Source: Macrostomum hystrix (lineage: Eukaryota > Animalia > Platyhelminthes). Taken from it: a stretch of DNA of 64,000 nucleotides. Below the pieces are notes generated by a model. The model saw only the letters and a list, made by a program, of their open reading frames with translations, made no database searches and was not told the DNA's origin. Each line of letters begins with the position of its first letter. Positions within the stretch are counted from its first letter, which is position 1. Shown piece by piece: positions 1 to 64,000 of this stretch. A program made the position numbers and the translations under genes. The stretch covers positions 14,198,001-14,262,000 of the forward strand of contig CATNEN010000039.1 of the NCBI GenBank assembly GCA_950097015.1. Reading direction: 5' to 3'.

Positions 1-489
1 TGGGTTTTGATGCTCCTCCATCATCGGACATTTTGCAACCACGCTCTGCTACCAATTAATGTTCAGCAGACTATAAGATAAATTAAGGCTTCAACAACGA
101 TGACTCGTAAATTTGTTAATTGACTATAATCTGCCACCAAACGCTGAGCGCAAAAACAACTCTTTAACTATTATAAGTCAGCATTCCACATTTATTAAAG
201 CTCCAGTGCGGCCAACCTCAAATCAAAATTGGGGTGGGGCAGGCGAGGTAGGCTGACTGATGGACTTGCGTACATATACAGTACAAAAGAGAGATAAGCC
301 TTCACAACAGAAAATACATCCAATATGGGATGCCGCTGATCCTACATCCGAGATCCTACATCTCATTCGACAGACCTCAGATCCCAAATCGCAGATCCTG
401 AATCGCACATTCCGAATCGTGATTGAAAAAGCACTTTCAAGTTCCTATCAACCCGAATAATAATAGAGAGCGGAGAGACAGGATTTTGA

Positions 490-776
490 AGTGTCTGGGT
501 GGGGTCTCACAATGAGTCATGCTCATGGGATTGTTTACACTGCTCTTTCCACCACTTTGCAGAACGATGCTGCGGAAGCAACGACTGACAAGACTGAAGA
601 GGCACAAAAAAGATATTAGACATTGAGGCCTTGGCAACAAGACATTATAGTTGAGACACGCTTAGAAGATGAGACAGTGGAGAGATGAGACGGACAAAAA
701 GTTAAAGGGGAGAAATGAGAGAGGAAAAATAAATTGATGAGACACGAAAGATATGTGACACCATCTTAGATAAGAT
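490..776 (+). repeat. ~290-bp interspersed repeat (copies at 29950, 33037, 45571, 48646)
   Basis: AGTGTCTGGGTGGGGTCTCACAATGAGTCATGCTC...TCTTAGATAAGAT occurs twice per full unit as diverged copies. Confidence 0.75.
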
Positions 777-791
777 TTCTTGTCTGGGTTC

Positions 792-1097
792 TCTAACAGT
801 CTTGGTATCTAACAGTCATGGGTGTCTAACAGTCTTTGGTGTCTAACAGTCTTGGGTGTCTAACAGTCTTGGGTGTCTAACAGTCTTGGGTGTCTAACAG
901 TCTTGGGTGTCTAACAGTCTTGGGTGCCTAACAGTCTTGGGTGTCTAACAGTCTTTGGTGTCTAACAGTCTTGGGTGTCTAACAGTCTTGGGTGTCTAAC
1001 AGTCTTGGGTGTCTAACAGTCTTGGGTGTCTAACAGTCTTGGGTGTCTAACAGTCTTGGGTGCCTAACAGTCTTGGGTCTCTAACAGTCTTGGGTGT
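792..1097 (+). repeat. 17-bp minisatellite (TCTAACAGTCTTGGGTG); also at 30252-30387 and 45873-46008
   Basis: About 18 units here and about 8 in the other copies. Confidence 0.95.
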
Positions 1098-1405
1098 CTG
1101 TTTGTGTAGCCTATTTCGGGTCACTGTGTGCCTCAGTTTTGCAGTTTTAACTCTCTTTTTCGTCTGGGCAAAAGTTATAGCTTTGCTTCGTTCGTGTGCA
1201 ATAAAACGCTTATATAGCTCACAGGAACGCTATCAACAAAGAACTGACGTCATAGAGAAGCAGCTGAGAGTTTCTTGTGTCAGGCAATTTTATTGAAGGA
1301 AGGACTTAGAAGCCGTTGAGTACAACAGGCATTGCTGCTCGCATATAAGTGCATAAGAAGGTCGATTACGTCAACCTCGTTTGACCCACTCACAAACCCT
1401 GCAAG

Positions 1406-1860
1406 AGCAGCAGCAGCAGCAACAACCCTATCTGCATCCTTTACAGAAACAGCAGCAGCAGCAACTACAACCCTATATGCATCCTTTACAGAAACAGCAA
1501 CAGCAGCAGCAACTACAACCCTATCTGCATCCATTACAGAAACAGCAGCAGCAGCAGCAACTACAACCCTATCTGCATCCTTTACAGAAACAGCAGCAGC
1601 AGCAGCAACTACAACCCTATCTGCATCCTTTACAGAAACAGCAACAGCAGCAGCAACTACAACCCTATCTGCATCCTTTACAGAAACAGCAGCAGCAGCA
1701 GCAACTACAACCCTATCTGCATCCTTTACAGAAACAGCAACAGCAGCAGCAACTACAACCCTATCTGCATCCTTTACAGAAACAGCAGCAGCAGCAGCAA
1801 CTACAACCCTATCTGCATCCTTTACAGAAACAGCAGCAGCAGCAGCAACTACAACCCTAT
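1406..1860 (+). repeat. 45/48-bp CAG-containing minisatellite, U0
   Basis: Units of GAAA(CAG)nCAACTACAACCCTATCTGCATCCTTTACA. Confidence 0.95.
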
Positions 1861-1976
1861 TAGTCATGTCGTTTGTGGCTTTTCTTTTCTTCTGCTTTCT
1901 TTTCTCTTTTAGTGTGAGTCACCTCGCACTGTGAGCGTTGGTTACCTCGAGAGGGCGAACTGAGTTCGGTTCGGTT

Positions 1977-2527
1977 CAGCGCGGCCCCAGCCTCTCAGGA
2001 ACCGCCTCCGCTGGGTGACCAGCCAGCAAGCCTATCTTCAGCGCGGCCCCAGCCTCTCAGGAACCGCCTCCGCTGGGTGACCAGCCAGCAAGCCTATCTT
2101 CAGCGCGGCCCCAGCCTCTCAGGAACCACCTCCGCTGGGTGACCAGCCAGCAAGCCTATCTTCAGCGCGGCCCCAGCCTCTCAGGAACCACCTCCGCTGG
2201 GTGACCAGCCAGCAAGCCTATCTTCAGCGCGGCCCCAGCCTCTCAGGAACCGCCTCCGCTGGGTGACCAGCCAGCAAGCCTATCTTCAGCGCGGCCCCAG
2301 CCTCTCAGGAACCGCCTCCGCTGGGTGACCAGCCAGCAAGCCTATCTTCAGCGCGGCCCCAGCCTCTCAGGAACCACCTCCGCTGGGTGACCAGCCAGCA
2401 AGCCTATCTTCAGCGCGGCCCCAGCCTCTCAGGAACCGCCTCCGCTGGGTGACCAGCCAGCAAGCCTATCTTCAGTGCGGCCCCAGCCTCTCAGGAACCG
2501 CCTCCGCTGGGTGACCAGCCAGCAAGC
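1977..2527 (+). repeat. 62-bp GC-rich minisatellite (~9 units)
   Basis: CAGCGCGGCCCCAGCCTCTCAGGAACCGCCTCCGCTGGGTGACCAGCCAGCAAGCCTATCTT. Confidence 0.95.
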
Positions 2528-3033
2528 ATCGAAGAACTACAATCAAGTAGGCAGCATTCACAGACAAAAAAAATTACACACTGCTGCAACCATGAACAAG
2601 GTCAGTAAAAAATCATTAAACTGATGTACCATAAAGAAGTCTATATTCGAAAATGATACACCAGACAAGATCTTTAAGGGCTTCATTCATCGATTCAATC
2701 AAGCCCTGCATTCCACGTCCAAATGTTCTGTGAGGACCAACTTCGCTTGCTTCTGGGAAGAATGGACTGTCATGGCTGCACCTGGATGCCTTGCAGGAGG
2801 AATTGTTAAGGCTGTTAACTTTTCCAACAAACCCGTTTCGGAAGCGGTCTAAAGAAATTAAAGGAATTAATTAAACGAAGCGCAACAATTTCAAACAGGC
2901 AAGAGAGGCTAGGTTTTTAGGGCACTTGACAGTAACATAGCCATGCAGGCACGAGTATCGGCCGATACAAACAAATTCCAATTTTCTAGCTCCTGTACTG
3001 CAGTAAAATACTGAAATAGTTGTTTTGCACATT

Positions 3034-3872
3034 AGTAGTATGCAAGAGGGGGCTTCTAGGACAAAAATAATCGCAGCCTCCATTATCCACAAACCATTAC
3101 TTTTATTATTCCCGAAGAGATCAGGAAAAAAAGGGTCCTCGCCCCTCTAAAAACTCCGTCTCCATATTCTAAATTCTCTACTTTTAATATCCCACATCAG
3201 TTTGTAAGTTGAATATCTAGGACAAAAATTATCGCAGCCTCCTTAATGCACAAACCATTACCTTTCCTGAAGGAACAAGGTTCCCCCGCCAAAAAAATAC
3301 TTTCCAGTTTGTGAACTTGGACAAAAAAAATTATCGCAGCCACTCCCTAAGAGATCATGCACAAAATAGCGAAGCTGCAAAAAGCGTGCCAAGACAATCA
3401 AATTAGCACTAAAATCCCAATCAAGACCCCAAACCTTGGGTGCTCATCCTCCGAAAAAAAATTAAATTCTTATTAAAAATGCTCCCAATCGTCTCTCCAG
3501 GATCTTATTACAAAAGGCATGAGCCTAATTACAAGAGTAAGTACCAATGCAAACAAGAATGCAGCGAGTACATGAAGAAATATTGTCCCAACGTCGATAT
3601 CAATGTCCCTAATATTAATCTAGCAGTTAAGAGTCACTGGTTTCATAAGTATGGAGCAATTATAAAGGACTACGACAGCTACTATAACTTTGCAGAAATC
3701 ATTAAGCAGCTTACATTCTCTCAATTGTCAACGTCAATACAAACTCTTCACCGTTGAAATCAACGCCAACACCATCTTCCGTCTCAAACTGCAGCACAAT
3801 CTCGTGAATCTCCTTATTACTTAGCACAACTCTTTTCACCGGATTTGGTTTCTCTACCAGCATCTGTCCTCC
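3034..3872 (+). repeat. Left TIR of the Polinton (839 bp)
   Basis: Reverse complement of 17577-18415; the match ends after CATCTGTCCTCC. The only mismatches noticed are at 3657, 3660 and 3661. Confidence 0.95.
3479..3757 (+). CDS. TIR-encoded 92-aa hypothetical protein (Cys/Tyr/Lys-rich), left copy
   Basis: ATG at 3479 lies in the same TTAAAAATG context as the other element genes. The ORF track starts it at GTG 3440. Confidence 0.55.
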   Translation: MLPIVSPGSYYKRHEPNYKSKYQCKQECSEYMKKYCPNVDINVPNINLAVKSHWFHKYGAIIKDYDSYYNFAEIIKQLTFSQLSTSIQTLHR

Positions 3873-4082
3873 CGGAACTCCTCCAGAAATCGAAAAGCAA
3901 ACTTAAAAGCTTTCTAAAACATACTGAGTTGGTAGTTCAATGATTCACAAGTATATTTACATAAGATGCAAAGGAGGAAAAAGCTGACACTATGAGTGCG
4001 CAGTGTCATCCGGTTGAGAATTTCCTCCGCGACGTGCGAGCTAGTTGCAAGGCTGGAAATGAATGAAGGTAGAGAAAGAACA

Positions 4083-4323
4083 AGATATTGTATAGACCCA
4101 CACACAATCCAAAATCAATATTATTCGGATCCAGAATAATATTGATTTTCCTCGTGCTCATTTCGTGTACAGCAAATCGTATAGGGCAGAGTTCTTCCAG
4201 ATATTGATATTGTAGACCCTCACACAATCCAAAATCGATATTATTCGGATCCAGAATAATATTGATTTTCTAGCTCCTGCTCATTTCATGTACAGCAAAT
4301 TGCATAGGGCAGAGTTCTTCCAG
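4083..4323. repeat. ~120-bp direct repeat x2, each unit containing a 39-bp near-perfect palindrome
   Basis: AAAATC(A/G)ATATTATTC-GGATCCA-GAATAATATTGATTTT at 4111-4149 and 4231-4269. Confidence 0.9.
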
Positions 4324-4372
4324 GGTTGATATAGATTTATACTTACTGGGTATACGCGCGCGTATTGTGTCT

Positions 4373-5201
4373 TTAATCCTGCTGCATATCCTCGGTTCCA
4401 CCAGCTGCTGCCACATTTGCCGCCCCAGGAATAACAACGTTACCATGAGCACCTTCTGGCATTTGATTGGCTTGCGGAACTGTTGGGTCAGTCCAAATAT
4501 TTGCGTCGCGTTGGAAGCGGTACTCACTTAAAATGAGAGTAGCATTATCCAACAAGAAAGAAACTCGGACTTTACAGTGTTGCAACCGAGGCAGCGATGT
4601 CAGAAGTTCATAGATTTTGAGCTTCTTCTGCACCTCATGTTCCTTAACACCAAAAGTTTCCGCAACCCGCCGATTTGATGCCCGATGTCTGGATTTTTCC
4701 TTCTTATATATAAGCCCCATACAGAAAGCCGCAGCAACAGACTTTCCATCCGCCTGTTGCTCCGTTTGCAAGAGTTCCGTATGGTGCGTACTATAAAAAT
4801 CGTCCGAATCCATTTTGAATTCGGCAACAAAGTTCCTCATTTGTTGATAACTAAGAAGCAAATCTTCATCAGCAAAAAATGATCGGCGAAGTTCGGCAAA
4901 CACCATTTCGGTTCTCATGGCATAGTTGCGATCCTGGACCTCCATGGCCGCTCTTGACCGAATTCGCTGGTTCTCAACTTTTTCATTGAAGAAATGATGA
5001 AGAACTTCTCGAATTCTCTCTGATGCCTGTTCGTTGGCATGCAATCCTTCAACGAGGCGACCGTGGAGATTTTCTAGTTCAGTTGAGTAGAACGTAATTT
5101 TTTGTGGACTAAAAAGAACGATTTAATTAAAAAAAAGATATATTTCAATTCTTACCACAGGATTATCAGGAAGTAAAAATAAATAAATAAACTTACAACA
5201 T
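4373..5201 (-). CDS. Spliced Polinton gene, ~246 aa, with an HTH-like segment; join(5201..5197, 5108..4373)
   Basis: ATG TT|GTAAGT ... 88-nt intron ... CTTTTTAG|T CCA restores the frame (MFPQKITFYSTELENLHGRLVEGLHANEQ...). The frame is open to 5122 with no upstream ATG. SNRRVAETFGVKEHEVQKKL resembles a helix-turn-helix. Confidence 0.75.
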
Positions 5202-5282
5202 GATGAAATCAGCAGCCACAACAGTGGAGTATCGTGCGTGACGAAGAACGTTCGCGGGTGAAATGAGCTGAATTTGCTTGAA

Positions 5283-5741
5283 TCACTCTGCGCTCTCAAC
5301 ACCCAGCTCTTTCAGCAGAACTCCTAGTTCTTTACTTGGAGCATGCAATATAAAGCCAATTCCACCACCACCCACCCCACCAAGCCCCAACCCCAACTTT
5401 GTCTTACCAAAAATAACAGCTTTAACTAGCTTCCGAGCGATCGATTCCCTCCACCCGCTTGAAGCCGCCATATTGTCTAGCATTCTGAGCATTTCTTTGT
5501 CCCAGCGAGTCTTCTCCTCTGGAAAATCCCTATACTTAATATCATGCCACATACAGACAGAGTCTAGCTCGTTCACTGGCTCATGCCCAGGATTTGGATT
5601 ATTGTTTTTATCTAGCTGTATTTCAAGCGGATTCAAAGGCCCGCAATATTTGTAGCCGGGAATTGTCCAGCCTTTGTTTGGATGAGGAAGCTTTTCTACC
5701 AGTCCATGTGAGTCTAAGTTTCCACCAAAGCGTTGCATCAT
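5283..5741 (-). CDS. Parvovirus VP1u-type phospholipase A2
   Basis: Ca-loop motif PGYKYCGPLNP and catalytic helix PVNELDSVCMWHDIKY (HDxxY), followed by DKEML. Confidence 0.9.
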   Translation of the reverse strand: MMQRFGGNLDSHGLVEKLPHPNKGWTIPGYKYCGPLNPLEIQLDKNNNPNPGHEPVNELDSVCMWHDIKYRDFPEEKTRWDKEMLRMLDNMAASSGWRESIARKLVKAVIFGKTKLGLGLGGVGGGGIGFILHAPSKELGVLLKELGVESAE

Positions 5742-5767
5742 TTTTATAAAAAATTAAATAAAAAATA

Positions 5768-6757
5768 ATGACAGATCAGAAACTTCAAAAGCTCTACTAC
5801 AGCGACAAAGGATTCTTTGTAGGAAAAAATGCAGTCACCAAACTCGCGGAACTAAGTAATGAATCAAAACAAACAGTTGAAAGATGGCTCTCTAAGCAAG
5901 CAGTTTACCAAGTCTATTTCCCACCTGTTAAATTTGCAAGACCTCACTTTAACATCTATAAACCTAATGAAGCGCACCAAGCAGATCTTCTGTTTCTCCC
6001 CAACGACTCAGGCTACAAGTATGCTCTCACAGTTATAGACATTGCCTCCAGATATAAGGAAGCGAGACCGCTTAAGACTAAGAAGTCAGAAGCAGTTGCA
6101 GCTGCCCTCCAAGACATTTACAAAAACTCACCGCTCACATACCCCCAAACCTTTATGACTGATCCTGGCAAAGAATTCATGGGAGCAGTCAAATCCCTTA
6201 TGGAAAAGAACAATACGAAAATGCGCTATGGAAGAACTGAGCTCCATAGAGACCAGGCTTTTGTTGAAAGATTCAATCTAACTCTAGCAAAGAGACTTTT
6301 CACAAAGCAGACAGCTGAAGAGCTGAAACTAAAAAGTGGCCAATACTATACCAAGTGGACAGAAAGACTCCCCGCAGTAATAAGTCAACTGAACAATGAA
6401 GTATCTCGAATGACAAACCTGAAACCAAATACTGCCATCAAACAAGACACAGTTGAATCAAAACATCCGATCGCCAATTTCAACTATCCAAAGCTCCCTG
6501 GCGTTTATTCTCCGGAAATTCTTACTAACTCTGAATTCGTTCGCTTCCTTTACTTACCAGGAGAGCTGGAGAAGGACACAAAGAGAAGAGCAACAGACCC
6601 ATACTTTAGTCTTGATGTACATAAGATAAACAGGCATTTCACATCAGCATCCGGCGATTACTATTTTCTATCCCAAGACTTTAATTCAAAAGCCCCCACA
6701 CGATCATTCACAAGGGCTGAGCTTCTAGTGATTCCACATGACACAGAAATAAATTAA
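5768..6757 (+). CDS. Retroviral-like (rve) DDE integrase
   Basis: Motifs HQADLLFL, LTVIDIASRY, TDPGKEF and QAFVERFNLTL; consistent with the 6-bp TSD. Confidence 0.96.
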   Translation: MTDQKLQKLYYSDKGFFVGKNAVTKLAELSNESKQTVERWLSKQAVYQVYFPPVKFARPHFNIYKPNEAHQADLLFLPNDSGYKYALTVIDIASRYKEARPLKTKKSEAVAAALQDIYKNSPLTYPQTFMTDPGKEFMGAVKSLMEKNNTKMRYGRTELHRDQAFVERFNLTLAKRLFTKQTAEELKLKSGQYYTKWTERLPAVISQLNNEVSRMTNLKPNTAIKQDTVESKHPIANFNYPKLPGVYSPEILTNSEFVRFLYLPGELEKDTKRRATDPYFSLDVHKINRHFTSASGDYYFLSQDFNSKAPTRSFTRAELLVIPHDTEIN

Positions 6758-6774
6758 ATTTTTTTTTAAATAAA

Positions 6775-7203
6775 ATGATTGAAACCAGAACCGTGAATAA
6801 AATCAGCAGAATTATCGACTCTAAGAAGCCAGGAGTTGTATCAATTAAAGGTGTCAAAGTCAAAGTAGATCCAATCCAGCATCTGATCCATTGTAACAAT
6901 CAAACGCACAATATCACTGATGAGAAGACAGGTGGGATTCTTCCTTTGCTAACTCTTATCCCCATCATCGCAGGTGCTCTTGGTGCTGCAGGAGGTGTAG
7001 CCGGCGGAGTTGCATCAGCTGTGAAGGCTGGCAATGACAGAGCACACCAACAAGAGATGGAGAAAATCGCTAGAGAAAAAGGAGTCAGAATCGGGGGTAG
7101 TTGTGAATCTGATGAATCAGCTGATGAATCAGTCAGCAAATCAGAAATCGTTAAAGCCATCATGACACTGCATAAAGCAGGATTTACAATACTCCGGATG
7201 TGA
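6775..7203 (+). CDS. Adenovirus pX (Mu precursor)-like core/membrane protein
   Basis: KTGG-ILPLLTLIPIIAGALGAAGGVAGGVASAV closely resembles the adenovirus pX C-terminus as recalled (MRGG-ILPLLIPLIAAAIGAVPGIASVA). Confidence 0.75.
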   Translation: MIETRTVNKISRIIDSKKPGVVSIKGVKVKVDPIQHLIHCNNQTHNITDEKTGGILPLLTLIPIIAGALGAAGGVAGGVASAVKAGNDRAHQQEMEKIAREKGVRIGGSCESDESADESVSKSEIVKAIMTLHKAGFTILRM

Positions 7204-7327
7204 AAACAGAACAGAACAGAATCTGCTCTCATAACTATATTTAGCACTGTTGGTAGTAGTATGCCATACTTTACACTTAACTTGAGGGTGACCACCCTAA
7301 ATTTTTTTTATAAAATTTTCATTAAAA

Positions 7328-10300
7328 ATGCCTAAAGCAAATCCAGAAAAAAAATTTGTCGAATCTTTCTTTCAAAATAATTGTCCTCAAGCTCAATCGT
7401 TTCAACAAAAAAGTCAAGTCCTGCAAGAGTTTTGCAGGCAGAAATTCAATCAAGATCCAGGCTACCTCGGGAGCTATGCAATACAGCAAGAAATTATTAA
7501 TCAGCTTCTGCATTCAGAGCAGTACACACCAGTGAAGAAGCCGGCGACTGAACACCAACAAAAGAGCCGCAGCTTAGTCAATAAGTATGAGACACTCACA
7601 GGTCAAAATGTGTCGAAATACCCACAGAATAAGCAAGAGCAAGAAGATCTAGAACGTACAATCCACCAGGTTGAAGCAGAGCTACAAGTAGAGCTACAAA
7701 CTGAAGACCTTAAATTTGCACAGAGAAAATTCACAGAGTATTATATTGAGTACACAATACAGGAAGACACCACAAATTCCCAATCCGACATTTACGACTT
7801 CAAAGACAGAATTCAATCAGTAATTGATCACACACTGAAGTCACGTAAGACCTTCAAGCTTCAGTTATCATTCAAGATTGAATTTTACATGCCTGCAAAA
7901 CCCAATGAGCGTCTTGAATACTACATGACAACTAAAGCTCTACCCTTTACTCCCACTGACACACAGGATCCCTTTCTTCAAGAGATCAGTAAAAAGATTG
8001 ACGCCTTTACTTCCAGAGGATCAGGTTGGGTTGTCAATGGCATTCAAAAAGCTACAGTAATGATCATGAAATATGACCCTCTCAAAGCTTCATCATATAT
8101 TGAGCTCCCGAAAAAGCTAGCGAGTAAAAAAGCTTGCATCAATGTGCAAAATTGTGACCAATGCTGCGCACTATGGGCCGTTCTGTCTGCAATATTGTAT
8201 GACAAGGATCGAGCCCACCCAGAGAGAATTTCTCATTATCAAGGTTTGTTCCAGCATTATCATCTCATCTGCCATGCTAAAGGAATTTCCTTCAATAGAG
8301 GCGGCTTGGCAATCGATCAAATCCCAAAGCTAGAGGAAGTCTTTAACAATAAAATCAGAATCACAGTCTTTGAATGGAATGAGAAGAGCGAAAAAGTACA
8401 ATTAGTCAGAGCCAGTAAAAACACGCTAGATCCTGAAGGTGGGCGTCGCATAGATGTCGATCTTCTAATCATAGGTGATTTGCGAGAAAATGCCCACTAC
8501 GTTTGGATTAAAGATCTTTCCAGGCTCCTCCACAAGCAAATGAACAATCATCATGAATCGGTAGCAATCTGTCGTCTTTGTCTGAAGCATTATAGTGGAC
8601 CCGATCGTGATGAAAAACTTAAAGAGCATGAACTGACCTGTGAAGATCATCCAACCAACTGCACACTTCCAACGGATAAGCATCTCAGATTTAAGAGTTA
8701 TCACAAGATGGAGAAGCTCCCGTTTATAGTATACGCTGACTTTGAATGCACTATAAACCCTGAAACCAATAAGCATGTCCCAAATTCTGTTGCATATCTC
8801 TTTATTGGAAGAGACTCTTTTATTTGCTCAAACTATTTCTTAGGTGACCAGTGTGTTGAACAATTCATTTACTCGATGATGGAATTACAGAAAAATGTTG
8901 CTGCCATTCAGCCTGTTCCAATAATTATGTCCGATCAAGATGAAATCGACTTCGGATCTGCAACTCATTGTCACATTTGCCGAAAGCTATTAACACCCTG
9001 CGACGTCAAAAACCACACAGTCAGAGACCACGATCACTTCACAGGAAAATTTAGAGGGGCAGCTCATAACACCTGTAATCTGAAACTTCAGAAAAACATC
9101 CGCGACCTTACCATTTTCTTCCATAACGGAAGGGGATATGATTATCACTTATTGGTTGAGAAGCTGGGTATGATACCAGGCATTAAACTAGATTGCATCG
9201 CAGAGAACAAAGAAAAGTTTAAGTGCATTGATATTAAGCGAGATTCAGGCAAGATTAAGATCAAAGATTCATTCCAGTTTCTGGCCGCAAGTCTCGATGC
9301 TTTGAGTAAAAATCTCACCGATGACCAATGTACTTATACCAAGATGCTGGCAGATTCCCTCAATCCTAGAACCCCAGATTCATTTAAGCTTCTTAGAAAG
9401 AAAGGTGTCTACCCTTATGAATGTAATCACGTCTTTGCAGAACCACTACCACCCAAGGACAAGTTCTTTTCAAAGCTAACAAACTCTGGGATTTCTGATG
9501 AAGATTATGAGCATGCTCAGACTGTTTACAAACATTTTAACTGTCGAAACTTTCTTGATTATCACATGCTTTACCTTTGGACTGATGTCTTTCTTCTAGC
9601 TGATGTATTTGAAACCTTTAGAAAGACCTGGTACTCTGCTTATGGTCTCGACCCCGCTCATTATGTGTCTTTGCCTGCTACCAGTTGGGAATCATTGCTT
9701 AAAATGAAATGGGATCAAAATCCCAACTGGTACATCGAGCTGCTTACAGACATAGACATGTACAACTTTATAGATTCATCTAAGAGAGGTGGCATCTCTA
9801 TTTGTGTCCATAGGTATGCAAAGGCGAACAATCCGTATCTAGAAGACAATGATAAAGAAAAGCCTTCAAACTACATCATTTATCTGGATGCCAACAACCT
9901 CTATGGTTGGGCTATGAGCCAAGATTTACCTGTTAGAGATTTTAGGTGGCTAGATACTTATAAACTCGACTTTTCAATACCTGCGATCTATGAAGTTGAT
10001 GTTGAAATCCCATGGGAACTTCACGACTATTTCTCTGACTTTGCCCCCTTCCCTGAGAACATTAACTGTCCAAAGATAATCCAGTACAATGGAAGCTGGC
10101 AGCTATCTGAAAAAGAAAAAGAGCGTGTGAAGAAATTGACACAAAATCTCATGAACAAGACACGCTATAAAATCCACTTCAAACTGTTGCGGTATTTTAT
10201 CTCCCTAGGCTGTAGGGTCACGAAAGTTCACAGAGCTCTCGCATTCACAGAAGAAGCGTGGATGAAGCCATACATAGAAAAAAACACCCAGTTTAGAACT

Positions 10301-11131
10301 AAAGCAACAAACAGCTTTGACAAGGACCTGTTCAAGCTTGCAAACAACTCTGTCTATGGCAAGACCCTAGAAAACGAACGCAACCGCACGAACCTGAAGC
10401 TCGTTACCTGTTATGAACCTGGTATCATTCAGACAAGTTTATCAAAGCCCACTTTCAAAGAGCTTCATATCTTTAATGATTACTTGGGTGCCATACTGTT
10501 CTATAAGACTAAAGTTACCCTATGCAAGCCCATATTTACAGGTGTGACTGTACTCGATGAGTCGAAGCGTCTGATGTATAAATTCTTCTATGACATGAAG
10601 CGACAATACGGCGAACAACTGAAACTTCTATATACTGACACAGACTCCCTAATTCTAAACATACAGACTGAGGATGTCTATCAGGACATGTTGAATCAAA
10701 AACATCTGTATGACCTATCCGAATATCCAGAGTCCTTCAAGACTTTGAAAGGCGATCAAGTACGCGACACTGGAAATCAAAAAGTTGTAGGAAAAATGAA
10801 GGATGAAACGGCTGGCACCCTCATTACAGAGTTTATCGGTTTGAGGGCAAAGTCCTATTTTGTAAAAAGTTGTAAGTCTACCATTAAAAAATCAAAAGGA
10901 ATCCCAAAACATGTTGTTAAAAACGATCTCCATGAAGCTTCATACAAGGACGCATTGATCAATAATAAAAGTACTACTCATGAATTTATGAAACTGCAGT
11001 CTAAGAACCACAACATTCACACAATTCAACAGAAGAAGATAGGCCTCTCAGGTGCCGATAACAAACGACATATCTTTGATGACAACATTAACAGCCTACC
11101 ATTTGGACACTATAGATTAAATAATTTGTAA
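7328..11131 (+). CDS. polB: Protein-primed family B DNA polymerase, 1267 aa
   Basis: ExoI YADFEC, ExoII HNGRGYD, polymerase motifs YLDANNLYG, KLANNSVYGK and YTDTDS. Also a C2HC zinc finger, an EndoVII-like insert (CHICRK...VRDHDHFTGKFRGAAHNTCN) and an OTU-like segment (DQCCALWAV...HYVWI). Confidence 0.98.
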   Translation: MPKANPEKKFVESFFQNNCPQAQSFQQKSQVLQEFCRQKFNQDPGYLGSYAIQQEIINQLLHSEQYTPVKKPATEHQQKSRSLVNKYETLTGQNVSKYPQNKQEQEDLERTIHQVEAELQVELQTEDLKFAQRKFTEYYIEYTIQEDTTNSQSDIYDFKDRIQSVIDHTLKSRKTFKLQLSFKIEFYMPAKPNERLEYYMTTKALPFTPTDTQDPFLQEISKKIDAFTSRGSGWVVNGIQKATVMIMKYDPLKASSYIELPKKLASKKACINVQNCDQCCALWAVLSAILYDKDRAHPERISHYQGLFQHYHLICHAKGISFNRGGLAIDQIPKLEEVFNNKIRITVFEWNEKSEKVQLVRASKNTLDPEGGRRIDVDLLIIGDLRENAHYVWIKDLSRLLHKQMNNHHESVAICRLCLKHYSGPDRDEKLKEHELTCEDHPTNCTLPTDKHLRFKSYHKMEKLPFIVYADFECTINPETNKHVPNSVAYLFIGRDSFICSNYFLGDQCVEQFIYSMMELQKNVAAIQPVPIIMSDQDEIDFGSATHCHICRKLLTPCDVKNHTVRDHDHFTGKFRGAAHNTCNLKLQKNIRDLTIFFHNGRGYDYHLLVEKLGMIPGIKLDCIAENKEKFKCIDIKRDSGKIKIKDSFQFLAASLDALSKNLTDDQCTYTKMLADSLNPRTPDSFKLLRKKGVYPYECNHVFAEPLPPKDKFFSKLTNSGISDEDYEHAQTVYKHFNCRNFLDYHMLYLWTDVFLLADVFETFRKTWYSAYGLDPAHYVSLPATSWESLLKMKWDQNPNWYIELLTDIDMYNFIDSSKRGGISICVHRYAKANNPYLEDNDKEKPSNYIIYLDANNLYGWAMSQDLPVRDFRWLDTYKLDFSIPAIYEVDVEIPWELHDYFSDFAPFPENINCPKIIQYNGSWQLSEKEKERVKKLTQNLMNKTRYKIHFKLLRYFISLGCRVTKVHRALAFTEEAWMKPYIEKNTQFRTKATNSFDKDLFKLANNSVYGKTLENERNRTNLKLVTCYEPGIIQTSLSKPTFKELHIFNDYLGAILFYKTKVTLCKPIFTGVTVLDESKRLMYKFFYDMKRQYGEQLKLLYTDTDSLILNIQTEDVYQDMLNQKHLYDLSEYPESFKTLKGDQVRDTGNQKVVGKMKDETAGTLITEFIGLRAKSYFVKSCKSTIKKSKGIPKHVVKNDLHEASYKDALINNKSTTHEFMKLQSKNHNIHTIQQKKIGLSGADNKRHIFDDNINSLPFGHYRLNNL

Positions 11132-11163
11132 CAAAATTTGTTACAAAAAATTTGTAAAAAAAA

Positions 11164-11574
11164 ATGACAACCAATATTTATTTAGAAGAGCTAGCTCAGC
11201 AATTAAAAATCCCAAACTTCAGAGGCGTCTTTATGAAGGATACACTGCCAGAATCCCCACTAGAAAAAGAATGTGGAATCATGAACTTTGACCCTGCAGA
11301 AAAGCCAGGTTCTCATTGGGTTTGTTGGGTAATTGATCCCAACCGTAAACACAAGTACTATTACTTTGATAGCTATGGTACGGCCGTGCCTGAAGTGCTG
11401 AGAAATTATATGACTCATATGAGACATAAAATGAGACATAAAATATACCGCTCAGATTTTATACTCCAGGGTATTAACAGTGATGTTTGTGGCGAGCTAT
11501 GTATGACCGTTTTGTATGCAATGACCCACACCCGAAAAAGTTACAAAGAAATCATTTTAGGGCTGAAAAAATAA
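11164..11574 (+). CDS. Adenain-like cysteine maturation protease
   Basis: Catalytic set His (GSHWV), Asp (YFDSYG), Gln and Cys (LQGINSDVCGELC). Confidence 0.93.
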   Translation: MTTNIYLEELAQQLKIPNFRGVFMKDTLPESPLEKECGIMNFDPAEKPGSHWVCWVIDPNRKHKYYYFDSYGTAVPEVLRNYMTHMRHKMRHKIYRSDFILQGINSDVCGELCMTVLYAMTHTRKSYKEIILGLKK

Positions 11575-11599
11575 TTTTTTTAGGTCCCGTTAGGTCCTG

Positions 11600-12223
11600 T
11601 TAGGTCTTGTTCATTTTCGCTACTTTCGCGACATGCTGTTTGAACACATTCTCCAGATCATTTCTTAGCTGGCTCATTTCATCAATGGTATTTAGATTAA
11701 GCCTAACTCGTTGCTCATAGAGGTCTTGAATGTTTTTAAACTCATCCTCTGAAATGAACTTGTCTTCAATCGCCTTTGAGATGTACCCGATGATAGAGCT
11801 TTGTACTGATTTCTCATTTGTTTGCTTCGCATGTAGATGCTTTAGCTTTTGTCGTCTGTTCCGTGATAGTACCCCTGTAACTGCTGAAATCAGACCACAT
11901 GCGGCACCAGCAGCTCCGAGTGGAATGGCGATTGGCGCAGTGATTACTGGAATTGTTGAAACAGCAGCTGCTGATCCCGATAGAACAGATGCAGATCCAA
12001 GAAACATATTAAGGTAATCGATGACCTTGCACTCTCTATTATAGCGCTTCAGTTTCTTGGTATTATGATCAATTTGCCGTTTAATATCATCTCGCATCTT
12101 TTGAATCTCCACCAATCTGAATTGCTGCGAGTTACAAGTGAAAGTTGGGTAAAGGGGTTGTTGTGGGCTTGGGTTGTTTGGAGGCGCACTAGGTTCATAT
12201 AGTGAGTTTATTTTTTCAGACAT
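11600..12223 (-). CDS. Hypothetical membrane-associated protein with a central small-residue hydrophobic hairpin and an N-terminal PSAP motif
   Basis: 207-aa ORF with a TAAATG start. The hydrophobic stretch MFLGSASVLSGSAAAVSTIPVITAPIAIPLGAAGAACGLISAVTGVL is flanked by coiled coils. Confidence 0.8.
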   Translation of the reverse strand: MSEKINSLYEPSAPPNNPSPQQPLYPTFTCNSQQFRLVEIQKMRDDIKRQIDHNTKKLKRYNRECKVIDYLNMFLGSASVLSGSAAAVSTIPVITAPIAIPLGAAGAACGLISAVTGVLSRNRRQKLKHLHAKQTNEKSVQSSIIGYISKAIEDKFISEDEFKNIQDLYEQRVRLNLNTIDEMSQLRNDLENVFKQHVAKVAKMNKT

Positions 12224-12254
12224 TTATTGAACGAAAAAAAATTATATAAATTTT

Positions 12255-12983
12255 TTATGACCTTTCTCGCAAATCTGTTGCACGCCTTGCCGCCTCCCTT
12301 GATGCCTCTTCTGATGGTCCATCAGATACTCTTGCTTCTTCAATGTCAATGTCTGGCAGATTGTGCAGTCTCTCTAGTCGGCCGAGTCTTCTTTTCGTTT
12401 TCCCCCAGTCGTTGTATATCCTATTCAAATACTCAGTGTGTCTTGTTACGTTTAGCCCCATGGTTCTTAGTGTTTCCTTTGTTTCATTTGCTAGTCTCTG
12501 AAGAGCTGTTATATCTGACTCTGCTGCTGTGAGTCGCGAACTCAATCTATCATGCACTGTGCTTGATCTTAGCATAAAGGCTTCTAAATTTCGAACTTTA
12601 TTTGAATTTTCTGTTACTCTTTCTTCCACCAAGTTTGCTCGATTATTAACGGCAGTTCTCAGAGTGGCGATGTCTGATCTCAGAGTGGCGATGTCTGATC
12701 TCAGAGTGGGTATCGCTGCAACAAGAGTATCCCGATCATGAACAAACTGTACATATAGCATGTCAATCTCTTCCTTCCGTTTTGCTACGCTCAACCGCAG
12801 GTCTTCCATGTTTATTTGTTGTTGGTGTGTTGCCCGCTCTAGGGCTTTCAAGCGATCTTTATTGAGTTTGATTTCTGGAATTTTTTCGTCAACATTTATA
12901 TAACGCCTGTCAAGGTAAGAAACTTGAGCACTAGTGAGTGTGCTTCCGCGATCCAACGATTCACCTGCAAAATTAATAGACAT
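12255..12983 (-). CDS. Coiled-coil protein, 242 aa (fibre- or tape-like; function unknown)
   Basis: Likely ATG at 12983 in TTAAAAAAATG context (MSINFAGESL). Heptad repeats include a 21-bp duplication (LRSDIAT x2). Confidence 0.75.
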   Translation of the reverse strand: MSINFAGESLDRGSTLTSAQVSYLDRRYINVDEKIPEIKLNKDRLKALERATHQQQINMEDLRLSVAKRKEEIDMLYVQFVHDRDTLVAAIPTLRSDIATLRSDIATLRTAVNNRANLVEERVTENSNKVRNLEAFMLRSSTVHDRLSSRLTAAESDITALQRLANETKETLRTMGLNVTRHTEYLNRIYNDWGKTKRRLGRLERLHNLPDIDIEEARVSDGPSEEASREAARRATDLRERS

Positions 12984-13000
12984 TTTTTTAATAACAAAAT

Positions 13001-13801
13001 TTAAATTACAGTTCTTTTTTCTTTGTTGATCATCACAAACTGGTAAGGTTGATTCCACTTTTCATAGCAAAGATTAACGAATTCCTCCTGTGAAATCTTT
13101 CTGTTGGAGTTTTTTGTTGGATTTACAAAATGGGCAGGCGCAATGACCTCATTGTAAAATCTTTTTAGCCTGTCCTGTGGAATTGTTGGAAACAGGAGGA
13201 TCAGATTGCAGTTCCCGCGAATTGTTTTGTTCGGGAGCTCGAACCAGTTCTGGGCAATGTAAATCACGTTACAATTGTTGTGCCGTCCTCTTGTAAAATA
13301 GTTTTCTATCTGCTTCTGTGGGCCTGTCATGCAATCATCAAAGACGATCAAATGTTTTCTCCCCTTTTCTAGCTCATCTGGTTGGGGTAGAAGTTTGGTC
13401 TTAGGATCAACCTGCGGATCTCCATATGTGAACACTTTAATGTTCTGCCATTTTTCATTGTCTTTGAGGTGCTTTGCAAATTCGGCAGCTACAATTTCTG
13501 GGTTACTGGGAAGGCTCTTTTGGTTATTAAAACATTGAATAATGTGCTCTTTGTGCAGTCTGTTTTGCAGTCCAGAGATCAACATTTTATACTCATCTTG
13601 ATACAGGGTGGGAGAGTAGATGTGCAGAGTGTCATAGTCGATAAAGCCAGGTCTAAGAAGCATGTTAAAGACTCTGAATGTTTTACCTGAACCTGACGAA
13701 CCAACAACAATGCATCTGAAGTGACTCGGGATTGACTCATGATGAGAAAACTTAATCTGATTACGTGTCCAGTGAGGATTGAAGTCGTTTGAAAAGTCCA
13801 T
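13001..13801 (-). CDS. A32/FtsK-like genome-packaging ATPase
   Basis: Walker A GSSGSGKT, Walker B LIVFDD, and TRGRHNNCNVIYIAQ. Confidence 0.96.
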   Translation of the reverse strand: MDFSNDFNPHWTRNQIKFSHHESIPSHFRCIVVGSSGSGKTFRVFNMLLRPGFIDYDTLHIYSPTLYQDEYKMLISGLQNRLHKEHIIQCFNNQKSLPSNPEIVAAEFAKHLKDNEKWQNIKVFTYGDPQVDPKTKLLPQPDELEKGRKHLIVFDDCMTGPQKQIENYFTRGRHNNCNVIYIAQNWFELPNKTIRGNCNLILLFPTIPQDRLKRFYNEVIAPAHFVNPTKNSNRKISQEEFVNLCYEKWNQPYQFVMINKEKRTVI

Positions 13802-13845
13802 TTTTCTATGATGAAAAAAAAATTAAAAAAGAGTAAATCATTTAT

Positions 13846-13972
13846 AAGATGTGTCTAGGACTTAGATGTGTCTAGGACTTAGATGTGTCTATTTGGGACT
13901 TAGATGTGTCTATTTGGGACTTAGATGTGTCTATTTGGGACTAGTCTTGTACCCTTACATGTCTTGTACCCT
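13846..13972. repeat. Short intergenic tandem repeat (16-21-bp units) in the Polinton
   Basis: AGATGTGTCTA(TTTG)GGACTT x5, followed by GTCTTGTACCCT x2. Confidence 0.85.
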
Positions 13973-13985
13973 CGAAAAGCACCCT

Positions 13986-14387
13986 TTAGTCAAATTTGAA
14001 ACCACTTCCTTTTTTAATGCTAGCTATGCTAGCTCTCATCTTCTCGTAGATTGCAGGGTCCACACTGTCTGGATTCGGGGCCAGCGGAGCCAGCGGAGCC
14101 AGCGGAGCCAATGGTGGCTGAATATCTTGTGTTACAGTATCCTTTATCTTTTTAGCCGCAGTGACAACGCTTCCCACAGATTCAGCCACGTTCTTAATAT
14201 TATCTTTGTTCTCACTAATGACTTTAAAGACCCGAGCACCCTGTGCAATTATATCAGCAAGACCATTCCCGGAGCGTTCTTTCCTCGGATAGTGGCCTGC
14301 CGGGAAAAGTCCGGATCCACGCTTAATTAGATTAAGTTCCTCCTTGTCATAGTATTTGTCCACGTCTTTTTCGAAAATAATCGGCAT
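13986..14387 (-). CDS. Small putative virion core protein with three GxG protease sites and an amphipathic helix
   Basis: KRGSG-L, RSGNG-LADIIAQGARVFKVI and KKGSG-F; AATAAAAATG start context. Confidence 0.75.
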   Translation of the reverse strand: MPIIFEKDVDKYYDKEELNLIKRGSGLFPAGHYPRKERSGNGLADIIAQGARVFKVISENKDNIKNVAESVGSVVTAAKKIKDTVTQDIQPPLAPLAPLAPLAPNPDSVDPAIYEKMRASIASIKKGSGFKFD

Positions 14388-14404
14388 TTTTATTAGGGAA
14401 GAAA

Positions 14405-15586
14405 TTATTTTTTGTTAAAACGTGAAAGCAGAAGCTCTCTTGCCCGTTTGTCGATATACTTCTTTTCCATCATTTTGTCCAGGATGTTGACAAATTCTTT
14501 TCTATTTTCGTCTTTCATGCCAGTCTTTGCAGCTCCAAGAAGAACAGCCACTCGCTTATAGATGTCAGAAATTCCTTTTCCTTGAAATGATTGGTCGGCA
14601 GAGGACTGGTCGGTGGAGGACTGGGGTGAACTCTCAACTGCTCTTTGTTGTGGTGTGAACACTCTTGCTTTGATTTTATTCATTTGAGCTGGGGAGAAAT
14701 TTTCTAGTTGTTGCCAGGCATCTGGGTGATCATTTTTATATTTAGCTACTTGAGTCGGATCTGCATTTTCAAGGGCACTGAGTATGTCTTCGGGTTTGAT
14801 TGTTTGTTGCTGCTGTGGCGGTTGCTGCTGGGGCGGTTGCTGCTGGGGCGGTTGCTGCTGTGGCGGTTGCTGTTCTAGATATTTTATGGCATCTTCTTGA
14901 TCTGGCAAACCAAACCATTGTTTAAAATACTTGTACTTTTTGAATCTAGTCAGGATGACACCGTTGTCATGCATCATTTTCAGAACTTGTGGGTCCTTTA
15001 GTATTTCTATATCTCTAGCAAGAGCAAAAGTTACTAGATCTCTGTAGTTCTTTAGTTGCTTGTCCGAAATTTTCTCTTGGTTTTTAGTCATAAATGTCAG
15101 TAATGTTTCTGTGAAAATTATGCTTTTAGTTTCTGAGCCTTTGACAACAGAAATATGGTTCTTATTTATGTCGATATAATATTCCACTGGTTCATTATAA
15201 ATTTTTTTTCTCCACATACTTATTCCAAATACATATTTCCCATCATGTTCTGCGCGTTCTACTGGTCCAAAAAAGTTATCTGTCACTTTTAGTTGTGACT
15301 GTTGTGGGACTTGGACTTGCGGATCTGCAGATTGTTGTATCTGCGGTGCTTCTGGAATTTTGCCCAAAGCCTTTTGCACCTGGGTTTCCTGTGTGTCGTC
15401 AATAGTTTCTTTGACTTGATCAATATTTTTCTTAGCTTCTCCATACCCGGGTTTATGAAACTCTGTGGCTGCTTGGACAAACTCATTGTAGGATTGTTGC
15501 TCCTTATTGATTAGCCCGGTAACTCTCTTTTCTGCTTGTGCTAGCTTCTCCAATTCAGATATTTGGTGCGCATTTTTTCGCTTCAT
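14405..15586 (-). CDS. Polinton hypothetical (core-like) protein, 393 aa, with a QQQPP repeat
   Basis: Long intact ORF. The C-terminal QGKG...KRVAVLLGAAKTG...EFVNILDKM resembles a motif I recall from Maverick accessory ORFs. Confidence 0.75.
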   Translation of the reverse strand: MKRKNAHQISELEKLAQAEKRVTGLINKEQQSYNEFVQAATEFHKPGYGEAKKNIDQVKETIDDTQETQVQKALGKIPEAPQIQQSADPQVQVPQQSQLKVTDNFFGPVERAEHDGKYVFGISMWRKKIYNEPVEYYIDINKNHISVVKGSETKSIIFTETLLTFMTKNQEKISDKQLKNYRDLVTFALARDIEILKDPQVLKMMHDNGVILTRFKKYKYFKQWFGLPDQEDAIKYLEQQPPQQQPPQQQPPQQQPPQQQQTIKPEDILSALENADPTQVAKYKNDHPDAWQQLENFSPAQMNKIKARVFTPQQRAVESSPQSSTDQSSADQSFQGKGISDIYKRVAVLLGAAKTGMKDENRKEFVNILDKMMEKKYIDKRARELLLSRFNKK

Positions 15587-15615
15587 TTTTTATTTTATTT
15601 TTTTTAGTTTAAAAA

Positions 15616-16902
15616 ATGAACGACCCACTGACACCAGTTTTCTACAAAATTAACAAGCCTATTTTGAGTGATGATAGCACAATCAAAGCGACTCAAGTAA
15701 GAGTTCCCAGTCAGGAAAATCAGAATGAAACTAATCTTGGTCCTGGTCAAACACTGACATTCACCTACAATGGATGTTCGTCTCTGGTTAGTGTGCACAG
15801 TCTTAAGAGCGGTTTCCATATGACATTTCAATTCAAGACAAAGGGAGGTGCGGATGCAGCTCATGCTAACGTTGAAAAGCATGATGCAGATGTGGCTCTG
15901 ATCAGTAACTTTTGGGCGTACATGTTCAAGGAGTTTAGTGTATCGAATGGGAGCACAGAGTTGGAGCGAATCGCCAACTTTGGAGTTGTCTATGACGCTC
16001 ATTGTTTGATCGAGAATCCAGATTTTATTCAGTTGGGGAGTGGTGCGGGTTTCATTGCAGATGAAAAAGAAGGAGATATCAATGACAGTGGCTATAAAAA
16101 GAGGAAGAAGAGATACAACTATGCGTTGCAAGGTGCTGATGATGCTGCTAAGAACCCGCTGTATCGGACTGTTGATGTATTCGTACCACTGAGATTCATG
16201 AGTGGATTCTGTAATACATTTAATCGACTGACTAGTAACTTCAGCTACACCTTTAAGATGACTAGAGATGATCGCAGTAGAGTGTTGTGGACTGGGGCGG
16301 ACCACACTAGGATGGAAGTGAAGCTAACCGGAATCGAGCTGTATTTGGAAGTCATTGAGCCAAAGACCGCACTAAAAGCAGATTATCTCAAGGCAATAGA
16401 GAAGGACATTGATGTCGCCTACACGGCCTACATGTGTCGAGATGAGCGAAACGAAACCAGAACAAACATCTGCATTAAAGAGGGATCATGCAGCAATCCA
16501 AGGTATATTATTATTAACATGAGAAACCCAAATAACATTATACGCTACATGCATGGAGATGTGCGGTCTATTCAGCATGAAATCAGTGATAATCTTTACC
16601 CTGCACTGCCACAAAATGGAAATTTCAGTCAGAACAAGATTAGCAAATTTTACAGCGAGTTGGTCGACTTGGCTGTGAAAGAGAACAATGGAATTGCTAT
16701 CACTGCTCTTCAATATGGAACTCTTTATCCGATGTTTGGCGCCGATGTGTCTGCCAGACAAATGCCTACTGATAACAGCCCTGTGAATATCGTGACTAAC
16801 ATTGAGAGGACTGCCGCAACTGCTGTTGACCTGTATATTATCTATGCATTTGAGAGGAAGGTGAAGCTTAACATGATCAACAATTCATCCAGTAAAGTTT
16901 AA
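15616..16902 (+). CDS. Major capsid protein (double jelly-roll, Polinton PY)
   Basis: 428 aa and beta-strand-rich (FKEFSVSNGSTELERI, VFVPLRFMSGFC, PRYIIIN, YPMFGADVS); adjacent to the penton gene. Confidence 0.88.
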   Translation: MNDPLTPVFYKINKPILSDDSTIKATQVRVPSQENQNETNLGPGQTLTFTYNGCSSLVSVHSLKSGFHMTFQFKTKGGADAAHANVEKHDADVALISNFWAYMFKEFSVSNGSTELERIANFGVVYDAHCLIENPDFIQLGSGAGFIADEKEGDINDSGYKKRKKRYNYALQGADDAAKNPLYRTVDVFVPLRFMSGFCNTFNRLTSNFSYTFKMTRDDRSRVLWTGADHTRMEVKLTGIELYLEVIEPKTALKADYLKAIEKDIDVAYTAYMCRDERNETRTNICIKEGSCSNPRYIIINMRNPNNIIRYMHGDVRSIQHEISDNLYPALPQNGNFSQNKISKFYSELVDLAVKENNGIAITALQYGTLYPMFGADVSARQMPTDNSPVNIVTNIERTAATAVDLYIIYAFERKVKLNMINNSSSKV

Positions 16903-16925
16903 ATAATTTTTTTTTCGTGAAAAAA

Positions 16926-17738
16926 ATGGAAGCGATTGCTGAAATACTAAATAATATTCTTTCTCACTCTAAGGAGAGCATCCCTATTACAATAACAGGG
17001 CGAATTAATGACCAAAGCGGCATTTTTGTTGAGAAATTAGAGCAGGCGATTCGCCTGGATCCAGGTGCTAATTACCATGTCTATCTTAACGAATTCACTG
17101 GTTGGTCAAACGTTCCCAATGTGACAGCAGCAAATAATAAGTTTCATTACAAATGGAAAGGTGTAGCAGCAGAAGCTGTGGTATTCCCTGTAAGCACACA
17201 GGGCGTGGACACCTATAATTACTTTCTAGAAAACGTCTTTACTAAAAGAGGCCATTTTGAAACACCCAATGCGAGTAAGCCAGAGAAGAAACTGTTCCCT
17301 GTCAAACTATCCTATGATCTCACTGTAATGAGAGTGGTCATGCAAGTTCACAAAGAAGCGGAGGTTGAATTTAGAGATGACACTTGGTATAAGGAATTGG
17401 GATTCGAGAAGAAAGTGTATAAGGCAGAATCCGGGGAAAGCGGTCTGTTCTTAGCACCCAATATCGCAGACATTGTAAAGGGTTTGAATATTCTAATCAG
17501 AAGTAATCTCAGTCTTGCTTGGGTATTTAAGGGGAAGCGAACGAATATTTTGTACAACATCTCTAACTCCGTTGCTGGAGGACAGATGCTGGTAGAGAAA
17601 CCAAATCCGGTGAAAAGAGTTGTGCTAAGTAATAAGGAGATTCACGAGATTGTGCTGCAGTTTGAGACGGAAGATGGTGTTGGCGTTGATTTCAACGGTG
17701 AAGAGTTTGTATTGACGTTGACAATTGAGAGAATGTAA
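16926..17738 (+). CDS. Minor capsid protein (penton, Polinton PX)
   Basis: SNVPNVTAANNKF, IRSNL...ILYNI...GQMLVEKP...IHEIVLQFETEDGVGVDFNGE matches the Polinton penton pattern. ATG at 16926 follows an A-run. Confidence 0.9.
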   Translation: MEAIAEILNNILSHSKESIPITITGRINDQSGIFVEKLEQAIRLDPGANYHVYLNEFTGWSNVPNVTAANNKFHYKWKGVAAEAVVFPVSTQGVDTYNYFLENVFTKRGHFETPNASKPEKKLFPVKLSYDLTVMRVVMQVHKEAEVEFRDDTWYKELGFEKKVYKAESGESGLFLAPNIADIVKGLNILIRSNLSLAWVFKGKRTNILYNISNSVAGGQMLVEKPNPVKRVVLSNKEIHEIVLQFETEDGVGVDFNGEEFVLTLTIERM

Positions 17739-18415
17739 GCTGCTTAATGATTTCTGCAAAGTTATAGTAGCTGTCGTAGTCCTTTATGGTTACTCCATAC
17801 TTATGAAACCAGTGACTCTTAACTGCTAGATTAATATTAGGGACATTGATATCGACGTTGGGACAATATTTCTTCATGTACTCGCTGCATTCTTGTTTGC
17901 ATTGGTACTTACTCTTGTAATTAGGCTCATGCCTTTTGTAATAAGATCCTGGAGAGACGATTGGGAGCATTTTTAATAAGAATTTAATTTTTTTTCGGAG
18001 GATGAGCACCCAAGGTTTGGGGTCTTGATTGGGATTTTAGTGCTAATTTGATTGTCTTGGCACGCTTTTTGCAGCTTCGCTATTTTGTGCATGATCTCTT
18101 AGGGAGTGGCTGCGATAATTTTTTTTGTCCAAGTTCACAAACTGGAAAGTATTTTTTTGGCGGGGGAACCTTGTTCCTTCAGGAAAGGTAATGGTTTGTG
18201 CATTAAGGAGGCTGCGATAATTTTTGTCCTAGATATTCAACTTACAAACTGATGTGGGATATTAAAAGTAGAGAATTTAGAATATGGAGACGGAGTTTTT
18301 AGAGGGGCGAGGACCCTTTTTTTCCTGATCTCTTCGGGAATAATAAAAGTAATGGTTTGTGGATAATGGAGGCTGCGATTATTTTTGTCCTAGAAGCCCC
18401 CTCTTGCATACTACT
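17577..18415 (-). repeat. Right TIR of the Polinton (839 bp)
   Basis: Reverse complement of 3034-3872; includes the last ~54 codons of the minor capsid gene. Confidence 0.95.
17692..17970 (-). CDS. TIR-encoded 92-aa hypothetical protein, right copy (YGVTIK versus YGAIIK on the left)
   Basis: Mirror of 3479-3757; overlaps the minor capsid 3' end convergently by 47 nt. Confidence 0.55.
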   Translation of the reverse strand: MLPIVSPGSYYKRHEPNYKSKYQCKQECSEYMKKYCPNVDINVPNINLAVKSHWFHKYGVTIKDYDSYYNFAEIIKQLTFSQLSTSIQTLHR

Positions 18416-18957
18416 CACATTAAACACTCGTCCGCGTACAGAGATATTTATTTATTCTGCAGACTTGAAAATGCAACCTTTTTATTGTCTTTTCAATAGT
18501 AGATTAAGAAAGAAACATGCAGCTTAATGCTGCCAGTGCGTTAGCTGCGTAAACATGCTTGCTGTTTAAAAATTTATTCATATAAGAGTGTTTATGTTAG
18601 AAGCGTATAGTTGTGTTTTATGCGAAACAACAGAGAAAAAAAACAACTAAAAATTCATGTTTCTGCGTTCTAATGCATCAGTTTATATACTCGTACTACT
18701 AGAGTATATTAGTTCTGCTGTTATTGTTTGTTATGAATGTTTCTGATACAGTTATATAAGTAAATCAAATTGGTTAAAAACGAACTGTCCTTGGAACAGA
18801 AAACACGCTAAGCAAATTTAGCAATGTTCACTGAAGCAACTATAGCTTTTTGCAAATGAATTCAGCCTATCTGCAAAACCCTTCAGCCAGCCAGGGCCAG
18901 CCTTTGCACACAAGTCAATTAAATTTTTAGTTTTAGTTTTAAATTTGTTCTCAATTC

Positions 18958-19705
18958 AGAACTGAAGGCTCTGAAGGAAAGCCTGAAGAGACAGCTACCT
19001 AAGAACTGAAGGTTCTGAAGGATAGCCTGAAGAGACAGCTACCTAAGAACTGAAGGTTCTGAAGGATAGCCTGAAGAGACAGCTACCTAAGAACTGAAGG
19101 TTCTGAAGGATAGCCTGAAGAGACAGCTACCTAAGAACTGAAGGCTCTGAAGGAAAGCCTGAAGAGACAGCTACCTGAGAACTAAAGGCTCTGAAGGATA
19201 GCCTGAAGAGACAGCTACCGGAGAACTGAAGGTTCTGAAGGATAGCCTGAAGAGACAGCTACCTAAGAACTGAAGGTTCTGAAGGATAGCCTGAAGAGAC
19301 AGCTACCTGAGAACTAAAGGCTCTGAAGGATAGCCTGAAGAGACAGCTACCTAAGAACTGAAGGTTCTGAAGGATAGCCTGAAGAGACAGCTACCTGAGA
19401 ACTAAAGGCTCTGAAGGATAGCCTGAAGAGACAGCTACCTAAGAACTGAAGGTTCTGAAGGATAGCCTGAAGAGACAGCTACCTAAGAACTGAAGGCTCT
19501 GAAGGAAAGCCTGAAGAGACAGCTACCTAAGAACTGAAGGTTCTGAAGGATAGCCTGAAGAGACAGCTACCTAAGAACTGAAGGTTCTGAAGGAAAGCCT
19601 GAAGAGACAGCTACCGGAGAACTGAAGGTTCTGAAGGAAAGCCTGAAGAGATTAGCTACCGGAGAACTGAAGGTTCTGAAGGAAAGCCTGAAGAGATTAG
19701 CTACC
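18958..19705 (+). repeat. 44-bp minisatellite; also at 35628-36505
   Basis: AGAACTGAAGGTTCTGAAGGATAGCCTGAAGAGACAGCTACCTA units. Confidence 0.95.
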
Positions 19706-20477
19706 AGTGACGCCATAATTGTGCAAAAAACACTCGCGCTACCCCACGCCAGTCTGCCGAGGCGTCAACAACATCCCGGAGGCTGAAGCTCGGCCTGCTG
19801 ACCGCAACCTTCTTGGCTCTGCTGGGAATTCTGATTTCCCTCTCTGTACTCATCGCTCAGCTGGCCTCAGCTCCGCGGCCGACGCCTCCGCCGATGCTGA
19901 GCACCCCGCGGCCTACTCAACGTCCAGCGCCGGCGGAGCAGCGAATCGACTGCCTGTTCGACTATCGACAACTGCCCGGCGGTGCCAGTCGAGCTAATTG
20001 CGAACGACGCGGCTGCCACTTTGACGATATCGGAGCTAACGATCTGAACGCGCCCCGCTGCTTTTTTCCGGAACAATCTGATCTGCTGGGCTACGAGCTT
20101 GTCGAAATGGTTGAGAACCGAGACGGCCTGACGGCTACGTTGCAACTGCGGGATGGCGACTCCGACGGGCAGCTGTTTAGAGGCGGCCTGCCGTATCTCC
20201 GGCTGCTGGTGACTCATCTGTCCGATTCTACAGTTCGAATTAAGGTTGGCGCAGTTAATTTCGCAGTATCCAATGGTATCAGTTAGTCTATGGCCAAACT
20301 CCAGTCGCTACGAAGTCCCGGTGCCGCTACATCTGCCACAGTCGGGAACGGAGAGGCCGCGCTATCGAGTCACCGTCCAGAAGCAGCCCTTCAGCTTTCG
20401 GGTTACACGGAGATCCACCGGCGCTGTTTTGTGAGCTTGAACGCTTTTTCTTTGGGTCTCAAACTTCACCTCTCACT

Positions 20478-21000
20478 GTTCCCCTCCCTTCCTCTTCCCA
20501 ATGTACATCCCCCTCTCCCCAATGTTCCCCTCCCTTCCTCTTCAAATTGTACATCCCTCCTCTCCCCAATGTTCCCCTCCCTTCCTCTTCCCAATGTACA
20601 CCCCCCTCTCCCCAATGTTCCCCTCCCTTCCTCTTCCCAATGTACATCCCCCTCTCCCCAATGTTTCTCTCCCTTCCTCTTCCCAATGTACACCCCCTCT
20701 CCCCAATGTTTATCTCCCTTCCTCTTCCCAATGTACATCCCCTCTCCCCAATGTTTATCTCCCTTCCTCTTCCCAATGTACATCCCCTCTCCCCAATGTT
20801 CCCCTCCCTTCCTCTTCCCAATGTACACCCCCTCTCCCCAGTGTACCACTCCCTTCCTCTTCACAATGTACACCCCCTCTCACCAATGTTTATCTCCCTT
20901 CCTCTTCCCAATGTACACCCCCTCTCCCCAGTGTACCACTCCCTTCCTCTTCACAATGTACACCCCCTCTCACCAGTGTACCACTCCCTCCGCCTCCCCA
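20478..21000 (+). repeat. ~39-40-bp pyrimidine-rich intronic minisatellite; also at 37279-37700
   Basis: CCCTTCCTCTTCCCAATGTACACCCCCTCTCCCCAATGTT units. Confidence 0.9.
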
Positions 21001-21279
21001 AGTATGCTATCTATAGTTTCTATTTGAGCACGCCAAATTGAGCTCAGAAGTGTCTCCATTCTCAGGTTCAACCTGGTGCCGGCAGCCTTCATCTACGCTG
21101 ATCAGCTAATCCAGCTAGCCACCGACCTGCCCAGCAAAAAGCTGCTCGGTTTTGGCGAGACTGTGAAGCCCCGCTTGCTAATCCAACTGGACAAATTTCG
21201 AACCTGGGCACTCTTTGCCCGAGATGAACCTGTGTTTAATGTGAGGCAAATCGGCATTCAAATTAAAGCTTGTACCGAT

Positions 21280-22480
21280 CCTGACACATAGTGACACACC
21301 CTGACACATATACCCATCCTGACACAAATTGACCCATCCTGAAATACTTTAACCTATACTGACCCACCCTGACACATCTTGACGCACCCTGACACATATT
21401 GACCCACCGTGACACATCTTGACCCACCCTGACGCATCTTGACGCACACTGACACATCTTGACGCACCCTGACACATCTTGACCCACCCTGACACCCATT
21501 AACCCACCCTGACACATGTTGACCCATCTTGACATACCCTGACACATCTTGACATATCCTGACACATCTTGACCCACCCTGACACACCTTGACCCATCCG
21601 GAAACACCTTAACCTATCCTGACACATCTTGACTAATCTTGACATACCCTGAACCATCCTGAGACATCTTGACGCACCCTGACACATCTTGACCAATACT
21701 TACACATCTTGACCCATCCTGACACATCTTAACCCATTCTGACACAAGTTGACCCACTCTAACACATCTTGACCCATCCTGACACATCTTGACTCATCCT
21801 GACACATCTTGACCCATCCGGAAACACATTAACCTATCCTGACACATCTTGACTAATCTTGACATACCCTGAACCATCCTGAGACATCTTGACGCACCCT
21901 GACACATCTTGACCAATACTTACACATCTTGACCCATCCTGACACATCTTAACCCATTCTGACACAAGTTGACCCACTCTAACACATCTTGACCCATCCT
22001 GACACATCTTGACTCATCCTGACAAATCTTGACCCATCCGGAAACACATTAACCTATCCTGACACATCTTGACTAATCTTGACATACCCTGAACCATCCT
22101 GAGACATCTTGACGCACCCTGACACATCTTGACCAATACTTACACATCTTGACCCATCCTGACACATCTTAACCCATTCTGACACAAGTTGACCCACTCT
22201 AACACATCTTGACCCATCCTGACACATCTTGACTCATCCTGACACATCTTGACCCATCCGGAAACACATTAACCTATCCTGACACATCTTGACTAATCTT
22301 GACATACCCTGAACCATCCTGAGACATCTTGACGCACCCTGACACATCTTGACCAATACTTACACATCTTGACCCATCCTGACACATCTTAACCCATTCT
22401 GACACAAGTTGACCCACTCTAACACATCTTGACCCATCCTGACACATCTTGACTCATCCTGACAAATCTTGACCCATCCC
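21280..22480 (+). repeat. 10/20-bp intronic minisatellite with a 220-bp higher-order repeat; also at 37979-38740
   Basis: GACACATCTT/GACCCATCCT units. GACCCATCCGGAAACAC recurs at 21591, 21811, 22031 and 22251. Confidence 0.92.
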
Positions 22481-22764
22481 TGACTAATCCGACATCCAAA
22501 TGTGATAATCTGACCAGTCCCTGACCTGACCCGTCCTACCTAACTAACAGGAGCAGCGCAATCACTACGGAGTGCACCCGTTCTACATGAGTCTTGAACA
22601 AGATAACAGTGCTCACGGTGCACTACTCTGGAACAGCAACGCCATGGGTGAGCATTGAAGTCAGAGTTCACTGCTACTTATTGATGGTTTAACTGGTGGC
22701 TATCTGTATTTTTCACTGATGGGTCACTGAAAAAAGGTTTGGAAAACAACAGGTTAACGAATGT

Positions 22765-23270
22765 ATCAGTCAGACAGGTGACAGAATCAGTCAGACAGGT
22801 GACAGAATCAGTCAGACAGGTGACAGAATCAGTCAGACAGGTGACAGAATCAGTCAGACAGGTGACAGAATCAATCAGACAGGTGACAGAATCAATCAGA
22901 CAGGTGACAGAATCAATCAGACAGGTGACAGAATCAATCAGACAGGTGACAGAATCAATCAGACAGGTGACAGAATCAATCAGACAGGTGACAGAATCAA
23001 TCAGACAGGTGACAGAGTCAGTCAGACAGGTGACAGAATCAGTCAGACAGGTGACAGAATCAGTCAGACAGGTGACAGAATCAGTCAGACAGGTGACAGA
23101 ATCAGTCAGACAGGTGACAGAATCAGTCAGACAGGTGACAGAATCTGTCAGACAGGTGACAGAATCAGTCAGACAGGTGACAGAATCTGTCAGACAGGTG
23201 ACAGAATCAGTCAGACGGGTGACAGAATCTGTCAGACGGGTGACAGAATCAGTCAGACAGGTGACAGAAT
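22765..23270 (+). repeat. 21-bp intronic minisatellite; also at 39025-39488
   Basis: CAGACAGGTGACAGAATCAGT units. Confidence 0.95.
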
Positions 23271-23786
23271 CTTTCATCCCAATCCTTGCAGAGTTTGTGA
23301 CCAGCCCTGGTCCACGCCTAATGTATCGAACCACCGGAGGTGTCCTGGACCTGTTCATGTTCCTTGGCCCGGACCCGGAGTCAGTTGCTACGCAATACCA
23401 TCAGCTGATTGGGCAGCCAAATTTGCCACCCTACTGGAGTCTGGGATTTCACATTAGTCGCTATGGTTACCGCAGCCTTAGCCAGATTAACGAAACGCTT
23501 TCTAGGAATCGCGCAATCGGCCTGCCGATCGACGCTGTACACCTAGATATTGATCACCTGGACCAGAGGCGAGTGTTCACCCTTGATCCAATCAACTATG
23601 CCGGCCTGTACAGCTATCTGGTTGATCAGAGAAATCAATACGGATTGAGGAATATAGCCATTCTGGTGCGCCAGTCTGTTCCTACTTCTACTCTTTCTTA
23701 GAAAAAGGGATGAAAAAACAAAGGAAAAGAACTGTTGAAGAGATTTGAAAAAAATATAGAATGATCAATTGAAAATTAGAGTTGAC

Positions 23787-24452
23787 GAAGTGAGAAGGGA
23801 GATTGGGAAGTGAGGGGAGATTGAGAAGTTAGGCGGGAGATTGGGAAGTGAGAGTGGAGATTGGGAAGTGAGAGAGGAGATTGGGAAGTGAGAGAGGAAA
23901 TTGGGAAGTGAGGGGAGATTGAGAAGTGAGAGGAGAGATTGGGAAGTGCGAAAAAAAGATTGGGAAGTGAGAGAGGAGATTGGGAAGTGAGAGGGGAGAT
24001 TGGGAAGTGAGAGGGGAGATTGGGAAGTGAGAGGGGAGATTGGGAAGTGGGAGAGGAGATTGGGAAGTGAGAGGTAGGATTGGGAAGTGAGAGGGGGGAT
24101 TGGGAAGTGAGGGGAGATTGAGAAGTGAGAGAGGAGATTGGGAAGTGAGAGGGGAGATTGGGAAGTGAGAGGGGAGATTGGGAAGTGAGATGGGAGATTG
24201 GGAAGTGAGAGGGGAGATTGGGAAGTGAGAGAGGAGATTGGAAAGTGAGAGGGGATTGGGAAGTGAGAGGGGAGATTGGAAAGTGAGAGGGGATTGGGAA
24301 GTGAGAGGGGAGATTGGGAAGTGAGATAGGAGATTGGGAAGTGAGAGAGGAGATTGGAAAGTGAGAGGGGATTGGGAAGTGAGATAGGAGATTGGGAAGT
24401 GAGAGAGGAGATTGGAAAGTGATAGGGGATTGGGAAGTGAGAGAGGAGATTG
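23787..24452 (+). repeat. 18-20-bp purine-rich intronic minisatellite; also at 40005-40831
   Basis: GAGATTGGGAAGTGAGAGGG units. Confidence 0.95.
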
Positions 24453-24742
24453 ATGGAATAGATGGATTTTAGCCTTAAAACGTTACAAGCTTCAAGTTGA
24501 CATTCTTTCTCCACTTTATTCGCATTCGAAGAATCCGGTGGTTGTCATCAACTCTACCGGCTATCGGCCCTTCGAGTTAGGCCGCCAAATGGACACTTTT
24601 GTGCGTTGGCGATCGGCTGACGAAATGCCGCCGGGGGATTTCGACTTTCTTAACGACACTGTGCTGCTGGGTTACGTGAGTTTTAATTAACGCATTTCGT
24701 CACCTACTTTAGGGAACGTTGCGCTGCATTAACTTTAAAAAG

Positions 24743-25630
24743 TTTCCGTTACTTTGATGCCTTCCGTTACTTTGATGCCTTCTGTTAATTTGGTGCCATC
24801 CGTTTATTAGATTCCTTCCGTTATTTTGATTCCTTTCGTTACTGTGATGCCTTCTGGTACTTTGACGGCTTTCCGTTACTTTGAAGCCATCCGTTCCTTA
24901 GATACCTTCCGTTACTTTGATGTCTCCTGTTCCGTTTCGTGTTCTGGTTCTTTTGTGTGTTTTGTAATTTTTTTCTTTTAATTTATTTGATGCCTTCCGT
25001 TACTTTGATGCCTTTCGTTACTTTAATTCATTTCGTTACTTTGTTGCATTTCGTTACTTTGATGCCATCTATTAATTTGATGCCTTCCGTTAATTTGAAT
25101 TCTTCCGTTTTTTTATTCCTTCTGCTACTTTGATGCCTTTCGTTACTCAGATGCATACCGTTACTTTAATTGCTTCCGTTACTTTGTTGCCTACCGTTAC
25201 TTTATGTCTTCCGTTCCTTTTTTGTATTCTGTTATTTTTTGGTTTTTTAATATTGTTTAATTCCTTTTGTTGCTCTGATGAATTTCGTTACTTTGATCCA
25301 TTCTGCCCTATTTTTTCTTCCGTTATTTTTATGTATTTTATTGTAGTTTTTTCTTTATTTTATTTTCGTTGCTTTGATGGCGTTACTTTGATGTCGTCAG
25401 TTACTTCTATGTATTCCTTTATTTTTCATATTTTAGGTACCATGATATCTTCTTATAGTTGTCTTCAGTCTTCTGTTACTCTGAAATCCTCCGTTGCTTG
25501 AAGTATTTTGTTACTGTCATAGATTCCGTTACTTTATAGTTTACGTTGCTTTTTCTCGATTACTTTAAGTCTTCCATAATATCGATATTTTCCTTTGCTT
25601 TTAAACCTTCAGTAACTTTCTTCCGTTACT
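24743..25630 (+). repeat. Degenerate ~18-bp intronic minisatellite; also at 41123-42009
   Basis: Decayed TTCCGTTACTTTGATGCC units. Confidence 0.8.
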
Positions 25631-26391
25631 GCGCCAAGGCTCGTGAGTAAAATTCTATTTATTTTCAGGTGTGGCCCAGTGGAAAAGTTGCTTTCGTCGA
25701 CTTCTTCAAGAACTCCTCGGTGGAGTACTGGACCCAGCTAATTCAGGAGCACCAGAGCGGTGGTGTGCCATTTGACGGAATCTGGCTGGTTAGCGCATAA
25801 GCTACTTCTAAGTAGCAAGTTACGATAAACAAGTTCAGATTCAAAATTACAATTAAATTTATTCTTTCTCCCTCCGCCCAGGACATGAACGAGCCGGCCA
25901 ACTTTGGTACAAACGAGAAGAAGCCGTGGAATTGGCCGGAGCATGAGACGCCCTACTGGAGTCTGAAGTGCGACAACAGCTCATTGCTTGAGATGCCGCC
26001 GTACAGGCCTAGTGAGCATATTTGAATCGCTGATTTTCTTAAGTCGTCGCTTTTGAATTTCGCCGATTAAAAATTCCAAGAACGAAATTTCCATTAAAAG
26101 GCGCCGTTTATTTTTGGGACTCGGAGCACGACTCAAAAATTGCCCAACTGTCAGACAAATCAATCTGCATGTACACTCAGCACACACTGGATAGTGACGT
26201 CTGGGTTAGGCAGCAGCAGCAGTTGCACTACAATGTCCACAGTCTCTACGGCTACGCCATGGAGTCGGCGACTCGACGGGCCCTGAGCCAATCAGCGCCA
26301 GGCCGTCGGAAACCGATCGTCAGCCGGTCGAATTATCCCGGCAATTATTAGCTCCTTTAGTAGGTTTCCAACGTATTTACGCGAAATACGG

Positions 26392-27523
26392 TAGCTGTCA
26401 AAGTAAAAGGTGTATTAGCTGTCAAAGTAACAGGTGTACTATCTGTCAAAGCAACAGGTGTATTAGCTGTCAAAGCAACATGTGTATTAGCTGTCAAAGT
26501 AACAGGTGTATTAGCTGTCAAAGTAACAGGTGTATTAGCTGTCAAAGCAACAGGTGTATTATCTGTCAAAGTAACATGTGTATTAGCTGTCAAAGTAACA
26601 GGTGTATTACCTGTCAAAGCAACAGGTGTATTATCTGTCAAAGCAACAGGTGTATTAGCTGTCAAAGTAACAGGTGTATTAGCTGTCAAAGCAACAGGTG
26701 TATTATCTGTCAAAGCAACAGGTGTATTAGCTGTCAAAGTAACAGGTGTATTAGCTGTCAAAGTAACAGGTGTACTAGCTGTCAAAGCAACAGGTGTATT
26801 AGCTGTCAAAGTAACAGGTGTACTAGCTGTCAAAGTAACAGGTGTACTAGCTGTCAAAGTAACAGGTGTATTAGCTGTCAAAGTAACAGGTGTACTAGCT
26901 GTCAAAGTAACAGGTGTATTAGCTGTCAAAGCAACAGGTGTATTAGCTGTCAAAGCAACAGGTGTATTAGCTGTCAAAGTAACAGGTGTATTAGCTGTCA
27001 AAGTAACAGGTGTATTAGCTGTCAAAGCAACAGGTGTATTATCTGTCAAAGTAACATGTGTATTAGCTGTCAAAGTAACAGGTGTATTACCTGTCAAAGC
27101 AACAGGTGTATTATCTGTCAAAGCAACAGGTGTATTAGCTGTCAAAGTAACAGGTGTATTAGCTGTCAAAGCAACAGGTGTATTATCTGTCAAAGCAACA
27201 GGTGTATTAGCTGTCAAAGTAACAGGTGTATTAGCTGTCAAAGTAACAGGTGTACTAGCTGTCAAAGCAACAGGTGTATTAGCTGTCAAAGTAACAGGTG
27301 TACTAGCTGTCAAAGTAACAGGTGTACTAGCTGTCAAAGTAACAGGTGTATTAGCTGTCAAAGTAACAGGTGTACTAGCTGTCAAAGTAACAGGTGTATT
27401 AGCTGTCAAAGCAACAGGTGTATTAGCTGTCAAAGCAACAGGTGTATTAGCTGTCAAAGCAACAGGTGTATTAGCTGTCAAAGTAACAGGTGTATTAGCT
27501 GTCAAAGTAACAGGTGTATTAGC
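26392..27523 (+). repeat. 24-bp intronic minisatellite with a 480-bp internal duplication; also at 42772-43232
   Basis: GCTGTCAAAGTAACAGGTGTATTA units. Confidence 0.95.
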
Positions 27524-27849
27524 TCCTTTAGTAGGTTTCCACCGTATTTACAACACACGCGGCAGCTATTTTGCCAAGCAGCTGATAGTAATGTCAAAGA
27601 CTTGACCTACAACACCGCAGGATCAGGACCCGGCTGTGTATCAGCAGGTGTGTCCCCAGTGTGTCCAACAAATGGTTCGGGTCGTTCGACAGCGATACAG
27701 GCTTAATCCGCACCTGTACACCCTGTTTCACCGGGCTCACAGGCATGGCGGCACTGTGGTCAGACTCCTGTTTTTTAAGCGAGCCGACCTAAATTTAAAT
27801 TTTATTGAAACTTAAATTTCATTTTTCATATTCTATTATGTGATTCTCC

Positions 27850-28100
27850 ATCTCACCTTATGAGTCTTTGATTTGAGTGTTCTCAATCTCACCTGATCAG
27901 TCTTTGATTTGAGTGTTCTCAATCTCACCTGATCAGTCTTTGATTTGAGTGTTCTCAATCTCACCTGATCAGTCTTTGATTTGAGTGTTCTCAATCTCAC
28001 CTGATCAATCTCAGATCTGAGTGTTCTCAATCTCACCTGATCAGTCTTTGATCTGAGTGTTCTTAATCTCACCTGAGCAATCTCAGATTAGTGTTCTCAT
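27850..28100 (+). repeat. 39-bp minisatellite; also at 43550-43733
   Basis: TCTCACCTGATCAGTCTTTGATTTGAGTGTTCTCAA-like units. Confidence 0.9.
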
Positions 28101-28345
28101 ATATATATATAAATAATTCGGAACACATATATATGTATATTTTGTCATAAAATATGACAAGCCTGGCATGCTTGGGATTTGCAACGGAAATCGGTCAGTT
28201 TTTGTTATTGAGATTATTTGTTATTATTGAGAGGAGACTTTTGGCGCCTAGATTTTTCAGCACATTTTCAGACAGAGCTTTCAGTACATTCAGTACATTC
28301 AGTACATAAAAAATGAAAAGAAGATTCAAAATAAAATAAAAAAAT

Positions 28346-29217
28346 TCAACAACAAAACCAAATAAACTGTGCAAGCAGCATCGTTAGCAGCGTCGTGCAG
28401 CCGAGCACTACGGATACGAACAGCAAATTTTGGTGCGAAGCATCCACAGCAGTCGGGGTTGTAGTCGGGGTTGCAGGCGGAGTGTACATTCCTAATGGGA
28501 TACAATCTGATTTTTCTGCGTTTGGTCTGCATTCGTAGCGTTCAAGCATTGAATCTTTTTTTAAATGATAAGTTTTTAGTAAGGATTGAAATCTTGTAAT
28601 CCATTTTTCACAGCCGATGACGGTTTTTAAATGCAATTGAGGTACAGACCTTTTAGCAACAATTTTAAAGCACTTTTCTGATGGAGGGCAAAAAATTTCA
28701 TATGGACCTATCACTACTTCGCGTTGATCAGGATAATTGTCATTCAGCAGCCATTTCTCGTAGCGAAGGCATGGTACCAGATCACGTTCTAGATCATTGA
28801 TTAAGTTAAATACACTCGCTTTATTGCATTTATCACCCGTGCAGTCTTTGCAATATTTTGTAGCAGGACAGGCGCCACAACCATATTTCAGTAGCTAAAA
28901 AAGTTTCCGCATAGGGCAAAATTTATAGGGCAAACTGTTGCTTTATGATTTTGAATTGATATGCTAATTAAATTAGTTTAATTCATTCGGTCGCTCACCA
29001 CTTCGCGACGAAAAAATTTTGCTGAACCTTCAGGTTGATATTCCACGAAACACTTGGTGACGCTGGCAGGAGTACAATCTGTATCAGTATCGTCATTCTT
29101 ATATACAGAAAATTTTACTCTTTCATTTTTCGACCAGATACATTTAATACAATCAGCCAGCTGAATGCCTCCAAGTGCAAGAAACACGCAAACAATAACC
29201 AGCTTCATAGTCGTCAT
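28346..29217 (-). CDS. Ly6/uPAR (three-finger)-like cell-surface protein, ~255 aa, copy 1; join(29217..28999, 28894..28346)
   Basis: Signal peptide MKLVIVCVFLALGGIQLADC. Phase-0 intron GTGAGC...TTTTAG. YGCGACPATKYCKDCTGDKCN closes domain 1, followed by a second Cys-rich domain, a P/T stalk and a hydrophobic GPI/TM tail. Confidence 0.82.
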
Positions 29218-30695
29218 GATTGCCAGCTTCGATTCCGAATAGCCCAGTTAGATTTGGTCGATTAGCTGGCAGGTGGCAGTTGAACTGCAGTCAATTCTTG
29301 ATCCGATTTGCAACGGCTGAGTAGAATCGGCCAGAATGCTCAGTCGAGTGTTGTCAGTTGTTGGATTTGATTCTTCGTTTCGGGCCGCTGCCCCTTCAAT
29401 ATGCTGCAGAAAGTACAGGTGCGAGCCAGCTCGGTCTATGGCAGCGCTGGCTGACACAGGGGTGCCCGCCTTTTGTCTATGTCAAATTTCAGCTCTACTT
29501 TGCTTTTTTCATGCATGACTTTTCTGAGAAGAACATTTGTGTTGTACTATTAGAAATCTCTCTAGCTTATTGGAGTTTCTCTCTAACTAAAGTATTGCAC
29601 TTTACAAGCATCGAATGTATGTTTCCCATGGGCCCACATTTGACAGACTTTTTAGACACAGCCAGGTTAACGAAAACAAGTTAATTTTCTTCAATCACAT
29701 CAAATCGTTCTTTCTCAGATTCATCCGCACCTCAGATCCCACGTCCTATACCACAGATCCCATATCCCAGAAAATACATCCAATATGGGATGCCGCTGAT
29801 CCTACATCCGAGATCCTTTATCTCATTCGACAGACCTCAGATCCCAAATCGCAGATCCTGAATCGCACATTCCGAAACGTGATTGAAAAAGCACTTTTAA
29901 GTTCCAATCAACCCGAATAATAATAGAGAGCGGAGGGACAGGATTTTGAAGTGTCTGGGTGGGGTCTCACAATGAGTCATGCTCACGGGATCGTCTACAC
30001 TGCTCTTACCACCACTTTGCAAAACGATGCTGCGGAAGCAACGACTGACAAGACTGAAGAGGCACAAAAAAGATATTAGACATTGAGGCCTTGGCAACAA
30101 GACATTATAGTTGAGACACGCTTAGAAGATGAGACAGTGGAGAGATGAGACGGACAAAAAGTTAAAGGGGAGAAATGAGAGAGGAAAAATAAATTGATGA
30201 GACACGAGAGATATGTGACACCATCTTAGATAAGATTTCTTGTCTGGGTTCTCTAACAGTCTTGGTATCTAACAGTCATGGGTGTCTAACAGTCTTGGGT
30301 GTCTAACAGTCTTGGGTGTCTAACAGTCTTGGGTGTCTAACAGTCTTGGGTGTCTAACAGTCTTGGGTCTCTAACAGTCTTGGGTGTCTGTTTGTGTAGC
30401 CTATTTCGGGTCAATGTGTGCCTCAGTTTTGCAGTTTTAACTCTCTTTTTCGTCTGGGCAAAAGTTATAGCTTTGCTTCGTTCGTGTGCAATAAAACGCT
30501 TATATAGCTCACAGGAACGCTATCAACAAAGAACTGACGGCATAGAGAAGCAGCTGAGAGTTTCTTGTGTCAGGCAATTTTATTGAAGGAAGGACTTAGA
30601 AGCCGTTGAGTACAACAGGCATTGCTGCTCGCATATAAGTGCATAAGAAGGTCGATTACGTCAACCTCGTTTGACCCACTCACAAACCCTGCAAG

Positions 30696-31790
30696 AGCAG
30701 CAGCAGCAGCAACAACCCTATCTGCATCCTTTACAGAAACAGCAGCAGCAGCAACTACAACCCTATCTGCATCCTTTACAGAAACAGCAACAGCAGCAGC
30801 AACTACAACCCTATCTGCATCCTTTACAGAAACAGCAGCAGCAGCAGCAACTACAACCCTATCTGCATCCATTTCAGAAACAGCAGCAGCAGCAGCAACT
30901 ACAACCCTATCTGCATCCTTTACAGAAACAGCAAAAGCAGCAGCAACTACAACCCTATCTGCATCCTTTACAGAAACAGCAACAGCAGCAGCAACTACAA
31001 CCCTATCTGCATCCTTTACAGAAACAGCAACAGCAGCAGCAACTACAACCCTATCTGCATCCTTTACAGAAACAGCAGCAGCAGCAGCAACTACAACCCT
31101 ATCTGCATCCATTTCAGAAACAGCAACAGCAGCAGCAACTACAACCCTATCTGCATCCTTTACAGAAACAGCAACAGCAGCAGCAACTACAACCCTATCT
31201 GCATCCTTTACAGAAACAGCAACAGCAGCAGCAACTACAACCCTATCTGCATCCATTTCAGAAACAGCAGCAGCAGCAGCAACTGCAACCCTATCTGCAT
31301 CCTTTACAGAAACAGCAGCAGCAGCAGCAACTACAACCCTATCTGCATCCATTACAGAAACAGCAGCAGCAGCAACTACAACCCTATCTGCATCCATTAC
31401 AGAAACAGCAGCAGCAGCAACTACAACCCTATCTGCATCCTTTACAGAAACAGCAGCAGCAGCAACTACAACCCTATCTGCATCCATTTCAGAAACAGCA
31501 GCAGCAGCAACTACAACCCTATCTGCATCCATTACAGAAACAGCAGCAGCAGCAACTACAACCCTATCTGCATCCTTTACAGAAACAGCAGCAGCAGCAG
31601 CAACTACAACCCTATCTGCATCCTTTACAGAAACAGCAGCAGCAGCAGCAACTACAACCCTATCTGCATCCATTACAGAAACAGCAGCAGCAGCAACTAC
31701 AACCCTATCTGCAGCCATTACAGAAACAGCAGCAGCAGCAGCAACTACAACCCTATCTGCATACATTTTGAAACAGCAGCAGCAGCAGCA
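30696..31790 (+). repeat. 45/48-bp CAG-containing minisatellite, U1
   Basis: Same unit as 1406-1860. Confidence 0.95.
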
Positions 31791-32132
31791 TAGGTTCTAC
31801 GGCCTTGAGATGGAAGAGAGCAGTAGGAAGGGGCCCTGTTGCAAGACCAAAGGGAAGCAAGATGAAGGCGACCAAGAGCAGGACCAGCCCGATGCGCACC
31901 GACCAAGGAAGCAGGAGGAGCAGTAAGGACACGGGCAAGGCCGTCACCAGGGACTCGTGGTGCAGTAGCTCGGGCAAAATCAGAATCAGAAGTCTGTGAT
32001 ACCGAGAGAGAAAAGCAAGCGATTCAACGAACACCGTGCGCGTCACGTGAAGGACAGCAAGGCAGTGAGCTTCAAGAAGGCAATCGGGGAGGCCGACGAT
32101 ATCAGCAGGCGAGCCGGCGACCAGGCACTCAA

Positions 32133-33013
32133 TCCCGTGGGGCATCACCTCACTCCAATCCCATGGGGCATCACCTCACTCCAATCCCATGGGGCATCAC
32201 CTCACTCCAATCCCATGGGGCATCACCTCACTCCAATCCCATGGGGCATCACCTGACTCCAATCCCATGGGCATCACCTCACTCCAATCCCATGGGGCAT
32301 CACCTGACTCCAATCCCATGGGGCATCACGTCACTCCAGTCGAATAGGGCATCACATCACTCCAATCCCATGGGGCATCACCTCACTCCAATCCCATGGG
32401 CCATCACCTCACTCCAATCCCATTGGGCATCACCTGACTCCAATCACATGGGGCATCACCTCACTCAAATCCCATTGGGCATCACCTCACTCCAATCCCA
32501 TTGGGCATCACCTCACTCCAATCCCATGGGCCATCACCTCACTCCAATCCCATTGGGCATCACCTGACTCCAATCACATGGGGCATCACCTCACTCAAAT
32601 CCCATTGGGCATCACCTCACTCCAATCACATTGGGCATCACCTGACTCCAATCACATGGGGCATCACGTCACTCCAATCACATGGGGCATCACCTCACTC
32701 CAATCCCATGGGGCATCACCTCACTCCAATCCCATGGGGCATCACCTCACTCCAATCACATGGGGCATCACCTCACTCCAATCACATGGGGCATCACCTC
32801 ACTCCAATCCCATGGGGCATCACCTCACTCCAATCACATGGGGCATCACCTCACTCCAATCCCATGGGGCATCACCTCACTCCAATCCCATGGGGCATCA
32901 CGTCACTCCAATCACATGGGGCATCACCTCACTCCAATCCCATGGGGCATCACCTCACTCCAATCCCATGGGGCATCACCTCACTCCAATCACATGGGGC
33001 ATCACCTCACTCC
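32133..33013 (+). repeat. 26-bp minisatellite; also at 47898-48622
   Basis: CCCATGGGGCATCACCTCACTCCAAT units. Confidence 0.95.
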
Positions 33014-33786
33014 GATCGAAGGGACAAGATTTCTTCAGTGTCTGGGTGGGGTCTCACAATGAGTCATGCTCAATGGATTGTCTATACACTGCTCTTACCA
33101 CCACTTTGCGAGAAAATAGCTGCGGAAAGCAACGACTGACAAGACTGAAGAGTCACAAAGAATAATATTAATACCTTGAGACCTTGGCAGCAAGACAAGC
33201 TTAGAAGATGAGACAGGGGAGAGATGAGACGGGTGAAAAAGGAAAGGGGAGAAAAGAGGCAGGTGCGAGAGTTGTAAGATAAATTGATGACACATGAGAG
33301 AGATGTGAGACCGTCTTGAGACCGTCTTAGATAAGATAGGAAGAGAGATAAGACATGGGGAGAGAGATCTGACTAGGGAGACATGTGTCAGGGGTGAGAT
33401 GAGACTGGGAGTTTAGGAAGGGGCTTGACTCTGCGGCTGCAAACCGGTTGCAAACAAAGGTCTTTGAACTCAACGTGGTATGCGGCCAGTCAGCAGTGTC
33501 GCGTACCTGTGCTCGATCAGGTGCCTCTGGTTACGGCTACAGCTACTGTTCAGGTAAAGGCGTCATCTGTCTGACCTCAAAAGGCTACGCAGCCATGCTG
33601 CTGGATTTTGTACCGCTTTTTGCTGCCCTTTAAGGACAAGGTCTCTTCTTGCTGAGGGCGCTTGTCGGAGACTAGTCATGTCGTTTGTGGCTTTTCTTTT
33701 CTTCTGCTTTCTTTTCTCTTTTAGTGTGAGTCACCTCGCACTGTGAGCGTTGGTTACCTCGAGAGGGCGAACGAGTTCGGTTGGGC

Positions 33787-34585
33787 CAGCGCGGCCCCAG
33801 CCTCTCAGGAACCGCCTCCGCTGGGTGAACAGCCAGCAAGCCTATCTTCAGCGCGGCCCCAGCCTCTCAGGAACCGCCTCCGCTGGGTGAACAGCCAGCA
33901 AGCCTATCTTCAGCGCGGCCCCAGCCTCTCAGGAACCGCCTCCGCTGGGTGACCAGCCAGCAAGCCTATCTTCAGCGCGGCCCCAGCCTCTCAGGAACCG
34001 CCTCCGCTGGGTGACCAGCCAGCAAGCCTATCTTCAGCGCGGCCCCAGCCTCTCAGGAACCGCCTCCGCTGGGTGACCAGCCAGCAAGCCTATCTTCAGC
34101 GCGGCCCCAGCCTCTCAGGAACCGCCTCCGCTGGGTGACCAGCCAGCAAGCCTATCTTCAGCGCGGCCCCAGCCTCTCAGGAACCGCCTCCGCTGGGTGA
34201 CCAGCCAGCAAGCCTATCTTCAGCGCGGCCCCAGCCTCTCAGGAACCGCCTCCGCTGGGTGACCAGCCAGCAAGCCTATCTTCAGCGCGGCCCCAGCCTC
34301 TCAGGAACCGCCTCCGCTGGGTGACCAGCCAGCAAGCCTATCTTCAGCGCGGCCCCAGCCTCTCAGGAACCGCCTCCGCTGGGTGACCAGCCAGCAAGCC
34401 TATCTTCAGCGCGGCCCCAGCCTCTCAGGAACCGCCTCCGCTGGGTGACCAGCCAGCAAGCCTATCTTCAGCGCGGCCCCAGCCTCTCAGGAACCGCCTC
34501 CGCTGGGTGACCAGCCAGCAAGCCTATCTTCAGCGCGGCCCCAGCCTCTCAGGAACCGCCTCCGCTGGGTGACCAGCCAGCAAGC
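33787..34585 (+). repeat. 62-bp minisatellite (~13 units)
   Basis: Same unit as 1977-2527. Confidence 0.95.
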
Positions 34586-36511
34586 ATCGAAGAACTACAA
34601 TCAAGTAGGCAGCATTCACAGACAAAAAAAATTACACACTGCTGCAACCTTGAACAAGGTCAGTAAAAAATCATTAAACTGATGTACCATAAAGAAGTCT
34701 ATATTCGAAAATGATACACCAGACAAGATCTTTAAGGGCTTCATTCATCGATTCAATCAAGCCCTGCATTCCACGTCCAAATGTTCTGTGAGGACCAACT
34801 TCGCTTGCTTCTGGGAAGAATGGACTCTCATGGCTGCACCTGGATGCCTTGCAGGAGGAATTGTTAAGGCTGTTAACTTTTCCAACAAACCCGTTTCGGA
34901 AGCGGTCTAAAGAAATTAAAGGAATTAATTAAACGAAGCGCAACAATTTCAAACAGGCAAGAGAGGCTAGGTTTTTAGGGCACTTGACAGTAACATAGCC
35001 ATGCAGGCACGAGTATCGGCCGATACAAACAAATTCCAATTTTCTAGCTCCTGTACTGCAGTAAAATACTGAAATAGTTGTTTTGCACATTAAACACTCG
35101 TCCGCGTACAGAGATATTTATTTATTCTGCAGACTTGAAAATGCAACCTTTTTATTGTCTTTTCAATAGTAGATTAAGAAAGAAACATGCAGCTTAATGC
35201 TGCCAGTGCGTTAGCTGCGTAAACATGCTTGCTGTTTAAAAATTTATTCATATAAGAGTGTTTATGTTAGAAGCGTATAGTTGTGTTTTATGCGAAACAA
35301 CAGAGAAAAAAAACAACTAAAAATTCATGTTTCTGCGTTCTAATGCATCAGTTTATATACTCGTACTACTAGAGTATATTAGTTCTGCTGTTATTGTTTG
35401 TTATGAATGTTTCTGATACAGTTATATAAGTAAATCAAATTGGTTAAAAACGAACTGTCCTTGGAACAGAAAACACGCTAAGCAAATTTAGCAATGTTCA
35501 CTGAAGCAACTATAGCTTTTTGCAAATGAATTCAGCCTATCTGCAAAACCCTTCAGCCAGCCAGGGCCAGCCTTTGCACACAAGTCAATTAAATTTTTAG
35601 TTTTAGTTTTAAATTTGTTCTCAATTCAGAACTGAAGGCTCTGAAGGAAAGCCTGAAGAGACAGCTACCTAAGAACTGAAGGTTCTGAAGGATAGCCTGA
35701 AGAGACAGCTACCTAAGAACTGAAGGTTCTGAAGGATAGCCTGAAGAGACAGCTACCTAAGAACTGAAGGCTCTGAAGGAAAGCCTGAAGAGACAGCTAC
35801 CTAAGAACTGAAGGTTCTGAAGGATAGCCTGAAGAGACAGCTACCTAAGAACTGAAGGTTCTGAAGGATAGCCTGAAGAGACAGCTACCTAAGAACTGAA
35901 GGTTCTGAAGGATAGCCTGAAGAGACAGCTACCTAAGAACTGAAGGTTCTGAAGGATAGCCTGAAGAGACAGCTACCTGAGAACTAAAGGCTCTGAAGGA
36001 TAGCCTGAAGAGACAGCTACCGGAGAACTGAAGGTTCTGAAGGATAGCCTGAAGAGACAGCTACCTAAGAACTGAAGGTTCTGAAGGATAGCCTGAAGAG
36101 ACAGCTACCTGAGAACTAAAGGCTCTGAAGGATAGCCTGAAGAGACAGCTACCTAAGAACTGAAGGTTCTGAAGGATAGCCTGAAGAGACAGCTACCTGA
36201 GAACTAAAGGCTCTGAAGGATAGCCTGAAGAGACAGCTACCTAAGAACTGAAGGTTCTGAAGGATAGCCTGAAGAGACAGCTACCTAAGAACTGAAGGCT
36301 CTGAAGGAAAGCCTGAAGAGACAGCTACCTAAGAACTGAAGGTTCTGAAGGATAGCCTGAAGAGACAGCTACCTAAGAACTGAAGGTTCTGAAGGAAAGC
36401 CTGAAGAGACAGCTACCGGAGAACTGAAGGTTCTGAAGGATAGCCTGAAGAGACAGCTACCGGAGAACTGAAGGTTCTGAAGGAAAGCCTGAAGAGATTA
36501 GCTACCAGTGA

Positions 36512-39500
36512 CGCCATAATTGTGCAAAAAACACTCGCGCTACCCCACGCCAGTCTGCCGAGGCGTCAACAACATCCCGGAGGCTGAAGCTCGGCCTGCT
36601 GACCGCAACCTTCTTGGCTCTGCTGGGAATTCTGATTTCCCTCTCTGTACTCATCGCTCAGCTGGCCTCAGCTCCGCGGCCGACGCCTCCGCCGATGCTG
36701 AGCACCCCGCGGCCTACTCAACGTCCAGCGCCGGCGGAGCAGCGAATCGACTGCCTGTTCGACTATCGACAACTGCCCGGCGGTGCCAGTCGAGCTAATT
36801 GCGAACGACGCGGCTGCCACTTTGACGATATCGGAGCTAACGATCTGAACGCGCCCCGCTGCTTTTATCCGGAACAATCTGATCTGCTGGGCTACGAGCT
36901 TGTCGAAATGGTTGAGAACCGAGACGGCCTGACGGCTACGTTGCAACTGCGGGATGGCGACTCCGACGGGCAGCTGTTTAGAGGCGGCCTGCCGTATCTC
37001 CGGCTGCTGGTGACTCATCTGTCCGATTCTACAGTTCGAATTAAGGTTGGCGCAGTTAATTTCGCAGTATCCAATGGTATCAGTTAGTCTATGGCCAAAC
37101 TCCAGTCGCTACGAAGTCCCGGTGCCGCTACATCTGCCACAGTCGGGAACGGAGAGGCCGCGCTATCGAGTCACCGTCCAGAAGCAGCCCTTCAGCTTTC
37201 GGGTTACACGGAGATCCACCGGCGCTGTTTTGTGAGCTTGAATGCTTTTTCTTTGGGTCTCAAACTTCACCTCTCACTGTTCCCCTCCCTTCCTCTTCCC
37301 AATGTACATCCCCCTCTCCCCAATGTTCCCCTCCCTTCCTCTTCAAATCGTACATCCCTCCTCTCCCCAATGTTCCCCTCCCTTCCTCTTCCCAATGTAC
37401 ACCCCCCTCTCCCCAATGTTCCCCTCCCTTCCTCTTCCCAATGTACATCCCCTCTCCCCAATGTTTCTCTCCCTTCCTCTTCCCAATGTACACCCCCTCT
37501 CCCCAATGTTTATCTCCCTTCCTCTTCCCAATGTACATCCCCTCTCCCCAATGTTCCCCTCCCTTCCTCTTCCCAATGTACACCCCCTCTCCCCAGTGTA
37601 CCACTCCCTTCCTCTTCACAATGTACACCCCCTCTCCCCAATGTTCCCCTCCCTTTCTCTTCCCAATGTACACCCCCTCTCCCCAGTGTACCACTCCCTC
37701 CGCCTCCCCAAGTATGCTATCTATAGTTTCTATTTGAGCCAAATTGAGCTCAGAAGTGTCTCCATTCTCAGGTTCAACCTGCAGCCTTCATCTACGCTGA
37801 TCAGCTAATCCAGCTAGCCACCGACCTGCCCAGCAAAAAGCTGCTCGGTTTTGGCGAGACTGTGAAGCCCCGCTTGCTAATCCAACTGGACAAATTTCGA
37901 ACCTGGGCACTCTTTGCCCGAGATGAACCTGTGTTTAATGTGAGGCAAATCGGCATTCAAATTAAAGCTTGTACCGATCCTGACACATAGTGACACACCC
38001 TGACACATATACCCATCCTGACACAAATTGACCCATCCTGAAATACTTTAACCTATACTGACCCACCCTGACACATCTTGACGCACCCTGACACATATTG
38101 ACCCACCGTGACACATCTTGACCCACCCTGACGCATCTTGACGCACACTGACACATCTTGACGCACCCTGACACATCTTGACCCACCCTGACACCCATTA
38201 ACCCACCCTGACACATGTTGACCCATCTTGACATACCCTGACACATCTTGACATATCCTGACACATCTTGACCCACCCTGACACACCTTGACCCATCCGG
38301 AAACACCTTAACCTATCCTGACACATCTTGACTAATCTTGACATACCCTGAACCATCCTGAGACATCTTGACGCACCCTGACACATCTTGACCAATACTT
38401 ACACATCTTGACCCATCCTGACACATCTTAACCCATTCTGACACAAGTTGACCCACTCTAACACATCTTGACCCATCCTGACACATCTTGACTCATCCTG
38501 ACACATCTTGACCCATCCGGAAACACATTAACCTATCCTGACACATCTTGACTAATCTTGACATACCCTGAACCATCCTGAGACATCTTGACGCACCCTG
38601 ACACATCTTGACCAATACTTACACATCTTGACCCATCCTGACACATCTTAACCCATTCTGACACAAGTTGACCCACTCTAACACATCTTGACCCATCCTG
38701 ACACATCTTGACTCATCCTGACAAATCTTGACCCATCCCTGACTAATCCGACATCCAAATGTGATAATCTGACCAGTCCCTGACCTGACCCGTCCTACCT
38801 AACTAACAGGAGCAGCGCAATCACTACGGAGTGCACCCGTTCTACATGAGTCTTGAACAAGATAACAGTGCTCACGGTGCACTACTCTGGAACAGCAACG
38901 CCATGGGTGAGCATTGAAGTCAGAGTTCACTGCTACTTATTGATGGTTTAACTGGTGGCTATCTGTATTTTTCACTGATGGGTCACTGAAAAAACGTTTG
39001 GAAAACAACAGGTTAACGAATGTATCAGTCAGACAGGTGACAGAATCAGTCAGACAGGTGACAGAATCAGTCAGACAGGTGACAGAATCAGTCAGACAGG
39101 TGACAGAATCAGTCAGACAGGTGACAGAATCAGTCAGACAGGTGACAGAATCAATCAGACAGGTGACAGAATCAATCAGACAGGTGACAGAATCAATCAG
39201 ACAGGTGACAGAATCAATCAGACAGGTGACAGAATCAATCAGACAGGTGACAGAATCAATCAGACAGGTGACAGAGTCAGTCAGACAGGTGACAGAATCA
39301 GTCAGACAGGTGACAGAATCAGTCAGACAGGTGACAGAATCAGTCAGACAGGTGACAGAATCAATCAGACAGGTGACAGAATCAGTCAGACAGGTGACAG
39401 AATCTGTCAGACAGGTGACAGAATCAGTCAGACGGGTGACAGAATCTGTCAGACGGGTGACAGAATCAGTCAGACAGGTGACAGAATCTTTCATCCCAAT

Positions 39501-42500
39501 CCTTGCAGAGTTTGTGACCAGCCCTGGTCCACGCCTGGTGTATCGAACCACCGGAGGTGTCCTGGACCTGTTCATGTTCCTTGGCCCGGACCCGGAGTCA
39601 GTTGCTACGCAATACCATCAGCTGATTGGGCAGCCAAATTTGCCACCCTACTGGAGTCTGGGATTTCACATTAGTCGCTATGGTTACCGCAGCCTTAGCC
39701 AGATTAACGAAACGCTTTCTAGGAATCGCGCAATCGGCCTGCCGATCGACGCTGTACACCTAGATATTGATCACCTGGACCAGAGGCGAGTGTTCACCCT
39801 TGATCCAATCAACTATGCCGGCCTGTACAGCTATCTGGTTGATCAGAGAAATCAATACGGATTGAGGAATATAGCCATTCTGGTGCGCCAGTCTGTTCCT
39901 ACTTCTACTCTTTCTTAGAAAAAGGGATGAAAAAACAAAGGAAAAGAACTGTTGAAGAGATTTGAAAAAAATATAGAATGATCAATTGAAAATTAGAGTT
40001 GACGAAGTGAGAAGGGAGATTGGGAAGTGAGACGGGAGATTGGGAAGTGAGAGGGGAGATTGGGAAGTGAGAGGGGAGATTGGGAAGTGAGAGGGGAGAT
40101 TGGGAAGTGAGAGAGGAGATTGGGAAGTGAGGGGAGATTGAGAAGTGAGAGGGGAGATTGGGAAGTGAGAGGGGAGATTGGGAAGTGAGAGAGGAAACTG
40201 GGAAGTGAGGGGAGATTGAGAAGTGAGAGGAGAGATTGGGAAGTGCGAAAAAAAGATTGGGAAGTGAGAGAGGAGATTGGGAAGTGAGAGGGGAGATTGG
40301 GAAGTGAGAGGGGAGATTGGGAAGTGAGAGGGGAGATTGGGAAGTGAGAGAGGAAATTGGGAAGTGAGGGGAGATTGAGAAGTGAGAGGAGAGATTGGGA
40401 AGTGCGAAAAAAAGATTGGGAAGTGAGAGAGGAGATTGGGAAGTGAGAGGGGAGATTGGGAAGTGAGAGGGGAGATTGGGAAGTGAGAGGGGAGATTGGG
40501 AAGTGAGAGAGGAAATTGGGAAGTGAGGGGAGATTGAGAAGTGAGAGGAGAGATTGGGAAGTGCGAAAAAAAGATTGGGAAGTGAGAGAGGAGATTGGGA
40601 AGTGAGAGGGGAGATTGGGAAGTGAGAGGGGAGATTGGAAAGTGAGAGGGGATTGGGAAGTGAGAGGGGAGATTGGGAAGTGAGATAGGAGATTGGGAAG
40701 TGAGAGAGGAGATTGGAAAGTGAGAGGGGATTGGGAAGTGAGATAGGAGATTGGGAAGTGAGAGAGGAGATTGGAAAGTGAGAGGGGATTGGGAAGTGAG
40801 ATAGGAGATTGGGAAGTGAGAGAGGAGATTGATGGAATTGATGGATTTTAGCCTTAAAACGTTACAAGCTTCAAGTTGACATTCTTTCTCCACTTTATTC
40901 GCATTCGAAGAATCCGGTGGTTGTCATCAACTCTACCGGCTATCGGCCCTTCGAGTTAGGCCGCCAAATGGACACTTTTGTGCGTTGGCGATCGGCTGAC
41001 GAAATGCCGCCGGGGGATTTCGACTTTCTTAACGACACTGTGCTGCTGGGTTACGTGAGTTTTAATTAACGCATTTCGTCACCTACTTTAGGGAACGTTG
41101 CGCTGCATTAACTTTAAAAAGTTTCCGTTACTTTGATGCCTTCCGTTACTTTGATGCCTTCTGTTAATTTGGTGCCATCCGTTTATTAGATTCCTTCCGT
41201 TATTTTGATTCCTTTCGTTACTGTGATGCCTTCTGGTACTTTGACGGCTTTCCGTTACTTTGAAGCCATCCGTTCCTTAGATACCTTCCGTTACTTTGAT
41301 GTCTCCTGTTCCGTTTCGTGTTCTGGTTCTTTTGTGTGTTTTGTAATTTTTTTCTTTAAATTTATTTGATGCCTTCCGTTACTTTGATGCCTTTCGTTAC
41401 TTTAATTCATTTCGTTACTTTGTTGCATTTCGTTACTTTGATGCCATCTATTAATTTGATGCCTTCCGTTAATTTGATTACTTCCGTTTTTTTATTCCTT
41501 CTGCTACTTTGATGCCTTTCGTTACTCAGATGCATACCGTTACTTTAATTGCTTCCGTTACTTTGTTGCCTACCGTTACTTTATGTCTTCCGTTCCTTTT
41601 TTGTATTCTGTTATTTTTTGGTTTTTTAATATTTTTTAATTCCTTTTGTTGCTCTGATGAATTTCGTTACTTTGATCCATTCTGCCCTATTTTTTCTTCC
41701 GTTATTTTTATGTATTTTATTGTAGTTTTTTCTTTATTTTATTTTCGTTGCTTTGATGGCGTTACTTTGATGTCGTCAGTTACTTCTATGTATTCCTTTA
41801 TTTTTCATATTTTAGGTACCATGATATCTTCTTATAGTTGCCTTCAGTCTTCTGTTACTCTGAAATCCTCCGTTGCTGGAAGTATTTTGTTACTGTCATG
41901 GATTCCGTTACTTTATAGTTTACGTTGCTTTTTCTCGATTACTTTAAGTCTTCCATAACATCGATATTTTCCTTTGCTTTTAAACCTTCAGTAACTTTCT
42001 TCCGTTACTGCGCCAAGGCTCGTGAGTAAAATTCTATTTATTTTCAGGTGTGGCCCAGTGGAAAAGTTGCTTTCGTCGACTTCTTCAAGAACTCCTCGGT
42101 GGAGTACTGGACCCAGCTAATTCAGGAGCACCAGAGCGGTGGCGTGCCATTTGACGGAATCTGGCTGGTTAGCGCATAAGCTACTTCTAAGTAGCAAGTT
42201 ACGATAAACAAGTTCAGATTCAAAATTACAATTAAATTTATTCTTTCTCCCTCCGCCCAGGACATGAACGAGCCGGCCAACTTTGGTACAAACGAGAAGA
42301 AGCCGTGGAATTGGCCGGAGCATGAGACGCCCTACTGGAGTCTGAAGTGCGACAACAGCTCATTGCTTGAGATGCCGCCGTACAGGCCTAGTGAGCATAT
42401 TTGAATCGCTGATTTTCTTAAGTCGTCGCTTTTGAATTTCGCCGATTAAAAATTCCAAGAACGAAATTTCCATTAAAAGGCGCCGCATATTTTTGGGACT

Positions 42501-43485
42501 CGGAGCGCGACTCAAAAATTGCCCAACTGTCAGACAAATCAATCTGCATGTACGCTCAGCACACACTGGATAGTGACGTCTGGGTTAGGCAGCAGCAGCA
42601 GTTGCACTACAATGTCCACAGTCTCTACGGCTACGCCATGGAGTCGGCGACTCGACGGGCCCTGAGCCAATCAGCGCCAGGCCGTCGGAAACCGATCGTC
42701 AGCCAGTCGAATTATCCCGGCAATTATTAGCTCCTTTAGTAGGTTTCCACCGTATTTACGCGAAATACGGTAGCTGTCAAAGTAAAAGGTGTATTAGCTG
42801 TCAAAGTAACAGGTGTACTATCTGTCAAAGCAACAGGTGTATTAGCTGTCAAAGCAACATGTGTATTAGCTGTCAAAGTAACAGGTGTATTAGCTGTCAA
42901 AGTAACAGGTGTATTAGCTGTCAAAGTAACAGGTGTATTAGCTGTCAAAGCAACAGGTGTATTATCTGTCAAAGTAACAGGTGTATTAGCTGTCAAAGTA
43001 ACAGGTGTATTAGCTGTCAAAGCAACAGGTGTATTATCTGTCAAAGCAACAGGTGTATTAGCTGTCAAAGTAACAGGTGTATTAGCTGTCAAAGCAACAG
43101 GTGTATTAGCTGTCAAAGCAACAGGTGTATTAGCTGTCAAAGTAACAGGTGTATTAGCTGTCAAAGTAACAGGTGTACTAGCTGTCAAAGTAACAGGTGT
43201 ACTAGCTGTCAAAGTAACAGGTGTATTAGCTCCTTTAGTAGGTTTCCACCGTATTTACAACACACGCGGCAGCTATTTTGCCAAGCAGCTGATAGTAATG
43301 TCAAAGACTTGACCTACAACACCGCAGGATCAGGACCCGGCTGTGTATCAGCAGGTGTGTCCCCAGTGTGTCCAACAAATGGTTCGGGTCGTTCGACAGC
43401 GATACAGGCTTAATCCGCACCTGTACACCCTGTTTCACCGGACTCACAGGCATGGCGGCACTGTGGTCAGACCCCTGTTTTTTAA
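36512..43485 (+). pseudogene. GH31 alpha-glucosidase, truncated copy 2
   Basis: Same exon set as copy 1, plus a 7-bp deletion (GGTGCCG) at 37780/37781 that causes a frameshift. Confidence 0.88.
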
Positions 43486-43981
43486 GCGAGCCGACCTAAA
43501 TTTAAATTTTATTGAAACTTAAATTTCATTTTTCATATTCTATTATGTGATTCTCCATCTCACCTTATGAGTCTTTGATTTGAGTGTTCTCAATCTCACC
43601 TGATCAGTCTTTGATTTGAGTGTTCTCAATCTCACCTGATCAATCTCAGATCTGAGTGTTCTCAATCTCACCTGATCAGTCTTTGATCTGAGTGTTCTTA
43701 ATCTCACCTGAGCAATCTCAGATTAGTGTTCTCATATATATATATAAAATAATTCGGAACAGATATATATGTATATTTTGTCATAAAATATGACAAGCCT
43801 GGCATGCTTGGGATTTGCAACGGAAATCGGTCAGTTTTTGTTATTAAGATTATTTGTTATTATTGAGAGGAGACTTTTGGCGCCTAGATTTTTCAGCACA
43901 TTTTCAGACAGAGCTTTCAGTACATTCAGTACATTCAGTACATAAAAAATGAAAAGAAGATTCAAAATAAAATAAAAAAAT

Positions 43982-44838
43982 TCAACAACAAAACCAAATA
44001 AACTGCGCAAGCAGCATCGTTAGCAGCGTCGTGCAGCCGAGCACTACGGATACGAACAGCAAATTTTGGTGCGAAGCATCCACAGCAGTCGGGGTTGTAG
44101 TCGGGGTTGCAGGCGGAGTGTACATTCCTAATGGGATACAATCTGATTTTTCTGCGTTTGGTCTGCATTCGTATCGTTCAAGCATTAAGATTCTCAATAT
44201 TTCTTCGTGTATGTAAGGAAGCGCTTTTTCACAGCCGATGATGGCTTTTAAATGCCATTGAGGTACAGACCTTTTAGCAACAATTTTAAAGCACTTTTCT
44301 GATGGAGGGCAAAAAATTTCATCTGGACCTATCACTACTTCGCGTTGATCAGGATTATTGTCATTCAGCAGCCATTTCTTGTAGTGAAGGCATGGTACCA
44401 GATCACGTTCTAGATCATTGATTAAGTTAAATACACTCGCTTTATTGCATTTATCACCCGTGCAGTCTTTGCAATATTTTGTAGCAGGACAGGCGCCACA
44501 ACCATATTTCAGTAGCTAAAAAAGTTTCCGCATAGGGCAAAATTTATAGGGCAAACTGTTGCTTTATGATTTTGAATTGATATGCTAATTAAATTAGTTT
44601 AATTCATTCGGTCGCTCACCACTTCGCGACGAAAAAATTTTGCTGAACCTTCAGGTTGATATTCCACGAAACACTTGGTGTCTTTGGCAGGAGTACAATC
44701 TGTATCAGTATCGTCATTCTTATATACAGAAAATTTTACTCTTTCATTTTTCGACCAGATACATTTAATACAATCAGCCAGCTGAATGCCTCCAAGTGCA
44801 AGAAACACGCAAACAATAACCAGCTTCATAGTCGTCAT
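43982..44838 (-). CDS. Ly6/uPAR-like cell-surface protein, ~250 aa, copy 2; join(44838..44620, 44515..43982)
   Basis: Same structure as copy 1 with an intact frame and a divergent loop. Confidence 0.82.
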
Positions 44839-46316
44839 GATTGCCAGCTTCGATTCCGAATAGCCCAGTTAGATTTGGTCGATTAGCTGGCAGGTGGCAG
44901 TTGAACTGCAGTCAATTCTTGATCCGATTTGCAACGGCTGAGTAGAATCGGCCAGAATGCTCAGTCGAGTGTTGTCAGTTGTTGGATTTGATTCTTCGTT
45001 TCGGGCCGCTGCCCCTTCAATATGCTGCAGAAAGTACAGGTGCGAGCCAGCTCGGTCTATGGCAGCGCTGGCTGACACAGGGGTGCCCGCCTTTTGTCTA
45101 TGTCAAATTTCAGCTCTACTTTGCTTTTTTCATGCATGACTATTCTGAGAAGAACATTTGTGTTGTACTATTAGAAATCTCTCTAGCTTATTGGAGTTTC
45201 TCTCTAACTAAAGTATTGCACTTTACAAGCATCGAATGTATGTTTCCCATGGGCCCACATTTGACAGACTTTTTAGACACAGCCAGGTTAACGAAAACAA
45301 GTTACTTTTCTTCAATCACATCAAATCGTTCTTTCTCAGATTCATCCGCACCTCAGATCCCACGTCCTATACCACAGATCCCATATCCCAGAAAATACAT
45401 CCAATATGGGATGCCGCTGATCCTACATCCGAGATCCTATATCTCATTCGACAGACCTCAGATCCCAAATCGCAGATCCTGAATCGCACATTCCGAAACG
45501 TGATTGAAAAAGCACTTTTAAGTTCCAATCAACCCGAATAATAATAGAGAGCGGAGGGACAGGATTTTGAAGTGTCTGGGTGGGGTCTCACAATGAGTCG
45601 TGCTCATGGGATTGTTTACACTGTTCTTTCCACCACTTTGCAGAACGATGCTGCGGAAGCAACGACTGACAAGACTGAAGAGGCACAAAAAAGATATTAG
45701 ACATTGAGGCCTTGGCAACAAGACATTATAGTTGAGACACGCTTAGAAGATGAGACAGTGGAGAGATGAGACGGACAAAAAGTTAAAGGGGAGAAATGAG
45801 AGAGGAAAAATAAATTGATGAGACACGAGAGATATGTGACACCATCTTAGATAAGATTTCTTGTCTGGGTTCTCTAACAGTCTTGGTATCTAACAGTCAT
45901 GGGTGTCTAACAGTCTTGGGTGTCTAACAGTCTTGGGTGTCTAACAGTCTTGGGTGTCTAACAGTCTTGGGTGTCTAACAGTCTTGGGTCTCTAACAGTC
46001 TTGGGTGTCTGTTTGTGTAGCCTATTTCGGGTCAATGTGTGCCTCAGTTTTGCAGTTTTAACTCTCTTTTTCGTCTGGGCAAAAGTTATAGCTTTGCTTC
46101 GTTCGTGTGCAATAAAACGCTTATATAGCTCACAGGAACGCTATCAACAAAGAACTGACGGCATAGAGAAGCAGCTGAGAGTTTCTTGTGTCAGGCAATT
46201 TTATTGAAGGAAGGACTTAGAAGCCGTTGAGTACAACAGGCATTGCTGCTCGCATATAAGTGCATAAGAAGGTCGATTACGTCAACCTCGTTTGACCCAC
46301 TCACAAACCCTGCAAG

Positions 46317-47555
46317 AGCAGCAGCAGCAGCAACAACCCTATCTGCATCCTTTACAGAAACAGCAGCAGCAGCAACTACAACCCTATCTGCATCCTTTAC
46401 AGAAACAGCAACAGCAGCAGCAACTACAACCCTATCTGCATCCTTTACAGAAACAGCAGCAGCAGCAGCAACTACAACCCTATCTGCATCCATTTCAGAA
46501 ACAGCAGCAGCAGCAGCAACTACAACCCTATCTGCATCCTTTACAGAAACAGCAAAAGCAGCAGCAACTACAACCCTATCTGCATCCTTTACAGAAACAG
46601 CAGCAGCAGCAGCAACTACAACCCTATCTGCATCCATTTCAGAAACAGCAGCAGCAGCAGCAACTACAACCCTATCTGCATCCTTTACAGAAACAGCAAA
46701 AGCAGCAGCAACTACAACCCTATCTGCATCCTTTACAGAAACAGCAACAGCAGCAGCAACTACAACCCTATCTGCATCCTTTACAGAAACAGCAACAGCA
46801 GCAGCAACTACAACCCTATCTGCATCCTTTACAGAAACAGCAGCAGCAGCAGCAACTACAACCCTATCTGCATCCATTTCAGAAACAGCAACAGCAGCAG
46901 CAACTACAACCCTATCTGCATCCTTTACAGAAACAGCAACAGCAGCAGCAACTACAACCCTATCTGCATCCTTTACAGAAACAGCAACAGCAGCAGCAAC
47001 TACAACCCTATCTGCATCCATTTCAGAAACAGCAGCAGCAGCAGCAACTGCAACCCTATCTGCATCCTTTACAGAAACAGCAGCAGCAGCAGCAACTACA
47101 ACCCTATCTGCATCCATTACAGAAACAGCAGCAGCAGCAACTACAACCCTATCTGCATCCATTACAGAAACAGCAGCAGCAGCAACTACAACCCTATCTG
47201 CATCCTTTACAGAAACAGCAGCAGCAGCAACTACAACCCTATCTGCATCCATTTCAGAAACAGCAGCAGCAGCAACTACAACCCTATCTGCATCCATTAC
47301 AGAAACAGCAGCAGCAGCAACTACAACCCTATCTGCATCCTTTACAGAAACAGCAGCAGCAGCAGCAACTACAACCCTATCTGCATCCTTTACAGAAACA
47401 GCAGCAGCAGCAGCAACTACAACCCTATCTGCATCCATTACAGAAACAGCAGCAGCAGCAACTACAACCCTATCTGCAGCCATTACAGAAACAGCAGCAG
47501 CAGCAGCAACTACAACCCTATCTGCATACATTTTGAAACAGCAGCAGCAGCAGCA
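46317..47555 (+). repeat. 45/48-bp CAG-containing minisatellite, U2
   Basis: Same unit; three more copies than U1. Confidence 0.95.
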
Positions 47556-49396
47556 TAGGTTCTACGGCCTTGAGATGGAAGAGAGCAGTAGGAAGGGGCC
47601 CTGTTGCAAGACCAAAGGGAAGCAAGATGAAGGCGACCAAGAGCAGGACCAGCCCGATGCGCACCGACCAAGGAAGCAGGAGGAGCAGTAAGGACACGGG
47701 CAAGGCCGTCACCAGGGACTCGTGGTGCAGTAGCTCGGGCAAAATCAGAATCAGAAGTCTGTGATACCGAGAGAGAAAAGCAAGCGATTCAACGAACACC
47801 GTGCGCGTCACGTGAAGGACAGCAAGGCAGTGAGCTTCAAGAAGGCAATCGGGGAGGCCGACGATATCAGCAGGCGAGCCGGCGACCAGGCACTCAATCC
47901 CGTGGGGCATCACCTCACTCCAATCCCATGGGGCATCACCTCACTCCAATCCCATGGGGCATCACCTCACTCCAATCCCATGGGGCATCACCTCACTCCA
48001 ATCCCATGGGGCATCACCTGACTCCAATCCCATGGGCATCACCTCACTCCAATCCCATGGGGCATCACCTGACTCCAATCCCATGGGGCATCACGTCACT
48101 CCAGTCGAATAGGGCATCACATCACTCCAATCCCATGGGGCATCACCTCACTCCAATCCCATGGGCCATCACCTCACTCCAATCCCATTGGGCATCACCT
48201 GACTCCAATCACATGGGGCATCACCTCACTCAAATCCCATTGGGCATCACCTCACTCCAATCACATGGGGCATCACCTCACTCAAATCCCATTGGGCATC
48301 ACCTCACTCCAATCACATGGGGCATCACCTCACTCCAATCCCATGGGCCATCACCTCACTCCAATCACATGGGGCATCACCTCACTCCAATCCCATGGGC
48401 CATCACCTCACTCCAATCCCATGGGGCATCACCTCACTCCAATCCCATGGGGCATCACCTCACTCCAATCACATGGGGCATCACCTCACTCAAATCCCAT
48501 GGGCCATCACCTCACTCCAATCCCATGGGGCATCACCTCACTCCAATCCCATGGGGCATCACCTCACTCCAATCCCATGGGGCATCACCTCACTCCAATC
48601 ACATGGGGCATCACCTCACTCCGATCGAAGGGACAAGATTTCTTCAGTGTCTGGGTGGGGTCTCACAATGAGTCATGCTCAATGGATTGTCTATACACTG
48701 CTCTTACCACCACTTTGCGAGAAAATAGCTGCGGAAAGCAACGACTGACAAGACTGAAGAGTCACAAAGAATAATATTAATACCTTGAGACCTTGGCAGC
48801 AAGACAAGCTTAGAAGATGAGACAGGGGAGAGATGAGACGGGTGAAAAAAGAAAGGGGAGAAAAGAGGCAGGTGCGAGAGTTGTAAGATAAATTGATGAC
48901 ACATGAGAGAGATGTGAGACCGTCTTGAGACCGTCTTAGATAAGATAGGAAGAGAGATAAGACATGGGGAGAGAGATCTGACTAGGGAGACATGTGTCAG
49001 GGGTGAGATGAGACTGGGAGTTTAGGAAGGGGCTTGACTCTGCGGCTGCAAACCGGTTGCAAACAAAGGTCTTTGAACTCAACGTGGTATGCGGCCAGTC
49101 AGCAGTGTCGCGTACCTGTGCTCGATCAGGTGCCTCTGGTTACGGCTACAGCTACTGTTCAGGTAAAGGCGTCATCTGTCTGACCTCAAAAGGCTACGCA
49201 GCCACGCTGCTGGATTTTGTACTGCTTTTTGCTGCCCTTTAAGGACAAGGTCTCTTCTTGCTGAGGGCGCTTGTCGGAGACTAGTCATGTCGTTTGTGGC
49301 TTTTCTTTTCTTCTGCTTTCTTTTCTCTTTTAGTGTGAGTCACCTCGCACTGTGAGCGTTGGTTACCTCGAGAGGGCGAACTGAGTTCGGTTGGGC

Positions 49397-50753
49397 CAGC
49401 GCGGCCCCAGCCTCTCAGGAACCGCCTCCGCTGGGTGAACAGCCAGCAAGCCTATCTTCAGCGCGGCCCCAGCCTCTCAGGAACCGCCTCCGCTGGGTGA
49501 CCAGCCAGCAAGCCTATCTTCAGCGCGGCCCCAGCCTCTCAGGAACCACCTCCGCTGGGTGACCAGCCAGCAAGCCTATCTTCAGCGCGGCCCCAGCCTC
49601 TCAGGAACCGCCTCCGCTGGGTGACCAGCCAGCAAGCCTATCTTCAGCGCGGCCCCAGCCTCTCAGGAACCACCTCCGCTGGGTGACCAGCCAGCAAGCC
49701 TATCTTCAGCGCGGCCCCAGCCTCTCAGGAACCGCCTCCGCTGGGTGACCAGCCAGCAAGCCTATCTTCAGCGCGGCCCCAGCCTCTCAGGAACCGCCTC
49801 CGCTGGGTGACCAGCCAGCAAGCCTATCTTCAGCGCGGCCCCAGCCTCTCAGGAACCACCTCCGCTGGGTGACCAGCCAGCAAGCCTATCTTCAGCGCGG
49901 CCCCAGCCTCTCAGGAACCGACTCCGCTGGGTGACCAGCCAGCAAGCCTATCTTCAGCGCGGCCCCAGCCTCTCAGGAACCGCCTCCGCTGGGTGACCAG
50001 CCAGCAAGCCTATCTTCAGCGCGACCCCAGCCTCTCAGGAACCGCCTCCGCTGGGTGACCAGCCAGCAAGCCTATCTTCAGCGCGGCCCCAGCCTCTCAG
50101 GAACCGCCTCCGCTGGGTGACCAGCCAGCAAGCCTATCTTCAGCGCGGCCCCAGCCTCTCAGGAACCGCCTCCGCTGGGTGACCAGCCAGCAAGCCTATC
50201 TTCAGCGCGGCCCCAGCCTCTCAGGAACCGCCTCCGCTGGGTGACCAGCCAGCAAGCCTATCTTCAGCGCGGCCCCAGCCTCTCAGGAACCGACTCCGCT
50301 GGGTGACCAGCCAGCAAGCCTATCTTCAGCGCGGCCCCAGCCTCTCAGGAACCGCCTCCGCTGGGTGACCAGCCAGCAAGCCTATCTTCAGCGCGGCCCC
50401 AGCCTCTCAGGAACCGCCTCCGCTGGGTGACCAGCCAGCAAGCCTATCTTCAGCGCGGCCCCAGCCTCTCAGGAACCGCCTCCGCTGGGTGACCAGCCAG
50501 CAAGCCTATCTTCAGCGCGGCCCCAGCCTCTCAGGAACCGCCTCCGCTGGGTGACCAGCCAGCAAGCCTATCTTCAGCGCGGCCCCAGCCTCTCAGGAAC
50601 CGCCTCCGCTGGGTGACCAGCCAGCAAGCCTATCTTCAGCGCGGCCCCAGCCTCTCAGGAACCGCCTCCGCTGGGTGACCAGCCAGCAAGCCTATCTTCA
50701 GCGCGGCCCCAGCCTCTCAGGAACCGCCTCCGCTGGGTGACCAGCCAGCAAGC
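49397..50753 (+). repeat. 62-bp minisatellite (~22 units)
   Basis: Same unit as 1977-2527. Confidence 0.95.
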
Positions 50754-51680
50754 ATCGAAGAACTACAATCAAGTAGGCAGCATTCACAGACAAAAAAAAT
50801 TACACACTGCTGCAACCTTGAACAAGGTCAGTAAAAAATCATTAAACTGATGTACCATAAAGAAGTCTATATTCGAAAATGATACACCAGACAAGATCTT
50901 TAAGGGCTTCATTCATCGATTCAATCAAGCCCTGCATTCCACGTCCAAATGTTCTGTGAGGACCAACTTCGCTTGCTTCTGGGAAGAATGGACTCTCATG
51001 GCTGCACCTGGATGCCTTGCAGGAGGAATTGTTAAGGCTGTTAACTTTTCCAACAAACCCGTTTCGGAAGCGGTCTAAAGAAATTAAAGGAATTAATTAA
51101 ACGAAGCGCAACAATTTCAAACAGGCAAGAGAGGCTAGGTTTTTAGGGCACTTGACAGTAACATAGCCATGCAGGCACGAGTATCGGCCGATACAAACAA
51201 ATTCCAATTTTCTAGCTCCTGTACTGCAGTAAAATACTGAAATAGTTGTTTTGCACATTAAACACTCGTCCGCGTACAGAGATATTTATTTATTCTGCAG
51301 ACTTGAAAATGCAACCTTTTTATTGTCTTTTCAATAGTAGATTAAGAAAGAAACATGCAGCTTAATGCTGCCAGTGCGTTAGCTGCGTAAACATGCTTGC
51401 TGTTTAAAAATTTATTCATATAAGAGTGTTTATGTTAGAAGCGTATAGTTGTGTTTTATGCGAAACAACAGAGAAAAAAAACAACTAAAAATTCATGTTT
51501 CTGCGTTCTAATGCATCAGTTTATATACTCGTACTACTAGAGTATATTAGTTCTGCTGTTATTGTTTGTTATGAATGTTTCTGATACAGTTATATAAGTA
51601 AATCAAATTGGTTAAAAACGAACTGTCCTTGGAACAGAAAACACGCTAAGCAAATTTAGCAATGTTCACTGAAGCAACTA

Positions 51681-52704
51681 TAGCTTTTTGCAAATGAATT
51701 CAGCCTATCTGCAAAACCCTTCAGCCAGCCAGGGCCAGCCCATTGAGTGGAAGCCAGAATTCCCCATAGACAACTGGCTCATCCCGCAGTACAATTCAGC
51801 CAATCTGCAATATAATTCGTCCAATGCCAATTTTTAACTGCATGCAAACCAATACAAAATAATTCTGTAACTCTGTAACTATGTAACATGGGCTCAAAAC
51901 ATTGAAAAATATAAAAACAATTGGTAAGTTCTTGAGTTCATGAATTATAGCAAAATTAGAAAAGAATGTCTTCGCGGTTCAAGCACCGTCCGTAGTAGCG
52001 AGTGGTGTGATGGCTCCACTGCATGCATTTCTCCCTGGTAATCACCGGCAGTGCAGCCTCCACCTCCCGTTTGAGAATGAGCATTCGCCAAGCATGCAGA
52101 GTCAGATTTGCCGCAGCTGGCCCATTTGCAATCTCCTGCTGCACATTGGGAGCCGACAGAGTTCGCTTGACTGCAGCCTTGACGCATGAACCGGCGCACT
52201 CAGCAGGGTTGAGAAATGGAGAGTAAGGCGGCAGTTGGAAAGTTGAGTGCTGTGGTGAGAGACCGGGGACCGCATTGTGGGCTCGTGCGCCATCAAAAAC
52301 CAGGGTCCACTCAGCTTCCACCAGAACATCTTTAGCTTTGCCACGCGCCCTTCCCGATTGTACACGGAGATGACAGTCCTAGCCGTTTTTCGTTTCACTC
52401 CAAGGACATCAGCCAGTCCGACCCAATCGCGTCCCTCTTCGTACGCTGATACCAACCTGGTCCTGTCTTCGTTCGACACGGGATTGTAGGCACCACGAAT
52501 CATGTTATAAACTCTATTGATGAACTCTATTGATGGAGTTTGAATGAAAGGTTTTGCGGCTTTGTGGGTAGCAGAAGCAAGTTGTCTATGGCAGAAAGCA
52601 CCCTGAGCCAGTTGTCTATGGGGAATTCTGGCTTCCACTCAATGGGCTGGCCCTGGCTGGCTGAAAGGTTTTGCAGATAGGCTGAATTCATTCGCAAAAA
52701 GCTA
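51681..52704 (-). mobile_element. Internally deleted Tc1/IS630-type DNA transposon (1,024 bp)
   Basis: ~101-bp TIRs (TAGCTTTTTGCAAATGAATTCAGCC...) and TA TSD. An N-terminal HTH fragment is fused out of frame to LVFDGARAH...LPPYSPFLNPAE. An empty-site-like paralog lies at ~52832-52937. Confidence 0.92.
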
Positions 52705-53322
52705 TATTTAGACTTAGGATGCTCATTTTTTACAAAAACACAGTTCTCAGAAGGTAAATTGCAAAAGTATAGTTTCACTTTACTTTTTTTCTTGGCGAAT
52801 TTACCTGTCTACCGTCAAGGCCGTTTTCGTGGAACAGAAAACACGCTTTAGCGATGTTGAGCGATGTTCACTGAAGCAAACTATTTAGATATGGGATGTT
52901 CAATTTTTACACAAATACTGTTCTCAGATGGTAAATTATTTTTTTGTAAAAGTCTTCAAAAGTTGTATATCAAAAGTTGTAGTTATATATTTAACTTTTT
53001 CTACATCCGGAACTAGAACTAAACAACCGTCATTCACAAATGTGATAGCCTTAATTGAAGTTGAAAATAATTCTAATTAGAGTTTTTTCTCGTGAGAAGC
53101 AAATTTGGTACCTAATAAAATTTCAATTTTTTCACTAAAAGACAGCCGCTAAGCAATTTAAATATACATCAAAGTTGCCTTGTGACAGAAAAATAGGTTT
53201 TATCTTTTATTTTCTAAGACACTTCAAATACCATACGTAGCCTAATAGTATTGTTTGTTAGTTACGTATTTCTTGGTTATTTCTTAGATTACTTAGATTT
53301 TCCAAGTCTGTCTACAAGAGTA

Positions 53323-54915
53323 TACCTTTTTGCAATTGAATTCGCGCTGAAACAGCAAAACAATTCGCCTATAGAACCTACTGTCGTCTAAAAATAGTAA
53401 GCCCATTCACACAATGCGAAAACGGCGAGATTGAATTCGCCGAAATTTCATTTGAATTCGCGTTACGCGCCAATGGCTTGTATTCATTTGACAGGACAAA
53501 AAGCTTCGAAGGGGAAACAATCAAAGAGGAAACAAAGTTTGCGAACTGATGTAGAATAAAGTCAACCGAACGATCAAAGAAAAGAGCAATCAATTATGCC
53601 AAAATGTCTTCATGATTCAGGCAGCGATTCAAGTAGGTTGCCGTGTGATCAGCCCACTGCAAGCATGCTTCTGCTATGTGATCTCCTTTAGGGCGACCGT
53701 CACCTCACGTCTCAGAATTCCCATTCTCCAGGTGTGCAATGTACGTGATGCCAAGGTTTGCTGCTGCAGCCGTATTGAGCAGTTCCGCACGAACTTCAGG
53801 CTGTGAGAGCAAGCGTCCGACGGCAGTCTTTAAGCAGGAGCCAGCCATCTCAGCCGCATTTAAAAAGGGCGAGTATGGAGCCAGCTGTTCGGTGGAATGT
53901 GACCTGCATAAGCCCAGGAACATTGTTGTGAGCGCGAGCGCCATCATACACCAGAGTCCATGTGGCTCGTCCACTAGCTCATTTAACTCAGACAAAAATG
54001 CTGCGAAATGGCCGCTTGTGAATCCGCCATCCACCAGCGCATGGTGTACCGGCCAGACCCCATTGGGGTGAAACCGCCAGACAAATTGTCAGGTTTCTCC
54101 CTCGTTGTCCGCTCGTAATCATAACGGCTCGTTCGCCTCTGGGTGCGCGAGCCCGACTCTTTGCTGTCCTTTAAATTCACTCCAAACTCGTCCAAGAGAA
54201 CACCAGATTCCCTCCCATATACCGTCATTCAACATCCAACTCGCGAACTGCCACCGAGCCTCCTTCACCACGTCCGTGTTCCAGTTCGCAGTAATCTGAC
54301 GACTTGCCTTTAGAGTGATGAGCTGGCAGTCAAGCATCCGACTGAGCGTTGAAAGACTTGGTGCCTGTTGGCCAGGATTCTGAGCCTGTAGGCGGTCTCT
54401 CATGCTGACAAGGGTGACATTGGGGGTTTCTTCAATCAGAAGCTTCACACTCTCAATCAGATCTTCAGTAAGCAGCTTCGGTCGTCCGCCTCCTCGGGGT
54501 AGTCTCTCAACAAGTCCCTCTGCAGCATATCGTTCGATAATGCCCCTTGCCGTGCGCTTGTTGATTTCCAAGGTTTCAGCCGAATCCAATCTCTGCCTTC
54601 ATCATATACGATCGTGTCAGGCGCAATCTATCCGTCGTCGATACTGGCTTGTACGGTCCTCTCAGAATTTTGAAAACAGGATAGAGAAGGACTGCCGAAT
54701 TTAAATTGCTGCGATTTAAGCAACATATAGCAACAACAACAACAACAACAACGACAACGACAACAACAACAACAACAACACGTTGTTAAAATGCAATTTC
54801 GGCGAATTCAATCTCGACTTTTAGCTTAATGTCTATGGGCTTACTATTTTTAGACCACATTGGCTTCTATCGGGAATTGTTTTGCAGTTTCGGCGAATTC
54901 AATTGCAAAAAGGTA
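53323..54915 (-). mobile_element. Degenerate full-length Tc1/IS630-type transposon (1,593 bp) with a frameshifted transposase
   Basis: Imperfect TIRs TACCTTTTTGCAATTGAATTCGC and TA TSD. Fragments LPRGGGRPKLL, LLDEFGVNL, LVYDGARAH and LAPYSPFLNAAE lie in different frames. Confidence 0.9.
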
Positions 54916-55610
54916 TAATAAGTAACTTACGGCGTTTTTAACGATCACGTTTCTTTTACGGTATGAATTTAAATTTGATAAGTTTTAAACATTCTATTTA
55001 AAGTGCATGATAAAGGCAATGGCTGCGTTATAACAACTATAGGTTAGTTAGTTAGTATAGGTTGCGTATAACTGGCCCTACTCACGAATCGGTAACGGAA
55101 ATTTCGGTAAAAGGCAGCTACATTTAGGTAACACTCAGTACACTTCGGTAACATCCTTCAGTATTTTTTTCTAACGATTGCAAGCACAATAACACTTTAG
55201 GCTTTATATTGGTATTGTACATTTGGCAAGTGCCACTGTCCTGCCATTATTTTAATCTTTACGCATTTACACATAATTACAGTAAAATAGGTGGTCATTT
55301 GTACGTCATGACATATTTTACTTATTTAGCTTTACATTGCTATTTGTACATTTAGCAAATGCCACTTTCTGCTTTTTGTACATTTAGCAAATGCCACTTT
55401 CATGCCAATATTTTAATATTTTTGTAATTTATTTATTTATATTTTTTTATTCCTTTTTTATTTCCTTTGGCTTTGGCCTTAGTAAACAATAAATAATTGA
55501 ACTTAAACCTAAAAAAATAATCAATACTTTGCTGCTTAATTTATGCTATAGGGCCTAGGGTTATTTTTTTAATTAAGATCTTACCAAATGGCACCAATGT
55601 TGTAGGCCTA

Positions 55611-56253
55611 GGGTAATGTATCATCAACCAAACAAGAATGTGTATTTTTTTAACTTCAAACCTAAGCTACAGATTTTCTATTTAAGATATGATGATAAAT
55701 CAAAAGCCAAGTTATAGAAAACAGTTACATCTTTCTAAAAAGTATCTGCTTTTGCTATTTTATCAAATAGAAAAAAGTTATTCCTGCTTTTTTTTCTAAA
55801 ACCGAACAATGATTTTCATGTATCTTCAAACCAAACAGAGAATTTGATGTTTGGTTTTAAAATTTGAGTGAGTGGTTTAATCTTATTTTAAGGAGTTAAC
55901 TATCATGAATTATGTCATTTGAAGGCATTTTTCATGCTCTATAAATAACTACATTTATGGTCATTTAATTGGCAAGCAACCACATACAATCTTAGTCTAA
56001 AGTACATACTGAAAAAATGTTGTTAAAAAGTATGCTTTTGCAATAAAAATTTCTACTGAAACATCAATATCTTTCTTTCCTCTTAATGCTTCATTGCACA
56101 TCATGCCTCAGCTTGTAGATAATTTCTTCAACTTTCAAATTAGTTGTTCTGTGAAACACAATAGCTTGTTTCTGTCTTGCATAAGACCAAGGAAGAAGTC
56201 AAAATTCTTGTTCGGTTTTGAAGATACACTGTTCGGTTGATGATACATTACCC
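55611..56253. mobile_element. MITE / non-autonomous DNA transposon (643 bp)
   Basis: 24-bp TIRs GGGTAATGTATCATCAACC(A/G)AACA, flanked by TA on both sides, with an AT-rich non-coding interior. Confidence 0.8.
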
Positions 56254-57629
56254 TAGCTCTATAGTCAGGATGATGTACATTATGCTGGAAATTTCTGGCA
56301 TACAATTAAAAATTTACTTTCTGACATAAAATTGTGAATTGGCGTAAAAAAGGATGTAGAATATATTTGGCATATTATAAAATCATAAAGAACATAAAGC
56401 TCATAAAATGAAAGTTTATAAGTATATGTGATTTATAAAAATGTAAAAGTCCACACAAACTAGTCATGTAATTTTCTGAAAAAACCTAATGAAATAAGGC
56501 AGTTGTTATTTGTCTGGTTAGGCCTAACCGGACAAATAGCCGTTTGATTATTCATCCGGTTAAATTAAAACCAAAACTTTTCGGTGTTGACTATATCTCC
56601 TGCATCTTGCTATACTGAGTAAATTTGACATTTTAAAAGCCTTAAGTTGAAGGGAATCAGATTCAAGGACCACTGTAGCATAACTATAGATTTATACTAC
56701 TGTAGTTATATACTGTAATTATAACTGTAGTTATACTACAGTTATAAAGGGGGTGGCGAGTGGAGGTGAGTGTGTACAGGAAACTGCAGACCTCCTATTC
56801 CTAAGCCTTCCCACAGAACTAGGGCAGTGCTGACTCCCCAGATTGCCTGGAGGCTGCTCAGCAGACTACAGCACATCACTTGTGTCAGACTTATGTAAAA
56901 AGTTTGTGTGCACATGTTATTTTGGTTTTATATAAAAAAATATATTTATGATAAATTTAGATAGATTAAAAAGGACAGCTTTTAAAATACAAAGTATTTG
57001 GTATTTGATTATAGTTTCATACTTTTTAACTATTTAAACTGCAACATTTCCACTTTAGTGGCAGCCAATTAAGCAACCAACACTTTAGTAGCAAGTGATA
57101 TTATCCATTTTTTTATCAGAGTTGCTTAAGCTGGTCTTAAACCTCAAAAAGTTAAATATTTAATTGTTCTTCCATTTGATATTTTTAGACTCTACAAATA
57201 AAAGCTATCTAAAGTGTAATAGAGAAATTGTTCAACAAAAAATTCTATAGGATAGCCCAAACTTATAGTGATACCATGCAAGTAATTTATAGCTTATGCA
57301 CATTCAAAACTGTCAAGATAGCCATCCTGCTATCTGTTCATAACAATTATTACAAAGAAACCTTGGTCGATAAGATAGCAAAGTACATTATACAGAAATC
57401 AATAATCAGAGAACAACTGCCTTTTGGTCTAAGCAGCCAACAACTGATGTAGGTTGTCTTTCTACAATATTTTTACAATGTTGTTGGTTTTTGGTCAGAG
57501 ATTTATCAATTAGTTAAAAAATATCTAAATTATTCAACTTTTTTCTCTTTTAGTTTGACTAAGTCCGTTTCACTTTCACCAGGCTGACTAAGTGAAAATA
57601 ATCCATCGAAAAAACTGGCCAAAGAAGTC

Positions 57630-58901
57630 ATGAAGCTGAAACCCACTGCAAGACAGCAGCGTCAAACTTTGCATCCCATCAACAATGAGAAGGCTCTGCA
57701 AAGCCCAAGACATGCTGAGAAGCTGGTGCATCAACAGTTGCCAATACCATCGCCAATGCATTGCGAAGTAAAGGAGGATCAGGAGCAGATAATGCTGCTG
57801 TTGGAGAAGCAGCAGGTAGTTGCTAGCACATATCCTTGCGGCCTCTGTGCCCAGGAATTTCCCAGTAAACTGGAACTGATCTCACACTTTTATATCTGCT
57901 GCCAGAGTATGCTGGAGCTGGCGCCGCCGCCCTCCTTGTGCACTCCACAATCGCTGCCGTCAGGAATATCAATAATTAGTCAACAGGAGCAGAATCCAAA
58001 TCAAAAGTACAACTTTTTTTACTCGGCTGGGTTAAATTTGCGCTCCGCGCCGCCGATACTGCTAAGATCGTGCGCCCATCATCAGTCCCTTGCCATCGTT
58101 AATACGCAGCCTAGTCTGCAGAACATCGATATAGACGCCGAGGATTTAGAATCCGCTTGCATTAGTCCAGACAGCGAGCTATTCTGGCGCCCAATGCTAG
58201 CCGCTGCTCAGCTTGGCGTGACTAGCGAGCTTGGCTGCCGTGTACCGGGCCTGTTTCCCCGGCAAATCATTGATCCGCACGGCTATGAAAAATTCTGCCC
58301 GGCTGCGCCAGGTCATCGATTCCCTGCTGGCGCAGCATCGTCTAGTTCAGCAACAGCCGGCGGCGGCAGTCGCCTAGACCGATTGCGGCTCAGCAATCGT
58401 TATTGTCATTTCTGGTCCTATCAGGGCTGCAAATCTCGCGTGCTCAGAGCCAGACGCGAGAAACAATTAACTACTATTATTAATCGCCGGCAGCGGAACA
58501 AAGATCCGGTGAAAAGTCGGCCACGCCTGTTGGCAGATCGGCCGCCTAGGCAGTCGCCAGTTGTTGAAGCTGTCATGAAAGATTGCAGCGTTGCACTGGT
58601 GCGACTGCCAGATACACCAGAGGGTCTGGGCTTAAAGCCTTGCAGTGTTGTGTTGGAACGAATTCGGCTGCCACTATCAGATTGTCAAATTGCTCTTACA
58701 CGTATTGACCTAGCTGATAAGGCAGTTGTTAATGTCAACAAGGATGAAAGCGTCTGTGAGGGCTTGTCTCCAGCTAGGGCCACATCGGCTAGCAGACGAT
58801 CGCACCAATTGGCATCGATCGATGGCTGGCAAGTTGATCTCTGGCCAATCAGTGATGACCGGCTGGCTAACCAGTGTCCTACAATGCGTCTGTTTCATTG
58901 A
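57630..58901 (+). CDS. Host protein, 423 aa, with a C2HC/C2H2-like zinc finger and three Cx(V/I)xLxR motifs
   Basis: YPCGLCAQEFPSKLELISHFYIC, DCSVALVRL, PCSVVLERI and DCQIALTRI. GC-rich ORF in an AT-rich background, with an acceptor-like TTCTCTTTTAG at ~57552. Confidence 0.7.
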   Translation: MKLKPTARQQRQTLHPINNEKALQSPRHAEKLVHQQLPIPSPMHCEVKEDQEQIMLLLEKQQVVASTYPCGLCAQEFPSKLELISHFYICCQSMLELAPPPSLCTPQSLPSGISIISQQEQNPNQKYNFFYSAGLNLRSAPPILLRSCAHHQSLAIVNTQPSLQNIDIDAEDLESACISPDSELFWRPMLAAAQLGVTSELGCRVPGLFPRQIIDPHGYEKFCPAAPGHRFPAGAASSSSATAGGGSRLDRLRLSNRYCHFWSYQGCKSRVLRARREKQLTTIINRRQRNKDPVKSRPRLLADRPPRQSPVVEAVMKDCSVALVRLPDTPEGLGLKPCSVVLERIRLPLSDCQIALTRIDLADKAVVNVNKDESVCEGLSPARATSASRRSHQLASIDGWQVDLWPISDDRLANQCPTMRLFH

Positions 58902-59329
58902 GTGGGCATTGATTTTTTAATCCTTTGGTTAAACTAAATTCGCATAGTTCAAGTATCTTTCTATTCTAGCTTCGAAAGCACTAATTTAGCAATGTATCTG
59001 TGTCGTCAGGAGCACATGTCAGTCCTAAAGACTTGTATATTTTTTCAGTTTATTTTTTTCTGTATCTTAATGAAATTATTTTTTATGTCGTTCTTGCTAT
59101 TTGCAAATGTAAAACAAAGGAAAATGTTTGTACTTTGTGTGGCTTGTCAAGATCTGATTTGTTATGTTTTTGTTATTAATATGCCTTCCATAAACTTTTT
59201 ATTTACAAAAGAATTTGTATTGCAAGCAAAATTTCAAGATAAATGAAATTGTTTTTCTTGTGTCTTTGTTAAACTATTCCTTATTTTACTATTACTAAAC
59301 AGCAGGTATAGTTACATCCATAATCCTGT

Positions 59330-59644
59330 TTAATAATTAATAAATAATAAAAATAGTAATAATAGATAACACCTGCCCTAATGTTCAGCCGACAGCACAG
59401 CCGCAGCTATTGCGCGGCGCATCTGAAGGCTGCGTACAGCTGTTCAGTCCATGGACTTAAGGGACACACCACCACCCTGAATTACCCCAGCTAATGCTGG
59501 TACCCATTTAACTGCTGGGTGACTGAATCAATGCTGAGTTAAGTGTCTTGCTAAAGGACAAAAATTGTTCAAGTGGAGTCGAGGAATCGAACCGCCGACT
59601 TTCAAGTCGTGAGTCCGACGCCCTAACCACTAGGCTAAAACCTC
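59330..59644 (-). mobile_element. tRNA-derived SINE
   Basis: Minus-strand A box TAGCCTAGTGG and B box GGTTCGATTCC, then GCAAGACACTTAAC...CACCCAG...AATGGGTACC (resembles conserved SINE central domains) and an AT-rich tail. Confidence 0.8.
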
Positions 59645-61471
59645 TGAGATATGTTTGCCAATAATATATATCTAGTTACGCGTTTCATATGCATACTCCT
59701 CTAAAAATCAGCACAAACATTAGTATAAAATGATTTAGGACCATATACTGATGCATTTCTTGTAACTCGCAATATATCTGTTGCGTGAAGCTTTAAGTCT
59801 AAAATAAATCAAACTAATGATGCGTTGGGCTTTATTGTAAGTTCTTTAAAAAGTCTGCAGTCATATTCAACACTGGTGTCAATCCTAACTGAACATTGTA
59901 CTTAGCATCTGTCTCTTATGATCGTTATTCTTGTGGCGTTTGCACATTCTAAATAAATAAATTAGTGTAATGATTCTTAAGCGTGCCGCGGGTATAATGG
60001 CAGTTCTTTGAATTAAAAAAAATGATAACCGCTTATGTTTTTTATGGCGTCATTCATTTAAGTTTTAAAAAATTCGCCGATCTTTGTGGTCGACTGTGAT
60101 AGCTATTCTTTTGATTGTCCTGCTTCTACACTTAAGCGAAAGGAAGTTTAGGTAATTCAGGTTTTTTATTTCTCATCAGCCCATGTCAAACCCGAGCACG
60201 AGGGTCCGATGATGAGTCATCGGACCCCTCAAAACGCCAACTCCTCAGTTTTTTCAAATACCCACTACCTACTTCACGATAACTCCCAAACCGAGTGACC
60301 GATTTTCCTGAAAGTCCACCAAATGTATCAGCGTTTTACGATGGGGGTTGGTGGCAGAGCGTGGCCAGACGCGTTTGCCTCTGGCACCAAGGTCCCTAAG
60401 TCCGGTTTCACGGCGAAGCCACATTTATTTGGGGCGCAGCCGCGGAGAGAAGGCTTGGGGGCTTGTCGTGCAATATACGGCATTAAGGGCCAACCTCTAA
60501 GGCACAGTGAAGTGTACACTGCCTGACGATGAGAAATTCAGGGCAGATGTACACACGTGTGAGCGTGTCTGCGTACAGTATGTGTGCGAGTGTACTCAGG
60601 AGTCTAGTGTCACCAAAAAATGTGCCACTGCCCACAGCCCTCGTGCAATTATTATTATCATTAACTTTAACGATGGACCTAGCCGTCAGTCAGTCGTGAG
60701 TCAGTCGTTGAGATGCTCAGCGATTCTTGTCGAAGACACGAAGAGAGAAGTAAAAAGGACAACTAGAATTGCTCCGTACGAGCTCGTATAAACCTCTGTG
60801 GCGATTCCATTTTGATTCAAACACAACAAAAACAATATGATCAATGTATTTCAGATACTATTTGAGCCACGCAGGAAATATTTAAATACTCGTTAATGAT
60901 AATTATACTTTAAATATTTACACATTGCCACACACACTCGAGCGGAATATTTTACGTTTAAAATATTACACGAAAAATTTAATGAACTAAAATAATAAAC
61001 GGGACAATCCGTAAATGCTGTCACAATGTAAGCCTTCAGTTTACTGTAAACAATTTCGTCTGCGGCTTAAACTATGTCTCGAACATAGGACTTGTTTGAC
61101 ATGTTAAGGCTAATAAAAAGTCTATAGCTAATAAATAGTAATAAATAAAGAGATCATAAGACACGGGAGAGATGAGACACAGGAGAGATCATGAGACACG
61201 AAAGTGATGAGACACGGAAGTTATAATTATTATTATTAAAACGCGCACGCCATCTATGGGTGCTGATTTTTTTTCTTTTATAAGACAGTGGAGAGGCGAG
61301 ATAGATGAGAGATTTTTTCACGGGCTGTATCAGGCAGGGCCCAGAAGAGGGCGTTCCTCGAACCGCGCAACATGTAAATGATTTGCTACTGAGTTGTAAT
61401 TCTATAATAAGCAGATTTAAGGACAAGAAAAAATGCTTCTTTATGCATCCTATTTTCCAATGGAAAAGTAT

Positions 61472-63839
61472 TCACTCTCCCTGCAACAATTTGTCTATGG
61501 TTCTTTGCTTGTAGGAATCAAAAATGATGCCTGCACTTCTGCCACCATGAGCTCCAGCTGCTGATGAAGCCGAAGCCGATGCCGCACTGGCAGAGCCCAG
61601 CTGGTACTGATGCTGCTGCTGATGCTGCATCTCAACAAACAGCAGGGTGTCATCGGAATAGACAGAATCAGTGTCGCCGTCTCCCAGATGCAGTCTCGAA
61701 GATTCGTCATCATCGACATTCGCCTCGTCAATCGTCGACGTCTGGGAGACGAAGCTTAGCTCTGAGGTCAGCGCCGGCGGCCGCTTTGCCTGCGCCGCGT
61801 CGTCTCTTGTTGACGACGAGATCTGTGGCGCGTCGACCGTCTGCTGCCGATCATCGTGGGCTGAGGGTCCGTGAGGCGGCTGCTGAGCAAGCCGCGATCG
61901 AGTTTCTTCGATGTCGTGAAGTTGAATGCGCAGACGACGCAGCTCTTCTGCCTGGTCGCTGACCTGCGTGGAAAGTTCGACTATGAGCGATCTGTTGGCG
62001 CTACTCGCGGCCGCGACATCTTCGGCTGTGCTTTGTCCTGCGGCTGGCGGACGAGGACTGGTCACTGACACCAGGGCGGTCTCTGATAGGCCCACTCTCT
62101 CTGCGGATTAGCATTTTATCAGCAATAGACAAACTGGATCATATGTTCTGGTGCTAGAGTTTTCAGCGTAGTTCGGGACATAAAGCTCATTGTAGCGGAT
62201 TGCCGAGTTGGTTGCGCTAACGAGTTCGAGTTTATTTAAGTTCGCAAAAAGGTGTGAGGGGCTCTGTGCCCCAGACTTAGAGCCTTATAAAGGCCAGCGC
62301 GTCTCCCCATGTCTCCAACCCCAGTGAGGATCGCAAACCAATGCGACTGCGCTAGCAGGGGTGACGCATCCGCCCAGACAGTGGTGTGATGTCTGGGGCC
62401 GGCTGTCTGGGGTTGAGAGTAAAATTTTATCAGCAGAACCATGTGCACTGTCACAAATCATTTCGCTGACTCCTGAACTCATGCCCAGTATAGCACACGG
62501 ATACTGTACACACACAGGTGTGTACATCTGCCGCAGGCGTTTCACAAACCCGAATTTATACTACGCCGAAACTTTATTAAGCAGAATTTTTACTGCTGAG
62601 ATAGTAAACTTAACAACTTCGAGTTAGACAACTGAAGATAGCTGACTTTGGGAGTGCAATAATTGATCCTGAAACTTTCAATGGATTCAAATACTGTATT
62701 GTCTTGACGATTTCACAAATTAAGCAGCAGAAACGGACAATTGTTAATTTATTGACAATGGACTAGCTATTCGATGTTGGGAAATCTCCTGTGAAATCTG
62801 TCAGCATGGTTTTTCGACGATTTTTCGGTGAATTAATGGAATTTAATGCTAGCATTTTTGATTTTCGACGTTGTGAAATTTTGCCTTTGTGAATTTTGGT
62901 GTTTATGAAATTTCGGCGTTGTGAAATTTCGGGTTTGTGAAGTTTGCCTGCTTCGACGATGTGAAATTTCGGGTTTGTGAAAAGCACCAACATCTACCCT
63001 GACTTTTTCATCATCAGGTGGTGCGCAACACTCTAACTGTGACTTGGGGGCTGGCCTTTAATTAAATAAACAGCACGAAAAGCCCTCAAGCCCTTCATTC
63101 GCGGCAGCGTCCCAAATAAATGTGCATGCCTCGCGCCGATACCGAGCGAGCCACGGAGTCAAAAGCTGAATTAATGAAATTGGAGAAACTCGCGTCTGGG
63201 TGTTCATATAGTGGCCTAGTTCCACCAGTTGAAGCCCTTGAAGGTCCAGCAGTCCATATAGATTAAGTCAGGTGACCACCGAAGATGGAGACGATGCATG
63301 CAGGTACATTAGGGTGACATGCTGATAAATTTTGAAGGCCTGGCAAGGCCGCACTGAGGCGCAGGTGCTAATCGCGTGTTCAGGGGTGAACGAGCGTATG
63401 AAATACACAAGCGCTTATGGGAAAAATCCGACCTACGACCATAGAACCATTGAATATCTCGACGGTCTGAAGAGCTGGCGACTTGAATCTTTTTTCAGAA
63501 AATGCGCAAAAAAGTTGGCCCGTGTTTTTTAGTTTCGTGTGCTTGCGTTGTTCCGTTCAGGTGCAAAAAAAAGTTGTCAGGAAGTAAAATTCCAAGGAAT
63601 ACATTGTAAATATACTCGTAAAATTGTAAAAATAGCAAATAATATTTTACGAGCTTCCTAGCTACTCGTAACCTGAGCTTCGTAGCACGAGCTAAACAAT
63701 GCTTACCCTTGAGCTGCTTGTTCTCCTGGATGAGCTTGTGCACCTCCTGCCGGAGCTCCATGATGCGAATAGTTGTGGACTGACGCAGCTCGGCCAGTTG
63801 GCCCACTAGTTCCCGCGATTTCTTCTTGTAGCGCGACTT
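61472..63839 (-). CDS. Exons of a host coiled-coil protein gene (63839-63707 and 62100-~61472); 5' part not resolved
   Basis: TTCCAG|AAG...AAG G|GTAAG exon (KSRYKKKSRELVGQLAELRQ...) joins in phase 1 to CCGCAG|AG AGA GTG (ERVGLSE...ELRRLRIQLHDIEE). Confidence 0.6.
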
Positions 63840-63915
63840 CTGGAAGATTTCGACGCATTTTTACGGTGGCTAATATACTCGTAGTCTGGCAAACTTTAGA
63901 AACGTCATTTCGAGA

Positions 63916-64000
63916 CAGTGGCGTAGCCAGGATTTTCGTGTTGGGGAAGCCTCAATTAGGGGCGCCGTTACTTGGCCACTACCACTTCCATGGGGGCGCC
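63916..64000 (+). mobile_element. Possible start of a hAT-like non-autonomous element
   Basis: CAGTGGCGTAGCCAGGATTTT resembles hAT-MITE termini; no partner TIR was found in the window. Confidence 0.3.

What the first reader, a model, noticed from the sequence alone, without database searches (positions are those of the whole stretch)
3034..18415. Intact, very recently integrated Polinton virus, with its empty sites visible in the same window
Seen: exact termini, a CACATT TSD, ~14 ORFs without stops or frameshifts, and two paralogous uninserted sites (35086, 51254). Known: this gene set (pPolB, rve integrase, adenain, ATPase, double jelly-roll MCP, penton) defines virion-competent Polintons/adintoviruses. 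Inference: it inserted after the near-identical host duplication, so it may still be an active, probably undescribed invertebrate virus lineage.
Basis: partly seen in the sequence, partly recalled or inferred. Interest (0 to 1): 0.85.

Follow-up and report, generated by a model that had tools for sequence, protein, structure and literature searches.

The report
Young intact Polinton in a flatworm
A complete 15.4 kb virus-like transposon (Polinton) with unbroken polymerase, integrase and capsid genes sits in one of three near-identical host repeats of what is likely a Macrostomum flatworm; it likely jumped in recently and is predicted, not shown, to make particles, so it is a clean new example of a well-known kind.

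Summary
Window 3034-18415 is a 15,382-bp Polinton/Maverick: 845-nt terminal inverted repeats (outer 623 nt identical), AGTAGT..ACTACT ends, a CACATT target-site duplication, and exact empty sites at 35086 and 51254. It has 14 distinct genes without stops or frameshifts: protein-primed PolB, DD35E integrase, protease, packaging ATPase, double jelly-roll capsid protein, a likely penton, PLA2 and pX. The host is likely a Macrostomum flatworm (flanking GH31 exon 81% identical to M. lignano). The empty sites lie in a tandem array of about 15.6-kb units; the flanks differ by 2 of 1,048 nt, so the insertion is young. Public runs hold a near-identical family: one run shows the same end at another flank, and depth suggests roughly 17 copies in another. 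Particles, expression and free linear DNA were not shown. Novelty is modest: intact Polintons are common, and 78 integrase-linked polymerases of M. lignano are already tabulated in a published supplement. Small extras: a variable accessory gene, predicted to be spliced, and an A/T-rich start signal shared by all other genes. Verdict: new member of a known kind, interest 0.3.

The parts
3028..3033 (+). left copy of the 6-bp target-site duplication CACATT
3034..3878 (+). left terminal inverted repeat (845 nt), begins AGTAGT; holds ORF92 and an antisense copy of the last 56 codons of the penton gene
3479..3757 (+). 92-aa ORF inside the left TIR, unknown function, carries the element's A/T-rich start signal
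   Evidence: no Pfam or PHROG hit
4084..4323 (.). two copies of a 120-nt unit in the variable accessory region
4373..5201 (-). accessory gene of about 245 aa, predicted to be spliced (main exon 5108-4373; candidate intron 5196-5109 and ATG mini-exon 5201-5197); absent from at least one related copy
   Evidence: frame open 59 codons upstream of the first ATG; homolog P0201 at 57% aligns from residue 11 of the extended frame; X2 contig joins 4376 to 5181; splice sites read from the sequence, not shown by RNA
5283..5741 (-). parvovirus-type phospholipase A2, 152 aa
   Evidence: PF08398 E 1e-14; GYKYCGP and HD motifs; relatives in 8 of 30 related loci
5768..6757 (+). retroviral-type integrase, 329 aa, D73-D132-E167 (DD35E)
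   Evidence: PF00665 E 2.2e-9; motif positions
6775..7203 (+). pX/mu-like core protein, 142 aa
   Evidence: PF05829 E 1.2e-5, at the curated cut-off
7328..11131 (+). [quoted passage not shown]
   Evidence: 28,643 hits, best listed 35-44% identity; catalytic residues shared with 57-60 of 60 relatives; PF02945 below cut-off
11164..11574 (+). adenain-like maturation protease, 136 aa (H51, D69, Q102, C109)
   Evidence: PF00770 E 6.7e-6
11600..12223 (-). 207-aa ORF with a central hydrophobic segment; candidate for the membrane-active accessory class (GasderminX-like is a recalled lead, not shown)
   Evidence: unnamed Atlas clusters at 0.94-0.95; no family passes its cut-off
12255..12983 (-). 242-aa ORF, likely coiled coil
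   Evidence: only weak hits to coiled-coil families, none at cut-off
13001..13801 (-). A32/FtsK-type packaging ATPase, 266 aa
   Evidence: PF04665 E 2.1e-6; Walker A/B and RGRH motifs; relatives in 17 of 30 loci
13986..14387 (-). 133-aa ORF, unknown function, has the start signal
14405..15586 (-). 393-aa ORF, unknown function, has the start signal
15616..16902 (+). double jelly-roll major capsid protein, 428 aa
   Evidence: PF21738 E 9.4e-5, below cut-off; model (pLDDT 54) matches Sputnik, PBCV-1 and iridovirus capsid proteins, E down to 2.6e-11
16926..17738 (+). likely penton (minor capsid protein), 270 aa; its 3' end lies inside the right TIR
   Evidence: low-confidence model (pLDDT 35), six best hits all mavirus penton, E 1e-3 to 3.5e-3; relatives in 6 of 30 loci
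17571..18415 (-). right terminal inverted repeat, ends ACTACT; holds the second ORF92 copy (17970-17692)
18416..18421 (+). right copy of the target-site duplication
35086..35091 (+). empty site 1: single CACATT in host unit B
51254..51259 (+). empty site 2: single CACATT in host unit C
18903..35572 (+). host tandem unit: 5' half of a sucrase-isomaltase-like GH31 gene with minisatellite-rich introns, then the stretch with the insertion site
35573..51740 (+). second full host tandem unit; the unit boundary falls inside the inverted repeat of a small transposon remnant (51676-52709)

Best explanation
This is an intact, capsid-encoding Polinton (Maverick) that likely integrated recently into one unit of a tandem host array in what is likely a Macrostomum flatworm, and it is predicted to spread by self-synthesis and, untested, by particles. 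Shown: ends, TSD, empty sites, unbroken genes with catalytic residues, a near-identical family in public runs, and one sister end at another flank. Inferred from known Polinton and adenovirus-lineage biology: (1) the DD35E integrase joined the AGTAGT/ACTACT ends to a 6-nt staggered cut, which made the TSD; (2) an excised linear copy is replicated from its ends by the protein-primed polymerase, which would keep the arms identical and explains a TIR that has taken in the penton gene's 3' end; (3) capsid protein, penton, ATPase, protease and pX would build a non-enveloped icosahedral particle, with PLA2 for membrane entry; (4) the shared A/T-rich signal before 14 ATGs would drive the element's own gene expression, while the accessory gene is an optional passenger.
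For: TIR, TSD and exact empty sites. Unique DNA next to the site differs by 2 of 506 nt on the left and 0 of 542 on the right between the filled unit and unit B; B and C are identical over 987 nt. Arm divergence is under 0.48% (95% bound from 0 of 623). Core genes. Eight runs from 2 studies hold 62-66% of the sampled words (one may be the assembly's source). In one search, contigs of X1, X2 and X3 tile the laid part, mostly 95-100% alike. X3 has the terminus at 3034 joined to 38 unrelated letters, which is a second insertion site. In X2 the main element contigs have depth 1216-1379, the host-flank contig 234, and 8 of the 15 listed joints 69-85; read roughly, that is about 3 flank copies and about 17 element copies. 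The start signal marks 13 ORFs of 92 aa or more among 14 hits in 558 ATGs (a relaxed rule adds the integrase), against 1 hit in 1,327 host ATGs and 0 such ORFs in 100 shuffles.
Against: No particle, free end or transcript was seen. Depth of summed or single contigs is not a copy number (the tool's own caveat). None of the listed contigs spans the filled junction; the lists were cut (319 loose ends and 2,591 pieces not shown). This copy differs from the main X1-X3 contigs by two in-frame indels, one codon in the polymerase near 10088 and four codons in the protease near 11419; their effect is unknown. The penton call rests on a poor model. Planarian Polintons are piRNA-silenced (PMC8532177), so intact need not mean active.
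Confidence: 0.75

Rival explanations
1. Same element, but it is silent or moves only inside cells: the capsid genes are intact because the copy is young, and no infectious particle is made in this host.
For: Particles had not been observed for Mavericks/Polintons in PMC8097293 and PMC10748475. Polintons are piRNA targets in planarians. This copy has two in-frame indels relative to other runs. Related copies carry deletions (joints), as transposon families do.
Against: Capsid relatives at 66-78% identity keep a full frame (7 of 8 hits), which implies long selection on the capsid gene. The whole morphogenesis set is present.
Confidence: 0.3
2. The empty sites are alleles, not older paralogs. Either the element entered one allele and unequal crossing-over then built the array from filled and empty alleles, or the assembler joined haplotypes in tandem.
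For: Units are 99-99.9% alike in unique blocks. B and C are closer to each other (3 of 2,398 nt) than the filled unit is to B (17 of 1,953). M. lignano assemblies hold much redundant sequence (PMC5730564).
Against: The units differ in the copy number of nearly every minisatellite and share one breakpoint inside a transposon end. The X2 flank depth is about three times the modal joint depth. The insertion is young under this reading too.
Confidence: 0.15
3. Misassembly: a free or foreign viral contig was stitched into the host scaffold.
For: No read-level evidence for the filled junction could be obtained. The X2 host-flank contig runs past 3034 with letters unlike the element and has 2 differences, the number that separates the filled unit from B and C, so X2 may lack this insertion.
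Against: A stitching error would not make a perfect 6-bp duplication exactly at both element ends with single-copy empty sites. The family is in several runs under organism labels A and B, and X2 holds both the element and the host flank. Absence in X2 would fit an insertion polymorphism, and contig cleaning can also remove such a junction.
Confidence: 0.03

Closest known systems
Polintons/Mavericks with intact coding capacity (Barreat and Katzourakis 2021, PMC8097293; passages seen)
   Same: (AGT)2//(ACT)2 ends, 6-bp TSD, TIRs within 46-1,447 bp, length within 12.7-24.6 kb, pPolB, integrase, ATPase, protease, major and minor capsid genes, and an accessory region beside the core.
   Different: Invertebrate host; different gene order; PLA2 and pX genes present; PW, PZ and PM not identified; one accessory gene predicted to hold an intron, whereas none was seen in intact vertebrate elements.
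Eupolintoviridae (formerly Adintoviridae), Beta-type polymerase class (Starrett et al. 2021, PMC8502044, parts 1-3 of 6 read; renaming in PMC12451622, passages)
   Same: Animal host, adenain, rve integrase, FtsK-type ATPase, hexon- and penton-like genes, and a polymerase without a PF03175 match, as described for the Beta class.
   Different: It carries a PLA2, described there as typical of Alpha-class virion modules, and it is separate from the pX gene rather than fused. GasderminX and the OTU domain were not demonstrated. No comparison with the exemplar viruses could be run.
Macrostomum lignano integrase-linked pPolB loci in Jeong et al. 2023 (PMC10748475, Supplementary Tables 2 and 3)
   Same: Likely the same host genus. 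The table lists 748 loci in 8 of 73 flatworm genomes, about 78 of them in the M. lignano assembly NIVC01 (156 accession occurrences, two per row). In 4 of the 30 rows shown, the integrase's outer end lies 1.52-1.63 kb upstream of the polymerase start, against 1.56 kb here.
   Different: Those loci are table rows, not described elements, and the paper places them in Group 2. The spacing match is only a lead; their sequences were not compared with this one.
Unnamed Polinton-like contigs in IMG/VR (L001, L005, L006)
   Same: Polymerase 36-37% identical. L001 has relatives of 7 of the 14 genes, including PLA2, penton and capsid. L005 has an AGTAGT-ended inverted repeat.
   Different: Gene order differs. 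No relative of ORF92, the accessory gene, pX, ORF207, ORF242, ORF133 or ORF393 in any of the 30 loci.

Membership tests
Polinton/Maverick | [quoted passage not shown] | tested here: met
   Exo I-III and Pol A-C catalytic residues shared with 57-60 of 60 relatives; 2 of the 20 best relatives hit PF03175
Polinton/Maverick | retroviral-type integrase | tested here: met
   PF00665 above cut-off; DD35E
Polinton/Maverick | TIRs of 100-1,500 bp, length 13-25 kb, 5-8-bp TSD, (AGT)2//(ACT)2 ends | tested here: met
   845 nt, 15,382 bp, 6 bp; criteria
Polinton/Maverick | packaging ATPase and adenain-like protease | tested here: met
   PF04665 and PF00770 above cut-off
Polinton/Maverick | double jelly-roll major capsid protein | tested here: met
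   fold search E 2.6e-11 to virophage and NCLDV capsid proteins on a pLDDT-54 model; Pfam hit below cut-off
Polinton/Maverick | minor capsid protein (penton) | tested here: inconclusive
   best fold hits are mavirus penton at E 1e-3 on a pLDDT-35 model; 20-22% relatives in 6 of 30 loci
Vertebrate Mavericks (intact set) | PW, PZ and PM genes in the two-module order | not tested
   no reference sequences were at hand; ORF207, ORF133 and ORF393 remain unassigned
Eupolintoviridae, Beta class | divergent polymerase outside PF03175 | tested here: inconclusive
   no PF03175 hit for this protein nor for 18 of 20 relatives; the phage hits expected for Beta polymerases were not found; no exemplar comparison
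Eupolintoviridae, Beta class | N-terminal OTU-like domain of the polymerase | not tested
Eupolintoviridae, Beta class | GasderminX in the virion module | tested here: inconclusive
   ORF207 matches unnamed Atlas clusters only
Eupolintoviridae, Alpha class | PLA2X, a PLA2 fused to a pX-like domain | tested here: not met
   PLA2 and pX are separate ORFs on opposite strands
Eupolintoviridae | placement in trees with the ICTV exemplar viruses | not testable with these tools
   the tree holds only the 30 best hits, two of them labelled
Virus in the strict sense | infectious particles or free linear genomes | not testable with these tools
   only contigs were offered

The most novel reading that the evidence does not exclude
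This family is a live, particle-forming DNA virus of Macrostomum flatworms. It is inserting now, moves between host species (near-identical under two organism labels, 90-99% alike under a third), and swaps an intron-bearing accessory gene in and out of a slot beside its left TIR. It would then be a culturable-animal system in which Polinton virions could be seen for the first time.
Probability: 0.2. Interest if true: 0.7.

Novelty: new member of a known kind. Interest (0 to 1): 0.3.

Why it matters
Whether animal Polintons form virions was still open in the papers read. A young family, likely multi-copy, in a genus with laboratory models is a fair place to look, and the empty sites in the same array give a built-in PCR and dating control. 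Many other animals carry intact Polintons, so this locus is one good candidate among many, not a unique key. It also adds a first anatomical description for a flatworm lineage that I found only as table rows.

Tried and rejected
No whole genome is held, so sister copies could not be counted directly. Expression: no RNA holder listed; this is no evidence either way. X3 has no cover at 5116-5202, which fits the predicted intron or plain low depth; not used. Scans for close relatives found nothing: capsid protein in viral contigs and metagenome contigs, polymerase alone in viral contigs, terminal motif in metagenome contigs, polymerase in phages. PDB sequence searches gave nothing for the polymerase, the capsid profile or the accessory gene, and only weak endonuclease VII hits for the polymerase profile. 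The endonuclease VII-like motif was considered as a novelty and rejected: 18 of the 20 best relatives have it. The accessory gene has no family and one homolog; host-gene capture is neither shown nor excluded. Codon positions of 23 coding variant places, taken from the 40 rows shown of 589, were 13 third, 7 first and 3 second (8 of 11 third in the accessory gene); the sample is small and selected, so it is a hint only. The idea that the host repeat is rDNA or a tRNA array was rejected. The polymerase tree (30 best hits, FastTree, midpoint root) puts it on a long branch with unnamed P0031 (support 0.99) and says nothing on host or group. Literature: Macrostomum+Maverick (2 papers), Macrostomum+Polinton, Polinton+flatworm+capsid, Polinton+Maverick+Platyhelminthes and Polinton+Schmidtea listed no description of this family. 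Term searches were blank in the held supplement of PMC8502044 (one file of about 4 million characters, possibly cut), in PMC5730564 and in PMC11410931. The supplements of bioRxiv 2025.04.19.649669, which reports Orthopolintovirales insertions in Rhabditophora, were not seen and may list this element. Earlier findings of the scan gave nothing on this locus.
Full report
Observation. The element runs from 3034 to 18415 (15,382 bp). Its arms are 845-nt inverted repeats with 5 mismatches; the outer 623 nt are identical. It begins AGTAGT, ends ACTACT, and is flanked by CACATT on both sides. The joined flanks with one CACATT match exactly at two places, giving empty junctions at 35086 and 51254.

Gene content. 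Fifteen frames (14 distinct genes) fill 91% of the DNA between the arms. Pfam names PLA2, rve integrase, pX, adenain and the A32 ATPase at or above cut-off, and the capsid protein below it. The 1267-aa polymerase has no Pfam polymerase hit, but it finds 28,643 relatives, the best 150 at 35-44% identity. Its exonuclease and polymerase catalytic residues are shared with 57-60 of the 60 best; the roles of these motifs are recalled from established knowledge. Of the 10 best hits looked up, two clusters bear names, from Biomphalaria and Onthophagus. A capsid model (pLDDT 54) matches virophage, PBCV-1 and iridovirus double jelly-roll proteins at E down to 2.6e-11. The 270-aa ORF after it gave a poor model whose six best hits are mavirus penton; I call it a likely penton. 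In 30 related IMG/VR loci, relatives were found of the integrase in 18, ATPase 17, protease 15, PLA2 8, penton 6 and capsid 2; the other seven genes had none.

First, a T-tract/A-tract signal directly before ATG marks 13 ORFs of 92 aa or more among 14 hits in 558 ATGs; a relaxed rule adds the integrase. The host part gives 1 hit in 1,327 ATGs, and 100 shuffles give no hit with such an ORF. The rule was drawn from these same starts, so it describes them rather than tests them. Second, the one gene without the signal (4373-5201, minus strand) has its frame open 59 codons above the first ATG, up to a polypyrimidine-AG, and its single homolog aligns into that extension. I infer an intron and an ATG mini-exon; no RNA shows it. 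A contig of run X2 joins 4376 to 5181 and so lacks this gene: it is an optional passenger. The right arm also includes the last 56 codons of the penton gene.

Host and context. The flanking gene is a sucrase-isomaltase-like GH31. One exon is 81% identical to a Macrostomum lignano protein and at most 51% to the other 11 hits, so the host is likely a Macrostomum other than M. lignano, or this is a paralog. The window holds two full tandem units (18903-35572, 35573-51740) and the tail of a third, which carries the element. Each full unit has only residues 70-775 of the 1719-aa homolog, and its introns are minisatellite arrays of varying length. The unit boundary lies inside the inverted repeat of a small transposon remnant. 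Next to the site, the filled unit differs from unit B by 2 of 506 and 0 of 542 nt; over all shared unique blocks the figure is 17 of 1,953. The insertion is therefore no older than a split of about 0.2-0.9%, whichever order of duplication and insertion is true.

Family in public data. Eight runs from 2 studies under two coded organism labels hold 62-66% of the sampled words; one may be the assembly's source. Four runs were laid on 2540-13780, all as contigs. X1, X2 and X3 tile the element mostly at 95-100%; X12 (a third label) covers it patchily, mostly at 90-99%. X3 shows the terminus joined to another flank. In X2 the host flank is one contig of depth 234 that passes 3034 with letters unlike the element, the main element contigs have depth 1216-1379, and 8 of 15 listed joints have depth 69-85. 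Read roughly, that means 3 flank copies and about 17 element copies, perhaps without this insertion; contig depth is not a true copy number, and contig cleaning can drop a junction. This copy differs from the main X1-X3 contigs by two in-frame indels (polymerase near 10088, protease near 11419). Capsid relatives at 66-78% (7 hits) and 43% (1 hit) lie on short unnamed contigs.

Mechanism. Shown: the integration marks and an intact coding set. Inferred: integrase-made TSD, protein-primed self-synthesis from the ends, and a particle built from capsid protein, penton, pX, ATPase and protease, with PLA2 for entry. I put 0.75 on the whole account. The chief rival is a silent or purely intracellular copy (0.3); allelic empty sites (0.15) and misassembly (0.03) follow.

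Comparison with what is known. It meets the published Polinton criteria (PMC8097293, passages; PMC10748475, passages and sections 8-9), the penton being the one weak item. It works like an eupolintovirus (adintovirus) with a Beta-like polymerase and an Alpha-like PLA2. Starrett et al. describe mixing of modules between the two classes (PMC8502044, parts 1-3 of 6); genus membership could not be tested. Flatworm Polintons are on record: 748 loci in 8 of 73 genomes, about 78 in the M. lignano assembly (supplement rows; prefix checked in PMC5730564), piRNA-silenced Polintons in planarians (PMC8532177, passages), and Orthopolintovirales insertions in Rhabditophora (bioRxiv 2025.04.19.649669, passages and section 10). 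Searches listed no description of this family. One search (19 of 22 titles and abstract starts) listed no report of virions from an animal Polinton; the library lacks most subscription papers.

Verdict. A real, intact and young Polinton; a new member of a known kind; interest 0.3. The boldest open reading, a live virus moving among Macrostomum species, gets probability 0.2 and would deserve 0.7.

Noticed in passing
window 19711-27779 and 36512-43486: Two tandem copies of only the 5' half (residues 70-775 of a 1719-aa homolog) of a sucrase-isomaltase-like GH31 gene; the 3' half is not in the window. They may be truncated duplicates, or the insertion site may lie in a very large intron.
   Followed up: partly
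window 792-50753: At least twelve different minisatellites (periods 17-62 nt) fill the introns and spacers of each host unit, and their copy numbers differ between units that are otherwise 99% alike.
   Followed up: partly
window 28346-28894 and 43982-44515 (-): Cysteine-rich frame with a hydrophobic C-terminus, resembling a GPI-anchored surface protein (recalled resemblance; no Pfam hit). The two copies differ more than the rest of the unit (block at 97.4% with gaps).
   Followed up: no
window 51676-52709: About 1 kb element with 106-nt inverted repeats and a helix-turn-helix remnant, likely a Tc1/mariner derivative; only its first 65 nt are repeated at 18838-18902 and 35508-35572, marking the array's breakpoint.
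   Followed up: partly
window 53321-54917 and 60420-63124: Two older inverted-repeat elements; the first holds an HTH_32/paired-like transposase fragment at 54119-54598.
   Followed up: no
window 59572-59644 (-): Marginal Rfam tRNA match (29.5 bits) not called by ARAGORN; possibly a tRNA-derived repeat.
   Followed up: no
L005:1-233 and 15615-15847: In this IMG/VR contig an AGTAGT-ended inverted repeat starts at 234, and a further perfect 233-nt inverted pair lies outside it, as if a Polinton sat in the centre of another inverted repeat.
   Followed up: no
window 11165-12289: In run X1 mean depth over the protease-to-ORF207 stretch is about 24, against 70-110 over the integrase and most of the polymerase; some copies there may lack or diverge in this part. 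Depth cannot rank parts, so this is only a lead.
   Followed up: no
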